Shown: positions 1 through 64,000 of the stretch, piece by piece
Layout: each line of letters starts with the position of its first letter
How positions within the stretch are numbered: the first letter of the stretch is position 1
NCBI GenBank assembly: GCA_964036045.1
Contig: OZ038379.1
Span: forward strand, 10,912,001-10,976,000
Direction of reading: 5' to 3'
DNA length: 64,000 nt
Source of the DNA: Eutreptiella sp. 'Long Island Sound 2002'
Taxonomy: Eukaryota; Protista; Euglenida
Notes under the pieces: generated by a model
Database searches by the model: none
Told to the model about the DNA's origin: nothing
What the model saw: only the letters and a program-made list of their open reading frames with translations
Made by a program: the position numbers and the translations under genes

Positions 1-373
1 AAAAAATATTTTTTCTATCTGAAGGGGAAGGGCAGAGATGGACAAGGGGGAGGGGGTCTACATCGTCCATTGTTGCTTCCCATATGTGCTAAATGTGATC
101 CCCCTCATAACCTATGGTAGCTGGGCACACCAGTCAAGACCCCGAATGGGCAATGGGGGATCATTTTGTAGTGGACAAAACAATACGGCGGCGCCACACA
201 ACCCCTGCCCCGCGTATTACTGTTTCTTATTTCCGAAGGCTTCCGCATGATTGCTGTCCATTGTCCACAAAAATTGCATCTTTGTGCAGGCCAACGTCCA
301 AAGTCCTTGATGGACATTGCTATTGCTTTGGACAAACACTGTTAGTCCCACAGGGCCCTGGATGGTTGCCATG

Positions 374-560
374 ATTTCTTGGTGCGTTCTGAACGGTTGC
401 TCACATTTCTTGGTGCGCTTTGGATGGTTCATGTTATTTCCTGGTGCACTCAGGATGGTTACTATTATTTCTTGGTGCACTTTGGATGTTATTTCTGTTA
501 TTTCCTGGTGTGCTTTGGATGGTTGCTGCTATTTCTTGGTGCACTCTGGATGGATGCTCT
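374..560. repeat. Degenerate tandem repeat, ~31-bp unit, ~6 copies
   Basis: ATTTC(T/C)TGGTGC..TGGATGGTT recurs at 374, 405, 436 and onward. Confidence 0.8.
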
Positions 561-1233
561 ATGGCAGCTCACATAATCCTACTGCCCGATGGCAGCACAA
601 AAAAAACAAAATAAATAAAACAATAAAACAAAAGGGACATAGACAAAACACACAAAACAGCCCTGCTGCCCTGCGGTGGCACAATAAAGCCCTCCTGCCC
701 TGCCGCACCACAAAAAACCCTTTGTGAAAAAAAATTGCAAATGACAAATTGCACCCTCCCATGCCATGGCAAAACCCCCCCTTCTTGGCCCCCCGCCGTA
801 AGGTTGCCTAGCATGGGACCCCCCCCCACGCAAAAGCGAATTGGTGATGCCCCTGACACTTGAACTAGAGGTCCCAAGTATGAGTCCCAGGCCGGGTGGT
901 AAGTTGGCACGCACGGCTGTTTCAGGCGCCAGGGTGTCGGTGACCCCACGAGGGGAGGGACACTGCAGGGATAGCTGGCGTGCAGAGATTGCCCGGTCAA
1001 CCGCTCCGGAACCCCCCCCCCTTCCTGCAGCCGGCGGGTGCGGGTGGTTCTGCTTTGCGCCCCATCCTGACGCACGGAAGCGGGACCAAGGGGGGGTCCG
1101 TCCAAAAGCACGAAGAAACGTGAATGCCGCCGATGCCCACGAAGAACGCCCATCACGAGAAGTGAGAAGAGGCAGTGAGCGAGCAGACGAGCAGAAGTGC
1201 AGAGAAAAGATGGAAGAGGAGGCCCGTCCATAC

Positions 1234-2271
1234 CTGCAGCCACCCGGTCCGGTTCACATTGTAGCACACGACGTAGCGTCCTGCCGGAAGCTGCAGCCCT
1301 CCCTCCAGAAACCCGGTGGAGCCCGTGAGCAGGCCGCTATGCACTGACCACACGCCGCCGTCACTGAGGGAGTCACACCCCGCGGCCTCGTCCGAGAAGC
1401 CGTACGTGTCCTCGGTCGACAGCCTGATCCCCAGCATCGAGAGGGTGAAATTGGTGGTCTGCTGGGGCTGTGCCGGGGTCACGGCATAGCCGTATACCCC
1501 CTGGACGGAGAACGCGGGCTCGAACAGGTCCGGCTCCCCCTTCAAGAAGTAGCACACGCGGTACGCGCCCGCGACCAGCGGGTAGACCGGGATTGTGAGG
1601 GTGGCCCGCGGGGGGTCTGCGCCGGTGAACATGCCGCTGGTCACGTTGGTGCGCGCGACGGCGGTGCACTCCTCCGCCTCCAGCGCGATCGCGAAATGGT
1701 CCGCGGTCGAGAGCCCGACACCCTCGACAACCAGCGTCAAGTTGGCGCGTGAAACGGGGACGGCCGGGACCGTGTGCAAGCGGACGGTCCCGGTGACCTC
1801 GAGCGGCGGCTGCAGCGCATGCCACGTGTGGGACTGGTAGCAGAGGTGGTATACCCCGGCGGTCAGCCGCAGGTCCCGCAGCTCGACGGTCTCATCGTCC
1901 AGCACCATCTCCTCCGTGACGTTGAACGCGGCTGAGGGCGAGTCGCAATCGTCGTCGGGCTGCAGCGCCACCGCGACGCGATCCGCGGCCGCCAGCCCCA
2001 CACCGCGCACGACGATCGTGCCGTTGCGCAGCTGCAGGACCGGGGCCTCGGCGCTCGCGTACCCGTGCGGCCCCGCGATCGCGAGCGGCGCATCGAGGGC
2101 GAACCAGGGGTTGTCCCCGAAGCGGTAGCACACCGTGGCGCGCATCGGGCGGGACTCGAGGGTGACCGCGCTGGCGTCGACGCGCGTGCGCTCGGGGTTG
2201 AGCATGCCCTGGGTCACGGCGTAGAACGGCTCTGAATAGTTCCCGCATGGGCTGTGGGCTGCGTCGACGAG
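1234..2271 (-). CDS. Exon 2 of the same surface protein, about four ~100-aa repeats; the gene probably continues toward or beyond the window start
   Basis: Acceptor TTTCCACAG| at 2272 (phase 0, giving ...DLFQ|LVDAAH...). Donor CAG|GTATGG at 1234/1233. Recurrent pattern G..L...D.f....C......G.Y.vCY. Strong GC3 bias. Confidence 0.8.
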
Positions 2272-3104
2272 CTGTGGAAAGCGGTGCAATGGGAAGATGG
2301 ACCCACCCCCCCCCCCCACGGGTTCTAGCGCTGCTGGCGCCACTGCTGACCCGGCCTAGGGCCGTTTGCCCTGCAAACCTGTATGCGACCCCCCTGAAAT
2401 GGGTCGCAACACCGGGTGTTCGCTGGACATGGGGGGCGCAGGGGTCGACGGGTGATGGTTGTTCGTACAGCACCTGCCGGTCACCAACTCCGCTCACCAT
2501 CAATGGCACAACGATCATTCCACAGACACGTGGTATCCGTTGCGCCATTCCCTCGGAGTTCTCGGCCCAAAATGTTGTTATCTCAAAACCATTACCCCAT
2601 CAAACGGGGTCCCAGATCGTCCGAACGCCTACTGTTCGTTGGGCACGGTGTGTTGGACAACGGGGGCGGGGGGGTGTTCATCAGGCAGGAGGTGTGCACC
2701 AGCTCCCCAGGTCCCGGGCTTCCATTTCGTTGCGTCTTATCTCAACAACAGCTGTGTTTCTTGTGGCGCCCATGAATTGCACTGTGCAATAGCACTTATC
2801 CCCCGTGTCAGCCAGGAAACTGTAAAAGCTCTGAGCATTGCACACAACATGGGTGAGGCTTGACGTGTGGCCGGTATGGTCCCCTGGCAGCAACGGGGGT
2901 TCTGGGCTGGAGCCGGACAGAGACCGGCATCGCGACGCGACAAAAGGGGTTGCGTTGGTGTGCGTGCGTGTGGGACGTGGGGGTTATTTTGAGTTGGGGG
3001 GTGAGAGACATCAAGCGTGTGTCTGGGGGATGGGGTGGTACATTGAATTGTTTTGGGTGTTAGTAAGTGTGTGCGTGGGGCGGGTTACATTCGTTTTTTT
3101 TTCG

Positions 3105-3202
3105 GTGTGTGCGTGTGTGCGTGTGTGCGTGTATGCGTGTGCGTGTGCGTGTGCGTGTGCGTGTGCGTGTGCGTGTGCGTGCGCGTGCGCGTGCGCGTGC
3201 GT

Positions 3203-3277
<75 letters not shown>
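3105..3277. repeat. Compound alternating purine-pyrimidine microsatellite (GTGTGC)n/(GC)n/(GT)n in the intron
   Basis: Read directly from the sequence. Confidence 0.95.
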
Positions 3278-3282
<5 letters not shown>

Positions 3283-3289
3283 GTTGAGA

Positions 3290-3640
3290 CCTGATGAAGG
3301 GGAACTAAGCGAAGGTGGGCCCTTTGGTAGACTTACCATGTTTCACAAACCCACCTACCCACCCACCCACCTACTGGATTGCAACCACTCAAAGGCAAAT
3401 GATTTCAAAAAGGAGTGGGAATGAAATGTGTGTGTGTGTGTGTGTGTGATCTGTACTTATAGAGGTGGATCCTTGTGCAGCGCTGGGCAGGACGCCCCAT
3501 TTGGCTCAGGACTGCTGAGGCCTCTGTGGAACGTTGGACCCTCCCCTTCTGCGGTGTGTGTGTGTGTGTGTGTGGTAAAACCGAATTACGGGGAGCTAAG
3601 CGAGGGTGTAGGTGGAACCTTTGGTAGACGTACCTTGTCA
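3290..3640 (+). repeat. Two copies of a dispersed repeat (GAGCTAAGCGAAGGTG..GGAACCTTTGGTAGAC); a third copy is at ~54035-54170
   Basis: Near-identical core at ~3301, ~3592 and ~54049. The downstream CTGGATTGC.ACCACTCAAAGGCA...TTCAAAAA segment is shared by the 3.3-kb and 54-kb copies. Confidence 0.8.
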
Positions 3641-3818
3641 GGGGTAGTGTGTGTGTGGGGGGGGGTACATGTGTTTTTGGGCACGCATGCCTTTTAAAGG
3701 ACCGGGGCACCATTGCGAAGGGGGTGGGGGCATTACGTTTTGGGGGTAAGGGGCACTAAATGGATAGCCACACCGCAGCCCTCACAACGGGCCAAAGGAG
3801 GCGAAGGAGGCGACTCAC

Positions 3819-5138
3819 CTGAAACAGATCGCCTTCCGCAAAGGCCTGGCCCTCGAAATAGATGGCGAACTCCTGGGAGCCGTGCACGGACGGCGGGGCC
3901 GTGCTGTACGAGGGGGCGAGTAGGGGCTGGACCTGCAGGCAGTACGGCAGCGACGTGGTCATCTCCCACACCGACGTGTTCACCCACGTGGCCGTCCAGC
4001 ACACGATCTCAGGGCTCGTGTGGTTGACAGAGGGCGACAGCGTGTGGACATGCTGCAGGGGGTTGCGCCCGGTTTGCCGGGGAGGCCCGAAATACAGCGG
4101 AATTGAGCCCGGGGACATCACCAGGTATCCGCCGGGATGCGAGGACAGCGAGCGCGCGGCAACGGAGAGGTTGCGCGCGGCGCCCACCAGTGCCACGTAC
4201 CGCGTCCCGGCGGGCGGTGACGGGGCGACGAACGTCGGGATGTCGGGCAGCGCGCAGCCGCCCGCGCCGCACTCCGCGGAGGTGCCGCACGCGACCCCGG
4301 CGAAGGCCCCGGAGGCGTCGTCGCAGCGGCGGCCGAGGTGGTGCAGCTCCACGAGGAAGTCCACGGCGGCGGTCCGGTCGCCGTCGGTGACGACGAGCTG
4401 GAGGCTGTAGAGGCCCCCGTTGACCGTCCCCGTGGCGTTGACCCATGTGATGGACCCCGTGACGGGGTCGATAGTCATGCCGTCCGGGGCCCCCGAGCCC
4501 TCTGCGCTGCCGCTCATTTCTTGGCTCGTGGCGAACCGAAAGTGAGGGATCCGCCCCAAGGGGTCGGCCATCAGCACCGGAGTGAACGTGAAGTTGTGCT
4601 CCCCCACCGGCACGAAGATCCGCACCGTGGGGGTCGTCCCCAGCACCATGCCGGACGTCGCGTTGCTCCGGAAATCGACCCCGGCGGCAATCCGCATTGT
4701 GGTGTTCGGGTTGTTCTGCAACTCGACCGGCCGGCAGCACGTCTCCACGTACGCCGCGGCCTTGTTGTCCAAGGCCGCGACCGCTACGGGGCTGTATGTG
4801 TGCGTGACCTTGCATTGCGTGATGACCACGTCCTCCACGTCATCGTGCAACGTAACGACGCAAGTTTCGTTGGAAAAAGCGGTTGACTGCGCGTCGCCGA
4901 AGTGCATGACAAGGTCACCGTATGAAAAGGGGTCCCCAGGCGCAAAGTCTTCCTCCCCGAATTCCGAGGCATTAAAAGCAAAGGTCGACGAGAATTCGAT
5001 CGTGTTCGAGGTTTGCCAAGAAGTGTGCCCCGGCTCCTTCACGCGTTGGTAACTGATCGTGGCGTATCGGAATGGGCTTGCCGAGGCGCTCACGAACAAC
5101 CACGTCAAGAGTACCCATGCCGCACGCCCATGAACCAT
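3819..5138 (-). CDS. Exon 1 of a large secreted/surface protein: signal peptide, N-terminal domain and He_PIG-like (putative Ig) domain
   Basis: ATG at 5138 directly follows an AG. The N-terminus MVHGRAAWVLLTWLFVSASA is hydrophobic, followed by SPFRYATISYQRV. APDGMTIDPVTGSITW...LYSLQLVVTDG matches the He_PIG pattern. GC3 is high. Donor CAG|GTGAGT at 3819/3818, phase 0. Confidence 0.82.
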
Positions 5139-7853
5139 CTGGTCTACGAAGTGGATCCGCACGACCCCATGGCACAAAATCTTGATGAAAGTGTGAAGGT
5201 ATTGACAAAACGTCGCGTGCAACACGATGAAAGGCAAGCGAACTGGTCATGTATACCAACCACCAACCACCAGCCAATCAACCAAAATAAACAAAATAAA
5301 CATGCCCCGGTTTGCCGCCCCCCACCGTGTAATCTGTAGAAGGTTATAGGAATAGGCAAGTACAATCCAAACCCTTGCCAACACGTCTTCCGACGTGCAA
5401 CAACAAAAGGTACAAAAGGTACAAAAGGTTTTCCGTGGAGATGTGGCAGAGGGCATCATTTCTTGGGTGGTAGCAAAGATGGTTGAAGGATATTTTGAAG
5501 GGGAGTCGAATGGGTGGGGGGGGAATCCCGATTCATGATCTGGTCCTTGGGGAGTGGGGGGGGGGGGGGTCAACACCCTGATCCATTTTTATGGGCGTGC
5601 ACGCTTGTCTTTTTTGAGTGTCTAATTTTTTTCGCCTGGTCCAATGTGCACTGTCTTTTGCTTTTGTGCTATCTGCTAGCCCTCCAATCAATCCAATCTA
5701 GCCCTCCAATCTCGTTTGATGCATTTTGGATTGTGGCAAGTTGATGATGTGGATGATGTGTGGATAGTAGCTATGTTTTTTTTTGGAAGAATCAAGAACT
5801 TTCATTGGGCAATTAGTTTGTGTGCTTCGTGGTAACGTGTCTTCATGTCATTAATTTTGCATTTATGAATGAGGAACTTTATTGTGCATCAAGAACTTTG
5901 GTGATTGTTTGTTGCGGTGCGCCGTGCGTGTGTTGTGTGGGGGTGTGTGCGGTGTCCATGGCTCCTTGGCTCTCGTTCACCGTTGTTGTGTTGTGTGTGC
6001 ATGTGTGTGGTGTGTGTACACGTGTGCAATGTTGCAAACCAAGCATTTGTTGTCCATTAGGAACTTGCTTCAGTTTTGCTTTATGGATCGAGAACTTTGT
6101 TGTTCTTTGTAGTGCTCGCATCATCTTCAAGACCCCCAAAGATAGCATGACTCATGAGTGATCTGCCCAATGCTGCTTGGCAAGTTCATCTTTGGGCACC
6201 TAATTTGGAATTTTCAAATTTAGCATGGTCAAGGATGTATTTGCTTTGCCATGTGCCTGTCTCTTTGTGGCCTCCCATCGTGGCTCTACGTTGGAAAGTT
6301 CAGGAAGACTTGGTGGTTGGGGCTTCCATGGCAGTACACGCGCGTACGGTCTTTGTTGGATTTTTTTCTCTAATCCATTTTGGGGGGGTTAGGAGGGTGG
6401 GGGGTCATATCCATGTCCAATCTGTGATCCGGTCCATTGGGAGGGTTCCACCACTCTAATCCAGGGGGGATCACATCGCCTAGTCCCCGAAGAGAAGGTG
6501 TAATACTTGAAAGGCGGGTCTTGATCTGCATGTTTGCGGCATATTGGTCAACTCAATTTGCAGTGTCAACACGACTAAATAATAAACAAATGCATTCCCG
6601 TTGTCTAATGTTGACATTTTCCTCAAAATGGGTTGAAATTGCGTGTCAGCAACCGCCACTTGGCGCATCCACATGTGTCAAGTTGTGTGAAGATGCCAAA
6701 GAATGTGTCACGCCCATGCATGAAGCCATGCATGCTAAATTCCCAATTCATGGCCAATTAATTACCATGACGAACAACACAAAAATGTACATAAATACTA
6801 ATAATAAAAAGATATATATGTATATATATATATAGATATATATATTGAAAAACAAAGATGCTGAACGGTGATTTACACGTGGTAGTGAACCAAAAGTAAC
6901 GGTACTCGAGTCGCGTGCGCGGCCTGCACAGAACAACTACTCAGGTAAATTTTGTTATTCGGAAGGCATGCCAATTTTTTCTCCGATTGAAAATTTATTT
7001 GCTAGATGTGCTGTCGAACATAAGTTGCATTTTCACACGAAGTAATCGATATCGGGAAATCCGGAAATAATTCATCGCAGGAGTGCTGCATATCGAAACT
7101 TTTGTCACTACTTTGGGCTGTCTTCCAAGTGAATGAAGACACAAGGGGAGCCAACGAAGGTCCAACAATCACAACACCAAAACAAGGGGGGTCAAGTTGT
7201 TGCAAAACCCAAAGAGAAAGCGTTCAACTAGCAAAAAGCTGAAACAGATGAGTGAGTGCTTTGTGCATTGCATCATCCAGTGTTTCCCGACCCACAAATG
7301 GGTTGTTTCTCAATCTTTAAGCGTTACACGCCTTCCTTTGCGCCTATATTTTTGTACGTGCTACGTATGCTCAACCATCCTAGCCACAAGGATAGCCAGC
7401 ATCTGTTCCTTTGCCTCTTGACGTTTTTCCGGTTTGGGTGATCACATCCAAAATATCACACAAAAAGGCCTCACCAACTGGGACTATTGAGATGCAACCC
7501 TTTCCTTTGCATAACAATTCAGGCCGGTAACCCTTCCCATGGATATTGCCTTCTTCGTGTATAGATTTCGTAGAACGTCCACGAGAGGGACCTAAATAAC
7601 AAGGGTTCCTAATGTAACTACTGTAGCGAGTGTAGCTCCTTGCGTGACGGCTCATAATAGAGGCTATAGCTTCCTAATGATTTCTACGTGTTGACGTGCT
7701 TCGCCTCTTAGGAAACTCGGCCATCGAGATGTAGCTACAATAATTCTCGAATTCCGCATACATGGTGGGCATTGATCTAGAATAATAGGCTTGCCCAATC
7801 CGGAGCACTAGGAGACGTGGTTCCTCGCAACAAGGACTTCGACATTTCATGAC

Positions 7854-8054
7854 CCCGATGCTCCTCTCACTCGTCTACCCTCTTTCCCTCTTCTCCTTTG
7901 CTAGAGGGAGTAGGCGGGTCGCCCAAAATACATAGAGTATAGTTTGCGGCATTTCTATGATCCCGATGCTCCTCTCACTCGTCTACCCTCTTTCCCTCTT
8001 CTCCTTTGCTAGAGGGAGTAGGCCGGTCGCCCAAAATGCATAGAGTATAGTTTG
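7854..8054. repeat. Tandem duplication of ~93 bp (7854-7946 and 7962-8054)
   Basis: CCCGATGCTCCTCTCACTCG...TAGAGTATAGTTTG occurs twice with few mismatches. Confidence 0.9.
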
Positions 8055-8072
8055 GATTCGATTTTTCGGCAG

Positions 8073-8094
<22 letters not shown>

Positions 8095-8166
<72 letters not shown>
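8095..8166. repeat. (GA)36 microsatellite
   Basis: Read directly from the sequence. Confidence 0.97.
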
Positions 8167-8171
<5 letters not shown>

Positions 8172-8889
8172 AACGAATGAAAAAGCAAGAAGAAAGTGGT
8201 CCTAAAGCATTGGGAACGCCGAGTGGCCACCAATTTTCTTCTGTTGTGTAGACTGGGATGTAGACAATGTTTGGATCCACGAAGTGCGTTCATGGTATCG
8301 CCAAACAAGTGCACACGGCAAGCTTCAAGGTAACCAACACCGCACGTAGTGTCGCGTCATTTGTTGTGTGACCTTCGTAGTCCTCTAGTCCTAGAAGCCA
8401 TCTTTTCACCTTCTCGAACCCGAATTCCGCGGCCACTTGGTTTGACGGGTTTTGGTTGCCATGCCGAACCGATCCAAAATGATCGTAACGTCGGGAATTT
8501 TGCAAGACAAGCTAGTTGCTCGTGTTCAACTCAAGAAAGCTCGGCCTTCGTCTTTTTCACTTGTCATGTGTAGATGATGCTTCGGATACTTCGCCGAAGC
8601 ATGGAGAACAATACCATTTGTGTTTTGCGGACATTCCAAATCGAGATCGGAGTACTAGGCGCTATTGGAAGCTTGTGGTCACCGAGTCTCCGCGAGTTGC
8701 ACATCAAAGGTGTTGATTGGTGGTGTGCAGAAGAAGTTGACCCAAGCATAGGGTCTAGGGGCGGGTGGAGGGGGGGGGGGGGGCGGGCAAAGGCTGGTTC
8801 AACCGAGCGGGTTTGCCGTTGCACCACCTCCACCCAAACCTAGCGTGAGCCACATGTTATCGCTATCCAAGAACAAGGGCTACACGCCC

Positions 8890-9720
8890 AACCACACTAG
8901 CTTGACAAACACGGCGATCACTACCATGAGGCATGGACCAAAGGGCCGGATTTCACCTGATGAAACGTCACCGCGTAACATTGACACCAACTCCATTTGA
9001 TTAAGCAACGAGACTTGGGCGGGATGGGCCGGCTTTGAAACACACTAGTGGTTTTTGTTGGTTCTTGTGCAGTACTTGTGTGGAAGCCCTCCCTCCTAGC
9101 CAATATCTTCTTCAACATTAAGGATGCTATGTGCCAAAATGTCCACAATTTTCCCACCTTAATTTGGGGCCTCCCAAAAAAAATACCCCTTCAAATTATC
9201 CCCCCCCCCCCCCCCCGACGATATTTCTTTGCAAAGATATCAATGTGTGTGTGCTACGGTGTCCCATCCCTTGTGTCCCCCAACTCTCCAAAGGGCGTAC
9301 CCAATGTGTATCCTAGAAACAAAAACTGAGTATCTTAGCAAACGTAAAGTCTCACTAACTCCGGCAAGCAAGACTCCAACAGTCACCATGAAACAACGCA
9401 TCCGTCGAGTCTCCACCAGGAGGTGGGGCTATCGATGGAGACAGACTGGGTTTGTCATGAGGGCGCCCGCTCGTTCTTATTACAGCTGCCATGACTGCGA
9501 TGGTGGGTTCACATGGAATCAGTGCCGTGCAGAAGTAGAGCCAGGAAGTCCATGCCAAAGCCAACACTTCCACCACCACCACCGAATCGCCCCTAGTCAG
9601 CGGGCAGAGCTCGCGATAATATGCAAAGGCCAACAGTACCCCAAAGGGTACCTCGTCCCCGGCAGCGGTATGTGTTGTTTGGTCAAGCGTGAGGCGAGTT
9701 CCAGCAGAGATATGGTCAAC
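8890..9720 (+). mobile_element. Possible highly decayed 3' end of a non-LTR retrotransposon (restriction-like endonuclease clade)
   Basis: Broken-frame peptides LDKHGDH (~8901) and METDWVCHEGARSFLLQL (~9436) resemble the zinc-knuckle and RLE C-terminal motifs (LD.hGDH; mET.G.WG..Ar.fl..L). Many stops and frameshifts. Confidence 0.3.
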
Positions 9721-10203
9721 GGCGGGGATGCGGTACGGACGGCTCAGCTCAGGGGCACATAGGACATAGCCCTGGTACTAGGGGAGTGGGACACAGACAC
9801 AGAGGGGGACAGGGCTGGGGAGTGTCAAGCCCCCTCAAAATTGAAGGTTTGGGCGGTTTGCAGGGGCTCCTGTGAACTGAGCCTGCACAAAAGGGCAGTG
9901 CTGAGCTTGTGTCAATTAGCCAAAACCTGAAATTGCCTCAAACTGGGTTCAAGAACTTTGGGGAGTTGGGGGGTTGGGGGTGGGTGGGGGGGGGGGGATG
10001 AACCAGGGTGCCCCTTGGCTCCGCGCTAGTCAGCTTGCCGCACATTTTCAAACCAGTGCAAACCATGACACAAGCTATTGACACCTGCTATTGACACAAG
10101 CTAGTGACGCAAGCTCTTGACACAAGACATTGGCACCAACTGTTGATGCAAGCTATTGACACAAGATTTTGACGCCGCAAGCTATTGGAATGTGCCAGCG
10201 TGC

Positions 10204-11760
10204 AGCAAGCCGGCCCTATGCAGCATGAATTATTTAGGGTAACCAACATGTCACAGGGCTCTCCCATTCCCATTTCAATTCTGGTACCTGCACTGTGCAC
10301 CTGAAAGTGCCAGCGAGCGACGAACATGCCCCGTGCCGCATGAATCATTTGGAGTCAACCAACATGTCACAATGTCTCCATTTCCAAAGTCCCACCACCA
10401 GAAAACTGCGCCACCCTCCCCTCCCCTCACGCGACTCACAGCGAGAAGAGGGCTTGGCAGAAGAGGCAACGGTGGACGTAGGCCAATGGGGACTCCTGAG
10501 TGCTCATAGCTTGTTTCCCCTTGCCCCAGACGTCTTGCCCAGATTCAACCTGTGGTTGCAAGCCCCACCACGAGAAAAATGCCGACCCCGCCCCCCCCAA
10601 CCACCACACCACATTCCTCGTCACTGGCCACCACCAACGCGACTAACAGCGGGAAGAGGGCATGACAGAAGGAGCAACGGTGGACGTAGGCCAATGGGGA
10701 CTCTCCAGTGCTCATAGCCCGTTTCCCCTTGCCCCGGACGTCCGGGCCAAATTCAGTTGTGGTTGCAGCGTCCCGCCACCAGAAAACTGCCATCCCCCCC
10801 CCGTCACGCCACATTCCTCATCACTGCCCAACGTCACGAAATTCATTTAACACCAGTTCCCACTTCCTGCGGTTGAGTGCCTCTCAGTCAATTCTGATGT
10901 CTGCACTGAGCACCTGAAAGTACCAGCGTGCAGCGAACCAATCCGATGCAGCATGAATCGTTTGGGTTAACCAACACGTCGCAAGATTCTCCCATTCCCA
11001 ACTGGTGAGTGCCCCTCAGTCAACTCTGATGCCTGCACTGTGCCCTGAATGTGCCATCGCGCAGCAAAGCGGCCCTGTGCAACATGAACCTTTCGGTTGA
11101 CCAACAAGTCACAGGGCTCTTCCATTCCCATTTCTACTGGTGCCTGCACTATGCATCTGCATGTGCCAGCGCACAGTGAACCTGCCTAGTGCAGGGTGAA
11201 TGCTTTGGACTCAACGAACCGTAGGATGCCACTCAATCGATTTGACTGCCCGCACTACGCCCTGCATGAGCCATCGCGCAGCAAGCCGGCCCTATGCAGC
11301 ATGAATCATTTAGGGTAACCAGCGTGTCACAGGGCTCTCCCATTCCCATTTCAATTCTGGCACCTGCACTGTGCACCTGAAAGTGCCAGCGAGCGACGAA
11401 CATGCCCTGTGCAGCATGAATCATTTGGAGTCAACCAACATGTCACAATGTCTCCATTTCCAAAGTCCCACCACCAGAAAACTGCGCCACCCCCCCCCCC
11501 ACCCATCCATCAGACCACGTTACGTCACTGCCCACCAACAACGTGACTCACAGCGAGAAGAGGGCCTGACAGAAGAGGCAACGGTGGACGTAGGCCAATG
11601 GGGACTCCCGAGTGCTCATAGCCTGTTTCCCCTTGCCCCAGACGTCCGGCCCAGATTCAACCTGTGGTTACAACCCCCACCACCAGAAAAATGCCTCCCC
11701 CCCCCCCCCCACCACCACACCACATTCCTCGTCACTACCCACCAACAACGCGACTAACAG
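10204..11760. repeat. Complex repeat cluster with two long related copies (~10204-10620 and ~11279-11760) and shorter internal copies
   Basis: GCAAGCCGGCCCTATGCAGCATGAAT..TTTAGGGTAACC and GGACGTAGGCCAATGGGGACT recur. The two long copies are ~1.08 kb apart. Confidence 0.85.
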
Positions 11761-11900
11761 CAGTAAGACGTGGCAGTGGAACGAACCCCTCGTACATGAC
11801 GCAAAGCCCCACCGGAAGCAAAATTGCACGACCACACTTCTGGGGTTGCAAGGCTGAACCGTTGCGATGGCACTGTGTGCAGTGTTGTCATCGCATGTAG

Positions 11901-11965
11901 GCGAGGTGGGGGAGGTGGTACTGGATACGATGTGGCATGATGTGAATAGTGTCCTGCACACAGTG
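11901..11965 (+). CDS. Putative exon of an unknown gene (GEVGEVVLDTMWHDVNSVLHTV)
   Basis: TAG| acceptor, |GTGGGT donor, open frame, ends in phase 0, which fits the next exon. Confidence 0.4.
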
Positions 11966-12099
11966 GTGGGTAGAAGGGTGTGCATTGCTGTGGGTAGCGT
12001 GGGCCATCTCCCAGCCTCGGGTTCAGTTTCCTAGCCTACAGTGTGTGTTGCAGTGACTGGCACCGTGCCCCGATCACGTTGAGTGTGACCAGGTGCTCT

Positions 12100-12260
12100 C
12101 ACTCAAGGTTTTTCAAGGTCTGGCGCGGGGCATCGCCTGCGTGGCAACACCAAGACTGCAGCCGATGGTCTTTACAGTCGGCCCTAGCACTGTCATACAG
12201 CCCTGTTTCAATCATCCGTGATTTGAACGGCTGCCGCCATTTGGGGCTGCCGACGGTGGC
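12100..12260 (+). repeat. Dispersed repeat; second copy at ~15414-15570
   Basis: ACCAAGACTGCAGCC.ATGGTCTTT.CAGTCGGCCCT.GCACTGTCATACAGCCCTGTT is shared by both copies. Confidence 0.85.
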
Positions 12261-12498
12261 TTGCCCAACGGAGGGGACCACCTCGGTGACGATCCATGGG
12301 CATATTCTGGCTACTGTACAATTTGCATAGAATGTGTGCCATTAGAATAAGCTGCTGCAGAATTTCCCTGGCACAGCCCCCCCCCCCCCCGTCCATCAGA
12401 ATAAGCTGCTGCAGAATTTCCCTGGCACAGCCCCCCCCCCCCCCGCTGTGTTTGCTTTGATTGCTCTCAAGACTGTTTCGATGTTTGTCGCTTCATAG

Positions 12499-12588
12499 CC
12501 TCAGACTGGCCGGTCTCTCGCTCACCAAAGTGATAGTTCAGAGGCGTTGATGTTGGATGAGTGGAATGTGCTCAGCAGCAGCACCGCG
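12499..12588 (+). CDS. Putative exon of an unknown gene (PQTGRSLAHQSDSSEALMLDEWNVLSSSTA)
   Basis: CTTCATAG| acceptor, |GTCTGC donor, 90 nt, phase 0-0. Confidence 0.5.
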
Positions 12589-12910
12589 GTCTGCGCATGG
12601 GTAGAAGTGCTTCATGATATCCAGAACCCCCCCCCCCCTCTCCCCCCATGGGTGTCGCCAGCACTGGAGGAACACCAAGGGGCAGAAGCACATCTGTGGG
12701 CATAAGGCCCATTTTCATCTCCCAAAAAACACTTCCTGACCGTCTGTCGACAAAAAATCCGGACAATTTCCTGGTGAAACCCAACCCTCTGCCTACATCT
12801 GTATCACCCGGCACACGTACTGAGCCTTTCCTGCACGCACCCCATGGGTCTGCTCAGGAGGTCACTGTTGGGTTCGGATTTACTGCAAGCATGTTTGTCT
12901 GTGTTTTCAG

Positions 12911-13015
12911 GTTGCATCCACTGATCCATCGCACGCCGAGGCCAAACGGAAGTTTGTTGACATGCTGAACGAGAAATTGGCCCTGCAGCAGCAGGAGACC
13001 AAGGAGACAAAAAAG
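12911..13015 (+). CDS. Putative exon, coiled-coil-like (VASTDPSHAEAKRKFVDMLNEKLALQQQETKETKK)
   Basis: TGTTTTCAG| acceptor, AAG|GTGATG donor, 105 nt, phase 0-0, coding-like codon use. Confidence 0.62.
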
Positions 13016-16000
13016 GTGATGGACCCTAAAGTGCAGGTTGACTGCCTTTCAGACTGTGCGTCACACTACGTTTTGTGCACTCCACCCCTCTACACAGCGT
13101 ATGTGTTTAGAGTGTAGTGGCTGAAGGGCGATTCCCCTGGGTTGAAAATGAGCCGAAATAGTGCCAGACCCGGAGCCAAAGCATGGGGTATGAAGATGTG
13201 GCGAAAGAGTTTTTGCGGTGGAGTGCATGGGCTACGAAGGCTGCCACTGCCCTTCGTCAATGGTACCTTCCCTACCCCCTTTGAAATCCCCCCGCCCCCA
13301 GGGGGGGAACCGTCACCTTGGCCCAGAAAGCATAGGAAATACTAGGCGCCGAAGGCGCCAAAGCAAATTTCTACAAGGCGCCGAAGCTGACCTGCACTGT
13401 GATACTATGGTACACATTTGTGGTGAGCCCCCCCTCCCCCCCTTGGACCCCCCCCATCCCCCACCTCCCTTAAGCAAAACTCTGGGGTCGGGTTTTGAGC
13501 CCCTCATTTTCCTATTATCTCAAAATGAGGCGGGTGTGTGGCCGGGGGCGTGTCCGGGAGCGCGTGCATGTGGGGGTGCATGCACATGTCAGGGTAGGTG
13601 GGCGGGCGGGTGGGCACGTGTGTCGCGGGCGTGTCAGGGCGGGCAGCCTGGCGTGTTGGTGTGGGCGGGAGGGCGTGTCGGGCGGGCGCAGTGGGGCGGG
13701 CAGGCACGTGTGTCTACACCGGCAGGCACGTGTCTCAGGGTGGGCAGGCGGGCGTGTCACGGTGGGCAGGCGGGCATGTTGGGGCTGGCTGGTAGGCGTG
13801 TCAGGGTGGATGGGCGGTCGTGTCGGGGCGGGCAGCTAATTTTTTTTGCGTGAATCTTGCACACTTTACCGGGACAATCACCATGTTGATGCTGGTTTTG
13901 TCAATGCCATGTAGATTATGTGGTCATAAGGCGGGAGGCGGGCCCATTCCCTGTATGCGGACCCCCCCCCCCCCCACCTTGCCCTATGTTTGACAGATTG
14001 TAGCTTCAGGATCATGATACCAATGGTGCTGCTGATTTCACATTTCAACGTTGAGGAAAGTTGAGTAAGCGTAGGATTAGCGAACACCAAAGTCAATGCA
14101 GTTGCCCAGCACAGAATTTTGTTGTGTGTCATTGTCCAATGCAGGACCTTTTCTCTGTGCTTCACTTTGCTTCTCCTACAACCCCACCACTGACCGCTAA
14201 TCCGAATCAAAGAAGGGTCCGTGTTCCAGGAGTAGGGGTAGGGCTGGGGTTATCAGGGCCTTTCTTTTGGCCTAACACTACTCCAAACCTGAAAAAGTGA
14301 ACCCAGAAAAATAATGCGAATTTTATAGTGCGGATTGAGGGGCATACCCCTGCGCCTACCACACTCCCTCTTCCAAGCCCGCCCAGGTTTAAAGCACCAT
14401 GGGCCCGCTTTTGGGTTACTCGTGCGCTTTTGGCTCATTTTTTACTGTGCGATGCCACCAGCGGGTGTTCCCTTCAATGGATCTGCACAGCGTGTGATAT
14501 GTGTGGGCCGGCGAGTGGGTCTGTCACATGGCAGACCACAAGGGGGCGGGGGGTTGCCTAGTGCACACAAAATGCGTGCACCTGCAAAAGGGGGGGGGGG
14601 GCGCCACAAGAGATGTGTACAGGATGTGATATGGGCTGTGAAATGAGTTGTGCTGATCTTGGAGATTAACCCCGGTCTTTGATCTCCTGCGTGGCCAACG
14701 CTCGCCAGTCTGCACGGCTTGCGTGTTGTAGGAGCAGCTGGTGCTTACACAATGTAAGTGGGTGGAGCTGACGTGGGCGGACCCCGAATCCAGTGATCTG
14801 CTGCAGAGCCCTGACGAGGGCACCATCATGGGACGGTATGTGTGTGTGTGCCTACGTGAAAAGAAGTGCTGCCCACAAGGGGGGCCTTGGGGACCGGCAT
14901 GATGCTCTTTGTTGGGCACTGTGCAAAGTGCGTTGCCACGGGTCTTGTGGGGGCCCTTTTTGTTCTTCTTTCTGCCCTCGGGACCCCCCCCCCCCCTGCA
15001 CCTGGTGCACCGTCCTGCCAGCCGCCAACCGTCGTCAGTTGACCGCCAACCGCCGCTGTTGAACCGCTGATTGCCCCTGTTCATCGAGGGCCCACCAATC
15101 CGTCCCTCTTTGTGACAGAAAGGTACCCATGGTCCTCCACAGCCACTGACGGGGCTTTCTTCTGCTTCATGCGCTGCTAACGCTTGCCGGCTTACTGCCA
15201 CAACCCAGTCTTCTTTCTGGGCCAAGGGGGGGTTTCCAGGTGAGAAATTCTGTGGAACGAATCCTGCACGACAGTTGTGTAGGGCTTGTGTGGCATATTC
15301 TCGTAGCCCCACCACCACAGGCCAAAGCGCACTACAAAAAATATGATGTGATTTGACATGCACACAGCACAAGTTTCCTCAGTTTGGCAGTAGTAGGCTC
15401 CTGCCAAGCATTCAAGTACTCACCCTCGTCTGTGCCGACCGGCCCAGGTCTGGCGCGAGGCATCGTGTGCGCGTCAAGACCAAGACTGCAGCCTATGGTC
15501 TTTGCAGTCGGCCCTCGCACTGTCATACAGCCCTGTTCCAACCATCCGTGGTGTGAACGCCTGCCGCCACTGCCGTTGACCGCCAACCACCATCGATGCA
15601 GCACTCGCCATGAAATCCGGGGCCAAAGGCGCCGAACCAAACCTCTATTGCCTTCGGCAACACACCTCGAAGCGTAGAGGGGACTGTGTTACCTGTGGGC
15701 ACACGACGAGTACCACTCACATGAATGCGGCAAGACTACGCACCTTCATATATGAGCTTTGAACATGGTGCGTGGTCACATGTTGAAGGTACGGGTTGCT
15801 GTGCTATTGGGGCAGCAAACTGGTTAAGCAATTTGTGCACCAGTTTCTTGGGGACTCCCGTCCACAGCACCCAAGGCATATGGCCATTGCCAACCAGTTC
15901 CGAATGTTGCCAGAGGGGGGGGCGGGGGCGGGGTGAGACAAGTCTCAAGACTTAGGTTGCATTGGTAACATAGGCAGCGCAAAGCAAAACACAAATTCAA

Positions 16001-17784
16001 CATGCATAGAAGACACCACCCCCTGCCATGATGCCGCGATGATCATTGCCAAGTGATCATTGTTGCCGGCACCACTTGGCACGCCTTTCCGTGATCTTTT
16101 CCAGCAAAGGCGGTACCGCACGCTCGTGTCCGATTTAACAGGAGGCCACGGATATCCCCGGATTCCACAACAGCCACAAACGGACACCCATTGGCTTCAC
16201 ATCTTGCGCCTGAGCGGGGGCGGGACCGGTGATGTGCAATATGCCGCAGACACAGCTTTGGCCGTTTTCGGATGGCGGTAGTTGTATTGTTTTCAGGCGT
16301 TTCGGCCGTTTTTGCACAGCGTTATTTGGATTAATTTTTGGCGATTTTAGCCATTTTCGGACACCGCTGTTACCCACCATTTTCTCGAGGGGTGGCAGGT
16401 CATGGCAGCAATTCATTAAGAATTTTTTTGTGGGGGAGGGGCAGAGTTTTGCTTAACAACTCAGCATCTCCTTGGGGGGGGGGGGGGCTAACACCCCTCC
16501 CTCTCGGACCCGATTTGACCAACACCCATGATTTCATGATCTTCGAGCTTTGCAACTTGCATATCTGTTCATAAGAAGCATCAACATTGCGAGCACATAT
16601 TCAAATTTCGTCCCAAAAAAGTTGCCTTTATACGCGTAGTCATGTGGTACCTGGCTTTTGCGGTTAATAGTGCCGTCAAAGCGTTAGGAGGTTGATTTTT
16701 TTGACAGGCAGCATCTGACAAACCTACAGAAGCCAGTGATGCGATTTGAAACATTGTGGGAAAAAAGTGAAATGTACAACAGGAAATATTGATTTGGGCT
16801 AATTTTTTTGGTACACAAACTGTTGGACTTTTGGGTTCCAGACCCCCCGCGCCCCCTTTTAAGCAAAACTCAGGGGAGGGGGTCAAAAGAACCCCCCAAA
16901 AACGTGGTAGACCTCAAAAGCATCGGCAAGCAACGCCAATGCGCACACTCGGCACTGAGCAAAGGGAAGAGGGTGGGGGACGGTTCTGGGCCGGGGGGGG
17001 GAGACCACAAATACCAGAGGTCTTCGAAGGAACCCCCTGTCTCTCAGTCGCACACCCGCTCTTCTCAGGCGAAGAATGGAGCCGGCGGATGCACAGCCCA
17101 CGTGCAAATCCGTGGTGGAGGAGGACTGACCCTGGGGTCCTGGAAGAGGGGTTACAGTTGGCGATGGGACATGCGAGCGGAGCAAGCAGGCGGTACCAAT
17201 TCGGAACGGCTTGCAGTCCATGCTACAGGAGGCGGATCGTGAAGATGGCTGCTCATAGGAAGCCACTCTGCGTCGAAACCTGAAGGACCGCACCAGAAAG
17301 GCGCACACGGGGGCGGCGTACAAATTCTTGGGGCACAGTGCAGAGCTGCGCAGGGGCGCAGGGTGGGACCGCGAAGGGGCGCAGGGCAAGGTGGCGCAAG
17401 GGCGCAGCATGGGGTTGCGCAGGGGTGCAGCAATGGGCACGGCATGACCTTCAGAAAGAGGGCCAGAAAGAGAGGGGGCTGATGTACAGGCATCTGCTGG
17501 AGATGGTGTAAAGGCCAGGGATGTATTAGAACGACCGTTTACCGTCGGAGGAGGGGGGATCCCCCCCCCCCCCCCCGCTGGACCCCTCTCCCCCCCCCCC
17601 CCGCCCCTCCTCCCGTTCCACTGTTTGAGGCAGAATTTTCTTCTGCGCCTTTGGTGCAACAGGATTTAAGCTTAAAAATTTTTTTCTGGCACCTTTGACG
17701 CCGGGGTCAGGGGGACCATACAAGGATCCAGTATATCCAATACATCTCTGGTAGAGGCCCCCCGGGTGCACCTAGGGTTGGTCG

Positions 17785-17878
17785 TGCTTTGAGATGACGC
17801 TGGATGAAGTCGAAGGCATCGGTATCCACCGCTTGGCAGTCATGGGGCAGCTTGTAGGGGTCCTGGAGCACGTCGACT
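17785..17878 (-). CDS. Possible isolated exon (DVLQDPYKLPHDCQAVDTDAFDFIQRHLK), product unknown
   Basis: Nearly all codons end in G/C and an upstream ACAG could be the acceptor. Boundaries are uncertain and no partner exon was found. Confidence 0.35.
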
Positions 17879-18679
17879 GTACGATCACCTCAGCCCCAGA
17901 GACCCCGTGCTTTGCGGAGACGAATACCTGCCGTGGGCGTGGGTTCCTCTGGGCTTTGATGTTCACTGGCGCTTAGCCACGATGGAGATGGCGGCCGCGG
18001 AGTACGTCCGCACCCCGTCCCCCCTTTACACACCCCACACCTTCGTCAAAGGCTGTCTTCAATTGGTTGATTTTTTTTTACCATTTTAGGCGGGTGCCCA
18101 GAATTTTGCTTCACAACTCAACATCTCGCGGGTGGGGGGTGGGGTGGGGGGGATCTAACACCCCCCCCAAAGCCCCCGGTAAGTGATTGGGCCGCATTGT
18201 CCATTGGCCGACAAGGACGGTCAGGGATGGCAATAAGAAGCGCGGGTGGAGATGGGACATGGGAGTGGGTTCGGGCCCTAGTCCCCTGTCTGCCCTGTCC
18301 TGCCACCCCCCCCCCCCCCCAATGTACAGCTGCAGTAGTATGGCATTTGTTGGTCTTCTGGGAACGGGGGGTTTCAGTCGGGTTTGTTGTGCCCCGTCCC
18401 ATGTGAAGACAAAGGCCTCACAATCCTCTGCGGGGTTGGGGTCCCCCCCGCACAGCTCAGCCCCACCCTTTAGCAACGCTCTGCGTGTGCCTCGTGGGTT
18501 CATTTGTATGTCTGCGGGAATGCCCTGTTTCGGTTTCACACGTGGCGACTGGGGAGCGGGTTCTGACCCCCGGCTTGCGTGAACCTGACCGCCCACTTGT
18601 GTCACCATTCCCTTGCCCGTGTGGACTCAAATGGAATTACGAGGGGATTCGAGAATGTCGCCAAAACGCCACAAAGAAT

Positions 18680-19072
18680 ACGTCACCCTCTTTTGGGCCC
18701 CCATGAAGGCAGGGGTGAGGTAGCCACTTCTGATTTAGTTCTACTTTATTGGGGACCACTTCTGAATTTTTGCTCCCCGCGCTTGGTGTTGGGGATCCCC
18801 GAGAATGGGGTGACAAAGCATACCCGCCCTCTTTTGGGCCCCCGAGAAGGCAGGGGTGAGGTAGCCACTTCTGATTTTGTTCCCCTTTGTTGGTGACCAC
18901 TTCTGAATTTTTGCTCCCCGCGCTTGGCGTTGGGGATCCCCGAGAATGCAGGGGCACCATAGCATTTCCGCCCCCTTTTTGGCCCCCGAGAAGGCAGGGG
19001 TGAGGTAGCCACTTCTGATTTTGCTCCCCTTTGTTGGGGACCACTTCTGAATTTTTGCTCCCTGCGCTTGGC
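18680..19072. repeat. Tandem repeat of ~142-146 bp, ~3 copies; related copies at ~56040-56530 and ~57740-57830
   Basis: AAGGCAGGGGTGAGGTAGCCACTTCTGATTT...ACCACTTCTGAATTTTTGCTCCC is repeated. Confidence 0.9.
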
Positions 19073-19626
19073 GTTGCAAGGCAAACATATGCTGAGGACG
19101 ATGGGGGATTGGACTGTCGAACCATAGCCTATTGGGGTGGAGTCTCCGGACTCGAGTCCAAGGGTTGTAGGGATGCGTCCATGGTACCCGGAGTCTGAGG
19201 CATTGCCTTTGCAACTAGGAACAAAATAGAAACAACACCGTTTGTGTGCCTTTCCATAGTAGGTTTCCGTAGTAGTGATGCAGTAGCTCATGGTAGGTGG
19301 CTGTGTCAAACAAGGTACCCCTCGCCTTTGTCATAGCCACGCCCTTGTCCATGCCACAGTAAGTAGGGACCGTATTTATTTCAAACCTACTTGAATTCGG
19401 TACCAAATGTAGTGCAGTCACATAAGACATGGTCTTGGTGATGAATATGCCAGATACATAGAGTCATCCTTAATATGTCTTCTGTTGCAAGGCATACATA
19501 TGCTGAGGACGATGGGGGATTGGACTGTCGGACCATAGCCTATTGGGGTGGAGTCTCCGGACTCGAGTCCAAGGGTTGTAGGGATGCGTCCATGGTACCC
19601 GGAGTCTATGGCATTGCCTTTGCAAC
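19073..19626. repeat. Two 143-bp modules (19073-19215, 19484-19626) bounded by 11-12 bp imperfect inverted repeats (MITE-like)
   Basis: Each starts GTTGCAAGGCA and ends TGCCTTTGCAAC. The internal sequences are nearly identical. No TSD is evident. Confidence 0.75.
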
Positions 19627-20793
19627 CAAAAACAAAATAGAAACAGCACCTATTTTTTCGGCAGTAAAACGGGTTACATGGCCGAGAAAAACGGGTTAAT
19701 AGCCCGTTTTCGTGCCGGTAAAACGGGTTACTTGCACGTTTTACATGTAAATAAACGAAATGAATAATATGTAATACATGAACATACATAATACATAATT
19801 TAAATAATGGAAAACAATGATTTTGTGAACTAACAAGCGTAGCGTCATGACACAAGAACTTTTGCGGAGTAGCTGCGGAGTAGCGGCACGAGCAGACAAT
19901 TGGGTTTACGGTGGGTGCAAAAGTATTGAAATGCCCTCCCTTTAGCATTTACAGCATGAGGGCAAACACCTACGTACTATGCAATTGAACTTTATGACAC
20001 TTGCTACTAACATCGGTGCTTGCACTCCATCATTTTGCGTTGATTCCAAAGCACAATATGCGGGTGAGACACATGCAGCCCATCCATGTCCTCAAAGCTT
20101 CATGATGCGTGACACTCGGATGGTTTATGTTCATCCTTGCTTCAAGAGACAAATACAAAACCTTAAGTTTAACCCTAGTGCATGCACGAAACAATACTAA
20201 ACAATGCTTGCCTCGGCTCACTGGCCTGTTCAGTTGCCACCGTAGTGGCCAGTATAACATCGTTGTGACCGACAGCGTTCGCCTCCCCGCAGGGGACCCG
20301 ACCAATACCCACACGTTCACGCACTCACTCACCCGCGTATTCTGTCATGTCCCGCCGACGAAAGCAAAGATACATTCAACATACAGTGCCCCGTCCCTGC
20401 CCATCATAGCTGGTCATGCGCGGATGTAACTCAATCGCGGCAGGGGGTGGGTGGGTGGGGTCAGAGCAGGCCACCCTCTCACCTTCAAACCCCCCCCCTG
20501 CGCCCACTACTGTCGCTCTTAAGCTGGACATCCCACCGCTCCCACTCCACAAAACAGCTATGAAGTGTGGCAGAAACCCGCCCCGATTAGTGGCAGGGGG
20601 TGGGGGGGGGGGGGACAAACTGACAAATGCCTAATGAAGAGGTAATTAAGTTAAACCAGTGTTTTGAGCAAGCTCAAAACACGAGTTTAACCCTAGTGCA
20701 TGCACGAAACAATACTAAACAATGCTTGCCTCGGCTCACTGGAAAGCTTTACCAGGCTGGCTTCTGACACCCGCGGCGCGACCCAGGTGGGCG

Positions 20794-23700
20794 TCATACA
20801 TAAGCTAGGCCTTGCACCCAGCAGAGTTCAGGATACTTCTGCAATACTCGCCATCTCTCCCACGCCTCCAACTCAGCTTGGTGCACCCGCCCCCCGAAAT
20901 CCATGTCCACTCGACTCATTGGATCGGCAGGATGAAGCTCTGACGGCACCCAAATTAGACGTACTATCACTCCTGTGTTATACAGCACCCACGTCAGTGC
21001 GCGCAACACACGCAACTGGGTACGCAGATGGGATGCTGCCTTCAAACCCCTCACCTGAGCAATGCCCACCATACTGTCGGCGAAGACAGTGAAAACCTTC
21101 CAACCCAACCGCACCGCCAATCTCACCGCCCACGCTATGCCCATGAGCTCCGCCACCTGCTGGTTACAGGGTCCGTCCGGGCATACCCATGTTCGCACAG
21201 ACTGGTTAGCAGGCAACACACCACCCACCCTGTAGCAAACACCGTCTTTGGCGGCATCCACCAATATCACAGCCCCAAACAAATCGCCTCTAGATGCCGG
21301 CCTTTCAGAGAGGCACCAACCTCCCAGCTGCCGTACCCTTCGCATGCGCGACTCCGACAGCGGTCTCCACTTCTGGCCTATGCGCGCAATTGCTGTCGCC
21401 AATCCCTCCAACACTTTAACAGGGGTGGCTGGCGCCCTTTCCGGTCCAAATCTCGACCAGGCATACGCTCCTGCGAGCACCCCTGAAAACCCGCGTCGTG
21501 GCCCTAAATGCCACTGCAGGGTACCCAGCAGCTTGTCCAGCCGCCGCTTCGAGTACGCCCCCGTGGCCAGTCGCAACCACGCAACCAGGAACTGGAGGAA
21601 CACAAAAGGCTGCACTTGGATGGAACGTTCTTTCAAATCAACCACCTTCCCCAAGGCCTGTAGCTTCTGGACGGGGCTCAGTGTGCTCTTAGCACTAACC
21701 AAGAATCCCGCCCGCACGATACGATCTTTCAAGTGACTCGTGGTTGTCCCAAGCAGGGGTTTGTCGCTGGATAACAAAATAAAGTCATCCAAGTAATGCA
21801 CCAAAAAGACCCCATCCGGCACTGCATCTCCCACCACCCGCCCCAATATCTCCTGACACAGATAGGGCGAAAAGGCCCACCCAAACGGGAGGCGGTCCAG
21901 CGACACGAGCCCCCCCTTCTGGTGGGTAAAGAAGCGGAAAATTCGCCTCGCTTTTCTGGGTAACAGGAACGACCAGAAGGCATTAGAGAGGTCGATATGA
22001 GTACCGTACAGTTCCACCCCAGCCGGCTGCTCCGCCATCCATCTACCTATTCCCTCCCAAGACGCTAGTGAAAACTTTGGTGGCTTGAGATGCAATCCCC
22101 TGTGAATACCCACGCAACTTAAAATCAAGGAGCGCTTAATATCATTTTTGGGTATTACAAAAGGAAAACAGGTTGGCGGTAGAGAGGGTGATTCATCATG
22201 TAAAACACCAGTCCTTCGAATGGCGTCCGTCATTCCACTCACCGTTGCTCGCACCCTCCCATTTCCCCTGTCAGCCTCCCGCAGATCAAAAGTTCTCATG
22301 AATTCCAAAAACTCCGGGGGCACCGCAGCATCCCATTCCGCTTCAGACATCGCATAGCACCCCACATTACCTATACCAGCCTCCAAAATCTCCGGGGTGA
22401 CCTTCGCTTCCCTAGGCTTGGGAGAGGTGGAGAGGTGATTAACAGAATCCCAAACCCCTGGCGAGAGGTACTGTACTGCCATCAGGCAAATCCCCAGTGG
22501 CTCATCCAACCGAAAGTCCTCACAAACAGAAATAATGCGATTCAACAGTATCCACAGACGACGCACCAGAACCCCTACTGCACACTGTAGCCTACACTTG
22601 AGCCACCAGAAGTGTTGGGTCAGCACAGCCATGATGGTCAGGAGAATTCCACCTTTAAGATGCAGGCCAGCCTCCGTGCCCACCCAACCCCCCAGAATCC
22701 CAGGCACTCTCAAGGGGGAGCCCAGGGGCTGGTCACCGTTGCTGGCGAGCCCCCCCCCTGGTGCTGCCGGCTCCACTGGGTAGAGTCCTGGATCGCTTCC
22801 GTCCCGGTCCGGACTCTCCATCGCTGTGCCGCGGTCGTCGTGTAGCTCCCGCCACCCTTGTGGTAACCGGGCGTCTCGTTGAAGGCGTCGCCACCGCCAC
22901 CGCCGCGCCACCCTTCCGGCCTGCTGGTACTGAAAGGGCTCTGCCACCCACCGTACGCTTGACTCCTCGGTGCCCTCGGGCAGGCTCAGCGGCTGACCGC
23001 CATGGCCCCGACTTCGTTGGCGCCTTTGGTCGTCCCGGCGGCGGCGCCGTGAATCTGAACTTTGCCCTCTCTCCTCCATTGCCGGGCACTTGCTGCCCAG
23101 CACTCGCTGCATCGCTGGCATCCGATCCCCCGCTGGGGAGTGGACCGGCAGGACCCGCAAGTCCCCGCTCAGCGACACCTGGCCTCCCCATCGTCGGTCC
23201 TGCTCTTGAACTCCTTCTTGCCTCTGGCGCTGGAACAACCTCTGCAGTCCTCCGGACACCCGAACGCACACTCGGCCCATCATCGGCCGATACTCCTGAT
23301 CCCGTGTCCTCCGATGAACTGCCCAAGTCTGCCGCATCAGATCTCGGTTCCCCTGCAAATCTCTTACCCCTGAACATACTGGGCGCTGCTCGGCGTCGCT
23401 CGCTCCGGCCCCACACCGGCCGGTTTTTGTCCTGATGCCGCTCATCGAACATGATGTCTCCCCATACTTGCTGCGGATCCGCGAAAGCTGCCGCTGATAC
23501 GGAACCCCAAACCTGTGGTAGACAAAGCGGGGCCACAACCTCTTCATCTCGGTACCCAAGCGCATACGCCATTGCCGTCGCCGTTGCTGCCCATCTGCCC
23601 CACCATTTAAAATGAGGCAGGGCCGGTCCTCTCTTCCAGCACGCTGCAGCTCCTCCACGTCGGAAACAGTGCCACCGATGTCGGGACCATGCCGTCCCAC

Positions 23701-24123
23701 GCACCAAGTCCGCCATTGTTTTCTCGAGCTGAGGAGCCCCTGCAGGAAAGAGCAAGTCGTCCCTGGCGCACCCTCGTCCCTCAGCCCAGTCGTGAAGCCA
23801 CTCAACAAACGGCCTGACCCAAGGAGGCACCGGCCTCCTCTGCCACCCTTCATGTCCTGTCTTACTATTCCAAAAAACCAAATAACTGCTGTCACGTACA
23901 TCCCCAACACGTACGCTAGCAGCCTCCGCCACTCTAAGAAAACAAACATATGACACCAGGGCCATTGCCACGACCGCCCTTTCGCCATCCGAAGTCGTTC
24001 TATCCACCAAATGACGCAGCAGTACAGGACTTGCATATTCTTGGACTCCCGCTTGGGCCCCCGCTTTAGCAAGCCGCCAATGCAGTGGTTTGACGACCCC
24101 TGCAGCCATTTGGAGGTCTTCAC
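20794..24123 (-). CDS. Reverse transcriptase/RNase H ORF of the YR element (true start uncertain; the 5' part overlaps the YR ORF)
   Basis: RT motifs HIDLSNAFW, RLPFGWAFSPYLCQ and HYLDDF. RNase H motifs LVDAAKD, QVAELMG, FADSMV and HPADPMSR. No stops. Confidence 0.93.
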   Translation of the reverse strand: MKTSKWLQGSSNHCIGGLLKRGPKRESKNMQVLYCCVIWWIERLRMAKGRSWQWPWCHMFVFLEWRRLLAYVLGMYVTAVIWFFGIVRQDMKGGRGGRCLLGSGRLLSGFTTGLRDEGAPGTTCSFLQGLLSSRKQWRTWCVGRHGPDIGGTVSDVEELQRAGREDRPCLILNGGADGQQRRRQWRMRLGTEMKRLWPRFVYHRFGVPYQRQLSRIRSKYGETSCSMSGIRTKTGRCGAGASDAEQRPVCSGVRDLQGNRDLMRQTWAVHRRTRDQEYRPMMGRVCVRVSGGLQRLFQRQRQEGVQEQDRRWGGQVSLSGDLRVLPVHSPAGDRMPAMQRVLGSKCPAMEERGQSSDSRRRRRDDQRRQRSRGHGGQPLSLPEGTEESSVRWVAEPFQYQQAGRVARRWRWRRLQRDARLPQGWRELHDDRGTAMESPDRDGSDPGLYPVEPAAPGGGLASNGDQPLGSPLRVPGILGGWVGTEAGLHLKGGILLTIMAVLTQHFWWLKCRLQCAVGVLVRRLWILLNRIISVCEDFRLDEPLGICLMAVQYLSPGVWDSVNHLSTSPKPREAKVTPEILEAGIGNVGCYAMSEAEWDAAVPPEFLEFMRTFDLREADRGNGRVRATVSGMTDAIRRTGVLHDESPSLPPTCFPFVIPKNDIKRSLILSCVGIHRGLHLKPPKFSLASWEGIGRWMAEQPAGVELYGTHIDLSNAFWSFLLPRKARRIFRFFTHQKGGLVSLDRLPFGWAFSPYLCQEILGRVVGDAVPDGVFLVHYLDDFILLSSDKPLLGTTTSHLKDRIVRAGFLVSAKSTLSPVQKLQALGKVVDLKERSIQVQPFVFLQFLVAWLRLATGAYSKRRLDKLLGTLQWHLGPRRGFSGVLAGAYAWSRFGPERAPATPVKVLEGLATAIARIGQKWRPLSESRMRRVRQLGGWCLSERPASRGDLFGAVILVDAAKDGVCYRVGGVLPANQSVRTWVCPDGPCNQQVAELMGIAWAVRLAVRLGWKVFTVFADSMVGIAQVRGLKAASHLRTQLRVLRALTWVLYNTGVIVRLIWVPSELHPADPMSRVDMDFGGRVHQAELEAWERWRVLQKYPELCWVQGLAYV

Positions 24124-24373
24124 AAGCCCGCACTACCGAGATGATGCCTCTCGCCCCACTTGAGCTGCCACCATTTTGAACGTGCTGAGCGAGTTTCCGA
24201 GATAGGATGGAAGGCAAGTTGCCCTCTTCTCCCAAGGATTCCTCAAGGTCTCCCAACCTTCGCAAACTGGACGCGTATCCAGCCGTCGTAGACGGCTTCC
24301 AACCCCGAATTGCAACACCCACAGGTGTTGTGGGTTCTTCCTCACGTCGGTGCGACTCAAACTCAAGCGCCAA
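22733..24373 (-). CDS. Tyrosine recombinase ORF of the YR element
   Basis: Catalytic set present: FLRVAEA (R), NSKTG (K), HCFRRGG (HxxR), GRW (W), AMAY (Y). Low-complexity C-terminal tail. Confidence 0.93.
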   Translation of the reverse strand: MALEFESHRREEEPTTPVGVAIRGWKPSTTAGYASSLRRLGDLEESLGEEGNLPSILSRKLAQHVQNGGSSSGARGIISVVRACEDLQMAAGVVKPLHWRLAKAGAQAGVQEYASPVLLRHLVDRTTSDGERAVVAMALVSYVCFLRVAEAASVRVGDVRDSSYLVFWNSKTGHEGWQRRPVPPWVRPFVEWLHDWAEGRGCARDDLLFPAGAPQLEKTMADLVRGTAWSRHRWHCFRRGGAAACWKRGPALPHFKWWGRWAATATAMAYALGYRDEEVVAPLCLPQVWGSVSAAAFADPQQVWGDIMFDERHQDKNRPVWGRSERRRAAPSMFRGKRFAGEPRSDAADLGSSSEDTGSGVSADDGPSVRSGVRRTAEVVPAPEARRSSRAGPTMGRPGVAERGLAGPAGPLPSGGSDASDAASAGQQVPGNGGERAKFRFTAPPPGRPKAPTKSGPWRSAAEPARGHRGVKRTVGGRALSVPAGRKGGAAVAVATPSTRRPVTTRVAGATRRPRHSDGESGPGRKRSRTLPSGAGSTRGGARQQR

Positions 24374-24451
24374 CCACCGGTACGTCGGCCTCTGCTCTCC
24401 CGGTGGTTCGATCCCCGCGACGGCATCCCGATACCGCCACGGGTTTTCTCG

Positions 24452-25376
24452 TCACGACCACAATGGGCACCGGAAACACCAGTACCGCAAGTTCTCCAGC
24501 TTTCCCGCCGCCGTGCATCTACGGCAATCTTCGCTGGGTTGTGCATCCACCGGTATCCAGTCTCCGGCCTTGGATAACCAGTAGGCTACCCCGTCCCGTT
24601 TCTTGAATTGAATACTCTTGTTTTGGGAAATTCAGTATGGTTTTCGGGACACTCTGCAGAGGGAGAAGGCGACCTACGGTCGGCAATGTTTGCAGTGGCA
24701 CCCAGTGGTGTAGGGAAAGGGCAAAGAGGGGTTGGGTTGGGTAAGGTGATACCCCACACATGAATTTTGCATGAAAAATGACAAATTTCCAACAAAGAAA
24801 AAACCAACGCGTACGTGTTGAGATTTCAACACGTACGCGTCTATGTGAACAGATCTTAGCAGTTATATATCTCCAGGAATCCCCGCCACTCGCCATGGCC
24901 TCATCAAAATTTTCCGACTTTCCTTTGGGCCCCGATGCTTGTCCCGGCGAATACCTCTTCACGTAAGTCGCATGTGCAACAATGAGGACTTTCCACATTC
25001 TGTACGCCAACGCATCTCCGAGACTTAATTGTTCTCCTTGCTTACCTCCCACGTCTGCTGGCCTACTCGGCTTCGGAACCGCCGTCACATACTTCTTTAA
25101 TACCGCACATGCATCCTTCATCCAAACCGTGACTCTTTCCTTCTTCAAAAACTCCTCTATCCCATCCAAGTTGAGGTCCGGGATTTCCGTGTCCTTGCGC
25201 TTTTCAATCTCCGTGGCGGCTAATTGTACCCTCAAGCGCTCCACCTCCGCATCCTGTCGACGGAGCATGGCCTTCAACTCGGCCAATTCCTTGGCCGTAC
25301 CCGATTCCGCGTGTGAATCGTCGGACACAAAAATTGCGTCCTCTTGCATCCCGCTGCTCCCGTGAAGCCCAGACAT
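24452..25376 (-). pseudogene. Gag-like ORF1 of the YR element, apparently frameshifted in this copy
   Basis: ATG at 25376 is followed by a coiled-coil (ELAELKAMLRRQDAEVERLRVQL). A zinc-knuckle-like end (GVAYWLSK...CRRC...RYWCFRCP*) lies in a different frame (24631-24452) from the ORF that stops at 24519. Confidence 0.6.
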
Positions 25377-26798
25377 GGCAAAAAGGGAACAAACTGACAA
25401 ATGCCTAATGAAGAGGTAATTAAGTTAAACCCGTGTTTTGAGCAAGCACAAAACACGAGGCTCCCAATTAGGAGGTGTGTTCAAATTCACCCGGATAGTA
25501 CATGGAAGGGTGAATTGTACAACACAATGCAAAGCAAGCGAGCAGCGCTCAAAAGCTCAAAGACATGGAACTCGATATAGACAGCAAAATGCGGTGCCCC
25601 ATGTGCTGCTGGTCTCAACACCAATAATCTGATGGGGGGCACGGTACAAAAGGGATTGAAAACAGGAAAATGGACGACCCTTGGACGTCTCAGTTTGAAT
25701 GGCATCGCATCTATACCATAAACAATTTGTCATTTGGGGCACGCCAACTCTTCGGCAATCGCGAAGTCTCCCGAGGCAGAAGGAATACCTTCTCGAGCCT
25801 TCCGTAGGATGGGATCAAATTTTACCCGCGCCCGCAAGGGTCGGCCAAAACCAAAACCAAACAAAACCAAAATTTGGTGCCACGCACAGGTTAGCAGCTG
25901 CTACAAGCGGAAAAGTAAGGATGCGGGCTTCAATGGGGGAGAGCTGATGAAAATGTTCTCAAATAAAATGCATCCGGGCTGCACCCGTGACAAGTGGTAA
26001 AAGAGCCTTCTCCGTTCTCAAATTGTGCAATGCCAGTAAGGGAAACCACTTCAAGTGATAGCGACATCCACACAATGCAAGCCAATCCACCCTCCACCAT
26101 TGAGTGCAAAAGTCCAAGATATCGCACTTTTGATGCCAATTCAAACGAAAGCGGATGGTTCGCCGCTGCTGTGCATAGCGCATGACGTCGTGCCTGCAAA
26201 ATCGTTCAAAAACCCAGTTCAGCCGCAAACGGTGGTCACTAGTGAAAAAATATGAACACGACTCTCCAATACGGCCATGTGGTTGGTCGGCATGGCAAAT
26301 CCCTGCTCTAGCACTCCCCGGGAACCTAGTGACTTGGGAGGAAGAAGCGACTCGGCGAAACTTTTGCGTCCTCTTGGTACGGCCATGGGGACATACGGAG
26401 AGAATGGGCCCAATTGTGGTTGTAGCTCACGTGTTCCCTTTGCAAGATTTTGTCCTTCATGCAAAACGGAAAATCTTTGAATCTTTGAATTGATAAAAAA
26501 AAAGCATAACCATGGATTGTCTCATTGAAATGATACATTTAGACGATGTAATGGGATAGCACTGTCGAAACAATCAACATCATTCACTTTTCTTTTTTTT
26601 GGGCCCCTAGTCTGCATTCTGAAATTGCCAAATTTCTGCAATAGATAGAAATCAGAATCAGGAATGTGATCCTAGAAAATCCGGTTCCAACATTGTGTCA
26701 ATTCCTGAATGTCCTGTCAGGTACTGAGGAGAAAAGATGACGCGGCTCAGTAAGGGACTTATCCCTTACTTAGCCGCATCCCACAAATGTGTCAGAAG

Positions 26799-26937
26799 CT
26801 CCCCACCACAGACATCGCCCAGAGACGACCGCGAATTTACGGGGAATTATCTGCGCTGTGTGCGAAAACTCCCCACCACAGACATCGTCCAGAGACGTAC
26901 CGCGAATTTACGGGGAATTATCTGCGCTGTGAAAACT
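26799..26937. repeat. Tandem duplication, 70-bp period
   Basis: CTCCCCACCACAGACATCG.CCAGAGACG...TGCGCTGTG occurs at 26799 and 26869. Confidence 0.9.
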
Positions 26938-28539
26938 CTAGTGCGTCCTATAGGCTGCAAATTGCATACTGGCACCTGGTGGTTTGACACTCCGTGATCT
27001 GCCCGGTTACCCGCTTGACCGTTTCTGTGGCTACTGTGGGGACCGCGAAGGCACCAAAACGGTGCCTGACTGTGTTGACCTGTATATACAGTAGAGTGAT
27101 TGATCGATCACCCAGGTGTGATACCTGAGTTTCAATCTGCCACAGATCCGACAGCAGCCAAAACATCGGCGTTGTCCACATGTGACACTAAACTCATGAG
27201 TACTTGGGTCGAATGCATGTACTTCGTCCACCGCGGGTGGTAGTAGCTTTAAAGCTATCAATCAGCAAGATTGGTCGGCAATTGATTGTCATCGTCCTCC
27301 TCCTCTTGAACCTCCTCATCTTCCTCCCCATCTCTACCATGAAATCAACCCAAGCTGGGTCATTCTCATCATCCTCATCACTATCCTCATTAAAGTGCCG
27401 GTGCCTCAACTCCAGGGGACGGATTCCACAACAAGTGCTTGGAGACACACTACAGCACTAGGTGGGAAAAAACTTTTTGTGCTTCGCACCCCGAATTTGC
27501 GTTCATGAAATTGCCGCTCTGGTTTTGGTGCCTTGGGCTTGCCTTACTCGATCACTGCCCAAAAGGCTCAGCCTCGGCACAAGTCGGCTCTGACATACTT
27601 GGTGGGAGCAGATGTGCGACGTGATTCGCTGCACGTCCTTGGTTAGCCGTGCTTAGCACATTCAGAATTCCCTCTTACGCTTTGTGCCTGCTTTGTGCCC
27701 ATGCATGCTTATGTGCATTCATTCAAGGAACAATACCGCCGAAGGCGGCGAAGCAAAGAATGAGGAACACATCAAAATACATCCCTGAGGTTGGGCTCCA
27801 TTAGAAAATTAGGAAAACATCCTGGCTCTACAAAACACATTATTAGAACATAAGGATAAGGAAAAAAGCCCGCGGTGGCCGAGGCCATTATTATTCCTTA
27901 TTTAACACAAATTCTGCAGTACGACAAGAATATTCGAGATCTTGGGATAGGAGTTTCAAAATGGAATGGAATGGAGTTTAGCTGGAACGGAGTTTTTCAA
28001 ATGGAATGAGTTGCCAGGGTCCGGAACGGACTTTATGAAGGGAACATCTTGGGATATGCACATTCCCTTGGGGATCCACACGGCAATACCCCTTTCAGCA
28101 CGAAGTGCAAACACTCTGTCCAACAGCGGAGTGGTGTTCCGCTAGTGGTGGTGAGCCTATGTACCCCAACAAGTACAACCCTCACCAGCACACGCTCTCA
28201 CGGTGCAACAAGAGCGCAAACTGCGTGCCCCGTCTCCCTTCAGGCCATCCTCAGCACTGCCGGTCACGGCAAGTTCATCCGTGAAGCAACATGTACCTCG
28301 CGGCACGTCTTCAGTAAACTCGATGCATGTTCCCGCACCAAAAACGGGGCTTCCACCAAAACCTTGCGTCTAATTCCCCTAAACGAATGCCTCGGGTGTG
28401 TGCTCTTGTGGTAAAGTTGTCGGGGAAATCTTCGCGCCAAACGGGGGCTCCGGATGGGAAACGGAGTACAGAACCTTTGTTCGATGATCTAGGGATTTTT
28501 CACATGTATCCAAACCCCAACCAAGCTTAGGTTGGCGGC

Positions 28540-29856
28540 TCAATTCAAAGATTCAAAGATTTTCCGTTTTGCATGAAGGACAAAATCTTGCAAAGGGAAC
28601 ACGTGAGCTACCACCACAATTGGGCCCATTCCCTCCCAAGTCACTAGGTTCCCGGGAGTGCCAGAGCAGGGATTTGCCATGCCGACCAACCACATGGCCG
28701 TATTGGAGAGTCGTGTTCATGTTTTTTCGCTAGTGACCACCGTTTGCGGCTGAACTGGGGTTTTGAACGATTTTGCAGGCACGACGTCATGCGCTATGCA
28801 CAGCAGCGGCGAACCATCCGCTTTCGTTTGAATTGGCATCAAAAGTGCGATATCTTGGACTTTTTGCACTCAATGGTGGAGGGTGGATTGGCTTGCATCG
28901 TGTGGATGTCGCTATCACTTGAAGTGGTTTCCCTTACTGGCATTGCACAATTTGAGAACGGAGAAGGCTCTTTTACCACTTGTCACGGGTGCAGCCCGGA
29001 TGCATTTTATTTGAGAACATTTTCATCAGCTCTCCCCCATTGAAGCCCGCATCCTTACTTTTCCGCTTGTAGCAGCTGCTAACCTGTGCGTGGCACCAAA
29101 TTTTGGTTTTGTTTGGTTTTGGTTTTGGCCGACCCTTGCGGGCGCGGGTAAAATTTTGATCCCATCCTACGGAAGGCTCGAGAAGGTATTCCTTCTGCCT
29201 CGGGAGACTTCGCGATTGCCGAAGAGTTGGCGTGCCCCAAATGACAAATTGTTTATGGTATAGATGCGATGCCATTCAAACTGAGACGTCCAAGGGTCGT
29301 CCATTTTCCTGTTTTCAATCCCTTTTGTACCGTGCCCCCCATCAGATTATTGGTGTTGAGACCAGCAGCACATGGGGCACCGCATTTTGCTGTCTATATC
29401 GAGTTCCATGTCTTTGAGCTTTTGAGCGCTGCTCGCTTGCTTTGCATTGTGTTGTACAATTCACCCTTCCATGTACTATCCGGGTGAATTTGAACACACC
29501 TCCTAATTGGGAGCCTTAAGGTTTTGTATTTGTCTCTTGAAGCAAGGATGAACATAAACCATCTGAGTGTCACGCATCGTGAAGCTTTGAGGATATGGAT
29601 GGGCTGCATGTGTCTCACCCGCATATTGTGCTTTGGAATCAACGCAAAATGATGGAGTGCAAGCACCGATGTTAGTAGCAAGTGTCATAAAGTTCAATTG
29701 CATAGTACGTAGGTGTTTGCCCTCATGCTGTAAATGCTAAAGGGAGGGCATTTCAATACTTTTGCACCCACCGTAAACCCAATTGTCTGCTCGTGCCGCT
29801 ACTCCGCAGCTACTCCGCAAAAGTTCTTGTGTCATGACGCTACGCTTGTTAGTTCA
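28540..29856. repeat. Right arm of the inverted duplication; carries the empty YR target site at ~29514
   Basis: The reverse complement of ~29505-29530 reads AAAACCTTAAG|GCTCCCAA, joining the two flanks of the YR element. Confidence 0.92.
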
Positions 29857-30149
29857 TGTATACATAATACATAATTATTGCAGTTAGGCAAATTAGTTGG
29901 CATGTTTGGTCGTCGCATTGTAGGCTGCTAGGTGCTTTCTTTTGCCTTTACTGCTTGCTGTCAGTTACACCTTCTCCACAGTGACCTGCATCATCTCCAA
30001 ACTGACTTGCACCCTTGTGACCTTTGACCTTGGAACTTGACCTTTGCTCTTTGTTGTGTGCACTTTGACCTTTTACCTCTGACCTTTACCTTTGCTCTTT
30101 GTTGGGTGTGCCTTCACCTTACCTTTTTGCTCAAGGTCTCTCCACCAGA

Positions 30150-31460
30150 ACATGGGACTTGTGGAGATGCCTAGAGCTGCGCTTGGGGGAGCCTTGCAGG
30201 CGAAGCGAGACTCGGGGGAGTTGCCTTACCTTTTTATGGCCGGAGCTGCGCTTGGGGGAGCCGTGCAGGCGAAGCGAATTTTGGGGGATCCGCCGTACCT
30301 TTTTATGCCCCGAGCTACGCTTGGGGAAGCAGGCAAAGCGAGACTCGGGGGAGCTGGGAGCTCGGGGGATTCCCATTCTGTATTTGATTGCTGGTGACGA
30401 GATACACGTGTTGGCCCGGACCATTTCCAAGTACGGGTTGTCTGTTTTCAACGATCACTCCGACGTGCCTACCGACGTGGTGGCTTGCCACCAGACGGAT
30501 TCCTTCAACGTTCAAGAGGTCCGAGACGTGGCTAGCTCTCATCGCTCAGAGTGCCTCGACGAGGTCGCGAACTCTCACTTAGACGGCTTCGTACGAGACG
30601 GCTTCGTACGTCATACGTCAACTATTTCTGACGAGGACATGCTTCCATTCGTGCCTCGCGAATCCTTGCAGGTGAAGATTGTTTCGCGCACATTGTTTGT
30701 GTCGTTGCGTCGGACGGATGCTTGGAGGATGCTCTTTTTTTATGTGCACTGCACATTTGTGTACAGTTCCAAGTCGTTCTCAATATTCCGTTCAACACTC
30801 AAGGAGTCGCGTTTGGCCACCAGATGCCCTCGTGCTCTGTGTTGAAGCCACCAAAGACCCTGATTGGGAAAAAGACACAGCGAGGAAAGAGCTTGCTCCC
30901 CAAAGCAGAAGCACGAATTTGTGTCGTTACCTTTTTTGTGTTGCTTTGTGTTCAAACAGTGGAGAGTTCAACACAGTTCAAATGCATCCTTTTTTTGTTT
31001 GCATCCAGTATGTAGCTCCAAGGGGTCCGAATCCAGCAATGCACACAAAACACCAGCTCTACCAAGTGCCAGAGAAGTCCACAATGTTGTTTTTGTCTTC
31101 AGAGTGCCGCCACAAGGTCGTGAATTCGTCTCTGCAGTTCTTCGACGGCTTTCGCACATCGTACGTCGACTATTCCTGACGAGGACGTGCTTCCACTCGT
31201 TCCTTGCAGGTGAAGCTTGTTTCGCGCACGTTGTTTGTGTCGTTGCGTCGGACGGATGCTTGGAGGATGCTCTTTTTTTATGTGCACTGCACATTTGTGT
31301 ACAGTTCCAAGTCGTTCTCAATATTCCGTTCAACACTCAAGGAGTCGCGTTTGGCCACCAGATGCCCTCGTGCTCTGTGTTGAAGCCACCAAAGACCCTG
31401 ATTGGGAAAAAGACACAGCGAGGAAAGAGCTTGCTCCCCAAAGCAGAAGCACGAATTTGC
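30150..31460. repeat. Local repeats: ~3 copies of a ~75-bp unit (30170-30370) and a ~300-bp direct duplication (~30620-30920 and ~31170-31460)
   Basis: GAGCTGCGCTTGGGGGAGCC..GCAGGCGAAGCGA recurs. GGACGGATGCTTGGAGGATGCTC...GCAGAAGCACGAATTTG occurs twice. Confidence 0.85.
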
Positions 31461-32876
31461 TCTTTTTTTGGTTACTTTCATGAAAACCTGTCCAGCTTGC
31501 AATGCAAAAGACTCCACAGTTGCAATGTGTGGTAGGATAGATGCCCAATTTTTTTGGGGGGGGCGGGGCTGCTATAACATGGGCATGACCTTGAACCACA
31601 TGGGCGGTCTTTCTTTGGGCTATGTCAACATAGTGTTGTTGGTGGTGGCCAGCCGTTAGGTCAATTCCGCCGCAAGCCTGCCCGCCAGCTGTTGGAGTTA
31701 ATAGTTGCTGGCCCTTTTTTTATGCAGGCGTAATTTCTTTGTGTGGTCTGTTGTTTGTTGAGTTTGGGTATTTGTGGCGGTTTGTAGGTGTCCTAGAATA
31801 AGTTGCATGCTTACCACCTTTTGTGCTTTCTTGTTTTGTGTTGTCTTTTTTTTGTGTTGGTATTGTGTTGTTTGAGTGTTGTGTGTGTTTGACTTGCCAA
31901 TTGGACAAGGCAGTGGCCTTGTTGCTACCTTGTGTGACTCATTTGGCCATTATTTATCCTCTTGCTCGTGTGTGTATGTGGTAGATGGAGTGTAGATGCA
32001 TCATTGCAAAGCCTATGTAGACAATGCTTGAATGCTCAATCACACACATGCCGCACATTTTGTGTTAGCCATCCACCCACTTGGGCCAAAAGGTGCCAGG
32101 CACTTGAGAATAGGTACAGTGCATGAGCGTCATCACATTGAGGTTTGTGCTTTGACACCAAACTGTGCATGGGAAATTTGGGCACAATGTTGGAATCTGG
32201 GATTGTTGGTATGCAAACTTGAGCGAAGTTTGCAAAATGGAAGTGCTTGCACCTAGGACATCATTGTTGACCACGGACACAACAATTGGGGGAGACGCAA
32301 CACACAGAGCATGCAATATCAGTGGCTATGTAAATGTTGAGTCTAGATATGAGCACCACCTTATTACATAGGACAATGGCCCAAAGGAGACTAAGGTGTT
32401 GTCAAGCCGGGGCCCGAAAAATAATGAAATTTTCGACAGCTGTTTTTCGGGCAAGGGGGGGGTTCAGCTATCGGCACAGGATTCTACCCTTGCCATTGTG
32501 ATCCTGAAGGGCTTGGCTGTTTTGAGCCACAAGAGTGGAATAATCGAAATTTCTGAAACAGATTTGCCATGCATGGTGGTGCAAGTTGCTTGTGCATCAT
32601 CTTTCTCTTCTTTTTATGTTATTTTCACCAAATTCGTCCCTGGATGCTGGGGACAGCGCAGACGTGTGCTGCGCGAAGTGCAAAAGCATGACCTGTGTCT
32701 ACGCGTTGCAATAACACCTATCCGCAACCTCTTTACCAGCAGCCATCGTAAAAAATGCGTTTTCATTGCACTATACGAAGCTGTAGAGAGGACACGAAAG
32801 TACCACATCTTTGAGTTGCATGCCCATGTCAGATGATGGAATCGTTCCAACAGCCTCCGTCCCAATGTCCTGGCAG

Positions 32877-33078
32877 GTAACCCACTTGGTCTGTGGTGAG
32901 AAAGGGCACACCACCCAAGCTTACGACAAAGCAGTGCACAACAACATTCTGATCGTCACGGAGGCTTTCGTGGCTCATCTGCTGGACCACGGCACAGTGC
33001 CCAGCAGCAGCATGATCTCAGAGTTCGCGTGGGCCCCACCTGAATGGTATCAGTGCGCGATGTGCATGTTCGGCCTAG
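32877..33078 (+). CDS. Exon encoding the C-terminal half of BRCT-like domain 1
   Basis: CAG| acceptor, then VTHLVCGEKGHTTQAYDKAVHNNILIVTEAFVAHLL (BRCT THLv...A...iVt..f pattern). Donor CTA G|GTGCGG at 33078 is phase 1 and fits the next exon. An alternative donor lies at 33046. Confidence 0.68.
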
Positions 33079-34563
33079 GTGCGGGTAGGCTTGCATGTAT
33101 GCGCTTGTGCGTGCACTTTGGCGCATGAATATAGCTCCAATGGTCCGCGTTGGGGCACCTTTGGAGAGTCATTTGGGCAGGGTATGTCCAGCGATTGGGA
33201 TGGGGTTAGGGACACGCTGGACAGGGTCCAGATTGCAAAAAGTGGGGGTGGTGGCGGTCAGAGTACGTGCCGTCAAATTCGGATTCCGAGCCATACAGCC
33301 AAAGATATCGTCCACCGTGGCGAAATAGGTCGCCTCACGCTCTGCGGAGCCGTGTTGAAAGTTGGAACTTGTGGCTAGTCGCTGAACAAGGTTGGTTTTT
33401 TCATCTGCGACTTGCCCTCTGAAGTGGGCGGAACCCCAAGTGAGATCAAGCAAAAGGAGAAGCACAAGTGTCCAAGTCCATCGCTGGGAGTTGTGCATGT
33501 GAGGACCTCAAGGCACTTGACAAAAGAAAAACGCCTGCCACAGGCATATGCCACAAAACTACGGCGGAAGTTTTGGCACCAAAGTCCCAAATGTGCAGCA
33601 TTCAAGCACAAATTAGCAGATTCGCCTTTGTTGGATGCAACAACTGCAAACACAAGGAGCCTTCGAGGCACCATCGGACAAGTTGGGCGGCCTGTGACAC
33701 GTGGGGCAGTTATTGAGGCGTGACCCAGAGTTGTCTTGGAGGTAGAGGCTGGAACAACCCTCAATGGCGCAGCAAGGGAAGTGAAACTGTGGCACACTCA
33801 CCGCTAAATCTGCGCTGTGGCCGGTTTGGGGCACACTTGACTGGACGGACGTCGCCGAACTGGACGGTTTCCACAGGGTGTTTTCCCAATTTGGAGCCCA
33901 CAGCGATTGTTCAGGTCAGGGCAGGTTACGGCAGGGCAGGGCACATGTGGTTGCATAAGGGGACAGGAGTAGAGTTGAGCCCACAGCGTTGGGATGGGGT
34001 GATTGACACAGCTGCCAGTGGACTTGCTTGTTGCTTGCTTGCTTCGTTGCTGTAGTGAAGGACAGAGGGCTGTTGTAATGCAGACTGTAATATCTGACGG
34101 GATATTTGGTGGCTCAATGACCCATCGTTCCCGAATTCCTGTGCCCCTTTCCCCTCCTCTCCCCCCTCAGAAGACTCAGTGGCCCGGAACCTCCTGGCCC
34201 GGTGCTACATTTGCCACATCAGTGGTAGTGGCGAGCCCCCTCTATATCTTCACAGTCTTGGGAGGGCCTTCATGAACAGGTTGCCATCGCCAGCATGGCA
34301 GGGATGCCACAGGGGCAGAAGCACCCCTTGTGATCACATGGACAACTGACACACTCTCACCCACCAATACGCCCAGAAGTACTCACCAGCACATTTACTG
34401 AGCCTTTTTGGCAATTTCCCACACACACACAATTATGCACCACACTTTTCCTCTAGTTCCTGTGGTTTAGCCCCATTACTTGGTGAGCAATCCCAGAGCA
34501 ACGAATCTCCGGTCATGGTATTTCTCTCAAAACCAATGGCCATCTTGACTGTGTCTTATTCAG

Positions 34564-34622
34564 GATATGGCTTCATCTTTGCTGGGCATCCAAAGCAGAA
34601 GACCCGCAAGGAGTGGATCGAG
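34564..34622 (+). CDS. Exon encoding the N-terminal part of BRCT-like domain 2 (GYGFIFAGHPKQKTRKEWIE)
   Basis: TCTTATTCAG| acceptor, GAG|GTATGC donor, phase 1 to 0. Confidence 0.72.
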
Positions 34623-36404
34623 GTATGCACCATCAGCAGTTGAGGCTGTACCACGTTGCAGAAATTGCAATGTGGAGTGCAGAAAATGTGGTTGACATGT
34701 GCTGCAGAAAATGCAAGGCGTGTTGTGGAAATGGTACACAATCGAACGAAAGTGTAGCGTGTGTTGCAGAAAGGTCAATGCATGTCGAAGAAAATGTAGT
34801 GTGTGTTGTAGAAGATGTAATCTGCATTGTAGCCAATTGAATGCGCATTGTAGAGAATGTAACATTTTTGCATGAAATTTGATATGCCGTGTGGAAAATA
34901 TATCGCGCGTTGGAGAACGCTTTACTACGTATTGTGGAAATTATAGTGTGTGTCATGTCATTTTGTAGAAAACGAAATATGCAGTGTAGGCAATACTGTG
35001 CATTGTAGAACACAGAAATACGCGTTGTAGAAACGGGAGGGGGTAATCCACAAAACGGGTTGTCAATTTTTCGGCCGAATTGCTTAAGATTATTGTCACT
35101 GGGGGGGGGGGGGGGGCTGAAATCTCCAAAAAAAAGGGATATTCGAAGAGGTATCCGTCATGGGGGGTCCTGAGGCCATATTTTTGAGTACCGAAGACGC
35201 AATTTTGAACTTTTCATGGTTTCGACCTGCTGTTGGCTCAGCTCCCGGCGTCTCGACCTTGCTCCCCCCCCCCCCCCCCCCAAATCCTCCGACATATTGT
35301 CAGTGAGTGGTCAAGTCATTGAGGGTGGATTGGTTGCATTTTAATGTTTAGAAGCCATGTGCAAAGTAGCTCCCCTCATCCCAATGATATGTTGGCTAAT
35401 CTGAACACTAACACCCCTGTGCAGCCTGATGCGAACTGGCAGCACCATGGGGGGTGCCCATGATGGTTGTGCCAAGTATTGTTGAGTTGAGTCGAGCCAC
35501 TTTGCACATGGCTTCTACACATCAGACGCAACAAATCTACTCTGAATGAATATGACCTCCCATTGACACTATTTTGAAGGAATCGGGCCTGTAAGATGCC
35601 CGGGATGCAGCCTTGCCAGATGTTGGTGAAAACATGGCAAAAATGATACAAAATCGGAATCTCTGGGCAGAGGATTTACGGACAGGCCCCAAAATCTTCA
35701 AAAATGGATTCCCCACCCCTCTATTTTCAAAATAGAGGGGATTCACCCTGGGACTCCTCAAACATGGGCATGCCATACGTACATGGCAAAACCGACTGAA
35801 CATGGGACCAACACAGCCCCATCATTTCTGGAAAAATCCGTTGTTGACCCCATTTTTAACGCACTTATGGGCGCCAAATGGCCCGTTTTCAAAGGGTTTC
35901 GGGACTGTTCGGGGGCCACACAGGGCAGGACGGCCTCAAAACAGGCTGAAAACACTCGTTTTGGGCATCCCAAGAGGTCTGGGAGCAATTTTGGAAGACG
36001 TCATTCTACAAACCCTGATTGCTGGGTTGTTTATGTCGCATTGTGTTCAGATGGAGCAAGTGTATTGGTTGGTCCGTTGTGCCCCATGACATTGCAGCCC
36101 TTCGTTTTGCTGCTGGAGGAGATTTGGACATTCTGTCTGATTTCTGTAGAGCCATGGTTGTTGGGATTTTGAATGTTGCTGCTGGCCCTGCAGCAGTCAC
36201 CCTTGTTGCCCAGTTGTGGGACCCTGTGGCTCTTCTAACGTGGAAGGGTTTGCTTGCCTCATTGTCACATCAGCAGCGATGAAGACTTTGAGTGACACCA
36301 AGATTGAAAGTGCCCGAAAACGGATTGGAAAGTGTATGGCACTCCTCGAGTTCAACCAACCTATGTGTGTGGCATGGACTGCGTGCGATCCCATAGTCCA
36401 AGGG

Positions 36405-37582
36405 CCCGCACTTCTTGTTATGAACAGGAGAAGGGCACCCAAACATCCTTCACAGGAAGGTTAACTTCACAAAAATGCCGCCAAGGAAAAACAGGAAAAT
36501 TGAAGTATCTTGCGACGCCAGGACCATTGCAGAAATTCAGTTGGCAAAAAAAACAAACAACGGCAGATAAATGAACACGGTCTTCTGTTTTCTGGCGGCC
36601 TTCAAAAATTGCGAAAATAGAATTCAACAGAATTGGTATCCCGCGTATTCTCTGACACCGCTACAGTCTATCTGGATGAGACACTGGATCGGGCCGGTGT
36701 CGAATATCTTGGTCTGTTGCAGCATCAGCTGCTGCTGTGTTGAAAGGGTGTTTTACCTTGCTGTGAATGGTCCTCCACCTTATCGTCATTTCACCCAAAC
36801 TTGAAAGGGGTTGAATTACGCAGTCTGGCGTTTCTGTTGGTTGCAATCTACGCCGTGTCTACCGGCCTCCATGGCGGGGATATCCAGTTGACCGCAGGAG
36901 GTTAGGTTTGCTGCACTTGTGCCCATTGAACCGTTTCCTCTATTATACAGGAACTGGGGAGTCGTGGCTGGTCTGTGGCCCGGACGCTGACCTCCGAGGT
37001 GACGCATTTGGTGGTGTGCGAGAACGGGGCTGGCACCGCTTTGCACAATGCAGCCCACAGAAAAGCTGAGGTTGCGGTTGTTACAGAGGATTTCCTGGTC
37101 CACCTTGTGGAGACTGGGGAGGAGTTGCAGTCCACATTTGTGGCGGCCGAGGACAGTGGTATGGGGATGATTGGGTCGGGCAGGTCCGGAGGGGATGTCT
37201 GCCGCGAGGGAATTTCTCACTGGCAGGGGTTCGTTGGGTCACGGTTTCTCCCGTGTGGGCCGAGGGGTGGTGGGGCTGGACAAATGTTGGTTGCCACGGG
37301 GATTTATTTCTTTTCTTCTTTCTTTCGTTTTTCCAGGAAAGCCTCAGGTTTTGGGGTGGCATTTTTGTGGCAACCCGACAGTGGTTGGCGACGCAGTAAC
37401 CCGCACTTCTTGTTATGAACAGGAGAAGGGCACCCAAACATCCTTCACAGAAAGGTCAACTTCACAAAAATGCTGCCCAGGAAAAACAGGAAAAATGAAG
37501 TATCTTGCGACGCCAGGACCATTGCAGAAATTCAGTTGGCAAAACAAACAAACAACGGCAGATAAATGAACACGGTCTTCTG
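36405..37582. repeat. Pair of 183-bp direct repeats (36405-36587, 37400-37582) flanking the BRCT exon
   Basis: CCCGCACTTCTTGTTATGAACAGG...GAACACGGTCTTCTG occurs twice with a few mismatches. Confidence 0.92.
36951..37158 (+). CDS. Exon completing BRCT-like domain 2
   Basis: TTTCCTCTATTATACAG| acceptor, then ELGSRGWSVARTLTSEVTHLVVCENG...AVVTEDFLVHLVETG. Donor G|GTATGG, phase 0 to 1. Confidence 0.8.
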
Positions 37583-38895
37583 GATTGCATCGGGTCAGCT
37601 TCCACTTATGAGTGTTCATCGGGAGGAGTCCTGCACACTGTTGGTGACGCACAAATCTCCCTCATCAGCCGGTGCTCTGCCTCAGGGCGCATCGAACGTC
37701 CTTGGGGTGCAACGGAATCAAAAACGTGACATTTTCCGACTAGAAAAATTTTGAGTTTGTTTCCAAGCACCGTTTATTGCACCTGATTTTTTTTTTTTTA
37801 CTGTATTTGCAAATGTGCTTGAAAGAATCACAGCCATTGAAAACACCATCACCCCCTTGTTTGCCGGTCTGGTTACAACATGGGCTAGGTGGTCGTTTGA
37901 CTCCTTCCCACGATGGGGACTCCATATGGTAGTGGATGGTGGTGGTTAGGCGGTCATTTGATTCCTCCCCTCTTTGGGCACCCTGATACGGTATGGGTTG
38001 TGCAGCCATTTGACTCCTTCCCGGCTTGAGGACCCTGATGCTGCATGCTGCTTTGGGCAGGTTAATGCATGAGTTATGTAGTCATTTGATTCCTCACCGC
38101 TTGGGGACCCTGGTAAAAATCTGTGAAGGAGAATTTCTCCCCTTAACTCACACCACGTGTTCAAGGCGTGCCACCTGCCACTCCAAAGCGCCAAATGTTG
38201 GATATCTCTCAAGTGACTCCATTGCCCAGGAAAACTTGACACAACACAACCCCACGCCACAACCCCCGCTTTAAGTTAGTGGCCTGGGTGTGACATCACC
38301 GGTTCTTTGCACTGCGGGTATGGTCAAACACATGGGATTGGTGTTTGCAGTTCAAGGCATGTGTTGAAACATGCGATGCTGGTGTGTCTCCGCGCCTTGC
38401 ACGTTTGAGAAAAAAAAGCTTGCTCTGTGGCCTGCTTCTTTTTTTTTCTTGTGGGGTGGCCGTTGAACCCGCCTGTCATTTGTACTTGTGGGACCCCAAG
38501 CGCAATCAGCTGTACAAGCAAGCTCTTGTGGATGGCCCAAGCAACAAAGGCATTCCAGCACCGACCCCTTCACATTCCAATGTGGGGACAGTTGCAGTTG
38601 CGACTGTCATCGATGTGTGTGGATTTGGGCGTGTTGTCACCCAACCATATGTCACTCAGCTTTGTGAAGCATGATCGGGACATTGTGAATTGCACCCCTG
38701 GGGTGCAATCGGCGTTTGTTTGAGTCCTCTGACCGTCCATCTTGTTTCTCTCTTCCCCCGCCACATATCATGTCCCCAATTCATGTGTGACCTTTTTTCT
38801 TGGTATTTGTAGGTGCGATATCCAAATCCTACTGAGGGCCCCTTCCCCTGCATTGTTCAATCCTGCACAACGAAGTCTGTGACCCGCTTCCCCAG

Positions 38896-39034
38896 AGGAC
38901 GTGGCACAGATGCCGCAGGCCCCTGAGTTTCTTTTGGCCAAGACGCTGCAGCGGCTGGACGAGGCGGCGGCGCTGAAGGGCTGGTGGGTGTCCGAGAAGT
39001 ACGACGGGCTGCGGGCGTATTGGGATGGCGAGCG
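38896..39034 (+). CDS. Exon encoding the start of an ATP-dependent DNA ligase adenylation domain (compact LigE/kinetoplastid-ligase-k type)
   Basis: CTTCCCCAG| acceptor in phase 1 fits the BRCT exon. FLLAK...GWWVSEKYDGLRAYWDG carries motif I KxDGxR. The donor is at 39034 or 39038. Confidence 0.85.
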
Positions 39035-40360
39035 GTTGGTGTGGCCTGTGCTCCGTTTCTCCGGACCGCTACCCCCTGCCCCCAAGCCCCACCCCATTCC
39101 CCGTTGGGTCTGGGCCGCGGGCCGTGCCCGGTGTGGCGGATGGGGGCCCTTTCTGAAGGGGCCGGGCAGGCCGACTGGTGCAGCGGAGTGGCGGGGGAGG
39201 AGGGGGCCGAAGGGAGGCTTTGGGAGCGGTTGCAGGCGGTTGGAAAGCGGTTGGGAGGCAATTTCGGTCGGGTACAAAGCGGTGTCAGGGCCGTTGAAGG
39301 GGGCCAGAAGCGGTTAGCACAGCTGACCGGCACCCCAAAGAGGGGCGGGGGCAGGGATCCCTCCCCCCTCTTCAAGCGCACCCCCGTGGATGTATTAGAA
39401 CAGCTGCCAACCGTAGGTGGAGGGTCCCCCGCCCCTTGGGCCCCCTCCCCCCACCTCCTCCCCTTCTCATGCGTTGGGGGGGGATTGCACTCTTCGCTAC
39501 AGGTTCCCCCACCTATCTAATGTTTAGCAATAATCATTACTTTGCCCCTGGTGTCAGGGGAGACACAGGCTTCGGCTGCAATTTGCTTTTCATAATTTGT
39601 GCCCAGCTGCTTGTGCTGGGCCTCCGCAGTGTTCGTGTTTGTATTGCTGATCAGTGACAGACCTGGACGGAGTTTTGGGGGGGGGTGTCAAGCGCTACCA
39701 ACTAACACTTCAATGGTCAGTCACACGCCAACAAACCCTCGAGACTCCCCCCCTGCTCTCGACCCCTTCCCCGAACCTCCGTTAAACAACCAGCCACAGT
39801 CAAGGGAACAGACAACAGTCAGCCAAACACAGGGGGTCACTGACAGCACCAATTGGAAATGTTACGGTTTCGTTTTGGGCCCTCTCAGTTGGTTGTTCAA
39901 CAGGTCCTGTGTGATGCATGGGTGCCTGGGCAGGCCGGTTTCACTTCTGCCCGCAACGGGGGGAGGAGAGGACGCCCAGGCACTCAAGGAGGCCAAGAGA
40001 GCAGGTTGGGATGGACAACCGTAGGAGGCAGGGGGGCTTGGGCCAGACCCAGGGCTGCTCGGCACTCGGTACCACTGGGGGTGGGGTCCCCCCCCCCCCA
40101 CCTAGATCTACCCACCAATCCCCCCCGAAAATATTGGACCATATTTTCCTCTGGGCCTTCGGCCAATCAAAAAACTTTCTCTGGTGCCTTTGGCGCCAAT
40201 TGACTGGAGTGGGAATTGGCCAAAGTCCCTCCGTGTGTTTGGCGGTCCCTCGTTGCATATGGGAGAATTATTTCAAGGAAATTACGGATTTCAGAGCCAA
40301 AACCAAAGCTATGACCCATGTGCACCGCCACCACCTTTGCCTGCTCGCTGCTCTTTGCAG

Positions 40361-40505
40361 GAATTTACTCCTGGCCAGCCGTTGTTTATTTTCGAGAACC
40401 TCTCGCTGGGTGAGAAAGCCAAGACGCCCTTAGTTGTTGGTATCAACGGCGATGTGACCCATACGTCCTTTCCTTTTGACGAGACATTCAATACCGTCCC
40501 GGAAG
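40361..40505 (+). pseudogene. PNO: PFO/PNO exon, duplicate copy 1
   Basis: CTCTTTGCAG| EFTPG...VGINGDVTHTSFPFDETFNTVPEG |GTGTG matches the PFO EFTPG...vGI.DDVT.TSL segment. Confidence 0.78.
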
Positions 40506-41029
40506 GTGTGTTGAATGACGCAGCGCCGAGCACGCTGCTGGTAGCATTGATGCCATGAGGGCCTCAGAGCAATTACCGCCTGCTTTCCAAACAACTACGA
40601 CCAGCTTTAAAATCTTTGGGGCTTCCGCAGGATTTCCATGAACAGACGTGCTTAGGTACACCAGCTCCACCAAGTGCAAGAGTGCAGACCTATTCCGTAA
40701 AGAGGGAAATTTTAGGAGAGAGCATGGCATGCCAACAGCTCAAATAGAGGCAAATCTGGAGACGCCAAGAGCCAGAATCAGCACCTCTCCCACTCTCATT
40801 TCATAAAACATTTTTCCCACTGACCACAACAAGCAACAGAGTCAATTTATTTCTCAAACTCAAACCAGAGTGCACCAGTTTCACGCCACTTACTGTTGTT
40901 TTTTGAAATGTGATGAGCAACGTACGCATAAAGAGGGCGTTTTTTTTTTGTAGGGTTGAACACAGTGCATTGCTCGTGGTAGATTCTCTGTGAGGTGGAC
41001 TTGCCAAAGGCAGTAGAATGTTTTTAAAG

Positions 41030-41220
41030 TTCAGCCTTTTCCGAACCTCTGCACAACATCGTTTGGTACCCTGAACCTCTCTGCACAACATGCCCTCCAT
41101 CGTTTGGTGTCCCGAGTGTGTACAACATTCTTTGGTACCCCAGCCTCTGCACAACATTGTTTGGTACCCTGAACCTTCTTGCACAACATCCTTTGATACC
41201 CTGAACCTTTGTGCACAACA
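41030..41220. repeat. Degenerate ~32-35-bp tandem repeat
   Basis: GAACCTCTGCACAACATCGTTTGGTACCCT-like units. Confidence 0.8.
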
Positions 41221-41806
41221 TCGGTTGCTCTCTACACAGAGTGGTTTTCCCTTGACGGACCGTTCACTATTGGCTGTCTTGGGTCTGTTGGAGCATCCTT
41301 GAATAGCTATGATGAGACCAACGCTTAGAGCAACACCTTTCATGGATGTGCGGAGACGTGTTATGCAGACCCCTCCTGCACAGCAATTCAGTTTGGCACA
41401 GCAGGCAAACCTCGCGAAAATGATTGCATCACCAGGAGCGCATTTTACTACGATTCGAATGCGAATTGGGGTTCTTATCAACTCATCAGAAGTATGTTCA
41501 TCATTGGCTCATTTGTCACATTGCCTGTCTGAAGCATGCTCTCCTCCACCACACTGCAGCACAACAAACACCGAATTCCGAACAGGCTGCCACATAACAC
41601 CCATCCCCAAATGTTGTTCAATTTGTGTAGCTATCTTGTTAAGTCTGTTGAACTAGTTGACTCGGAGTTAGAAATGCGGTGCGTGATCGACGGTCGATGG
41701 TCATATTCGACGGAGTGTGTGCACGTAGCCCGAAAAACAGTGCAATGCGAAAACCTCGGGGTGTGCACACAGGCGGCCACCTTTGCCTGCTCGCTGCTCT
41801 TTGCAG

Positions 41807-41951
41807 GAATTTACTCCTGGCCAGCCGTTGTTTATTTTCCAGAACCTCTCGCTGGGTGAGAAAGCCAAGACGCCCTTAGTTGTTGGTATCAACGGCGATG
41901 CGACCCATACGTCCTTTCCTTTTGACGAGACATTCAATACCGTCCCGGAAG
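41807..41951 (+). pseudogene. PNO: PFO/PNO exon, copy 2
   Basis: Same 145-nt exon with intact splice sites. Its phase 1 end joins the exon at 42314. Confidence 0.8.
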
Positions 41952-42195
41952 GTGTGTTGAATGACGCTGTGGCCCAGTGCCGAGCATGCTGCTGGTAGCA
42001 TTGATGCCATGAGGGCCTCAGAGCCCGAGAGGGGGATGCAATCACAGCCTGCTTGCCAGCCAACTACCGCCCGCTTTAAAATCTGCGGGGTTTCCGCAGG
42101 ATTCCATGAACAAACGTGCTTAGGTACTGCTGGTGGAATGTTTCTGATGGGTGCGTTCATCAACAATGATTTCTTTTCGGCGTTCAGAGGCCTGA

Positions 42196-42569
<374 letters not shown>

Positions 42570-42957
42570 TGTCTCTGGCCATTTGTGCACAGAAAAGCAT
42601 TTCTGTGTTTCTCACCCAGTTTGAACCCTTTGGGTGGGAGCATGTGTTACACTTTCCATGTGCATACTGTGTAGCATATTGGATGCTGAATATATGGACG
42701 TTGAGCGCTTGCTTTTGGGCAAGCAAAGCATTTGGTTTTGGCCCATTCCTCCCCATTTCCACAATGCTATTGAAGGGGAGATGCCTTGCTTATCATTTTT
42801 GTATTGGGTGTTCCATATAGGACAGCGACACACAAGCTGAATTTGCACATGTTAGGTTTTTCTCTCAAGGTCGCTTAATGGCACATCTTGGTGTGCACAA
42901 CATGCAGTGCATTAGAAACTGGGCTTCACAGGGGACTTGGTGTAAGGTCTGACATAC

Positions 42958-43323
42958 ACCATGGATTGCTTGGAAGCTGTGGGCAAGGACACGTGATCCC
43001 CATAAGTCGCGCAGTAAGCAGGCTGAGGGGCACGTCCATGCACCAAGGATTGCTTGGAGGCTGTGGGCAAGGACACGTGATCCCCATAAGTCGCGCAGTA
43101 AGCAGGCTGAGGGGCACGTCCATGCACCAAGGATTGCTTGGAGGCTGTGGGCAAGGACACGTGATCCCCATAAGTCGCGCAGTAAGCAGGCTGAGGGGCA
43201 CGTCCATGCACCAAGGATTGCTTGGAGGCTGTGGGCAAGGACACGTGATCCCCATAAGTCGCGCAGTAAGCAGGCTGAGGGGCACGTCCATGCACCATGG
43301 ATTGTTTGGAGGCTGTGGGCAAG
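42958..43323. repeat. 84-bp tandem minisatellite, ~4.3 near-identical copies
   Basis: GGATTG units start at 42963, 43047, 43131, 43215 and 43299. No unique spacers. Confidence 0.95.
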
Positions 43324-43603
43324 GTGCCGGCTCATGCGCTCTGCCTTTGCGTGTCCCCGCTGGCACGCCCGGCAAACTCGACGCGTCTGCCAAACTAAGT
43401 ACCAGTTTTTTTTTTGCACGTTTTTGGAGCTGTACTGCCGATGGTGTCAGCAGCAGCCCCGCCAGGACCTTTTGCTTAGGCCTGGTTTGGTTTCCAGCCC
43501 TCGGGCTGATGTTGGCCTCTGCTTCCATACCTAACCTCATACCATCATGAATCTGTAGCAACCTCTCTTGTTAGCTCTTGTTAGCTCTGCCAAGCCACAC
43601 AAC

Positions 43604-43629
43604 AACCCTAACCCTAACCCTTACCCTAA
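43604..43629. repeat. Short interstitial (CCCTAA)n telomere-like tract at the edge of a dispersed repeat
   Basis: AACCCTAACCCTAACCCTTACCCTAA; a shorter example lies near 44790. Confidence 0.7.
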
Positions 43630-44654
43630 TCAAGATTGAATATTGGGACCGAGCTGGTGGGGGGGGGAACATTAGCTATGACTGGTGAGGGACATCAAGA
43701 ATGATTCACACATTGATGGCTCTTGAAAAGTGAAATCAGCTTGCAAGTGAACCCCATCACCACGAGGCCCACTTTCAAGGCCTTTTGGACTTCTGAGGGG
43801 CCAAAATGCCCCAAAATGGGCTCAAAATGGGCTCATTTCACCCGTTGGTGCACCCCAAATGGTCTAGGATGAGGTTTGGAAAACTGCGTTTTTGACCCAT
43901 TTTTGACCCATTTTTGGTCCCAAAACAGCCCATTTTCAAGGCATTTTGGGATTTTCGGAGGACCAAAATGGGCCACCACAGGCTCAAAACGGTCCAAAAA
44001 CACTTGTTTTAGCGTCGCACATGGTGTAGGATCATTTTTGAGAAAAGTCATCCTTTTGCCCCTATTGGACCCTGTTGACCCATTTGGGCACCCATGTGTT
44101 TGGGCTTGAGCTTGCAGCTTGTTGCAGCCTAGTGGGCCTAGGTATGGGGGCCTAGGCGTCCGTTTGGGCAATTCTGAGGGGCGGAAACCACAAAAAGCGG
44201 GGGGTTGCGGGTGGAGTAGGTGCCCTCGGAATTGCATTTTGAGCCATGTAGCCAAAGATATGGCCTATTCTTGGTTTGTGGCTGTCGGCATTTGGAGCTT
44301 CTGGGGGCCTTTTTGGGCCGTTTCTCAGACATATCATGGAGCTAGAGGGCCGCAAAGAGCTCGTTGACACGGGGAAGTCAAGACTCACGTGGAGTGCACC
44401 CACCGTTTCCCTTCGTTTGGCCGTTTTGAATGTGTTCCAGGGCTTTTTTGGCCCAAAAATGACTATTTTTGGCCCTAAAGTGCAGTTTTTGAAACTGAGG
44501 TCCGCCACTTGCGGATCCCGTTCCCGGCCACCACCGTTGAGTTTCTTGCTCAAACTTTGTGTGATTGTACTTCACACCCATAGGTATCATGCACCAAAAT
44601 TTCACTCAAATCCAAAGCACCACGACGGAGTTCTGATTTTTTCCCATTTCGCGC

Positions 44655-44718
44655 GTGCTGCTTGCTTGTTGCTTGCTGCTTGCTGCTTGCTTGCTGCTTG
44701 CTTGCTGCTTGCTTGCTA
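44655..44718. repeat. (TGCT/GCT)n microsatellite
   Basis: Read directly from the sequence. Confidence 0.9.
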
Positions 44719-47700
44719 AACCTGGTAGGTCCACCCTAGACACTAAAAAGGGTTATAAAACCAAGACTGGTTCCACCAGCTCGGTGACCCTTACCCTAAC
44801 CCTACTGGACACTGACCCAATCCTAACAATGGTGCCACTTTGTAGGGGGCTTGTCAGCGCTTGCTCGTGTGAAGCATTCTCCTGGCCCAACTGCCTGACA
44901 CACGCAAAGTCATATCAATGCCGCAATTTTCAGCACCAATCAAGTCAGAAGTCCCAGGCCTTTCAGCCCCCCTCCCCCCCCCCTGCCCAGACGGTGCTGC
45001 CAATTTCGGGTGTAGGCATGTAGACTTCGCTTTGGGGCTGACCAGTACATTCATCCTGATTCTGGTGTTCTGGCAAAACATTTCATGTGCCAACAGCTCC
45101 ACAATGACCCACAGTTTTGGGTCCATCTGCATCATTGATCTGTGGTCGTGTGAGGTCGGCCCACATCTGATCTGTTTGATGATCAGTATCTCCTTATTGG
45201 CTGTCTCCCGCTTCTGCATGGAACAGCACAAAGCCTGTGGTGCAGCACCATAGTGCTCTCCGTCCCGTCATGTATGAGGGGATCGATGAGCGCTCCACAT
45301 GATGGCTCCGCAGTATGCATGCATTGTCTGTGGTATTGTAGTCAACCACTGGGTTGAAAGTTCTGCAGAGGGGTCTAATTTCTTAACCCATTTGCTGGAC
45401 AGTGCAGCCTTATTCTACATGTGATGTAATAATTTTACAGAATGCCATGAGACCCAACTGTTGTGTGGGAATACGGGCAGTCTACGTGGCCTCACAGTCT
45501 GCATGCATCGTCTGTGGTGTTGGCCAACCACTGTTTTGAAAGCTCTGATTTCTCGACCCACTTACTGGACAGTGCAGTTTTTTTTCCACATACGGTGTAT
45601 CAATATCACATTTCCCTGAGTACCCATTATGCTAGCAAATTGTATTTGCCTGTGATGCATTGATTTTATTGATATTGGCTGATGCTGGTTGTTAATGGTG
45701 TTCCCGAGCGCCACTGGATATGGAGTTTGTCTTTTTGGCTTGAAACATTTTCGATCCATGATGGATGGCTCAGCGCCTGGCAGAGCTGCCAATTGTCAGC
45801 GGTAAATAGACAGGGAGTGGCGACAGGTCAGTATGCAGGGGAGACAGCACACGCCTCGCCAACACATTTGCCTATGTGCAGGGACCTGATGGCAAGATAG
45901 AGGTATCCTATGTACATAGCAGGCAAGCCAGAGTTTGTGGCTGACAAACACGGCCATCTCAAGAACATGGAGCTACATTGGAGAGCTGTGCATTGAGTAC
46001 AGCTGTGAAAGCTGCCGAACATTGCTGCATATGCATACCAGGACGTGCATGTGTGGAGTGCTCTTTGACCTGTGTGCGGCCAACACATTTAAAACACATC
46101 ACTTTTGTCATTTGATGAAGCAGTGTTGGATCAGTCTAGCACAGCACAACCCTATAGAGCATGTGTAACCTTTTATTTCTCACAAAACAGTGATTGCATG
46201 AATCAAATCAGCACATGCATCTACAACCACATGCACATTAGAAAAATTGGCTACCATGTGTTTTTTTTTGGGTTTTTTTGCAGATGGAATGCTTTTAGAT
46301 TTGTTTGATGGACAGAAAATGGTGCATGTAGAATCATTCTTTGTTAATGTTTAATATTTTGTTAATATTTAAGAAAGACACCAAAGCACCCAGGGCAGCG
46401 TATTTGACACACCACCAAAGGACAGCCGAGGACATCAATCAGAAATTTTGATGCAAGAAATGGTAAAAAACCATCATGGCCCAAGATACCCACAGTGGGT
46501 TTTTTTTGTCAAGCTGGATATTGGTTTTCACAAACGGCAAACAGTACATTATCGTGATACAACAAATGCATGTACACGTTTTCCACCTAATGGCATAGCC
46601 CACAGCGATATGGTAGGGGAATTTAGGGCATATTCCAAAAAGATGTTGACCAAAAAGAAGTTGAGGGGGATGCTTTTGGTTTGTTAGGACGGGAGGTCAA
46701 GAGTTGAAGGGAGGAGCGGGCTTTACCGGGCAAAAGGCAGTTGCAGAGGTACAAAGCAACACAGAAACAATTCAAGCATATCCACACATTTTTCTTGGAA
46801 AACCATTTCAACAACTGTCAAGGAGCTAACTCTTTTCCTACGCACACGACAATTTACATCTCTGCTTTTGCAGTGATTTGTGTTCATGCATATCTTGGTT
46901 CTCTCATTTCCGTTTTCAATGGTCAAACCGTCCATTGTTGTGCAAGGTACCGGGCCAGTGTTCGCAACATTGTCCACCACCCCAAATGCTTTCTACACCG
47001 TTCCCTGGACCCAATAACCAATGTTTTGCAATGTTACAATGCCGAACACCTCAAACAAATGCGATTGCATGTTTGGACTTTTTTTCTTCATCAAAACTGA
47101 CACAGGATAGGGGACCGTTGCATCACTAGGTGACAGAAGCAACTGCGACCGAATTCTCATTCCAAATGTTCTCGTTCGGCAACCTACTCCCGTATTATCT
47201 TCAAATATTCCTTATTTGCAACACAAATGCACACTAAAGTCTGCACACATCTACACACTTTAACGAGACTTTGTTAGCAACTATTAGAAATATCCCCATC
47301 CATCTATAGCACTTCCTTTCCCGCACCAATTTCTCTTTTCCAACAGAAACAACATTAACACATCCTCACAACCAACACCTCTACTCAGCAAGGTCCATAG
47401 TATAAAAGAAAAAAAAACATTGAAACACCAAGCCCTAAAGCCCCTTGCCAAGGCACCCACCGCATCTACCCACCAACCCCTGCCACCAAAGGACACAAGA
47501 CGCAAACTCCCAACCCTTCAAAATAGAAGCAACCTAAGCTCTACTTGTGACAGGCAAGTTTCCGCCTCAAACTAATTTTATAGGAACTTTGGGGGTTTTC
47601 TCCTTTTCTTTCTCGAAACATGATCTCTTGTTCATCTTGCACATACCCCACCAAAGTCATCCCTCCCACCCCTTCTGCCGCCACCATGTACCTAAAATTT

Positions 47701-48970
47701 TTGGACCATTTTATTTTCTGCGCTCAATAAAAATAGGAAGCCGATGGCATGACAACCCACACCATTCAAAAGATTGTTGCTATGTTGCAGGGTCTAATCC
47801 ATTGAGTTGCCATACATATGGTTGTTGTCCTTGATGAAGTTTAGCTCGCCATGACCACTTTTACACCCCTACTAAGGTTGCTTTCGTGTTGTGCACCCCA
47901 AAAAGTTACGCCCATGCATCACAAATCAAAGAAACGGCCCACAAAAATGTATACAATGTATCACCGAAAAGCACTTATGCACACCAAAAAAAATTAAGGA
48001 ACAATAGCCTGGACGGATACAGCTACAATCTAACTACCCGCATTATTTCAATAATTTTTTCCGTATTAGTCATGAACTTGAGTTGCAACAATGTCCGGAG
48101 GGCGGGGGGATGAGTTGAAGGATGAAGGGGGTGCGAATGCCGGACCGATGTTTTTCATCGAAAAGGCAGGAAGAGTGCAGATGAGCCCCGTTGAGGCTGA
48201 TCGAACCGTGCAATCATTCTTGCCGGTCCAATATTCGGCATTTGTGATGACATACATAATCTTACCTCTATGACTTTGTAAGCTTAGTTTGGAATCTTAT
48301 GACGATAGCATTTTGAACTATGCTGTCTGAATACGCTAAGTAGTGCAAGTGGCTCGGCTGTTCATTTGTCCCAAATCTAGCGTATGGCCTGTGAGGCCCG
48401 GAGCAGTTCTGAAAACCTAACTTCTTTGCCTTTGGCGCATATATTGAAAGAGATCTTAAATCCGTATCAAGCTACGTGACAATAGAGAATCAGAAAGGCG
48501 CCTTTTCCAAAGTTTCACAAAGACCCAAAATGGTCAAAGCCATAGACAAAGAGGGTAGCATGATGCATCCATGGGACAGAAATTGTTATGCTTTCAATGA
48601 TTGTTTTTGTGTTGATGTGCTTCTGCTTGTATCTTGCTGCTTGCCTGCTCCTCTTGTTTTTGCGTACTTTGGAAACCGGGGAAAAGACCCAATCCACGGT
48701 CCGAGTACGGCACAATTCAGGATCTTATACTCCAGACATGAAGGGCTGCAGTCAAAGGGAAATACATGTACAAAGTATTCACAACAATGGATCAAACTGT
48801 GACTGCCTATTAGAAAAGATAGGTAGAAAACAAACAAATCAACATAGAAAACTGCCCTCATGGGTATCCTCTCTGAGGCAGGGTCAGTGTAGCCTTTGTT
48901 TTTGGTCCGTTAGGTGCTGAGGTGGCATAGCTTGTGGCACTGAGGTCACTGCCATGTCACTTGCGATCTT

Positions 48971-49064
48971 CCTACTTAGCTAGGCTGGCTGGGAATTGAA
49001 CCTAGGACCTATCCAAAAGAGGTACCACAGCCCTCTAGGATGCACACCACTAGGATAAGTAGGC
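48971..49064 (-). ncRNA. tRNA-derived sequence (His(GTG)-like pseudogene or SINE head)
   Basis: Minus strand has an A-box-like TAGTGGT, a stem AGAGG/CCTCT around CTGTGGT, and a B-box GGTTCAATTCC. The acceptor stem does not pair. Confidence 0.38.
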
Positions 49065-52000
49065 ATTCATGAAAAAATAGATAAAAATTTATATGCTCTG
49101 AGCCAGAGCAGTGCCTCAGTAATCTCAGGGTCCTATGATAAAATCAAAATAGTTGGAGGGTTAGGGGTCCAGTATTTGGTCCTCACAACATCCATTGATT
49201 AGTGCTTGGTTTTATAGGTGAAAATGCATTATCCTCATTTTGGTGGGGCCAATGCTAAGATAAAAATGTGATATGCCTCTGTTAAAACTCAAAAAACAAG
49301 CAAGAAAAAGATGAAGCGCAGGAGCGGCGGCGGCGACGAGCAAGGCCAGAACACGATCTCGAAATTCAAATAGGTCCAGAATCATCAACAAAGGGCTGCA
49401 TAGTTATAATAATATGGAAAAAATGACATAACAACAAATGAATCGACCTCATACCACATGCACCATGATTTCATCTTGTTATACATCTTGATGTGTCGGT
49501 TGACTTGGGTAGGAATTACCCATGAATGCCTGGCAATAGTTGCCACCTATAGGAGTGCACATGTGCTCCACTAGGGCCTGTCCATCTACCATGTATCATA
49601 TCATGTGCATGCTTGTATGATATTGTCATGTCATGTATGTATTGCCATTCCATTCCCATATATGCATCCATTTCTATGCATGCCCTCCACTCACCATTGG
49701 CATGAGCAACATTGCTCCACATTTGCCATATATCTCTCACATCAACAGCCTCAAGGCATCTTTAATACAACTAAAGCTATCCCCAAAGGCATTGAAATAC
49801 ACTTTTTCTTACTGAGATCTTACCCTAGCTTGCAACTCACAAGTTATTACTCGGCCAATAGGGGTCATGGTGTGCTCCAAAAAGCAGCCTTTCTACGAAA
49901 TGCCGAAAATCTCACGCCGTGACCCAAGGATGAGCGGGTTGACAACTAGTTTGGCAACAACATCCTATACTGCAAGGTTGGCATAATGCCCGGCGGTCAA
50001 AAAGGGTTGCATGTTGCTGGGTACTCGGCCGTATTGGTCAAAACAATGTGCGAGCTGCGCTGGTGGTTGGGTTGGTGATACACATCTCTTTGCGCTAAAC
50101 TTGTCCTTCGGAATGCAAAAAATAGAGAGATGTTTTGTAGAACACATTCAATTGCCCCTTATCAAAGACACCAATTTGGACCATCGCCGGAAACCGTCCA
50201 ATGCAGCGCAGGTTTAACACTTGTACTGTTTTCAGAAGTGCTTCTGTTTAGAACATAAGCTACGATTGCAGCATTCACCAACACATGATGTCTGTTCAAC
50301 ACATCTTTACATACAAAGATTGGACATATCTCCGCACTTTTCCCTTTGTGTAGCATGTAACCTACCTTTTTGTACCACATGCAGAAGGTTCTCTAAACAT
50401 GAATCAAGCCTTACCATGCTCCAATGGAGAGCACAGACTCACACATGAAATTCTTTTGGCCATTGCGTGTAGACCTCCAACGAGTTTTTGTTTCGTAGTA
50501 AGTTAACTTATGTCTGCCAAAAACTTTGTCACCTAAGTATGATCCTTTGTGATAACATTTGGTGGCGGCAGCTTGTGTGTTAACACCATGACATTTATAG
50601 GCTGCATGTTTTTGTACAAATTGTCCTTCCACTCATCAAAACAGGATTTGGCTCCATGATATCGCTCCATACAATTGTCCATATTGCACAAACATGCATT
50701 TTGGAATGCAAAAAAAAAAATAAGGATTGTACTTCTTGGAAATCTCTTGCCAAATGCAAATTTTACTCAACTACATTGTGCATAATTGGATATGCGAATT
50801 TGCAACACATGTATACTGAGATCATGTCTCTTATTTTACGGAACTACTTATCTTATCTTTACAAAAAACAACCAGTTTTGCTGATTCATGTTCCCTTTGC
50901 TCTCTGCCTCCATGCTATCCATGCGGGGGCTCCCATTGAGAAGCCATTTATTTGCTCCCTACTACCAAAAGCTTCAAACTTTCCACAAAGCAGACTTGAC
51001 ACGCAACTGTAGAAGGGTAAGCAAGGTGCTGTCCCAGACTATGAAACCCTGCCCTAACCCCATACCCAACACCGGTGCAAACCACATCCCAAACCATGTC
51101 AGTAATCCTGGTGCCAAACTAGGCTGAGTCCCTGTCCCAAACCCAATCCGGAATCCCATTGGAAACCCTTCTGCAAACACATCCACACAGCCCTCTCAGC
51201 AACCCCGTCCAAAGCCCCAGACCAATCCCTTGCCCAAACCTTTGCCAATCCCTATACCAACCCCTTCACTGGCCCCACCCCCTGGCTGTAATCCCGAACC
51301 GTGGCCTGGACCCTGTCAGGAAACCCCCAAATCCTGTCCACAAGCTTGTCCCAAGCCTCTACCCCATCCCTTTCCCAAACTGTATGCATTCCCCTGCAGG
51401 GCACTCCTCTAGCACCAAGTCCACCCTAGCAGATGATTCCAAGGCCTGATAGAATGGTACAATCACCCTTGCCAAGCGACAATTATAATCCGTTCCAGCA
51501 GCACAGGCCATAAATCCTACACCAACTGACAGTTCCCCTTTCCCCCGTGTCCCGCTCCTTGTTGTGCCAAGATCAGCTTAGGTGGGCGCATCAGCTGGTC
51601 AGTGAACTTTTCTGACACACCAATGATACTCTCGCGTTGGACTCTGTGGCGCCATGTGACATGTCAGGCAGGACCTGCAATCTGTTGGAAGGATTTCTGT
51701 GGCCTCAGAAACGAGTGAACTATCATACTTGTCAACAAAGACGCGGACACACGCCATGGTAGTAAAATGGGCCCAAGTGTCATCAACCATGGGACAACCC
51801 ATAGACATCTTCCCACTCCAGACTGAGTGGAGCAAAGTTCTTCGTGGGATGTCGGCCCAAGTGTGACCAAGCATGCAGGAAATGGAGAAGCATACGTTGG
51901 AGGTTGTTGCTGGTCGAGCATGAGGATGCCATGGAGACACAGAGTTGCGCAACGTGCGTGCACCTCAGCGCTGGGGATGGCCTCAGGAATGTCTGTGCCA

Positions 52001-52843
52001 CTGCTCACAATTGCCTCTTGTTTCCTTCGGCCTCTTGTTTCCAAATGCAGCCTGGGGCTGGAGACCTTCCCCCCTTCGTCGCTGTGTGTGCGTGTGGATC
52101 CTCCACCAGCACCACTGATATCCGCGCACTGCACTGCACTATGTGTGTGTGGGGGGGGGGGGGGGGTCTAGTGTCCGGCAGGGGGACTGAGTTCTGGTAG
52201 GCATTAGTGCCACGGGCCACTCAGTAAAATCTGCTGCTATCGAGAGCTCATAGTGATGTGCACCGTGGACATGACCCCTGTAGTGCCATGAAGGCCCCAG
52301 CAGGCCCAGAGCGAGTGAATAGTGGGCCCTATGCTGAAGCAACACAAATGCTGCTGAAGGGCCCGCAGAGCCGCCGGGAGAGCACCCCAGTTGAAGATGT
52401 GGCGCAGCCCCAGAAGGTATTCAGGAGTTTGGGCGACAGAAGCGGAAAGCCACTGTCCTGATGCAGAACACATGCGCTTGTGGCATAACGCCGCGTGAGT
52501 GTTACGCGCGTCAGATATAAGTCTCTTGAGACGCTTTGTTGTGCACACCTTCCATCGGGATCGTTGGAGCATTGGGGTCTAAAGGGTCTGTTGCCACTGC
52601 AATTAAGCCGTTCAGAGCAAGCTGTCCGACAGTCTGGTGGGGGCCCGGCCCGCATCTGACTCAAATTGAGTAGGATCCACCCACGTCCGATACGAGTCTC
52701 AGTATCACCCACCCGCATCGGATCTCAGACTCAGGATGATCTGCCCACATCCAATCTGTGGCCCCGGAGGAGGGATCCCCACGCCCTGGAGTTGCTGGAC
52801 ACGGCAGATTTGCCAGGGAAGCCTCAGTGCCCCCCCGCAATGC

Positions 52844-53212
52844 TTACTCCACAATCTCCAGCAGCTCTACGTCAAAGATCAGTGTGCTGAAAGGCAGGAT
52901 CACGTCCCCTGCACCGCGCTCCCCGTACGCCAAGTCCGAGGGGATGTACAGCCGCCACGTGGCGCCAACCTGCATCAGACACAGGGCCTCCGTCCAGCCC
53001 TTGATCACCCGGTCCACCTGAAACGTCATGGGCTCGCCCCGTTTGTAGGAGCTGTCGAACTCGGTGCCGTCGATGAGGGTGCCCTTGTAGTGGGCCTTGA
53101 TGGTGCTCGTGGCCCCAGGGGTCGCCCCGGTGCCGGTCTGCAGGACCTCGAACTGCAGCCCGGAGGCGGTGGTGGCCACCCCTTCCCGAGCACCATTGAT
53201 CCTCAGGAAGTC
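52844..53212 (-). CDS. FKBP: Last exon of an FKBP-type peptidyl-prolyl isomerase (FKBP_C domain)
   Basis: CAG| [20 protein letters not shown]...[21 protein letters not shown]...VIKGWTEAL...[11 protein letters not shown]...[10 protein letters not shown]; high GC3. Confidence 0.95.
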
Positions 53213-55161
53213 CTGCCGGAGGCGTTGGGCAGGTGGAGCGGGTGGGCACTTCTGGAGGGGCTGCGGTTGAGGGGGAGGGAGGCTGAAGGGGAGTTTAAAA
53301 AGGGGCCTGCCGGTGCGGTTACTGGCGGTTGGAAGGCAGTTTCAGTAGCCGTGCTGGCGGTTGCAAAACGATTGGAGGGCATTTGGGGGCAGTCAGAAGT
53401 GGTTGGGGCGGAACTGACGATCATCACCGAATGGGGGGATGGGGGGGACAACACCCCCTTCAAGCGCAGGCCTGACTTCGGGGCATGAGTCCCCTCTGAG
53501 GACCACCCGCCGACATACGAGCGCACGACAGGGCATGTGTCTAACCATCAGTGTCAGACCCCCGGGTGCGGACTCTCGACCAGGGGGGTCTTTTGGAGTG
53601 TTCGGAGGCCGCGGCTTTACTCCTGGCGCCGATGGAGTGCGACCTTCGAATCTTGAGATTCAAACCTGGAAACAAGGGCGCATGAGTCATGATGCAGTGC
53701 AGGTGTCTGCAGGGCCCTGTTGCCCTACCAACTTGAGAACCCCTGCCAGGAGTGAGGTGGGGTGCGGGCATCTGAAAAAGGCAACACTTGGAGTTGTTTG
53801 GGTGAAATAGCACTGGTCAGAAGGGGGTTTGCACCGGCCACTGTGCTTACTCTTACCACTCTTGCCGGGCTGCCCCCAGTTGCCCTTATATTTGCGGTGC
53901 TTGCGCTGCACCGCGTCAGATGTCCCCCATGGGTGGCTACGAGATGAGACGAAGCCATGACTGCCAAAAACAAAAGGGCAAATGACCCCCTACAATGGCG
54001 AGGGGGCGTTCAGGGTATTGCAAGAGGAGGTACAACCTAATGACGGTGAGCTAAGCGAAGGTGTAGATGGAACCTTTGGTAGACTTACCATGTTGAACAC
54101 CCTCACCTACCAAGAGATACTGGATTGCTACCACTCAAAGGCACATCACTTCAAAAAAGAGTGGCAGGAGGGACAGTGCAAATTGGTGTGCGAAAGGCGC
54201 ACTGTCGAAACCGCACTGTCAGAGTCTTGCAAGGGGGGGGGGGGGGGTTGGCACAAGGCCTTGGTGGTTGGCTCTGTTAGGGGCCGCAAAGGGGGGGGGG
54301 GGGTTCAACACAGAACCACAACGTACAGGACCTACGGAAGGGGGGGCCACACACACAAAAAGACACCAGCATGCACAATGCACGGACAGGATCAAATGGG
54401 CCAAATTGCGGTTGAAAGCGCAAAATGCTGCCCAAACACCCTGCAACCAACCAAAAACCACCGAACCAGCTACAGCTCAAGACCTGTGAGCTCCCTGAAA
54501 TGCCTCCTCTTTACGGGCTTCCCTCCCTACAAGCAGTAACTGTCGGGTTCCGGAGAGAGTTGGGGGGTTGGGGGTGGGGCCCCAAAAAATAATTTTCTGT
54601 TGACGACATTTTTGACTTCGCCGTTTTGCTCTGAGCATTGTGAATACACACACGTTGGGGAGTAAAATCCCATTTTTCCATTCTCCACCTGCCACACCTT
54701 CGTCAGCTCTGTTGCCCCACAGGCCTGTGCCACGCCCGTGCCGTCTGTGGCATGTCTGACGCACTCCCCTCCCCCGCCCCATTGGCACCTGCTGTTGCCC
54801 ACGGGTGCAGGTTGGGGGGTCTTTGAGGGGTGGGGATCCGGCCCCACACGTGATACCCCCCCTGTGGGTTAGACGTCAGGTGGTTGGAAGAGGATGGGGA
54901 TGGGGGCTGCTTGAAGGCCAAGGGGCCTCCTGTGTGCCATGATGTTTTTTAATTAAGACAAAAAAAAACTCGGGCTGTTCAGTAGCCAGCTTATTATTTG
55001 GGGATACAATTGGACAGCACTTGAAAGGCAAACAACGCCGGTTGGAGGAAAACCGACGGCAGTTGAAGATTCACCGAAGGTGGTAACTGACGGCAGAGGT
55101 CGGCGTTTGTTAACATCAAAAACAACACAAAAAGCCTTGCCGTGTGCACCGGATTTGTCAC

Positions 55162-55447
55162 CTCTTCGGGCTGCTTCTTCTCAGCATCAGCCTCGCGCAT
55201 GGCCTGCTGCACCTTAGTCAACGCTGCCCGGAGCGTCTCCACTTCCACCTGTGTTGTACGACCGTGCAAACCATCGGAGATCCCCTCGTACAAAGCAGTC
55301 TCGTCCACGCCCTTGAATGAGGTGTTGGCCAGATCGACCCCAATCTTCAGCCCCAGTCCATAACTGGCCTTGGACTCGGTGGTCGGGAACTTTGTGGTGC
55401 CATTGTCGGTGGTGTAGCTAGCCCGCGTGATGAGCTTCGCGGCGGCC
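55162..55447 (-). CDS. FKBP: Exon encoding the FKBP_N dimerisation domain (FklB/FkpA/Mip type); earlier exon(s) not located
   Basis: KASYGLGLKIGVDL...ALYEGISDGL matches FKBP_N. Donor GAG|GTGACA at 55162 is phase 0 and joins 53212. A probable acceptor CTACAG| lies at 55448. Confidence 0.85.
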
Positions 55448-57159
55448 CTGTAGGGCCTCCAAGAGAAACGGGTACCAATCATAAGTGACGCCTGTACCCC
55501 CAGGAGGAAGACAGCTGCGACAAACAAAGCAGAGGGGGCTGTACAGGACGCTTTTTCATCGAAACAACATCAAATCAGGCGATCCAGTCACCGCCTCATT
55601 AGGTACACAATTGGACAGGGGTATCCAATAGCAGTAAGAAGGTACCCGATAGCGGTTGGAGGTCGGCGTTGTTTTTTTTTTCTTCCAGAAATCGTTCACT
55701 AACAAATGCCCTGGGCTGCGCGCTGGGATCTCAAGGGGGCACTATGATATGAGGGGTGAGCGATGCACTGGTGTTGGTCAACAGGCACCGCCCCAGCAGA
55801 CATGCCTTGCAGAGTTGCACACTGTGCGCTTGGCTGACAACGAATTCACGCTCTGGATACGTTCTAGCAGAACGAAGCCTACTAGCATCCGGCATGATTG
55901 TTGTTTGACGCCTCACTTGTTTTTTTCCGGTACACTCAAGACTGAATTTCGACCAGTGCCTGCAAGAAACTCAGTTTTGTGAGGAATGGTTCCGCCGTAC
56001 GTGCCACTCAGTAATATCCACGACTGTCACACCCCGAACTGAGTACGAAACAGCTGATCTATGCAGCAACTTTTCATTTCTCCCCATCTCGGGGACTCCA
56101 AGACAGCAGGGGTTATGTAGCCACTTTTGATTCCAGCCCACTTTGGGGATCCTAGGACGGCAGCAGATATGAAGGCTCTTTGGACCCGGAGAAAGTTGGG
56201 GGTCTGCCACCACTGTTGATTTCCCCCCATTTTGGGGACCTCGAGACGGCAAGGGTCATGTCTCTTTGATTCCTGCCTAATTTAGGGACTCAGAAACAGC
56301 AGCAGTTCTGCAACCACTTTTGATTTTTCCTCATTCTAGGGACTCCTAGATAGCAAGAGATATGTAGCCACTTGTGATTTCTCCCCAGTCTAGGGACCCC
56401 AAGACGGCAAGGGTTATGTACAGCAGGGGTTATGCAACCACTTGTGATTCTTCCCCATCTATGGACCTTGAGATGGGACAGGTTTTGGAGCCACGTTTGA
56501 TTCCTCTGCATCTTGGGGACCCCAAGCTGGCAGTAGTTATGCTACCACTCTTGATCTTTGTGATCCCTCCCTGCCATAAACACCCCAACACAGTAGGGGC
56601 TTTGTGGCACAAGGCTATGCCGGCACAGCATGGTACTGGTGTTGGGGAACTCTTACAAGGCTGCTAGACTCTACCTTTCAATTCAATAGGATTGAATTGG
56701 ATGGAGGGCCGTTTGCCTTCTTGAGTCACACCCGCTATCTACGCATGTCTCATTGGTATCACATTTGTTTGTTCTTTTTGTGCTTGCGGTGCTTTGCAAC
56801 ACCGCCACAATTTTATTTTGTTTGCACTCAAAAGCAATGCTTGCTAAGTCCACATTATGCCAATTGTGCATTAAAGGCGTGCACCATAAAGTGGTGTGGA
56901 CCAAGTACATGGGAAACAAAGGTGGTGCGGACAGCTGGGGGGGGGGGGATTTTTTACCGGGTGGGATATTTTTTCGAAGCCCTAGGGGAGCGGGGGGGGG
57001 GTACAAAAAAAAGTTGGTCCTACAAAAAATTTTTTTTCTTCCCATGTCACACATCATCATTCCCACGTCAGCAATGCATGTTGTTCGCTCAATCGTGAAC
57101 TTGTGCTGCAATGCATGCTATGGAAAAGGGGCCACCGATAGCTACATGTCACAAATGGC

Positions 57160-57359
57160 NNNNNNNNNNNNNNNNNNNNNNNNNNNNNNNNNNNNNNNNN
57201 NNNNNNNNNNNNNNNNNNNNNNNNNNNNNNNNNNNNNNNNNNNNNNNNNNNNNNNNNNNNNNNNNNNNNNNNNNNNNNNNNNNNNNNNNNNNNNNNNNNN
57301 NNNNNNNNNNNNNNNNNNNNNNNNNNNNNNNNNNNNNNNNNNNNNNNNNNNNNNNNNNN
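57160..57359. other. Assembly gap (200 N)
   Basis: Run of N. Confidence 1.
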
Positions 57360-58769
57360 GCCCAGCCTGCCGAGCGCGCCACGGGGGCGTCGCAGCAACT
57401 GGGCGCATGGGCAAGGTGCCGCGGACCTGCCCATGCCCGCCACCGGCGAGCAGCAGGCGTATGTAGCGCCGGGGCGCAACAACAAGGAGCTCCTGCAAGT
57501 TGTGAAGCAGCTGCAAGTTGTGAAGGAGCTGGGAGCAGAGATTGTGGACCCAAGGGGGAACGTTAGTGCGCTGGGCGCGCGCCGGGCATCTTTTGTGACC
57601 CGTGCCCCACCGGTGGCCTTCTAGGGGGTGCACTAAGGGGGCGCACTTAGCGCAGTGCAACTATTTGGGCGTCTGGCTGTACTAGAGACCCATACTTTGA
57701 GATACTGGGAGCATCATGGTGACCCCTGGCATAGGCTTTGTTTTCTGATTTTGTCCCCTTTGTTGGGGACCCCCGAGAATGAAGGGGTGACGTAGCATTT
57801 CCGCCCTCTTTTGGACCCCAACCTTCCGGTGCTATTGAGGAAACCGGGACAATCTTTGTTACGCTTTTGTCACCCCCCCTATGGACCATGGGAGCATGTC
57901 CTGCCTCATGTTTGGAAAGCAACTCGGCCGCCACGCAAGATGAGGCAGAGGATGAGGCAGAAGGGTGTGTGTTGTGTTGCCAGAAGCACTCCACCGTCGC
58001 AGTTTGTGATGAGTGTAAGGAGCACTATTGTACTGAATGCATTGACACCCACACTTGTGGGACCAATGTTGTTCGTTAAGTACAATACAGATGACAGTTG
58101 GAGTTGTTGAATTCACAGATATTGCTTTATTATGCAATGTGCTTTGTAGGGAAGGTGTGCAGTGCAACATGGTCTACTTGGGGGGCTTCTCCATGAGAGG
58201 GTAAATCTGGGGCTGAAGTCGGGATAGTTAATAGAAAAGTAGCGCGCCAAGTGCACACCGGGCAAACATTCCCCCTCAGGGCCACGGCAACCAGAGAACG
58301 AGAGCAGACGGCTCATCGTAGGTTGGTGGCCCCCATCTGCGGAACAATGGGGCGCACAGCGGTGAGCACGGGCGGCAGCTGAGAAGCAAATCAACGGGCT
58401 GCGGGATGCGACCGGCTGCCTAGCGGAGGCGGGGCACTGCAGCCCGCCCATAGCAGCAACAAGCGGGCTGGTAGGTAGGTGGTGCCAAGCCGGCAAGCGG
58501 CGGTGGAGGAGGGCATTCCCCAAAATGTGATTGGGGAGGCAAAGGCATACGCCACAGGCACTTGGCACACGCTCCGGGGTGCCTATGTCTGGACGGCGCC
58601 ATCCCGGTTCCCGCCACATCCTTTTGTGGCTATGCAACCGCGTTGGGTGGCTATGCAACCGCGTTGGGCGGCAGAGGACATTAAGTTGGCGTTGGAGTGG
58701 CACAACCTGCATGGGCACTTGATACGACGCTATGTAGAGCAGCAGGAAAGCGCCGAAAGGACGGCGCTA

Positions 58770-59290
58770 GTTCAGCGGGAGGGGGCTCGGCAGGCCCGGC
58801 ACGCAGCAAGCAGCATGGCAGACGAGGGCTGTGGGAAGGGTGGACAAATGGCATTGAGGAGTATTCCATGACTGGCGTAGATGTTGAGGACAACACCGTT
58901 GTCAACAATGTCGTAGAAGTTCTGTATGAAGTAGTGGGACCTAAGACAGGAAGGTCCAACACACTATAAGGGCTCACAACGCAATCACATTGCACCCCAC
59001 AAATGTCCAAAGGACGCAGACTCAAGCTCGGCATTAACTGTGCGCCAAGTCCGAGCCTTAGGGACTCGGGCCACCAGCACATGAGCCACAGCTTGAAGAT
59101 AGTCTCGGGACGGCTCCCACGCCCCCCATGTTCGCACTCCAACTCGTCCTGGTGAGTCTTCCCAGTAGAGCCCGGCTGGATGGCCTGCCGTCCCCGCATT
59201 GGCATCCAGCTCCAATACTCGGTTAGCGGCCCCGTGGGGGCCATCAGGACCGTGTACCAAGTCATGCGCGCAGGGATTGCCACACCTTCA
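58770..59290 (-). pseudogene. Stop-interrupted reading frame of unknown identity in a decayed coding-like region (57.4-60.5 kb)
   Basis: One frame reads LELDANAGTAGHPAGLYWEDSPGRVGVRTWG...GAM*LRCEPL*...HYFIQNFYDIVDNGVVLNIYASHG with GC3 bias and two in-frame stops. Confidence 0.4.
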
Positions 59291-61706
59291 TCTTCTCTAC
59301 TCCAGGGGCGGCAACAGACACCTGCAACGCGCCCGCTCGCCCTAAGGGCCTTGCTCGCCGCCTCCAAAGGGAGAGGCAACCATACCTCCAAGCGGTGCCC
59401 TGCGCGTTCGCCCACAGCCATATGCGGCTGCACAATCACGTCAGGAGCTGGAACCCTTTTGAGATGGCTCTAGGCCTCGCGTTTGGCCCATTGCATGCAC
59501 TTGTGCTCGTGCCCCCCCCCCCCCCCCCGTCCCTTGCCGAGAGAAGCATGGCTTGGTCAAGCAAAGCCGTGGTGCACCTGAGGTTGCCAATCTCCAGCGC
59601 CAGCGGCTGCAGCTCCTCATCCCGCTCATTGTCCAACATGGCGTCCTCCGGCGTGGCATCTTCAAGCTTACGTGCCCACGTGGCCATGAGCATTGACCCG
59701 CGGGGCTAGATTGACGGCCCTTTGCTCTGCTATCTCCTAGGGCTTGCGCTTGACTGTGACAACGCACTGGAGTCTACAGCCTGCAATCTCAAGGTCCATA
59801 CGCCGGGATGTGAGCGCCCGCATGGCAGTATCTGCCATGGCCTTGCTGGACACACCGTAGTTGACCAACAGCACCGTCTTGACATTTGTGACCGGTTCCT
59901 GTTGCTCTAGGTTGTCCTCAGCACTCGCATGCGCCTCTGCAAGGGACAGGCCCACCAGCGCGGCCCGTTGCAGAGCCGCCAGGTTGTCGGCAACCGGCCA
60001 CTCCGATGGTGGCTTCCTAGGCGTGATCCGCCGCAACCGCCCTGGTGTAGCTCCTTGTAGTCCTCCTCGGTGCATGCTCACGCCGCCTATACCGTGGTGG
60101 TACCTAGGATGAGTGCGAGGAGCGTGGAGGCGATGGGCTGGTATTCATCCACCTTCATGTGTTGTTCCATGTCGTAGTAAACCCAATTGGCACATCCTAG
60201 AACGGGGCACTTGATTGGCTCGTTGTCTACGAACATTTTACACAATGCCATATCATGCTTCACAAACCATCTGTGGGCACAAAATGCATTAATGGGCTGA
60301 AATTGTGCTTTGGCAGTTGTCACCTTGTTCACTACAATAGCGACACAACTCGGAGCCCGGTGGGTCACATCCCACCCCCACTGGAAATTTGATGCCCCTC
60401 CCTCGGAGCAAGAAGTGTGGCAGCGCTCCCCAGGCAAGCAACGCGCTTTAGAGGTAGGCGAAACGGCCAACAGTGTACAATGCAGATGTAACCCAAAGGT
60501 AGCACCCACTGCCAAAAGGCACAAGGACTAGAAAACAAGTAAAAAAAACTCTGCGAGTCAAAATTGCAACGGGAGGCAATGGCGAAAACCGACGAGGCCG
60601 AAGAGGATACATGGCCGCGCGCAAGCAACCAAGACGCCGAGCATGATGTGGCAACACGCCCCTCGCTACCATCAAGATCCCCCTCCTCCACTTCACCAGC
60701 GTCCTTCGCCTAGTCCGATACGTGCAAGCAACCCCCTTTGTTGTGGGTGTAGTGGTAGTAGGTGTAGTAGTAGCAGTTCTTGTTTCCGTCACTTTCAGTG
60801 CTTTTACCGTTGCTTTCTGCCAAGATGTAGCTGGTGCAAATTATGATCCAAGTGGAGGATCACAACCCTCAAATTTTGATGAAGAGAAAGAGGATAGTAG
60901 TTCGCGGACCTATGATGCCTCGTCCAACTCAAGCTGCAGCACGTCCTCATCATCTAGCTCCTCGTAAATGCTCGTCAGTGAGGTTGCTCCGGTCGGACAT
61001 CAAAGAAAAAAAGCACGACAAAGAAGTTTAGTGGGGTCTCATAAATTTTTGCCAGTCATCTCCTGACGGACCACTGTTAGGTTTGCCTTATGGCGTGGCA
61101 GTCGCCTACCGCACTAGAGAGCCCTCTTGTACATGCTTATGGGCTGTGGGTCTGCGCCCCGTGCCCTGCATTGCAAGGATCCACCGTATCATATGCTGAA
61201 GTGAGGCCCACTGACCAAGAACTATCTTGAGAACTCTTCGAACTTTTGGAGTCAACCAAGAAAAAAGAAAAAGTGCACGACAAAGAAGGCCTACTCGGCT
61301 TACCGTAAGACACGGACACTGTGAAGACACACCTCAAAAGAAGGCCAAGGCCATGCATACTTGAACATATGTGAGGCGACGATCCCAGCTTGAGGGGCTG
61401 TGGGGAGCATTGAAAACCTCGTGTTCGACCAAGGCCATGTAATTTGGATGGGATTCCCACAAAAATGTTGTGAACCAATTTGGATCTTCATTGTGTGAAC
61501 CGGCTTGGATATCCATTGTGTCAACCGGCTGGGATCTCTATTGTGTGAACGGGCTTGCATCTCCAATGCGTGAACTAGCTTGGATCTCCAAGTTAGATCA
61601 CTGGGTCATTTTGGAGCAGGTGCCATATATTGGCACCAAGGCTGTGCCGTGTACATGGTATGATAGTGTAAAGTGAAACAGCTTGGTGGGAAGATGGGCA
61701 TCGTGG

Positions 61707-61860
61707 CAGGCTCTAATTAACTGCTATTCAAGTCGCTATTCAAATTCAAAATAAACGCGTTTATGCGTTTATTTTTCAAAAAACGCCCGTTTTGGGGCGA
61801 GAATCGCTGTTTATCGATGTTTATTGATGTTTATTGGTGTTTTCACATATTGTTGCATGC
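61707..61860 (+). mobile_element. Probable left terminus and subterminal region of the hAT element
   Basis: Abrupt switch to AT-rich sequence starting CAGGCTCTAATTAA, with a short palindrome (ATAAACGCGTTTAT) and GTTTAT repeats. The partner TIR lies outside the window. Confidence 0.35.
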
Positions 61861-62235
61861 ATTGGGGAAGGTTTTGGGTTGCCTTGTTGTGCCATTCGCT
61901 TGCAAGTTGTCATTTCCGGTAGGTGTCATTTAAATTTAAATAATCATAAACGCCATCTCGTTCGCTTACAACAAAGAGGTCAGGGAAATGTGCCTCTTGA
62001 CACTTTGTGACGGATTGCATTTGTACATCCACATTAGAACAACAAGCTTCAACACAAAATAAACAAAGTTCTCGCTTCTAATTCACCGCATGTCCGTACG
62101 CATTACCATAAATAGATAGACAAAGCCTGAACTTTGCTGTTTCCTGTGTTTGTCCAATGTGCCAGAAGAATTATCATCTCTCGTCTTCTTGTTTGTTTAC
62201 CCTTCAGACCCTCTTTTCCTATTTCGCATCTCGGG

Positions 62236-62841
62236 ATGGGTGGTGATGTATGGATGCGCCGCCTCGGTCCGGTCGCTCCCGAGGGTGCCGATTGGATGCA
62301 TTTCAGCAATGCCGCGGCTGCCCTCCGGTACCTACACTCCCCCGACGGTGGGTCATTGACGAAGTTGGCCCACATCCAAGTCATGCGCGCCGCCAAGTCG
62401 GATGGCACGCGCGATGGCTGGGCCTTCACCCTCAAGAAGCCGGCGTCTAGTTCAGGCGCATCGGCTGCCCCACCTCCGTCGTCCTCACGTGCCACCCCCT
62501 CCCTAAGTCCTTTTCTTCTTGTTCCGGTAAGGTGTGCATGTTGTGGTGCAAACATTTGTGGCACCAAGTATTCTTGTCAGAGGTGCCACAAGGTGGTTGA
62601 TGAGGCGTGCATGACCATGGTTGGATCAACCGTGCATTGCTTCTCGTGCACCTGCCGTGCCTGTGGACAGGAAGTGTCCACGCCTGATGTGGAATGCCAC
62701 ACGTGTCATTTCCGCGTATGTCCAGGGTGCACCACAGATGGTATTTGCACCTCCTGTGTTGAGAGGTGCCGGCCGTCTGACCCCCCTCCCCCAAGAAACG
62801 GCAGTTCAGAAGGGAGTGGCTTCTTACCCGGTCTTGGCTAA
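62236..62841 (+). CDS. N-terminal ORF upstream of the hAT transposase: NUMOD1/IENR1-like segment and Cys-rich zinc-binding region
   Basis: ATG 62236 follows a long pyrimidine tract with an AG. HFSNAAAALRYL...VMRAAKSDG..DGWAF is followed by many CxxC pairs. Confidence 0.65.
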   Translation: MGGDVWMRRLGPVAPEGADWMHFSNAAAALRYLHSPDGGSLTKLAHIQVMRAAKSDGTRDGWAFTLKKPASSSGASAAPPPSSSRATPSLSPFLLVPVRCACCGANICGTKYSCQRCHKVVDEACMTMVGSTVHCFSCTCRACGQEVSTPDVECHTCHFRVCPGCTTDGICTSCVERCRPSDPPPPRNGSSEGSGFLPGLG

Positions 62842-64000
62842 GGTATGAGGCTACTACGGACAAGATGTGGTGCATTGCATGTAAACAGTATCCTCAACTT
62901 GGCCACTCTGTTCCCTTCGTGCAAGGTACTTCAAACTTCATGTTGTGCACCCTTAAGCATCACCAGCGGTCGGGCTCACACGCTGTGTCCTTGGCCTTGT
63001 GGCAATCAGGTGGTCGGGTGACGTCGGTCATTAAAACCTTGCCCCCTCATGTGCTACAGGGCATCCTGGTCCTATTCAGGACCGTGTACAGGATTGTGCA
63101 CCGCGCTGGTCCCCTCAGTCATGTGGAAGGGGATGCCGAGCTCGTGTCACTCAATGGAGGCACAATTATCCCAAGTTATCGTTCACCCTTCTCGGCTAGG
63201 GAGGTGCTGCGCTTTATTTCCCAACCATTTCGCATTTCCCAGGGTCTAGTAATCAAGGAGTCTTCTTTTTTCTCCATCGCATCAGACTCGTGCACAGACC
63301 GCGCAGCAAAGAAAGAAGAGCTTTTTTATGTTCGTGCCGTCGTTGATGGAGTGATGGCTACCAATTATTTCTCTTGCCAACCCCTCCCCTCCGGCACCGC
63401 TCCAGGAATAGTTACTGCATTGAAACGGGCAATGGCCCATGCAGACGTGGATCTTGATGTTTGGATCCGTAAGCTCTTTTTCTACTGTGGGGATGGGGCC
63501 AGTGTGGTTCAGGGCGAATGTGGTGGGATTATCCGCATCATCGGCGACTTGCAGAAGGAGATCGCAGGCTATGATGTGGTGGTGCCATATCACGCATCGT
63601 GTCACAGATGCGAGCTGGCCTTTAAGGCCGCCATCGCCTCCGACCATGCGTTTCTTGATCTACTTGCTGACACGTTGCAGTGTGTTGCGCTGTTTTGGAA
63701 TAATGCTCCCTCTAGGCTCAAGACATTGCATGCATTGGCTCTCGCCCTCGATGCCGCATTCTTGAAATTAGGGGATCTGCACACTCGTCGCTGGTGTGCT
63801 TTTGCAGCAGATGCCTTGCGCCGTATGAAGCGGTGCTATGTGATTGTTGTCCTTGGTTTGCGTGAGGTACACCTGAGCAAGGCAGTCCACAAAGAACAAA
63901 GAGATGCTTTGCTTTTTGCACTCACGAACGAGGTGTTTCTATGTGGTCTGTTTTTTATGCTGGATGTTGTGCAGGCTTCAGCCCTAATGTCCCAGGGAAT
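62781..64000 (+). mobile_element. hAT-superfamily transposase (ZNF862/KIAA1586-like) with TTF-type zinc finger; open to the window end and missed by the ORF track
   Basis: Frame 3 is stop-free for 406 codons. QFRREW...WLRY...WCIAC...GTSNF...KHH..SGSH is the TTF finger. FFSIASDSCTD and GDGASV carry the first two catalytic Asp. HASCHRCELA and TRRW are further hAT motifs. Confidence 0.9.

What the first reader, a model, noticed from the sequence alone, without database searches (positions are those of the whole stretch)
32877..39038. Tandem BRCT domains spliced in front of a compact bacterial-type ATP-dependent DNA ligase
Seen in sequence: four GT-AG exons (32877-33078, 34564-34622, 36951-37158, 38896-~39034) join in phase to give BRCT1 (part), BRCT2, a linker and LLAK...WWVSEKYDGLRAYWDG. 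Established knowledge: the SEKxDGxRAYWDG form of motif I is typical of minimal ligases (bacterial LigE, phage-like, kinetoplastid ligase k). BRCT domains in LigIII, LigIV and LigA are C-terminal. Inference: an N-terminal BRCT pair on a minimal ligase would be an unusual repair enzyme, perhaps an acquired ligase given a eukaryotic recruitment module. I could not find exons for ligase motifs III-VI or for the first half of BRCT1 in this window.
Basis: partly seen in the sequence, partly recalled or inferred. Interest (0 to 1): 0.75.

Follow-up and report, generated by a model that had tools for sequence, protein, structure and literature searches.

The report
Dead partial copy of BRCT-ligase gene
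The BRCT and ligase exons are real, but here they are a broken, truncated, many-times-copied duplicate of a complete BRCT-BRCT-ligase gene found elsewhere in the same assembly, transcribed together with fragments of an unrelated enzyme gene, so this locus makes no ligase.

Summary
The four exons exist, and their identities hold: BRCT, and the linker plus motif I of a LigE-type ATP-dependent ligase. Two spliced transcript contigs (L002, L003) map to this window at 99-100%. They confirm E2, E3, the E1 acceptor and the E4 donor. They use a different E1 donor (33046, not 33078) and a different E4 acceptor (38813, not 38896). As spliced, the three parts lie in separate short frames closed by stops. 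E4 joins PFOR (pyruvate:ferredoxin oxidoreductase) fragments, not further ligase exons.

No exon for ligase motifs III-VI or the OB domain occurs anywhere in the 64 kb. A complete gene with every motif lies at another locus of the same assembly (L005). The window is collinear with it only over 31482-40202, plus 8075-9075.

The window copy carries four disabling changes, listed under Best explanation. It sits on contigs labelled 258x and 508x, against 34-35x for the complete gene. This scan's first readers noted six similar loci elsewhere in this genome.

N-terminal BRCT plus LigE-like ligase is widespread in protists and oomycetes, so the architecture is not unusual.

Verdict: a transcribed, amplified, non-processed pseudogene. 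Low interest.

The parts
8574..8709 (+). It is disabled by a 4-nt deletion near 8627-8630 and a TAG at 8656-8658.
   Evidence: Window 8310-9075 aligns to L005 865-1617 at 89.6%. The base-level alignment shows the deletion and the CAA-to-TAG change; coordinates come. The L005 counterpart matches BRCT profile positions 8-42 and family HMM positions 112-155.
30205..30671 (+). Transcribed exon, with its 5' end cut by the end of the contig, holding a decayed PFOR domain I fragment.
   Evidence: L002 1-467 maps here at 99.8%. Weak POR_N hit, E 0.011.
31103..31209 (+). Transcribed exon with the PFOR-like motif FFDGFRTS, followed by an in-frame stop. It is spliced to E1.
   Evidence: Junction 31209|GT...AG|32877 in L002. 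Translation. Reading the motif as PFOR rests on my own knowledge of the family.
31482..40202 (+). Block collinear with the 5' half of the complete BRCT-BRCT-ligase gene (L005 1920-11311). Homology ends at 40202, inside the intron after the motif I exon.
   Evidence: blastn at 92-95% identity. Exon divergence 2.25% against intron divergence 4.62%.
32877..33046 (+). E1, the C-terminal half of BRCT1. The real donor is at 33046, and a 2-nt deletion at 33044/33045 shifts the frame relative to E2.
   Evidence: L002 junction sequence. Alignment to L005, where the same donor keeps the frame. BRCT hits and HMM.
34564..34622 (+). E2, the N-terminal strand and helix of BRCT2.
   Evidence: Exact GT-AG junctions in L002 and L003. 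hhalign of the E2+E3 reading.
36951..37158 (+). E3, the rest of BRCT2.
   Evidence: Exact junctions in L002 and L003. HMM E 1.2e-5. hhalign 93%.
38813..39038 (+). E4 as actually spliced. The first 83 nt, relic intron sequence plus a 15-nt filler, put a TGA seven codons after E3. The ligase linker and motif I (lysine codon at 38997) lie in another frame.
   Evidence: Junctions 37158|38813 and 39038|40361. Translations. PDB, HMM and hhalign matches. About 890 nt present in L005 and L004 are missing between 38868 and 38884.
40361..40505 (+). Transcribed exon carrying the end of PFOR domain II (VGINGDVTHTS). It follows E4 in the transcripts.
   Evidence: Product P0043. 99% direct repeat with 41777-41967.
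41240..41491 (+). Transcribed exon with a weak PAN/Apple-like reading. It contains the stop that ends the 120-residue motif I reading frame.
   Evidence: PAN hits at E 0.05-0.15 only.
41807..41951 (+). Duplicate of the PFOR domain II exon, spliced in frame to the next PFOR exon.
42314..42563 (+). PFOR domain III exon, with a frameshift and stop near 42490.
   Evidence: PF01558 E 3e-5. Sequence and frames.

Best explanation
This locus is a non-processed pseudogene: a duplicate that keeps its introns.

**Origin (inferred).** A segment holding the 5' half of a BRCT-BRCT-LigE-type DNA ligase gene was duplicated. The segment runs from the BRCT1 exons through the motif I exon to about 1.2 kb into the next intron. 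The copy ended up interleaved, in the same orientation, with exons of a decayed PFOR gene. The composite then multiplied to many near-identical copies.

**What happens now (shown).** The locus is still transcribed, and its old GT-AG splice sites still work. The RNA is a train of relic exons: PFOR domain I pieces, BRCT1 C-half, BRCT2, ligase motif I, PFOR domain II end, a PAN-like exon, PFOR domain II end again, and PFOR domain III.

**Why no ligase is made (shown from sequence).**
- The copy ends before motifs III, IIIa, IV, V and VI.
- A 2-nt deletion in E1 puts BRCT1 and BRCT2 out of frame.
- The upstream BRCT1 exon has a 4-nt deletion and a TAG.
- About 890 nt of the 3' part of intron 3 are deleted, including the pyrimidine tract of the original acceptor. 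Splicing has moved to an AG 83 nt upstream, which brings in a stop between BRCT2 and motif I.

**The working enzyme (inferred).** It is most likely encoded by the complete single-coverage gene at L005. That the deletion caused the acceptor shift, and that L005 is expressed, are also inferences.
For: - **Transcripts.** L002 (1757 nt) and L003 (1308 nt) come from two JGI samples. They map to the window at 99-100% as ten blocks, and eight of the nine junctions have an exact GT-AG solution. Their three-frame translations show BRCT1-C, BRCT2 and motif I in separate frames closed by stops. The motif I frame gives the 120-residue product P0043, which runs into PFOR sequence and then stops.
- **No other ligase exon in the window.** A 33-sequence family HMM run against all six frames of the window, with filters off, finds only E4, E3 and E1. 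Nothing matches positions 261-482. A motif regex finds only motif I.
- **Complete gene elsewhere.** L005 has in-frame GT-AG exons for all parts. They include LDGELW, EGLMLR, LLKLK, and an OB_2 exon with PRFPVF (Pfam E 1.8e-24).
- **Extent of the copy.** The window is collinear with L005 only over 31482-40202 and 8075-9075.
- **Lesions.** They are seen in base-level alignments.
- **Copy number.** The window-type sequence is 99.9% identical to contigs named 508x and 258x. L001, L004 and L005 are named 34-35x. Six similar loci were noted elsewhere in this genome.
- **Other copies.** L001 and L004 are rearranged by inversions, and L004 is also hit by a retroelement.
- **Divergence from the parent.** Exons differ by 2.25% and introns by 4.62%, with 8 nonsynonymous and 5 synonymous changes. 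This fits constraint on only one of the two lineages.
Against: - Even that isoform would still end in PFOR exons.
- The copy number rests on my reading of the contig names as coverage, and on unchecked first-reader notes.
- No transcript of the complete gene at L005 was found, so its expression is inferred.
- I take L002 and L003 to derive from RNA because they lack introns and their product is absent from the genome assembly. No sample description confirms this.
- Near-identity among many transcribed copies could in principle reflect a retained function.
Confidence: 0.88

Rival explanations
1. One reading: this locus is a working gene for a tandem-BRCT minimal ligase, and its remaining exons lie beyond the window or behind long or non-conventional introns.
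For: The four exons can be joined in phase on paper. The domain order equals that of real proteins such as P0039. Introns in this genome are long: the complete gene at L005 spans more than 17 kb.
Against: Transcripts splice E4 to PFOR exons at 40361, not to ligase exons. Homology to the complete gene stops at 40202. No ligase exon is found in the 25 kb downstream on either strand. There is a frameshift in E1, a stop after E3 and a disabled BRCT1 exon.
Confidence: 0.03
2. The chimeric transcript has gained a new role. It could act as a regulatory non-coding RNA, or encode a short product such as the 120-residue motif I/PFOR reading or a BRCT2-only peptide. That would explain why many near-identical copies are kept and expressed.
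For: The locus is transcribed and accurately spliced in two samples. Copies are 99.9% identical.
Against: Every recognisable module is truncated or out of frame. The BRCT2 frame has no ATG. P0043 matches no Pfam family. Near-identity is explained more simply by recent amplification. Other copies are scrambled by inversions.
Confidence: 0.07
3. Assembly artefact: the juxtaposition of ligase and PFOR pieces is a mis-join in the assembly.
For: The region is a high-copy repeat, which is where assemblers err.
Against: The same arrangement occurs at 99.9-100% identity in two ENA contigs, a JGI contig of 5.2 kb and a Logan contig. Spliced transcripts cross the ligase/PFOR boundaries on both sides.
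Confidence: 0.02

Closest known systems
Eukaryotic BRCT-(BRCT)-LigE-type DNA ligases (PF00533 + PF01068 + PF14743), e.g. P0039, P0013 and the Phytophthora 'DNA ligase' proteins P0080, P0091, P0159
   Same: The domain order is the same (one or two N-terminal BRCT domains, a linker, then a minimal ligase), and so is the PPxVLLAK...GWWVSEKxDGxRAxWDG signature. The complete gene at L005 has every part.
   Different: The window copy keeps only the BRCT parts and motif I, and it is frameshifted and truncated. It is a relic of a family member, not a member in working order.
Bacterial Lig E (solved structures 4d05, 6gdr, 8u6x)
   Same: The motif I context SEKxDGxRAYWDG is shared. The OB_2-type OB domain is present in the parent gene.
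   Different: As described in PMC7470946, Lig E is a two-domain periplasmic enzyme with a signal peptide and no BRCT. The euglenid parent has BRCT domains and introns.
Eukaryotic ligase E of bdelloid rotifers and Mortierella (AvLigE, MvLigE), and kinetoplastid ligase K (PMC10665377)
   Same: The catalytic core is the same (PF01068 + PF14743) in eukaryotes, with an added module for recruitment to DNA damage.
   Different: The added module described there is a PBZ zinc finger, not BRCT, and 'BRCT' does not occur in that paper's main text. I did not test how the euglenid gene relates to ligase K.
Non-processed (duplicated) transcribed pseudogenes and chimeric gene-fragment loci in segmental duplications
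   Same: It retains introns, covers only part of the gene, carries frameshifts and stops, is still transcribed and spliced, and is multi-copy.
   Different: Relic exons of two unrelated genes (ligase and PFOR) are interleaved in one transcript. Contig labels suggest the unit is amplified about 7- to 15-fold per collapsed contig.

Membership tests
LigE-type ATP-dependent DNA ligase (working enzyme) | Motif I with the adenylated lysine (KxDG) | tested here: met
   The reading SEKYDGLRAYWDG has its lysine codon at 38997.
LigE-type ATP-dependent DNA ligase (working enzyme) | Motifs III, IIIa, IV and V of the nucleotidyltransferase domain | tested here: not met
   No match to family HMM positions 261-411 in any frame of the 64-kb window. 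The regex finds none in context. Transcripts continue into PFOR exons. All are present in the parent locus L005.
LigE-type ATP-dependent DNA ligase (working enzyme) | OB_2-type OB domain with motif VI (PF14743) | tested here: not met
   Absent from the window. Present at L005 18256-18471 (Pfam E 1.8e-24).
BRCT domain | Match to the BRCT profile over the whole domain | tested here: inconclusive
   Pfam PF00533 gives 17.9 bits for E2+E3 and 19.0 bits for E1, both under the 21.3-bit cut-off. hhalign against the BRCT-ligase family gives 93% probability, E 3e-7, over 75 columns for E2+E3. BRCT1 is split, and its N-terminal half is disabled.
   In L002 and L003 the BRCT1-C, BRCT2 and motif I readings lie in different frames, each closed by stops. 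The junctions used are 33046|34564 and 37158|38813.
Non-processed duplicated pseudogene | Introns retained and collinear with a complete paralogue, partial extent, disabling lesions | tested here: met
   Collinear with L005 at 92-95%, introns included, over 31482-40202. Lesions are shown. The parent's exons are all open and in phase.
Non-processed duplicated pseudogene | Relaxed constraint on the copy | tested here: inconclusive
   8 nonsynonymous and 5 synonymous differences from the parent, with exons 2.25% and introns 4.62% diverged. There are too few sites, and no outgroup, to assign the changes to a lineage.

The most novel reading that the evidence does not exclude
The amplified ligase/PFOR relic transcript may be kept for a function, for example as a regulatory RNA or as the source of a small BRCT-like or motif I peptide that interferes with the real ligase. 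Separately, the complete euglenid BRCT-BRCT-LigE gene at L005 might be the free-living-euglenozoan counterpart of kinetoplastid ligase K, which would bear on where that mitochondrial ligase came from.
Probability: 0.07. Interest if true: 0.5.

Novelty: new member of a known kind. Interest (0 to 1): 0.2.

Why it matters
The main value is for annotation. This exon train recurs at several places in this genome and was flagged repeatedly as an unusual fusion enzyme, so knowing that the high-copy version is a dead, truncated duplicate prevents repeated false leads.

It also shows that picking GT-AG sites to keep an exon chain in phase can mend a pseudogene on paper.

The useful positive result is that this euglenid has a complete BRCT-BRCT-LigE-type ligase gene at L005. 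That gene belongs to a family that is widespread in protists. In the papers I could search, the eukaryotic ligase E work describes a PBZ zinc-finger add-on rather than BRCT. The L005 gene, not this locus, is the one to study.

Tried and rejected
- **Read mapping.** Transcript evidence comes from assembled JGI contigs instead.
- **Joined model.** I used exon-by-exon references and natural transcript contigs. The joined-model search was left out.
- **Metagenome scans.** Two exact-pattern scans of metagenome contigs found nothing. One used a parent-specific exon and one used the shared motif I exon. That collection evidently lacks these samples.
- **Parent transcript.** A search for a transcript-derived protein of the complete gene, using the OB exon reading frame, gave only homologues at 50-61% identity. 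None of the proteins listed in the P0039 search matched E4 at more than 59% identity.
- **Atlas.** The protein Atlas look-up of E4 returned only short unnamed clusters.
- **Literature.** Searches for Euglena plus BRCT plus DNA ligase, and for an N-terminal BRCT on an ATP-dependent ligase, found nothing relevant.
- **Rejected reading.** Positions 33047-33078 are intron in the transcripts, and the frame there results from the 2-nt deletion.
Full report
**1. What the sequence shows**

E4 reads EDVAQMPQAPEFLLAKTLQRLDEAAALKGWWVSEKYDGLRAYWDGERL.
- It matches motif I of three solved Lig E structures: 8u6x, 6gdr and 4d05 (E 5e-4 to 0.02).
- It matches the linker plus motif I of a profile of BRCT-ligase proteins (HMM E 1.6e-13; hhalign 98.8%, E 1.3e-16).

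E1 and E3 score just below Pfam's BRCT threshold. The E2+E3 reading, taken from a natural transcript contig, aligns to the BRCT of the same family over 75 columns (hhalign 93%, E 3e-7).

**2. The architecture is not rare**

A full-library search with E4 returned P0039 (450 aa) and P0013 (362 aa).
- Pfam gives BRCT x2 + DNA_ligase_A_M + DNA_ligase_OB_2 for P0039.
- It gives BRCT + the same ligase core for P0013.

A search with P0039 listed about 30 full-length proteins with this layout. They include Phytophthora proteins named 'DNA ligase'. Sister layouts carry SWIM, WGR or zinc-finger modules instead of BRCT.

Eukaryotic ligase E is described in the literature (PMC10665377), there with PBZ fingers. 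That paper's main text does not mention BRCT.

**3. Transcripts**

The read-through frame over E4 is in the protein collection as P0046, with paralogues P0001, P0047 and P0048.

A further protein, P0043 (120 aa), starts in E4 and then continues in sequence that is not the downstream intron. Its two source contigs are L002 (1757 nt) and L003 (1308 nt), from two JGI samples. They map to this window at 99-100% as a chain of blocks.

Eight of the nine junctions have an exact GT-AG solution. I placed the first junction and the E1-E2 junction by direct alignment, and both are GT-AG there. I take the contigs to derive from RNA, because they lack introns and P0043 is absent from the genome assembly.

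The exon chain in window coordinates is:

| Exon | Coordinates | Content |
|---|---|---|
| E(-2) | 30205-30671 | decayed PFOR domain I fragment |
| E(-1) | 31103-31209 | PFOR-like FFDGFRTS motif, then a stop |
| E1 | 32877-33046 | BRCT1 C-terminal half |
| E2 | 34564-34622 | start of BRCT2 |
| E3 | 36951-37158 | rest of BRCT2 |
| E4 | 38813-39038 | 83 nt of relic intron and filler, then ligase linker and motif I |
| E5 | 40361-40505 | end of PFOR domain II |
| E6 | 41240-41491 | PAN-like |
| E7 | 41807-41951 | duplicate of E5 |
| E8 | 42314-42563+ | PFOR domain III |

The E1 donor is 33046, not 33078. The E4 acceptor is 38813, not 38896.

Translating the contigs shows the following.
- BRCT1-C, BRCT2 and motif I lie in frames 2, 3 and 2 of L002.
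- The BRCT2 frame has no ATG and ends at a TGA seven codons into E4.
- The motif I frame begins after a stop, runs into a PFOR exon, and stops in E6.

**4. No more ligase in the window**

I built an HMM from 33 family members and ran it, with filters off, against every stop-to-stop reading of 12 or more residues in all six frames. It finds only E4, E3 and E1. Nothing matches model positions 261-482, which cover motifs III to VI. A regex for the motifs gives only motif I in context.

**5. The complete gene**

The paralogue P0048 lies on contig ctg10798_35x of ENA assembly ERZ25074135. In the 20-kb locus L005 a called product carries PF14743.

The family HMM finds eight collinear exons on one strand:

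| Part | L005 position |
|---|---|
| BRCT1 N-half | 1138-1269 |
| E1 equivalent | about 3710-3878 |
| E3 equivalent | 7163-7370 |
| E4 equivalent | 9987-10129 |
| Motif III (LDGELW) | 12730-12834 |
| Motif IIIa | 15708-15872 |
| Motifs IV and V (EGLMLR, LLKLK) | 16573-16731 |
| OB with motif VI (PRFPVF) | 18256-18471 |

The short E2 equivalent, at about L005 5847-5905, is a ninth exon, seen in the base alignment rather than by the HMM.

In-frame GT-AG junctions exist for every step. The OB exon scores E 1.8e-24 against PF14743.

The window's own sequence occurs in the same assembly (L006, 99.95% over 20.4 kb). The two loci are therefore paralogues in one assembly.

**6. How the window copy differs**

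The window is collinear with L005 only over 31482-40202 and 8075-9075, at 87-95% identity. The 3' half of the gene is absent. The lesions are:
- **Exon A (8574-8709):** a 4-nt deletion and a CAA-to-TAG change.
- **E1:** two bases are missing just before the donor. In L005 that same donor leaves phase 1 and reads ...APPES|GYGFIFAG in frame. In the window the phase is 2, so E2 is out of frame.
- **Intron 3:** about 890 nt present in L005 and L004 (about 440 nt of it also in L001) are replaced by 15 nt between 38868 and 38884. This removes the pyrimidine-rich tract in front of the original acceptor. The transcripts use an AG 83 nt upstream instead. That the deletion caused this shift is my inference.

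That is why the chain looked intact on paper.

Against L005, exons differ by 2.25% and introns by 4.62%, with 8 nonsynonymous and 5 synonymous changes. This is what one expects if only the L005 lineage is constrained. The numbers are small.

**7. The company the ligase exons keep**

The flanking transcript exons are PFOR relics in the correct order. The PFOR motif assignments other than the Pfam hits rest on my own knowledge of the family.
- A POR_N-like piece (E 0.011).
- FFDGFRTS followed by a stop.
- The end of domain II, twice, through a 1446-bp local duplication.
- Domain III (PF01558, E 3e-5), with a frameshift near 42490.

The locus is thus a mosaic of two dead genes read into one RNA.

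**8. Copy number and other copies**

The window-type sequence lies on contigs named ctg7603_508x and ctg7343_258x. L001, L004 and L005 are on contigs named 34x-35x. Read as coverage, which is my inference, that means roughly 7-15 collapsed copies per contig.

L006 and L007 are 99.9% identical to the window. This scan's first readers noted six further BRCT-plus-ligase exon trains in the same genome. One lies 20.7 kb beyond this window. Another was described as a train of BRCT, ligase, PFOR, PAN and PFOR exons. Those notes are unchecked.

L001 and L004 are older copies, 92-96% identical to the window. In them the ligase exon is flanked by inverted PFOR or BRCT segments, and L004 also holds a retroelement.

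**9. Limits**

- No transcript of the complete gene was found.
- The organism is called a euglenid alga in earlier follow-up notes of this scan. I did not verify that.

**10. Verdict**

This locus is a transcribed, amplified, non-processed pseudogene fragment. Its interest is low. The complete gene at L005 is a new member of a known but little-studied family.

Noticed in passing
L005 (ENA ERZ25074135, ctg10798_35x_l, 943390-963671, reversed), about 1138-18471 +: An apparently complete BRCT-BRCT-LigE-type ligase gene with all catalytic motifs and in-phase GT-AG exons. It is the likely parent of the window copy.
   Followed up: yes
window 28913-49315: 99.9% identical to contigs labelled 508x and 258x in the ENA assembly. 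This suggests a recently amplified large repeat unit that carries the whole relic locus.
   Followed up: partly
window 42953-43372: An 84-bp tandem repeat with open frames in two phases. Its length differs between the two high-coverage contigs L006 and L007.
   Followed up: no
window 40331-40659 and 41777-42127: A local duplication (core 99% identical, 1446 bp apart) that doubles a PFOR exon. Both copies are used as exons in the transcripts.
   Followed up: partly
window 30546-30921 and 31099-31459; 30167-30304: A 90-99% direct repeat 538 bp apart, and a 69-bp tandem pair, inside the upstream transcript exons and intron.
   Followed up: no
window 19826-20167 / 29515-29856 and 25458-26341 / 28632-29516: The two flanks of the element at 20168-25459 recur, inverted and adjoining each other, about 3-4 kb downstream at 99% identity.
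   Followed up: no
L004 12456-17791: A retroelement-like pair of frames (394 aa with a faint zf-CCHC hit, then 1282 aa) inserted next to a rearranged copy of the ligase exon.
   Followed up: no
window 41240-41491: A Cys-rich reading with weak PAN/Apple resemblance (E 0.05-0.15), used as an exon between the two PFOR exon copies. Its origin is unknown.
   Followed up: partly
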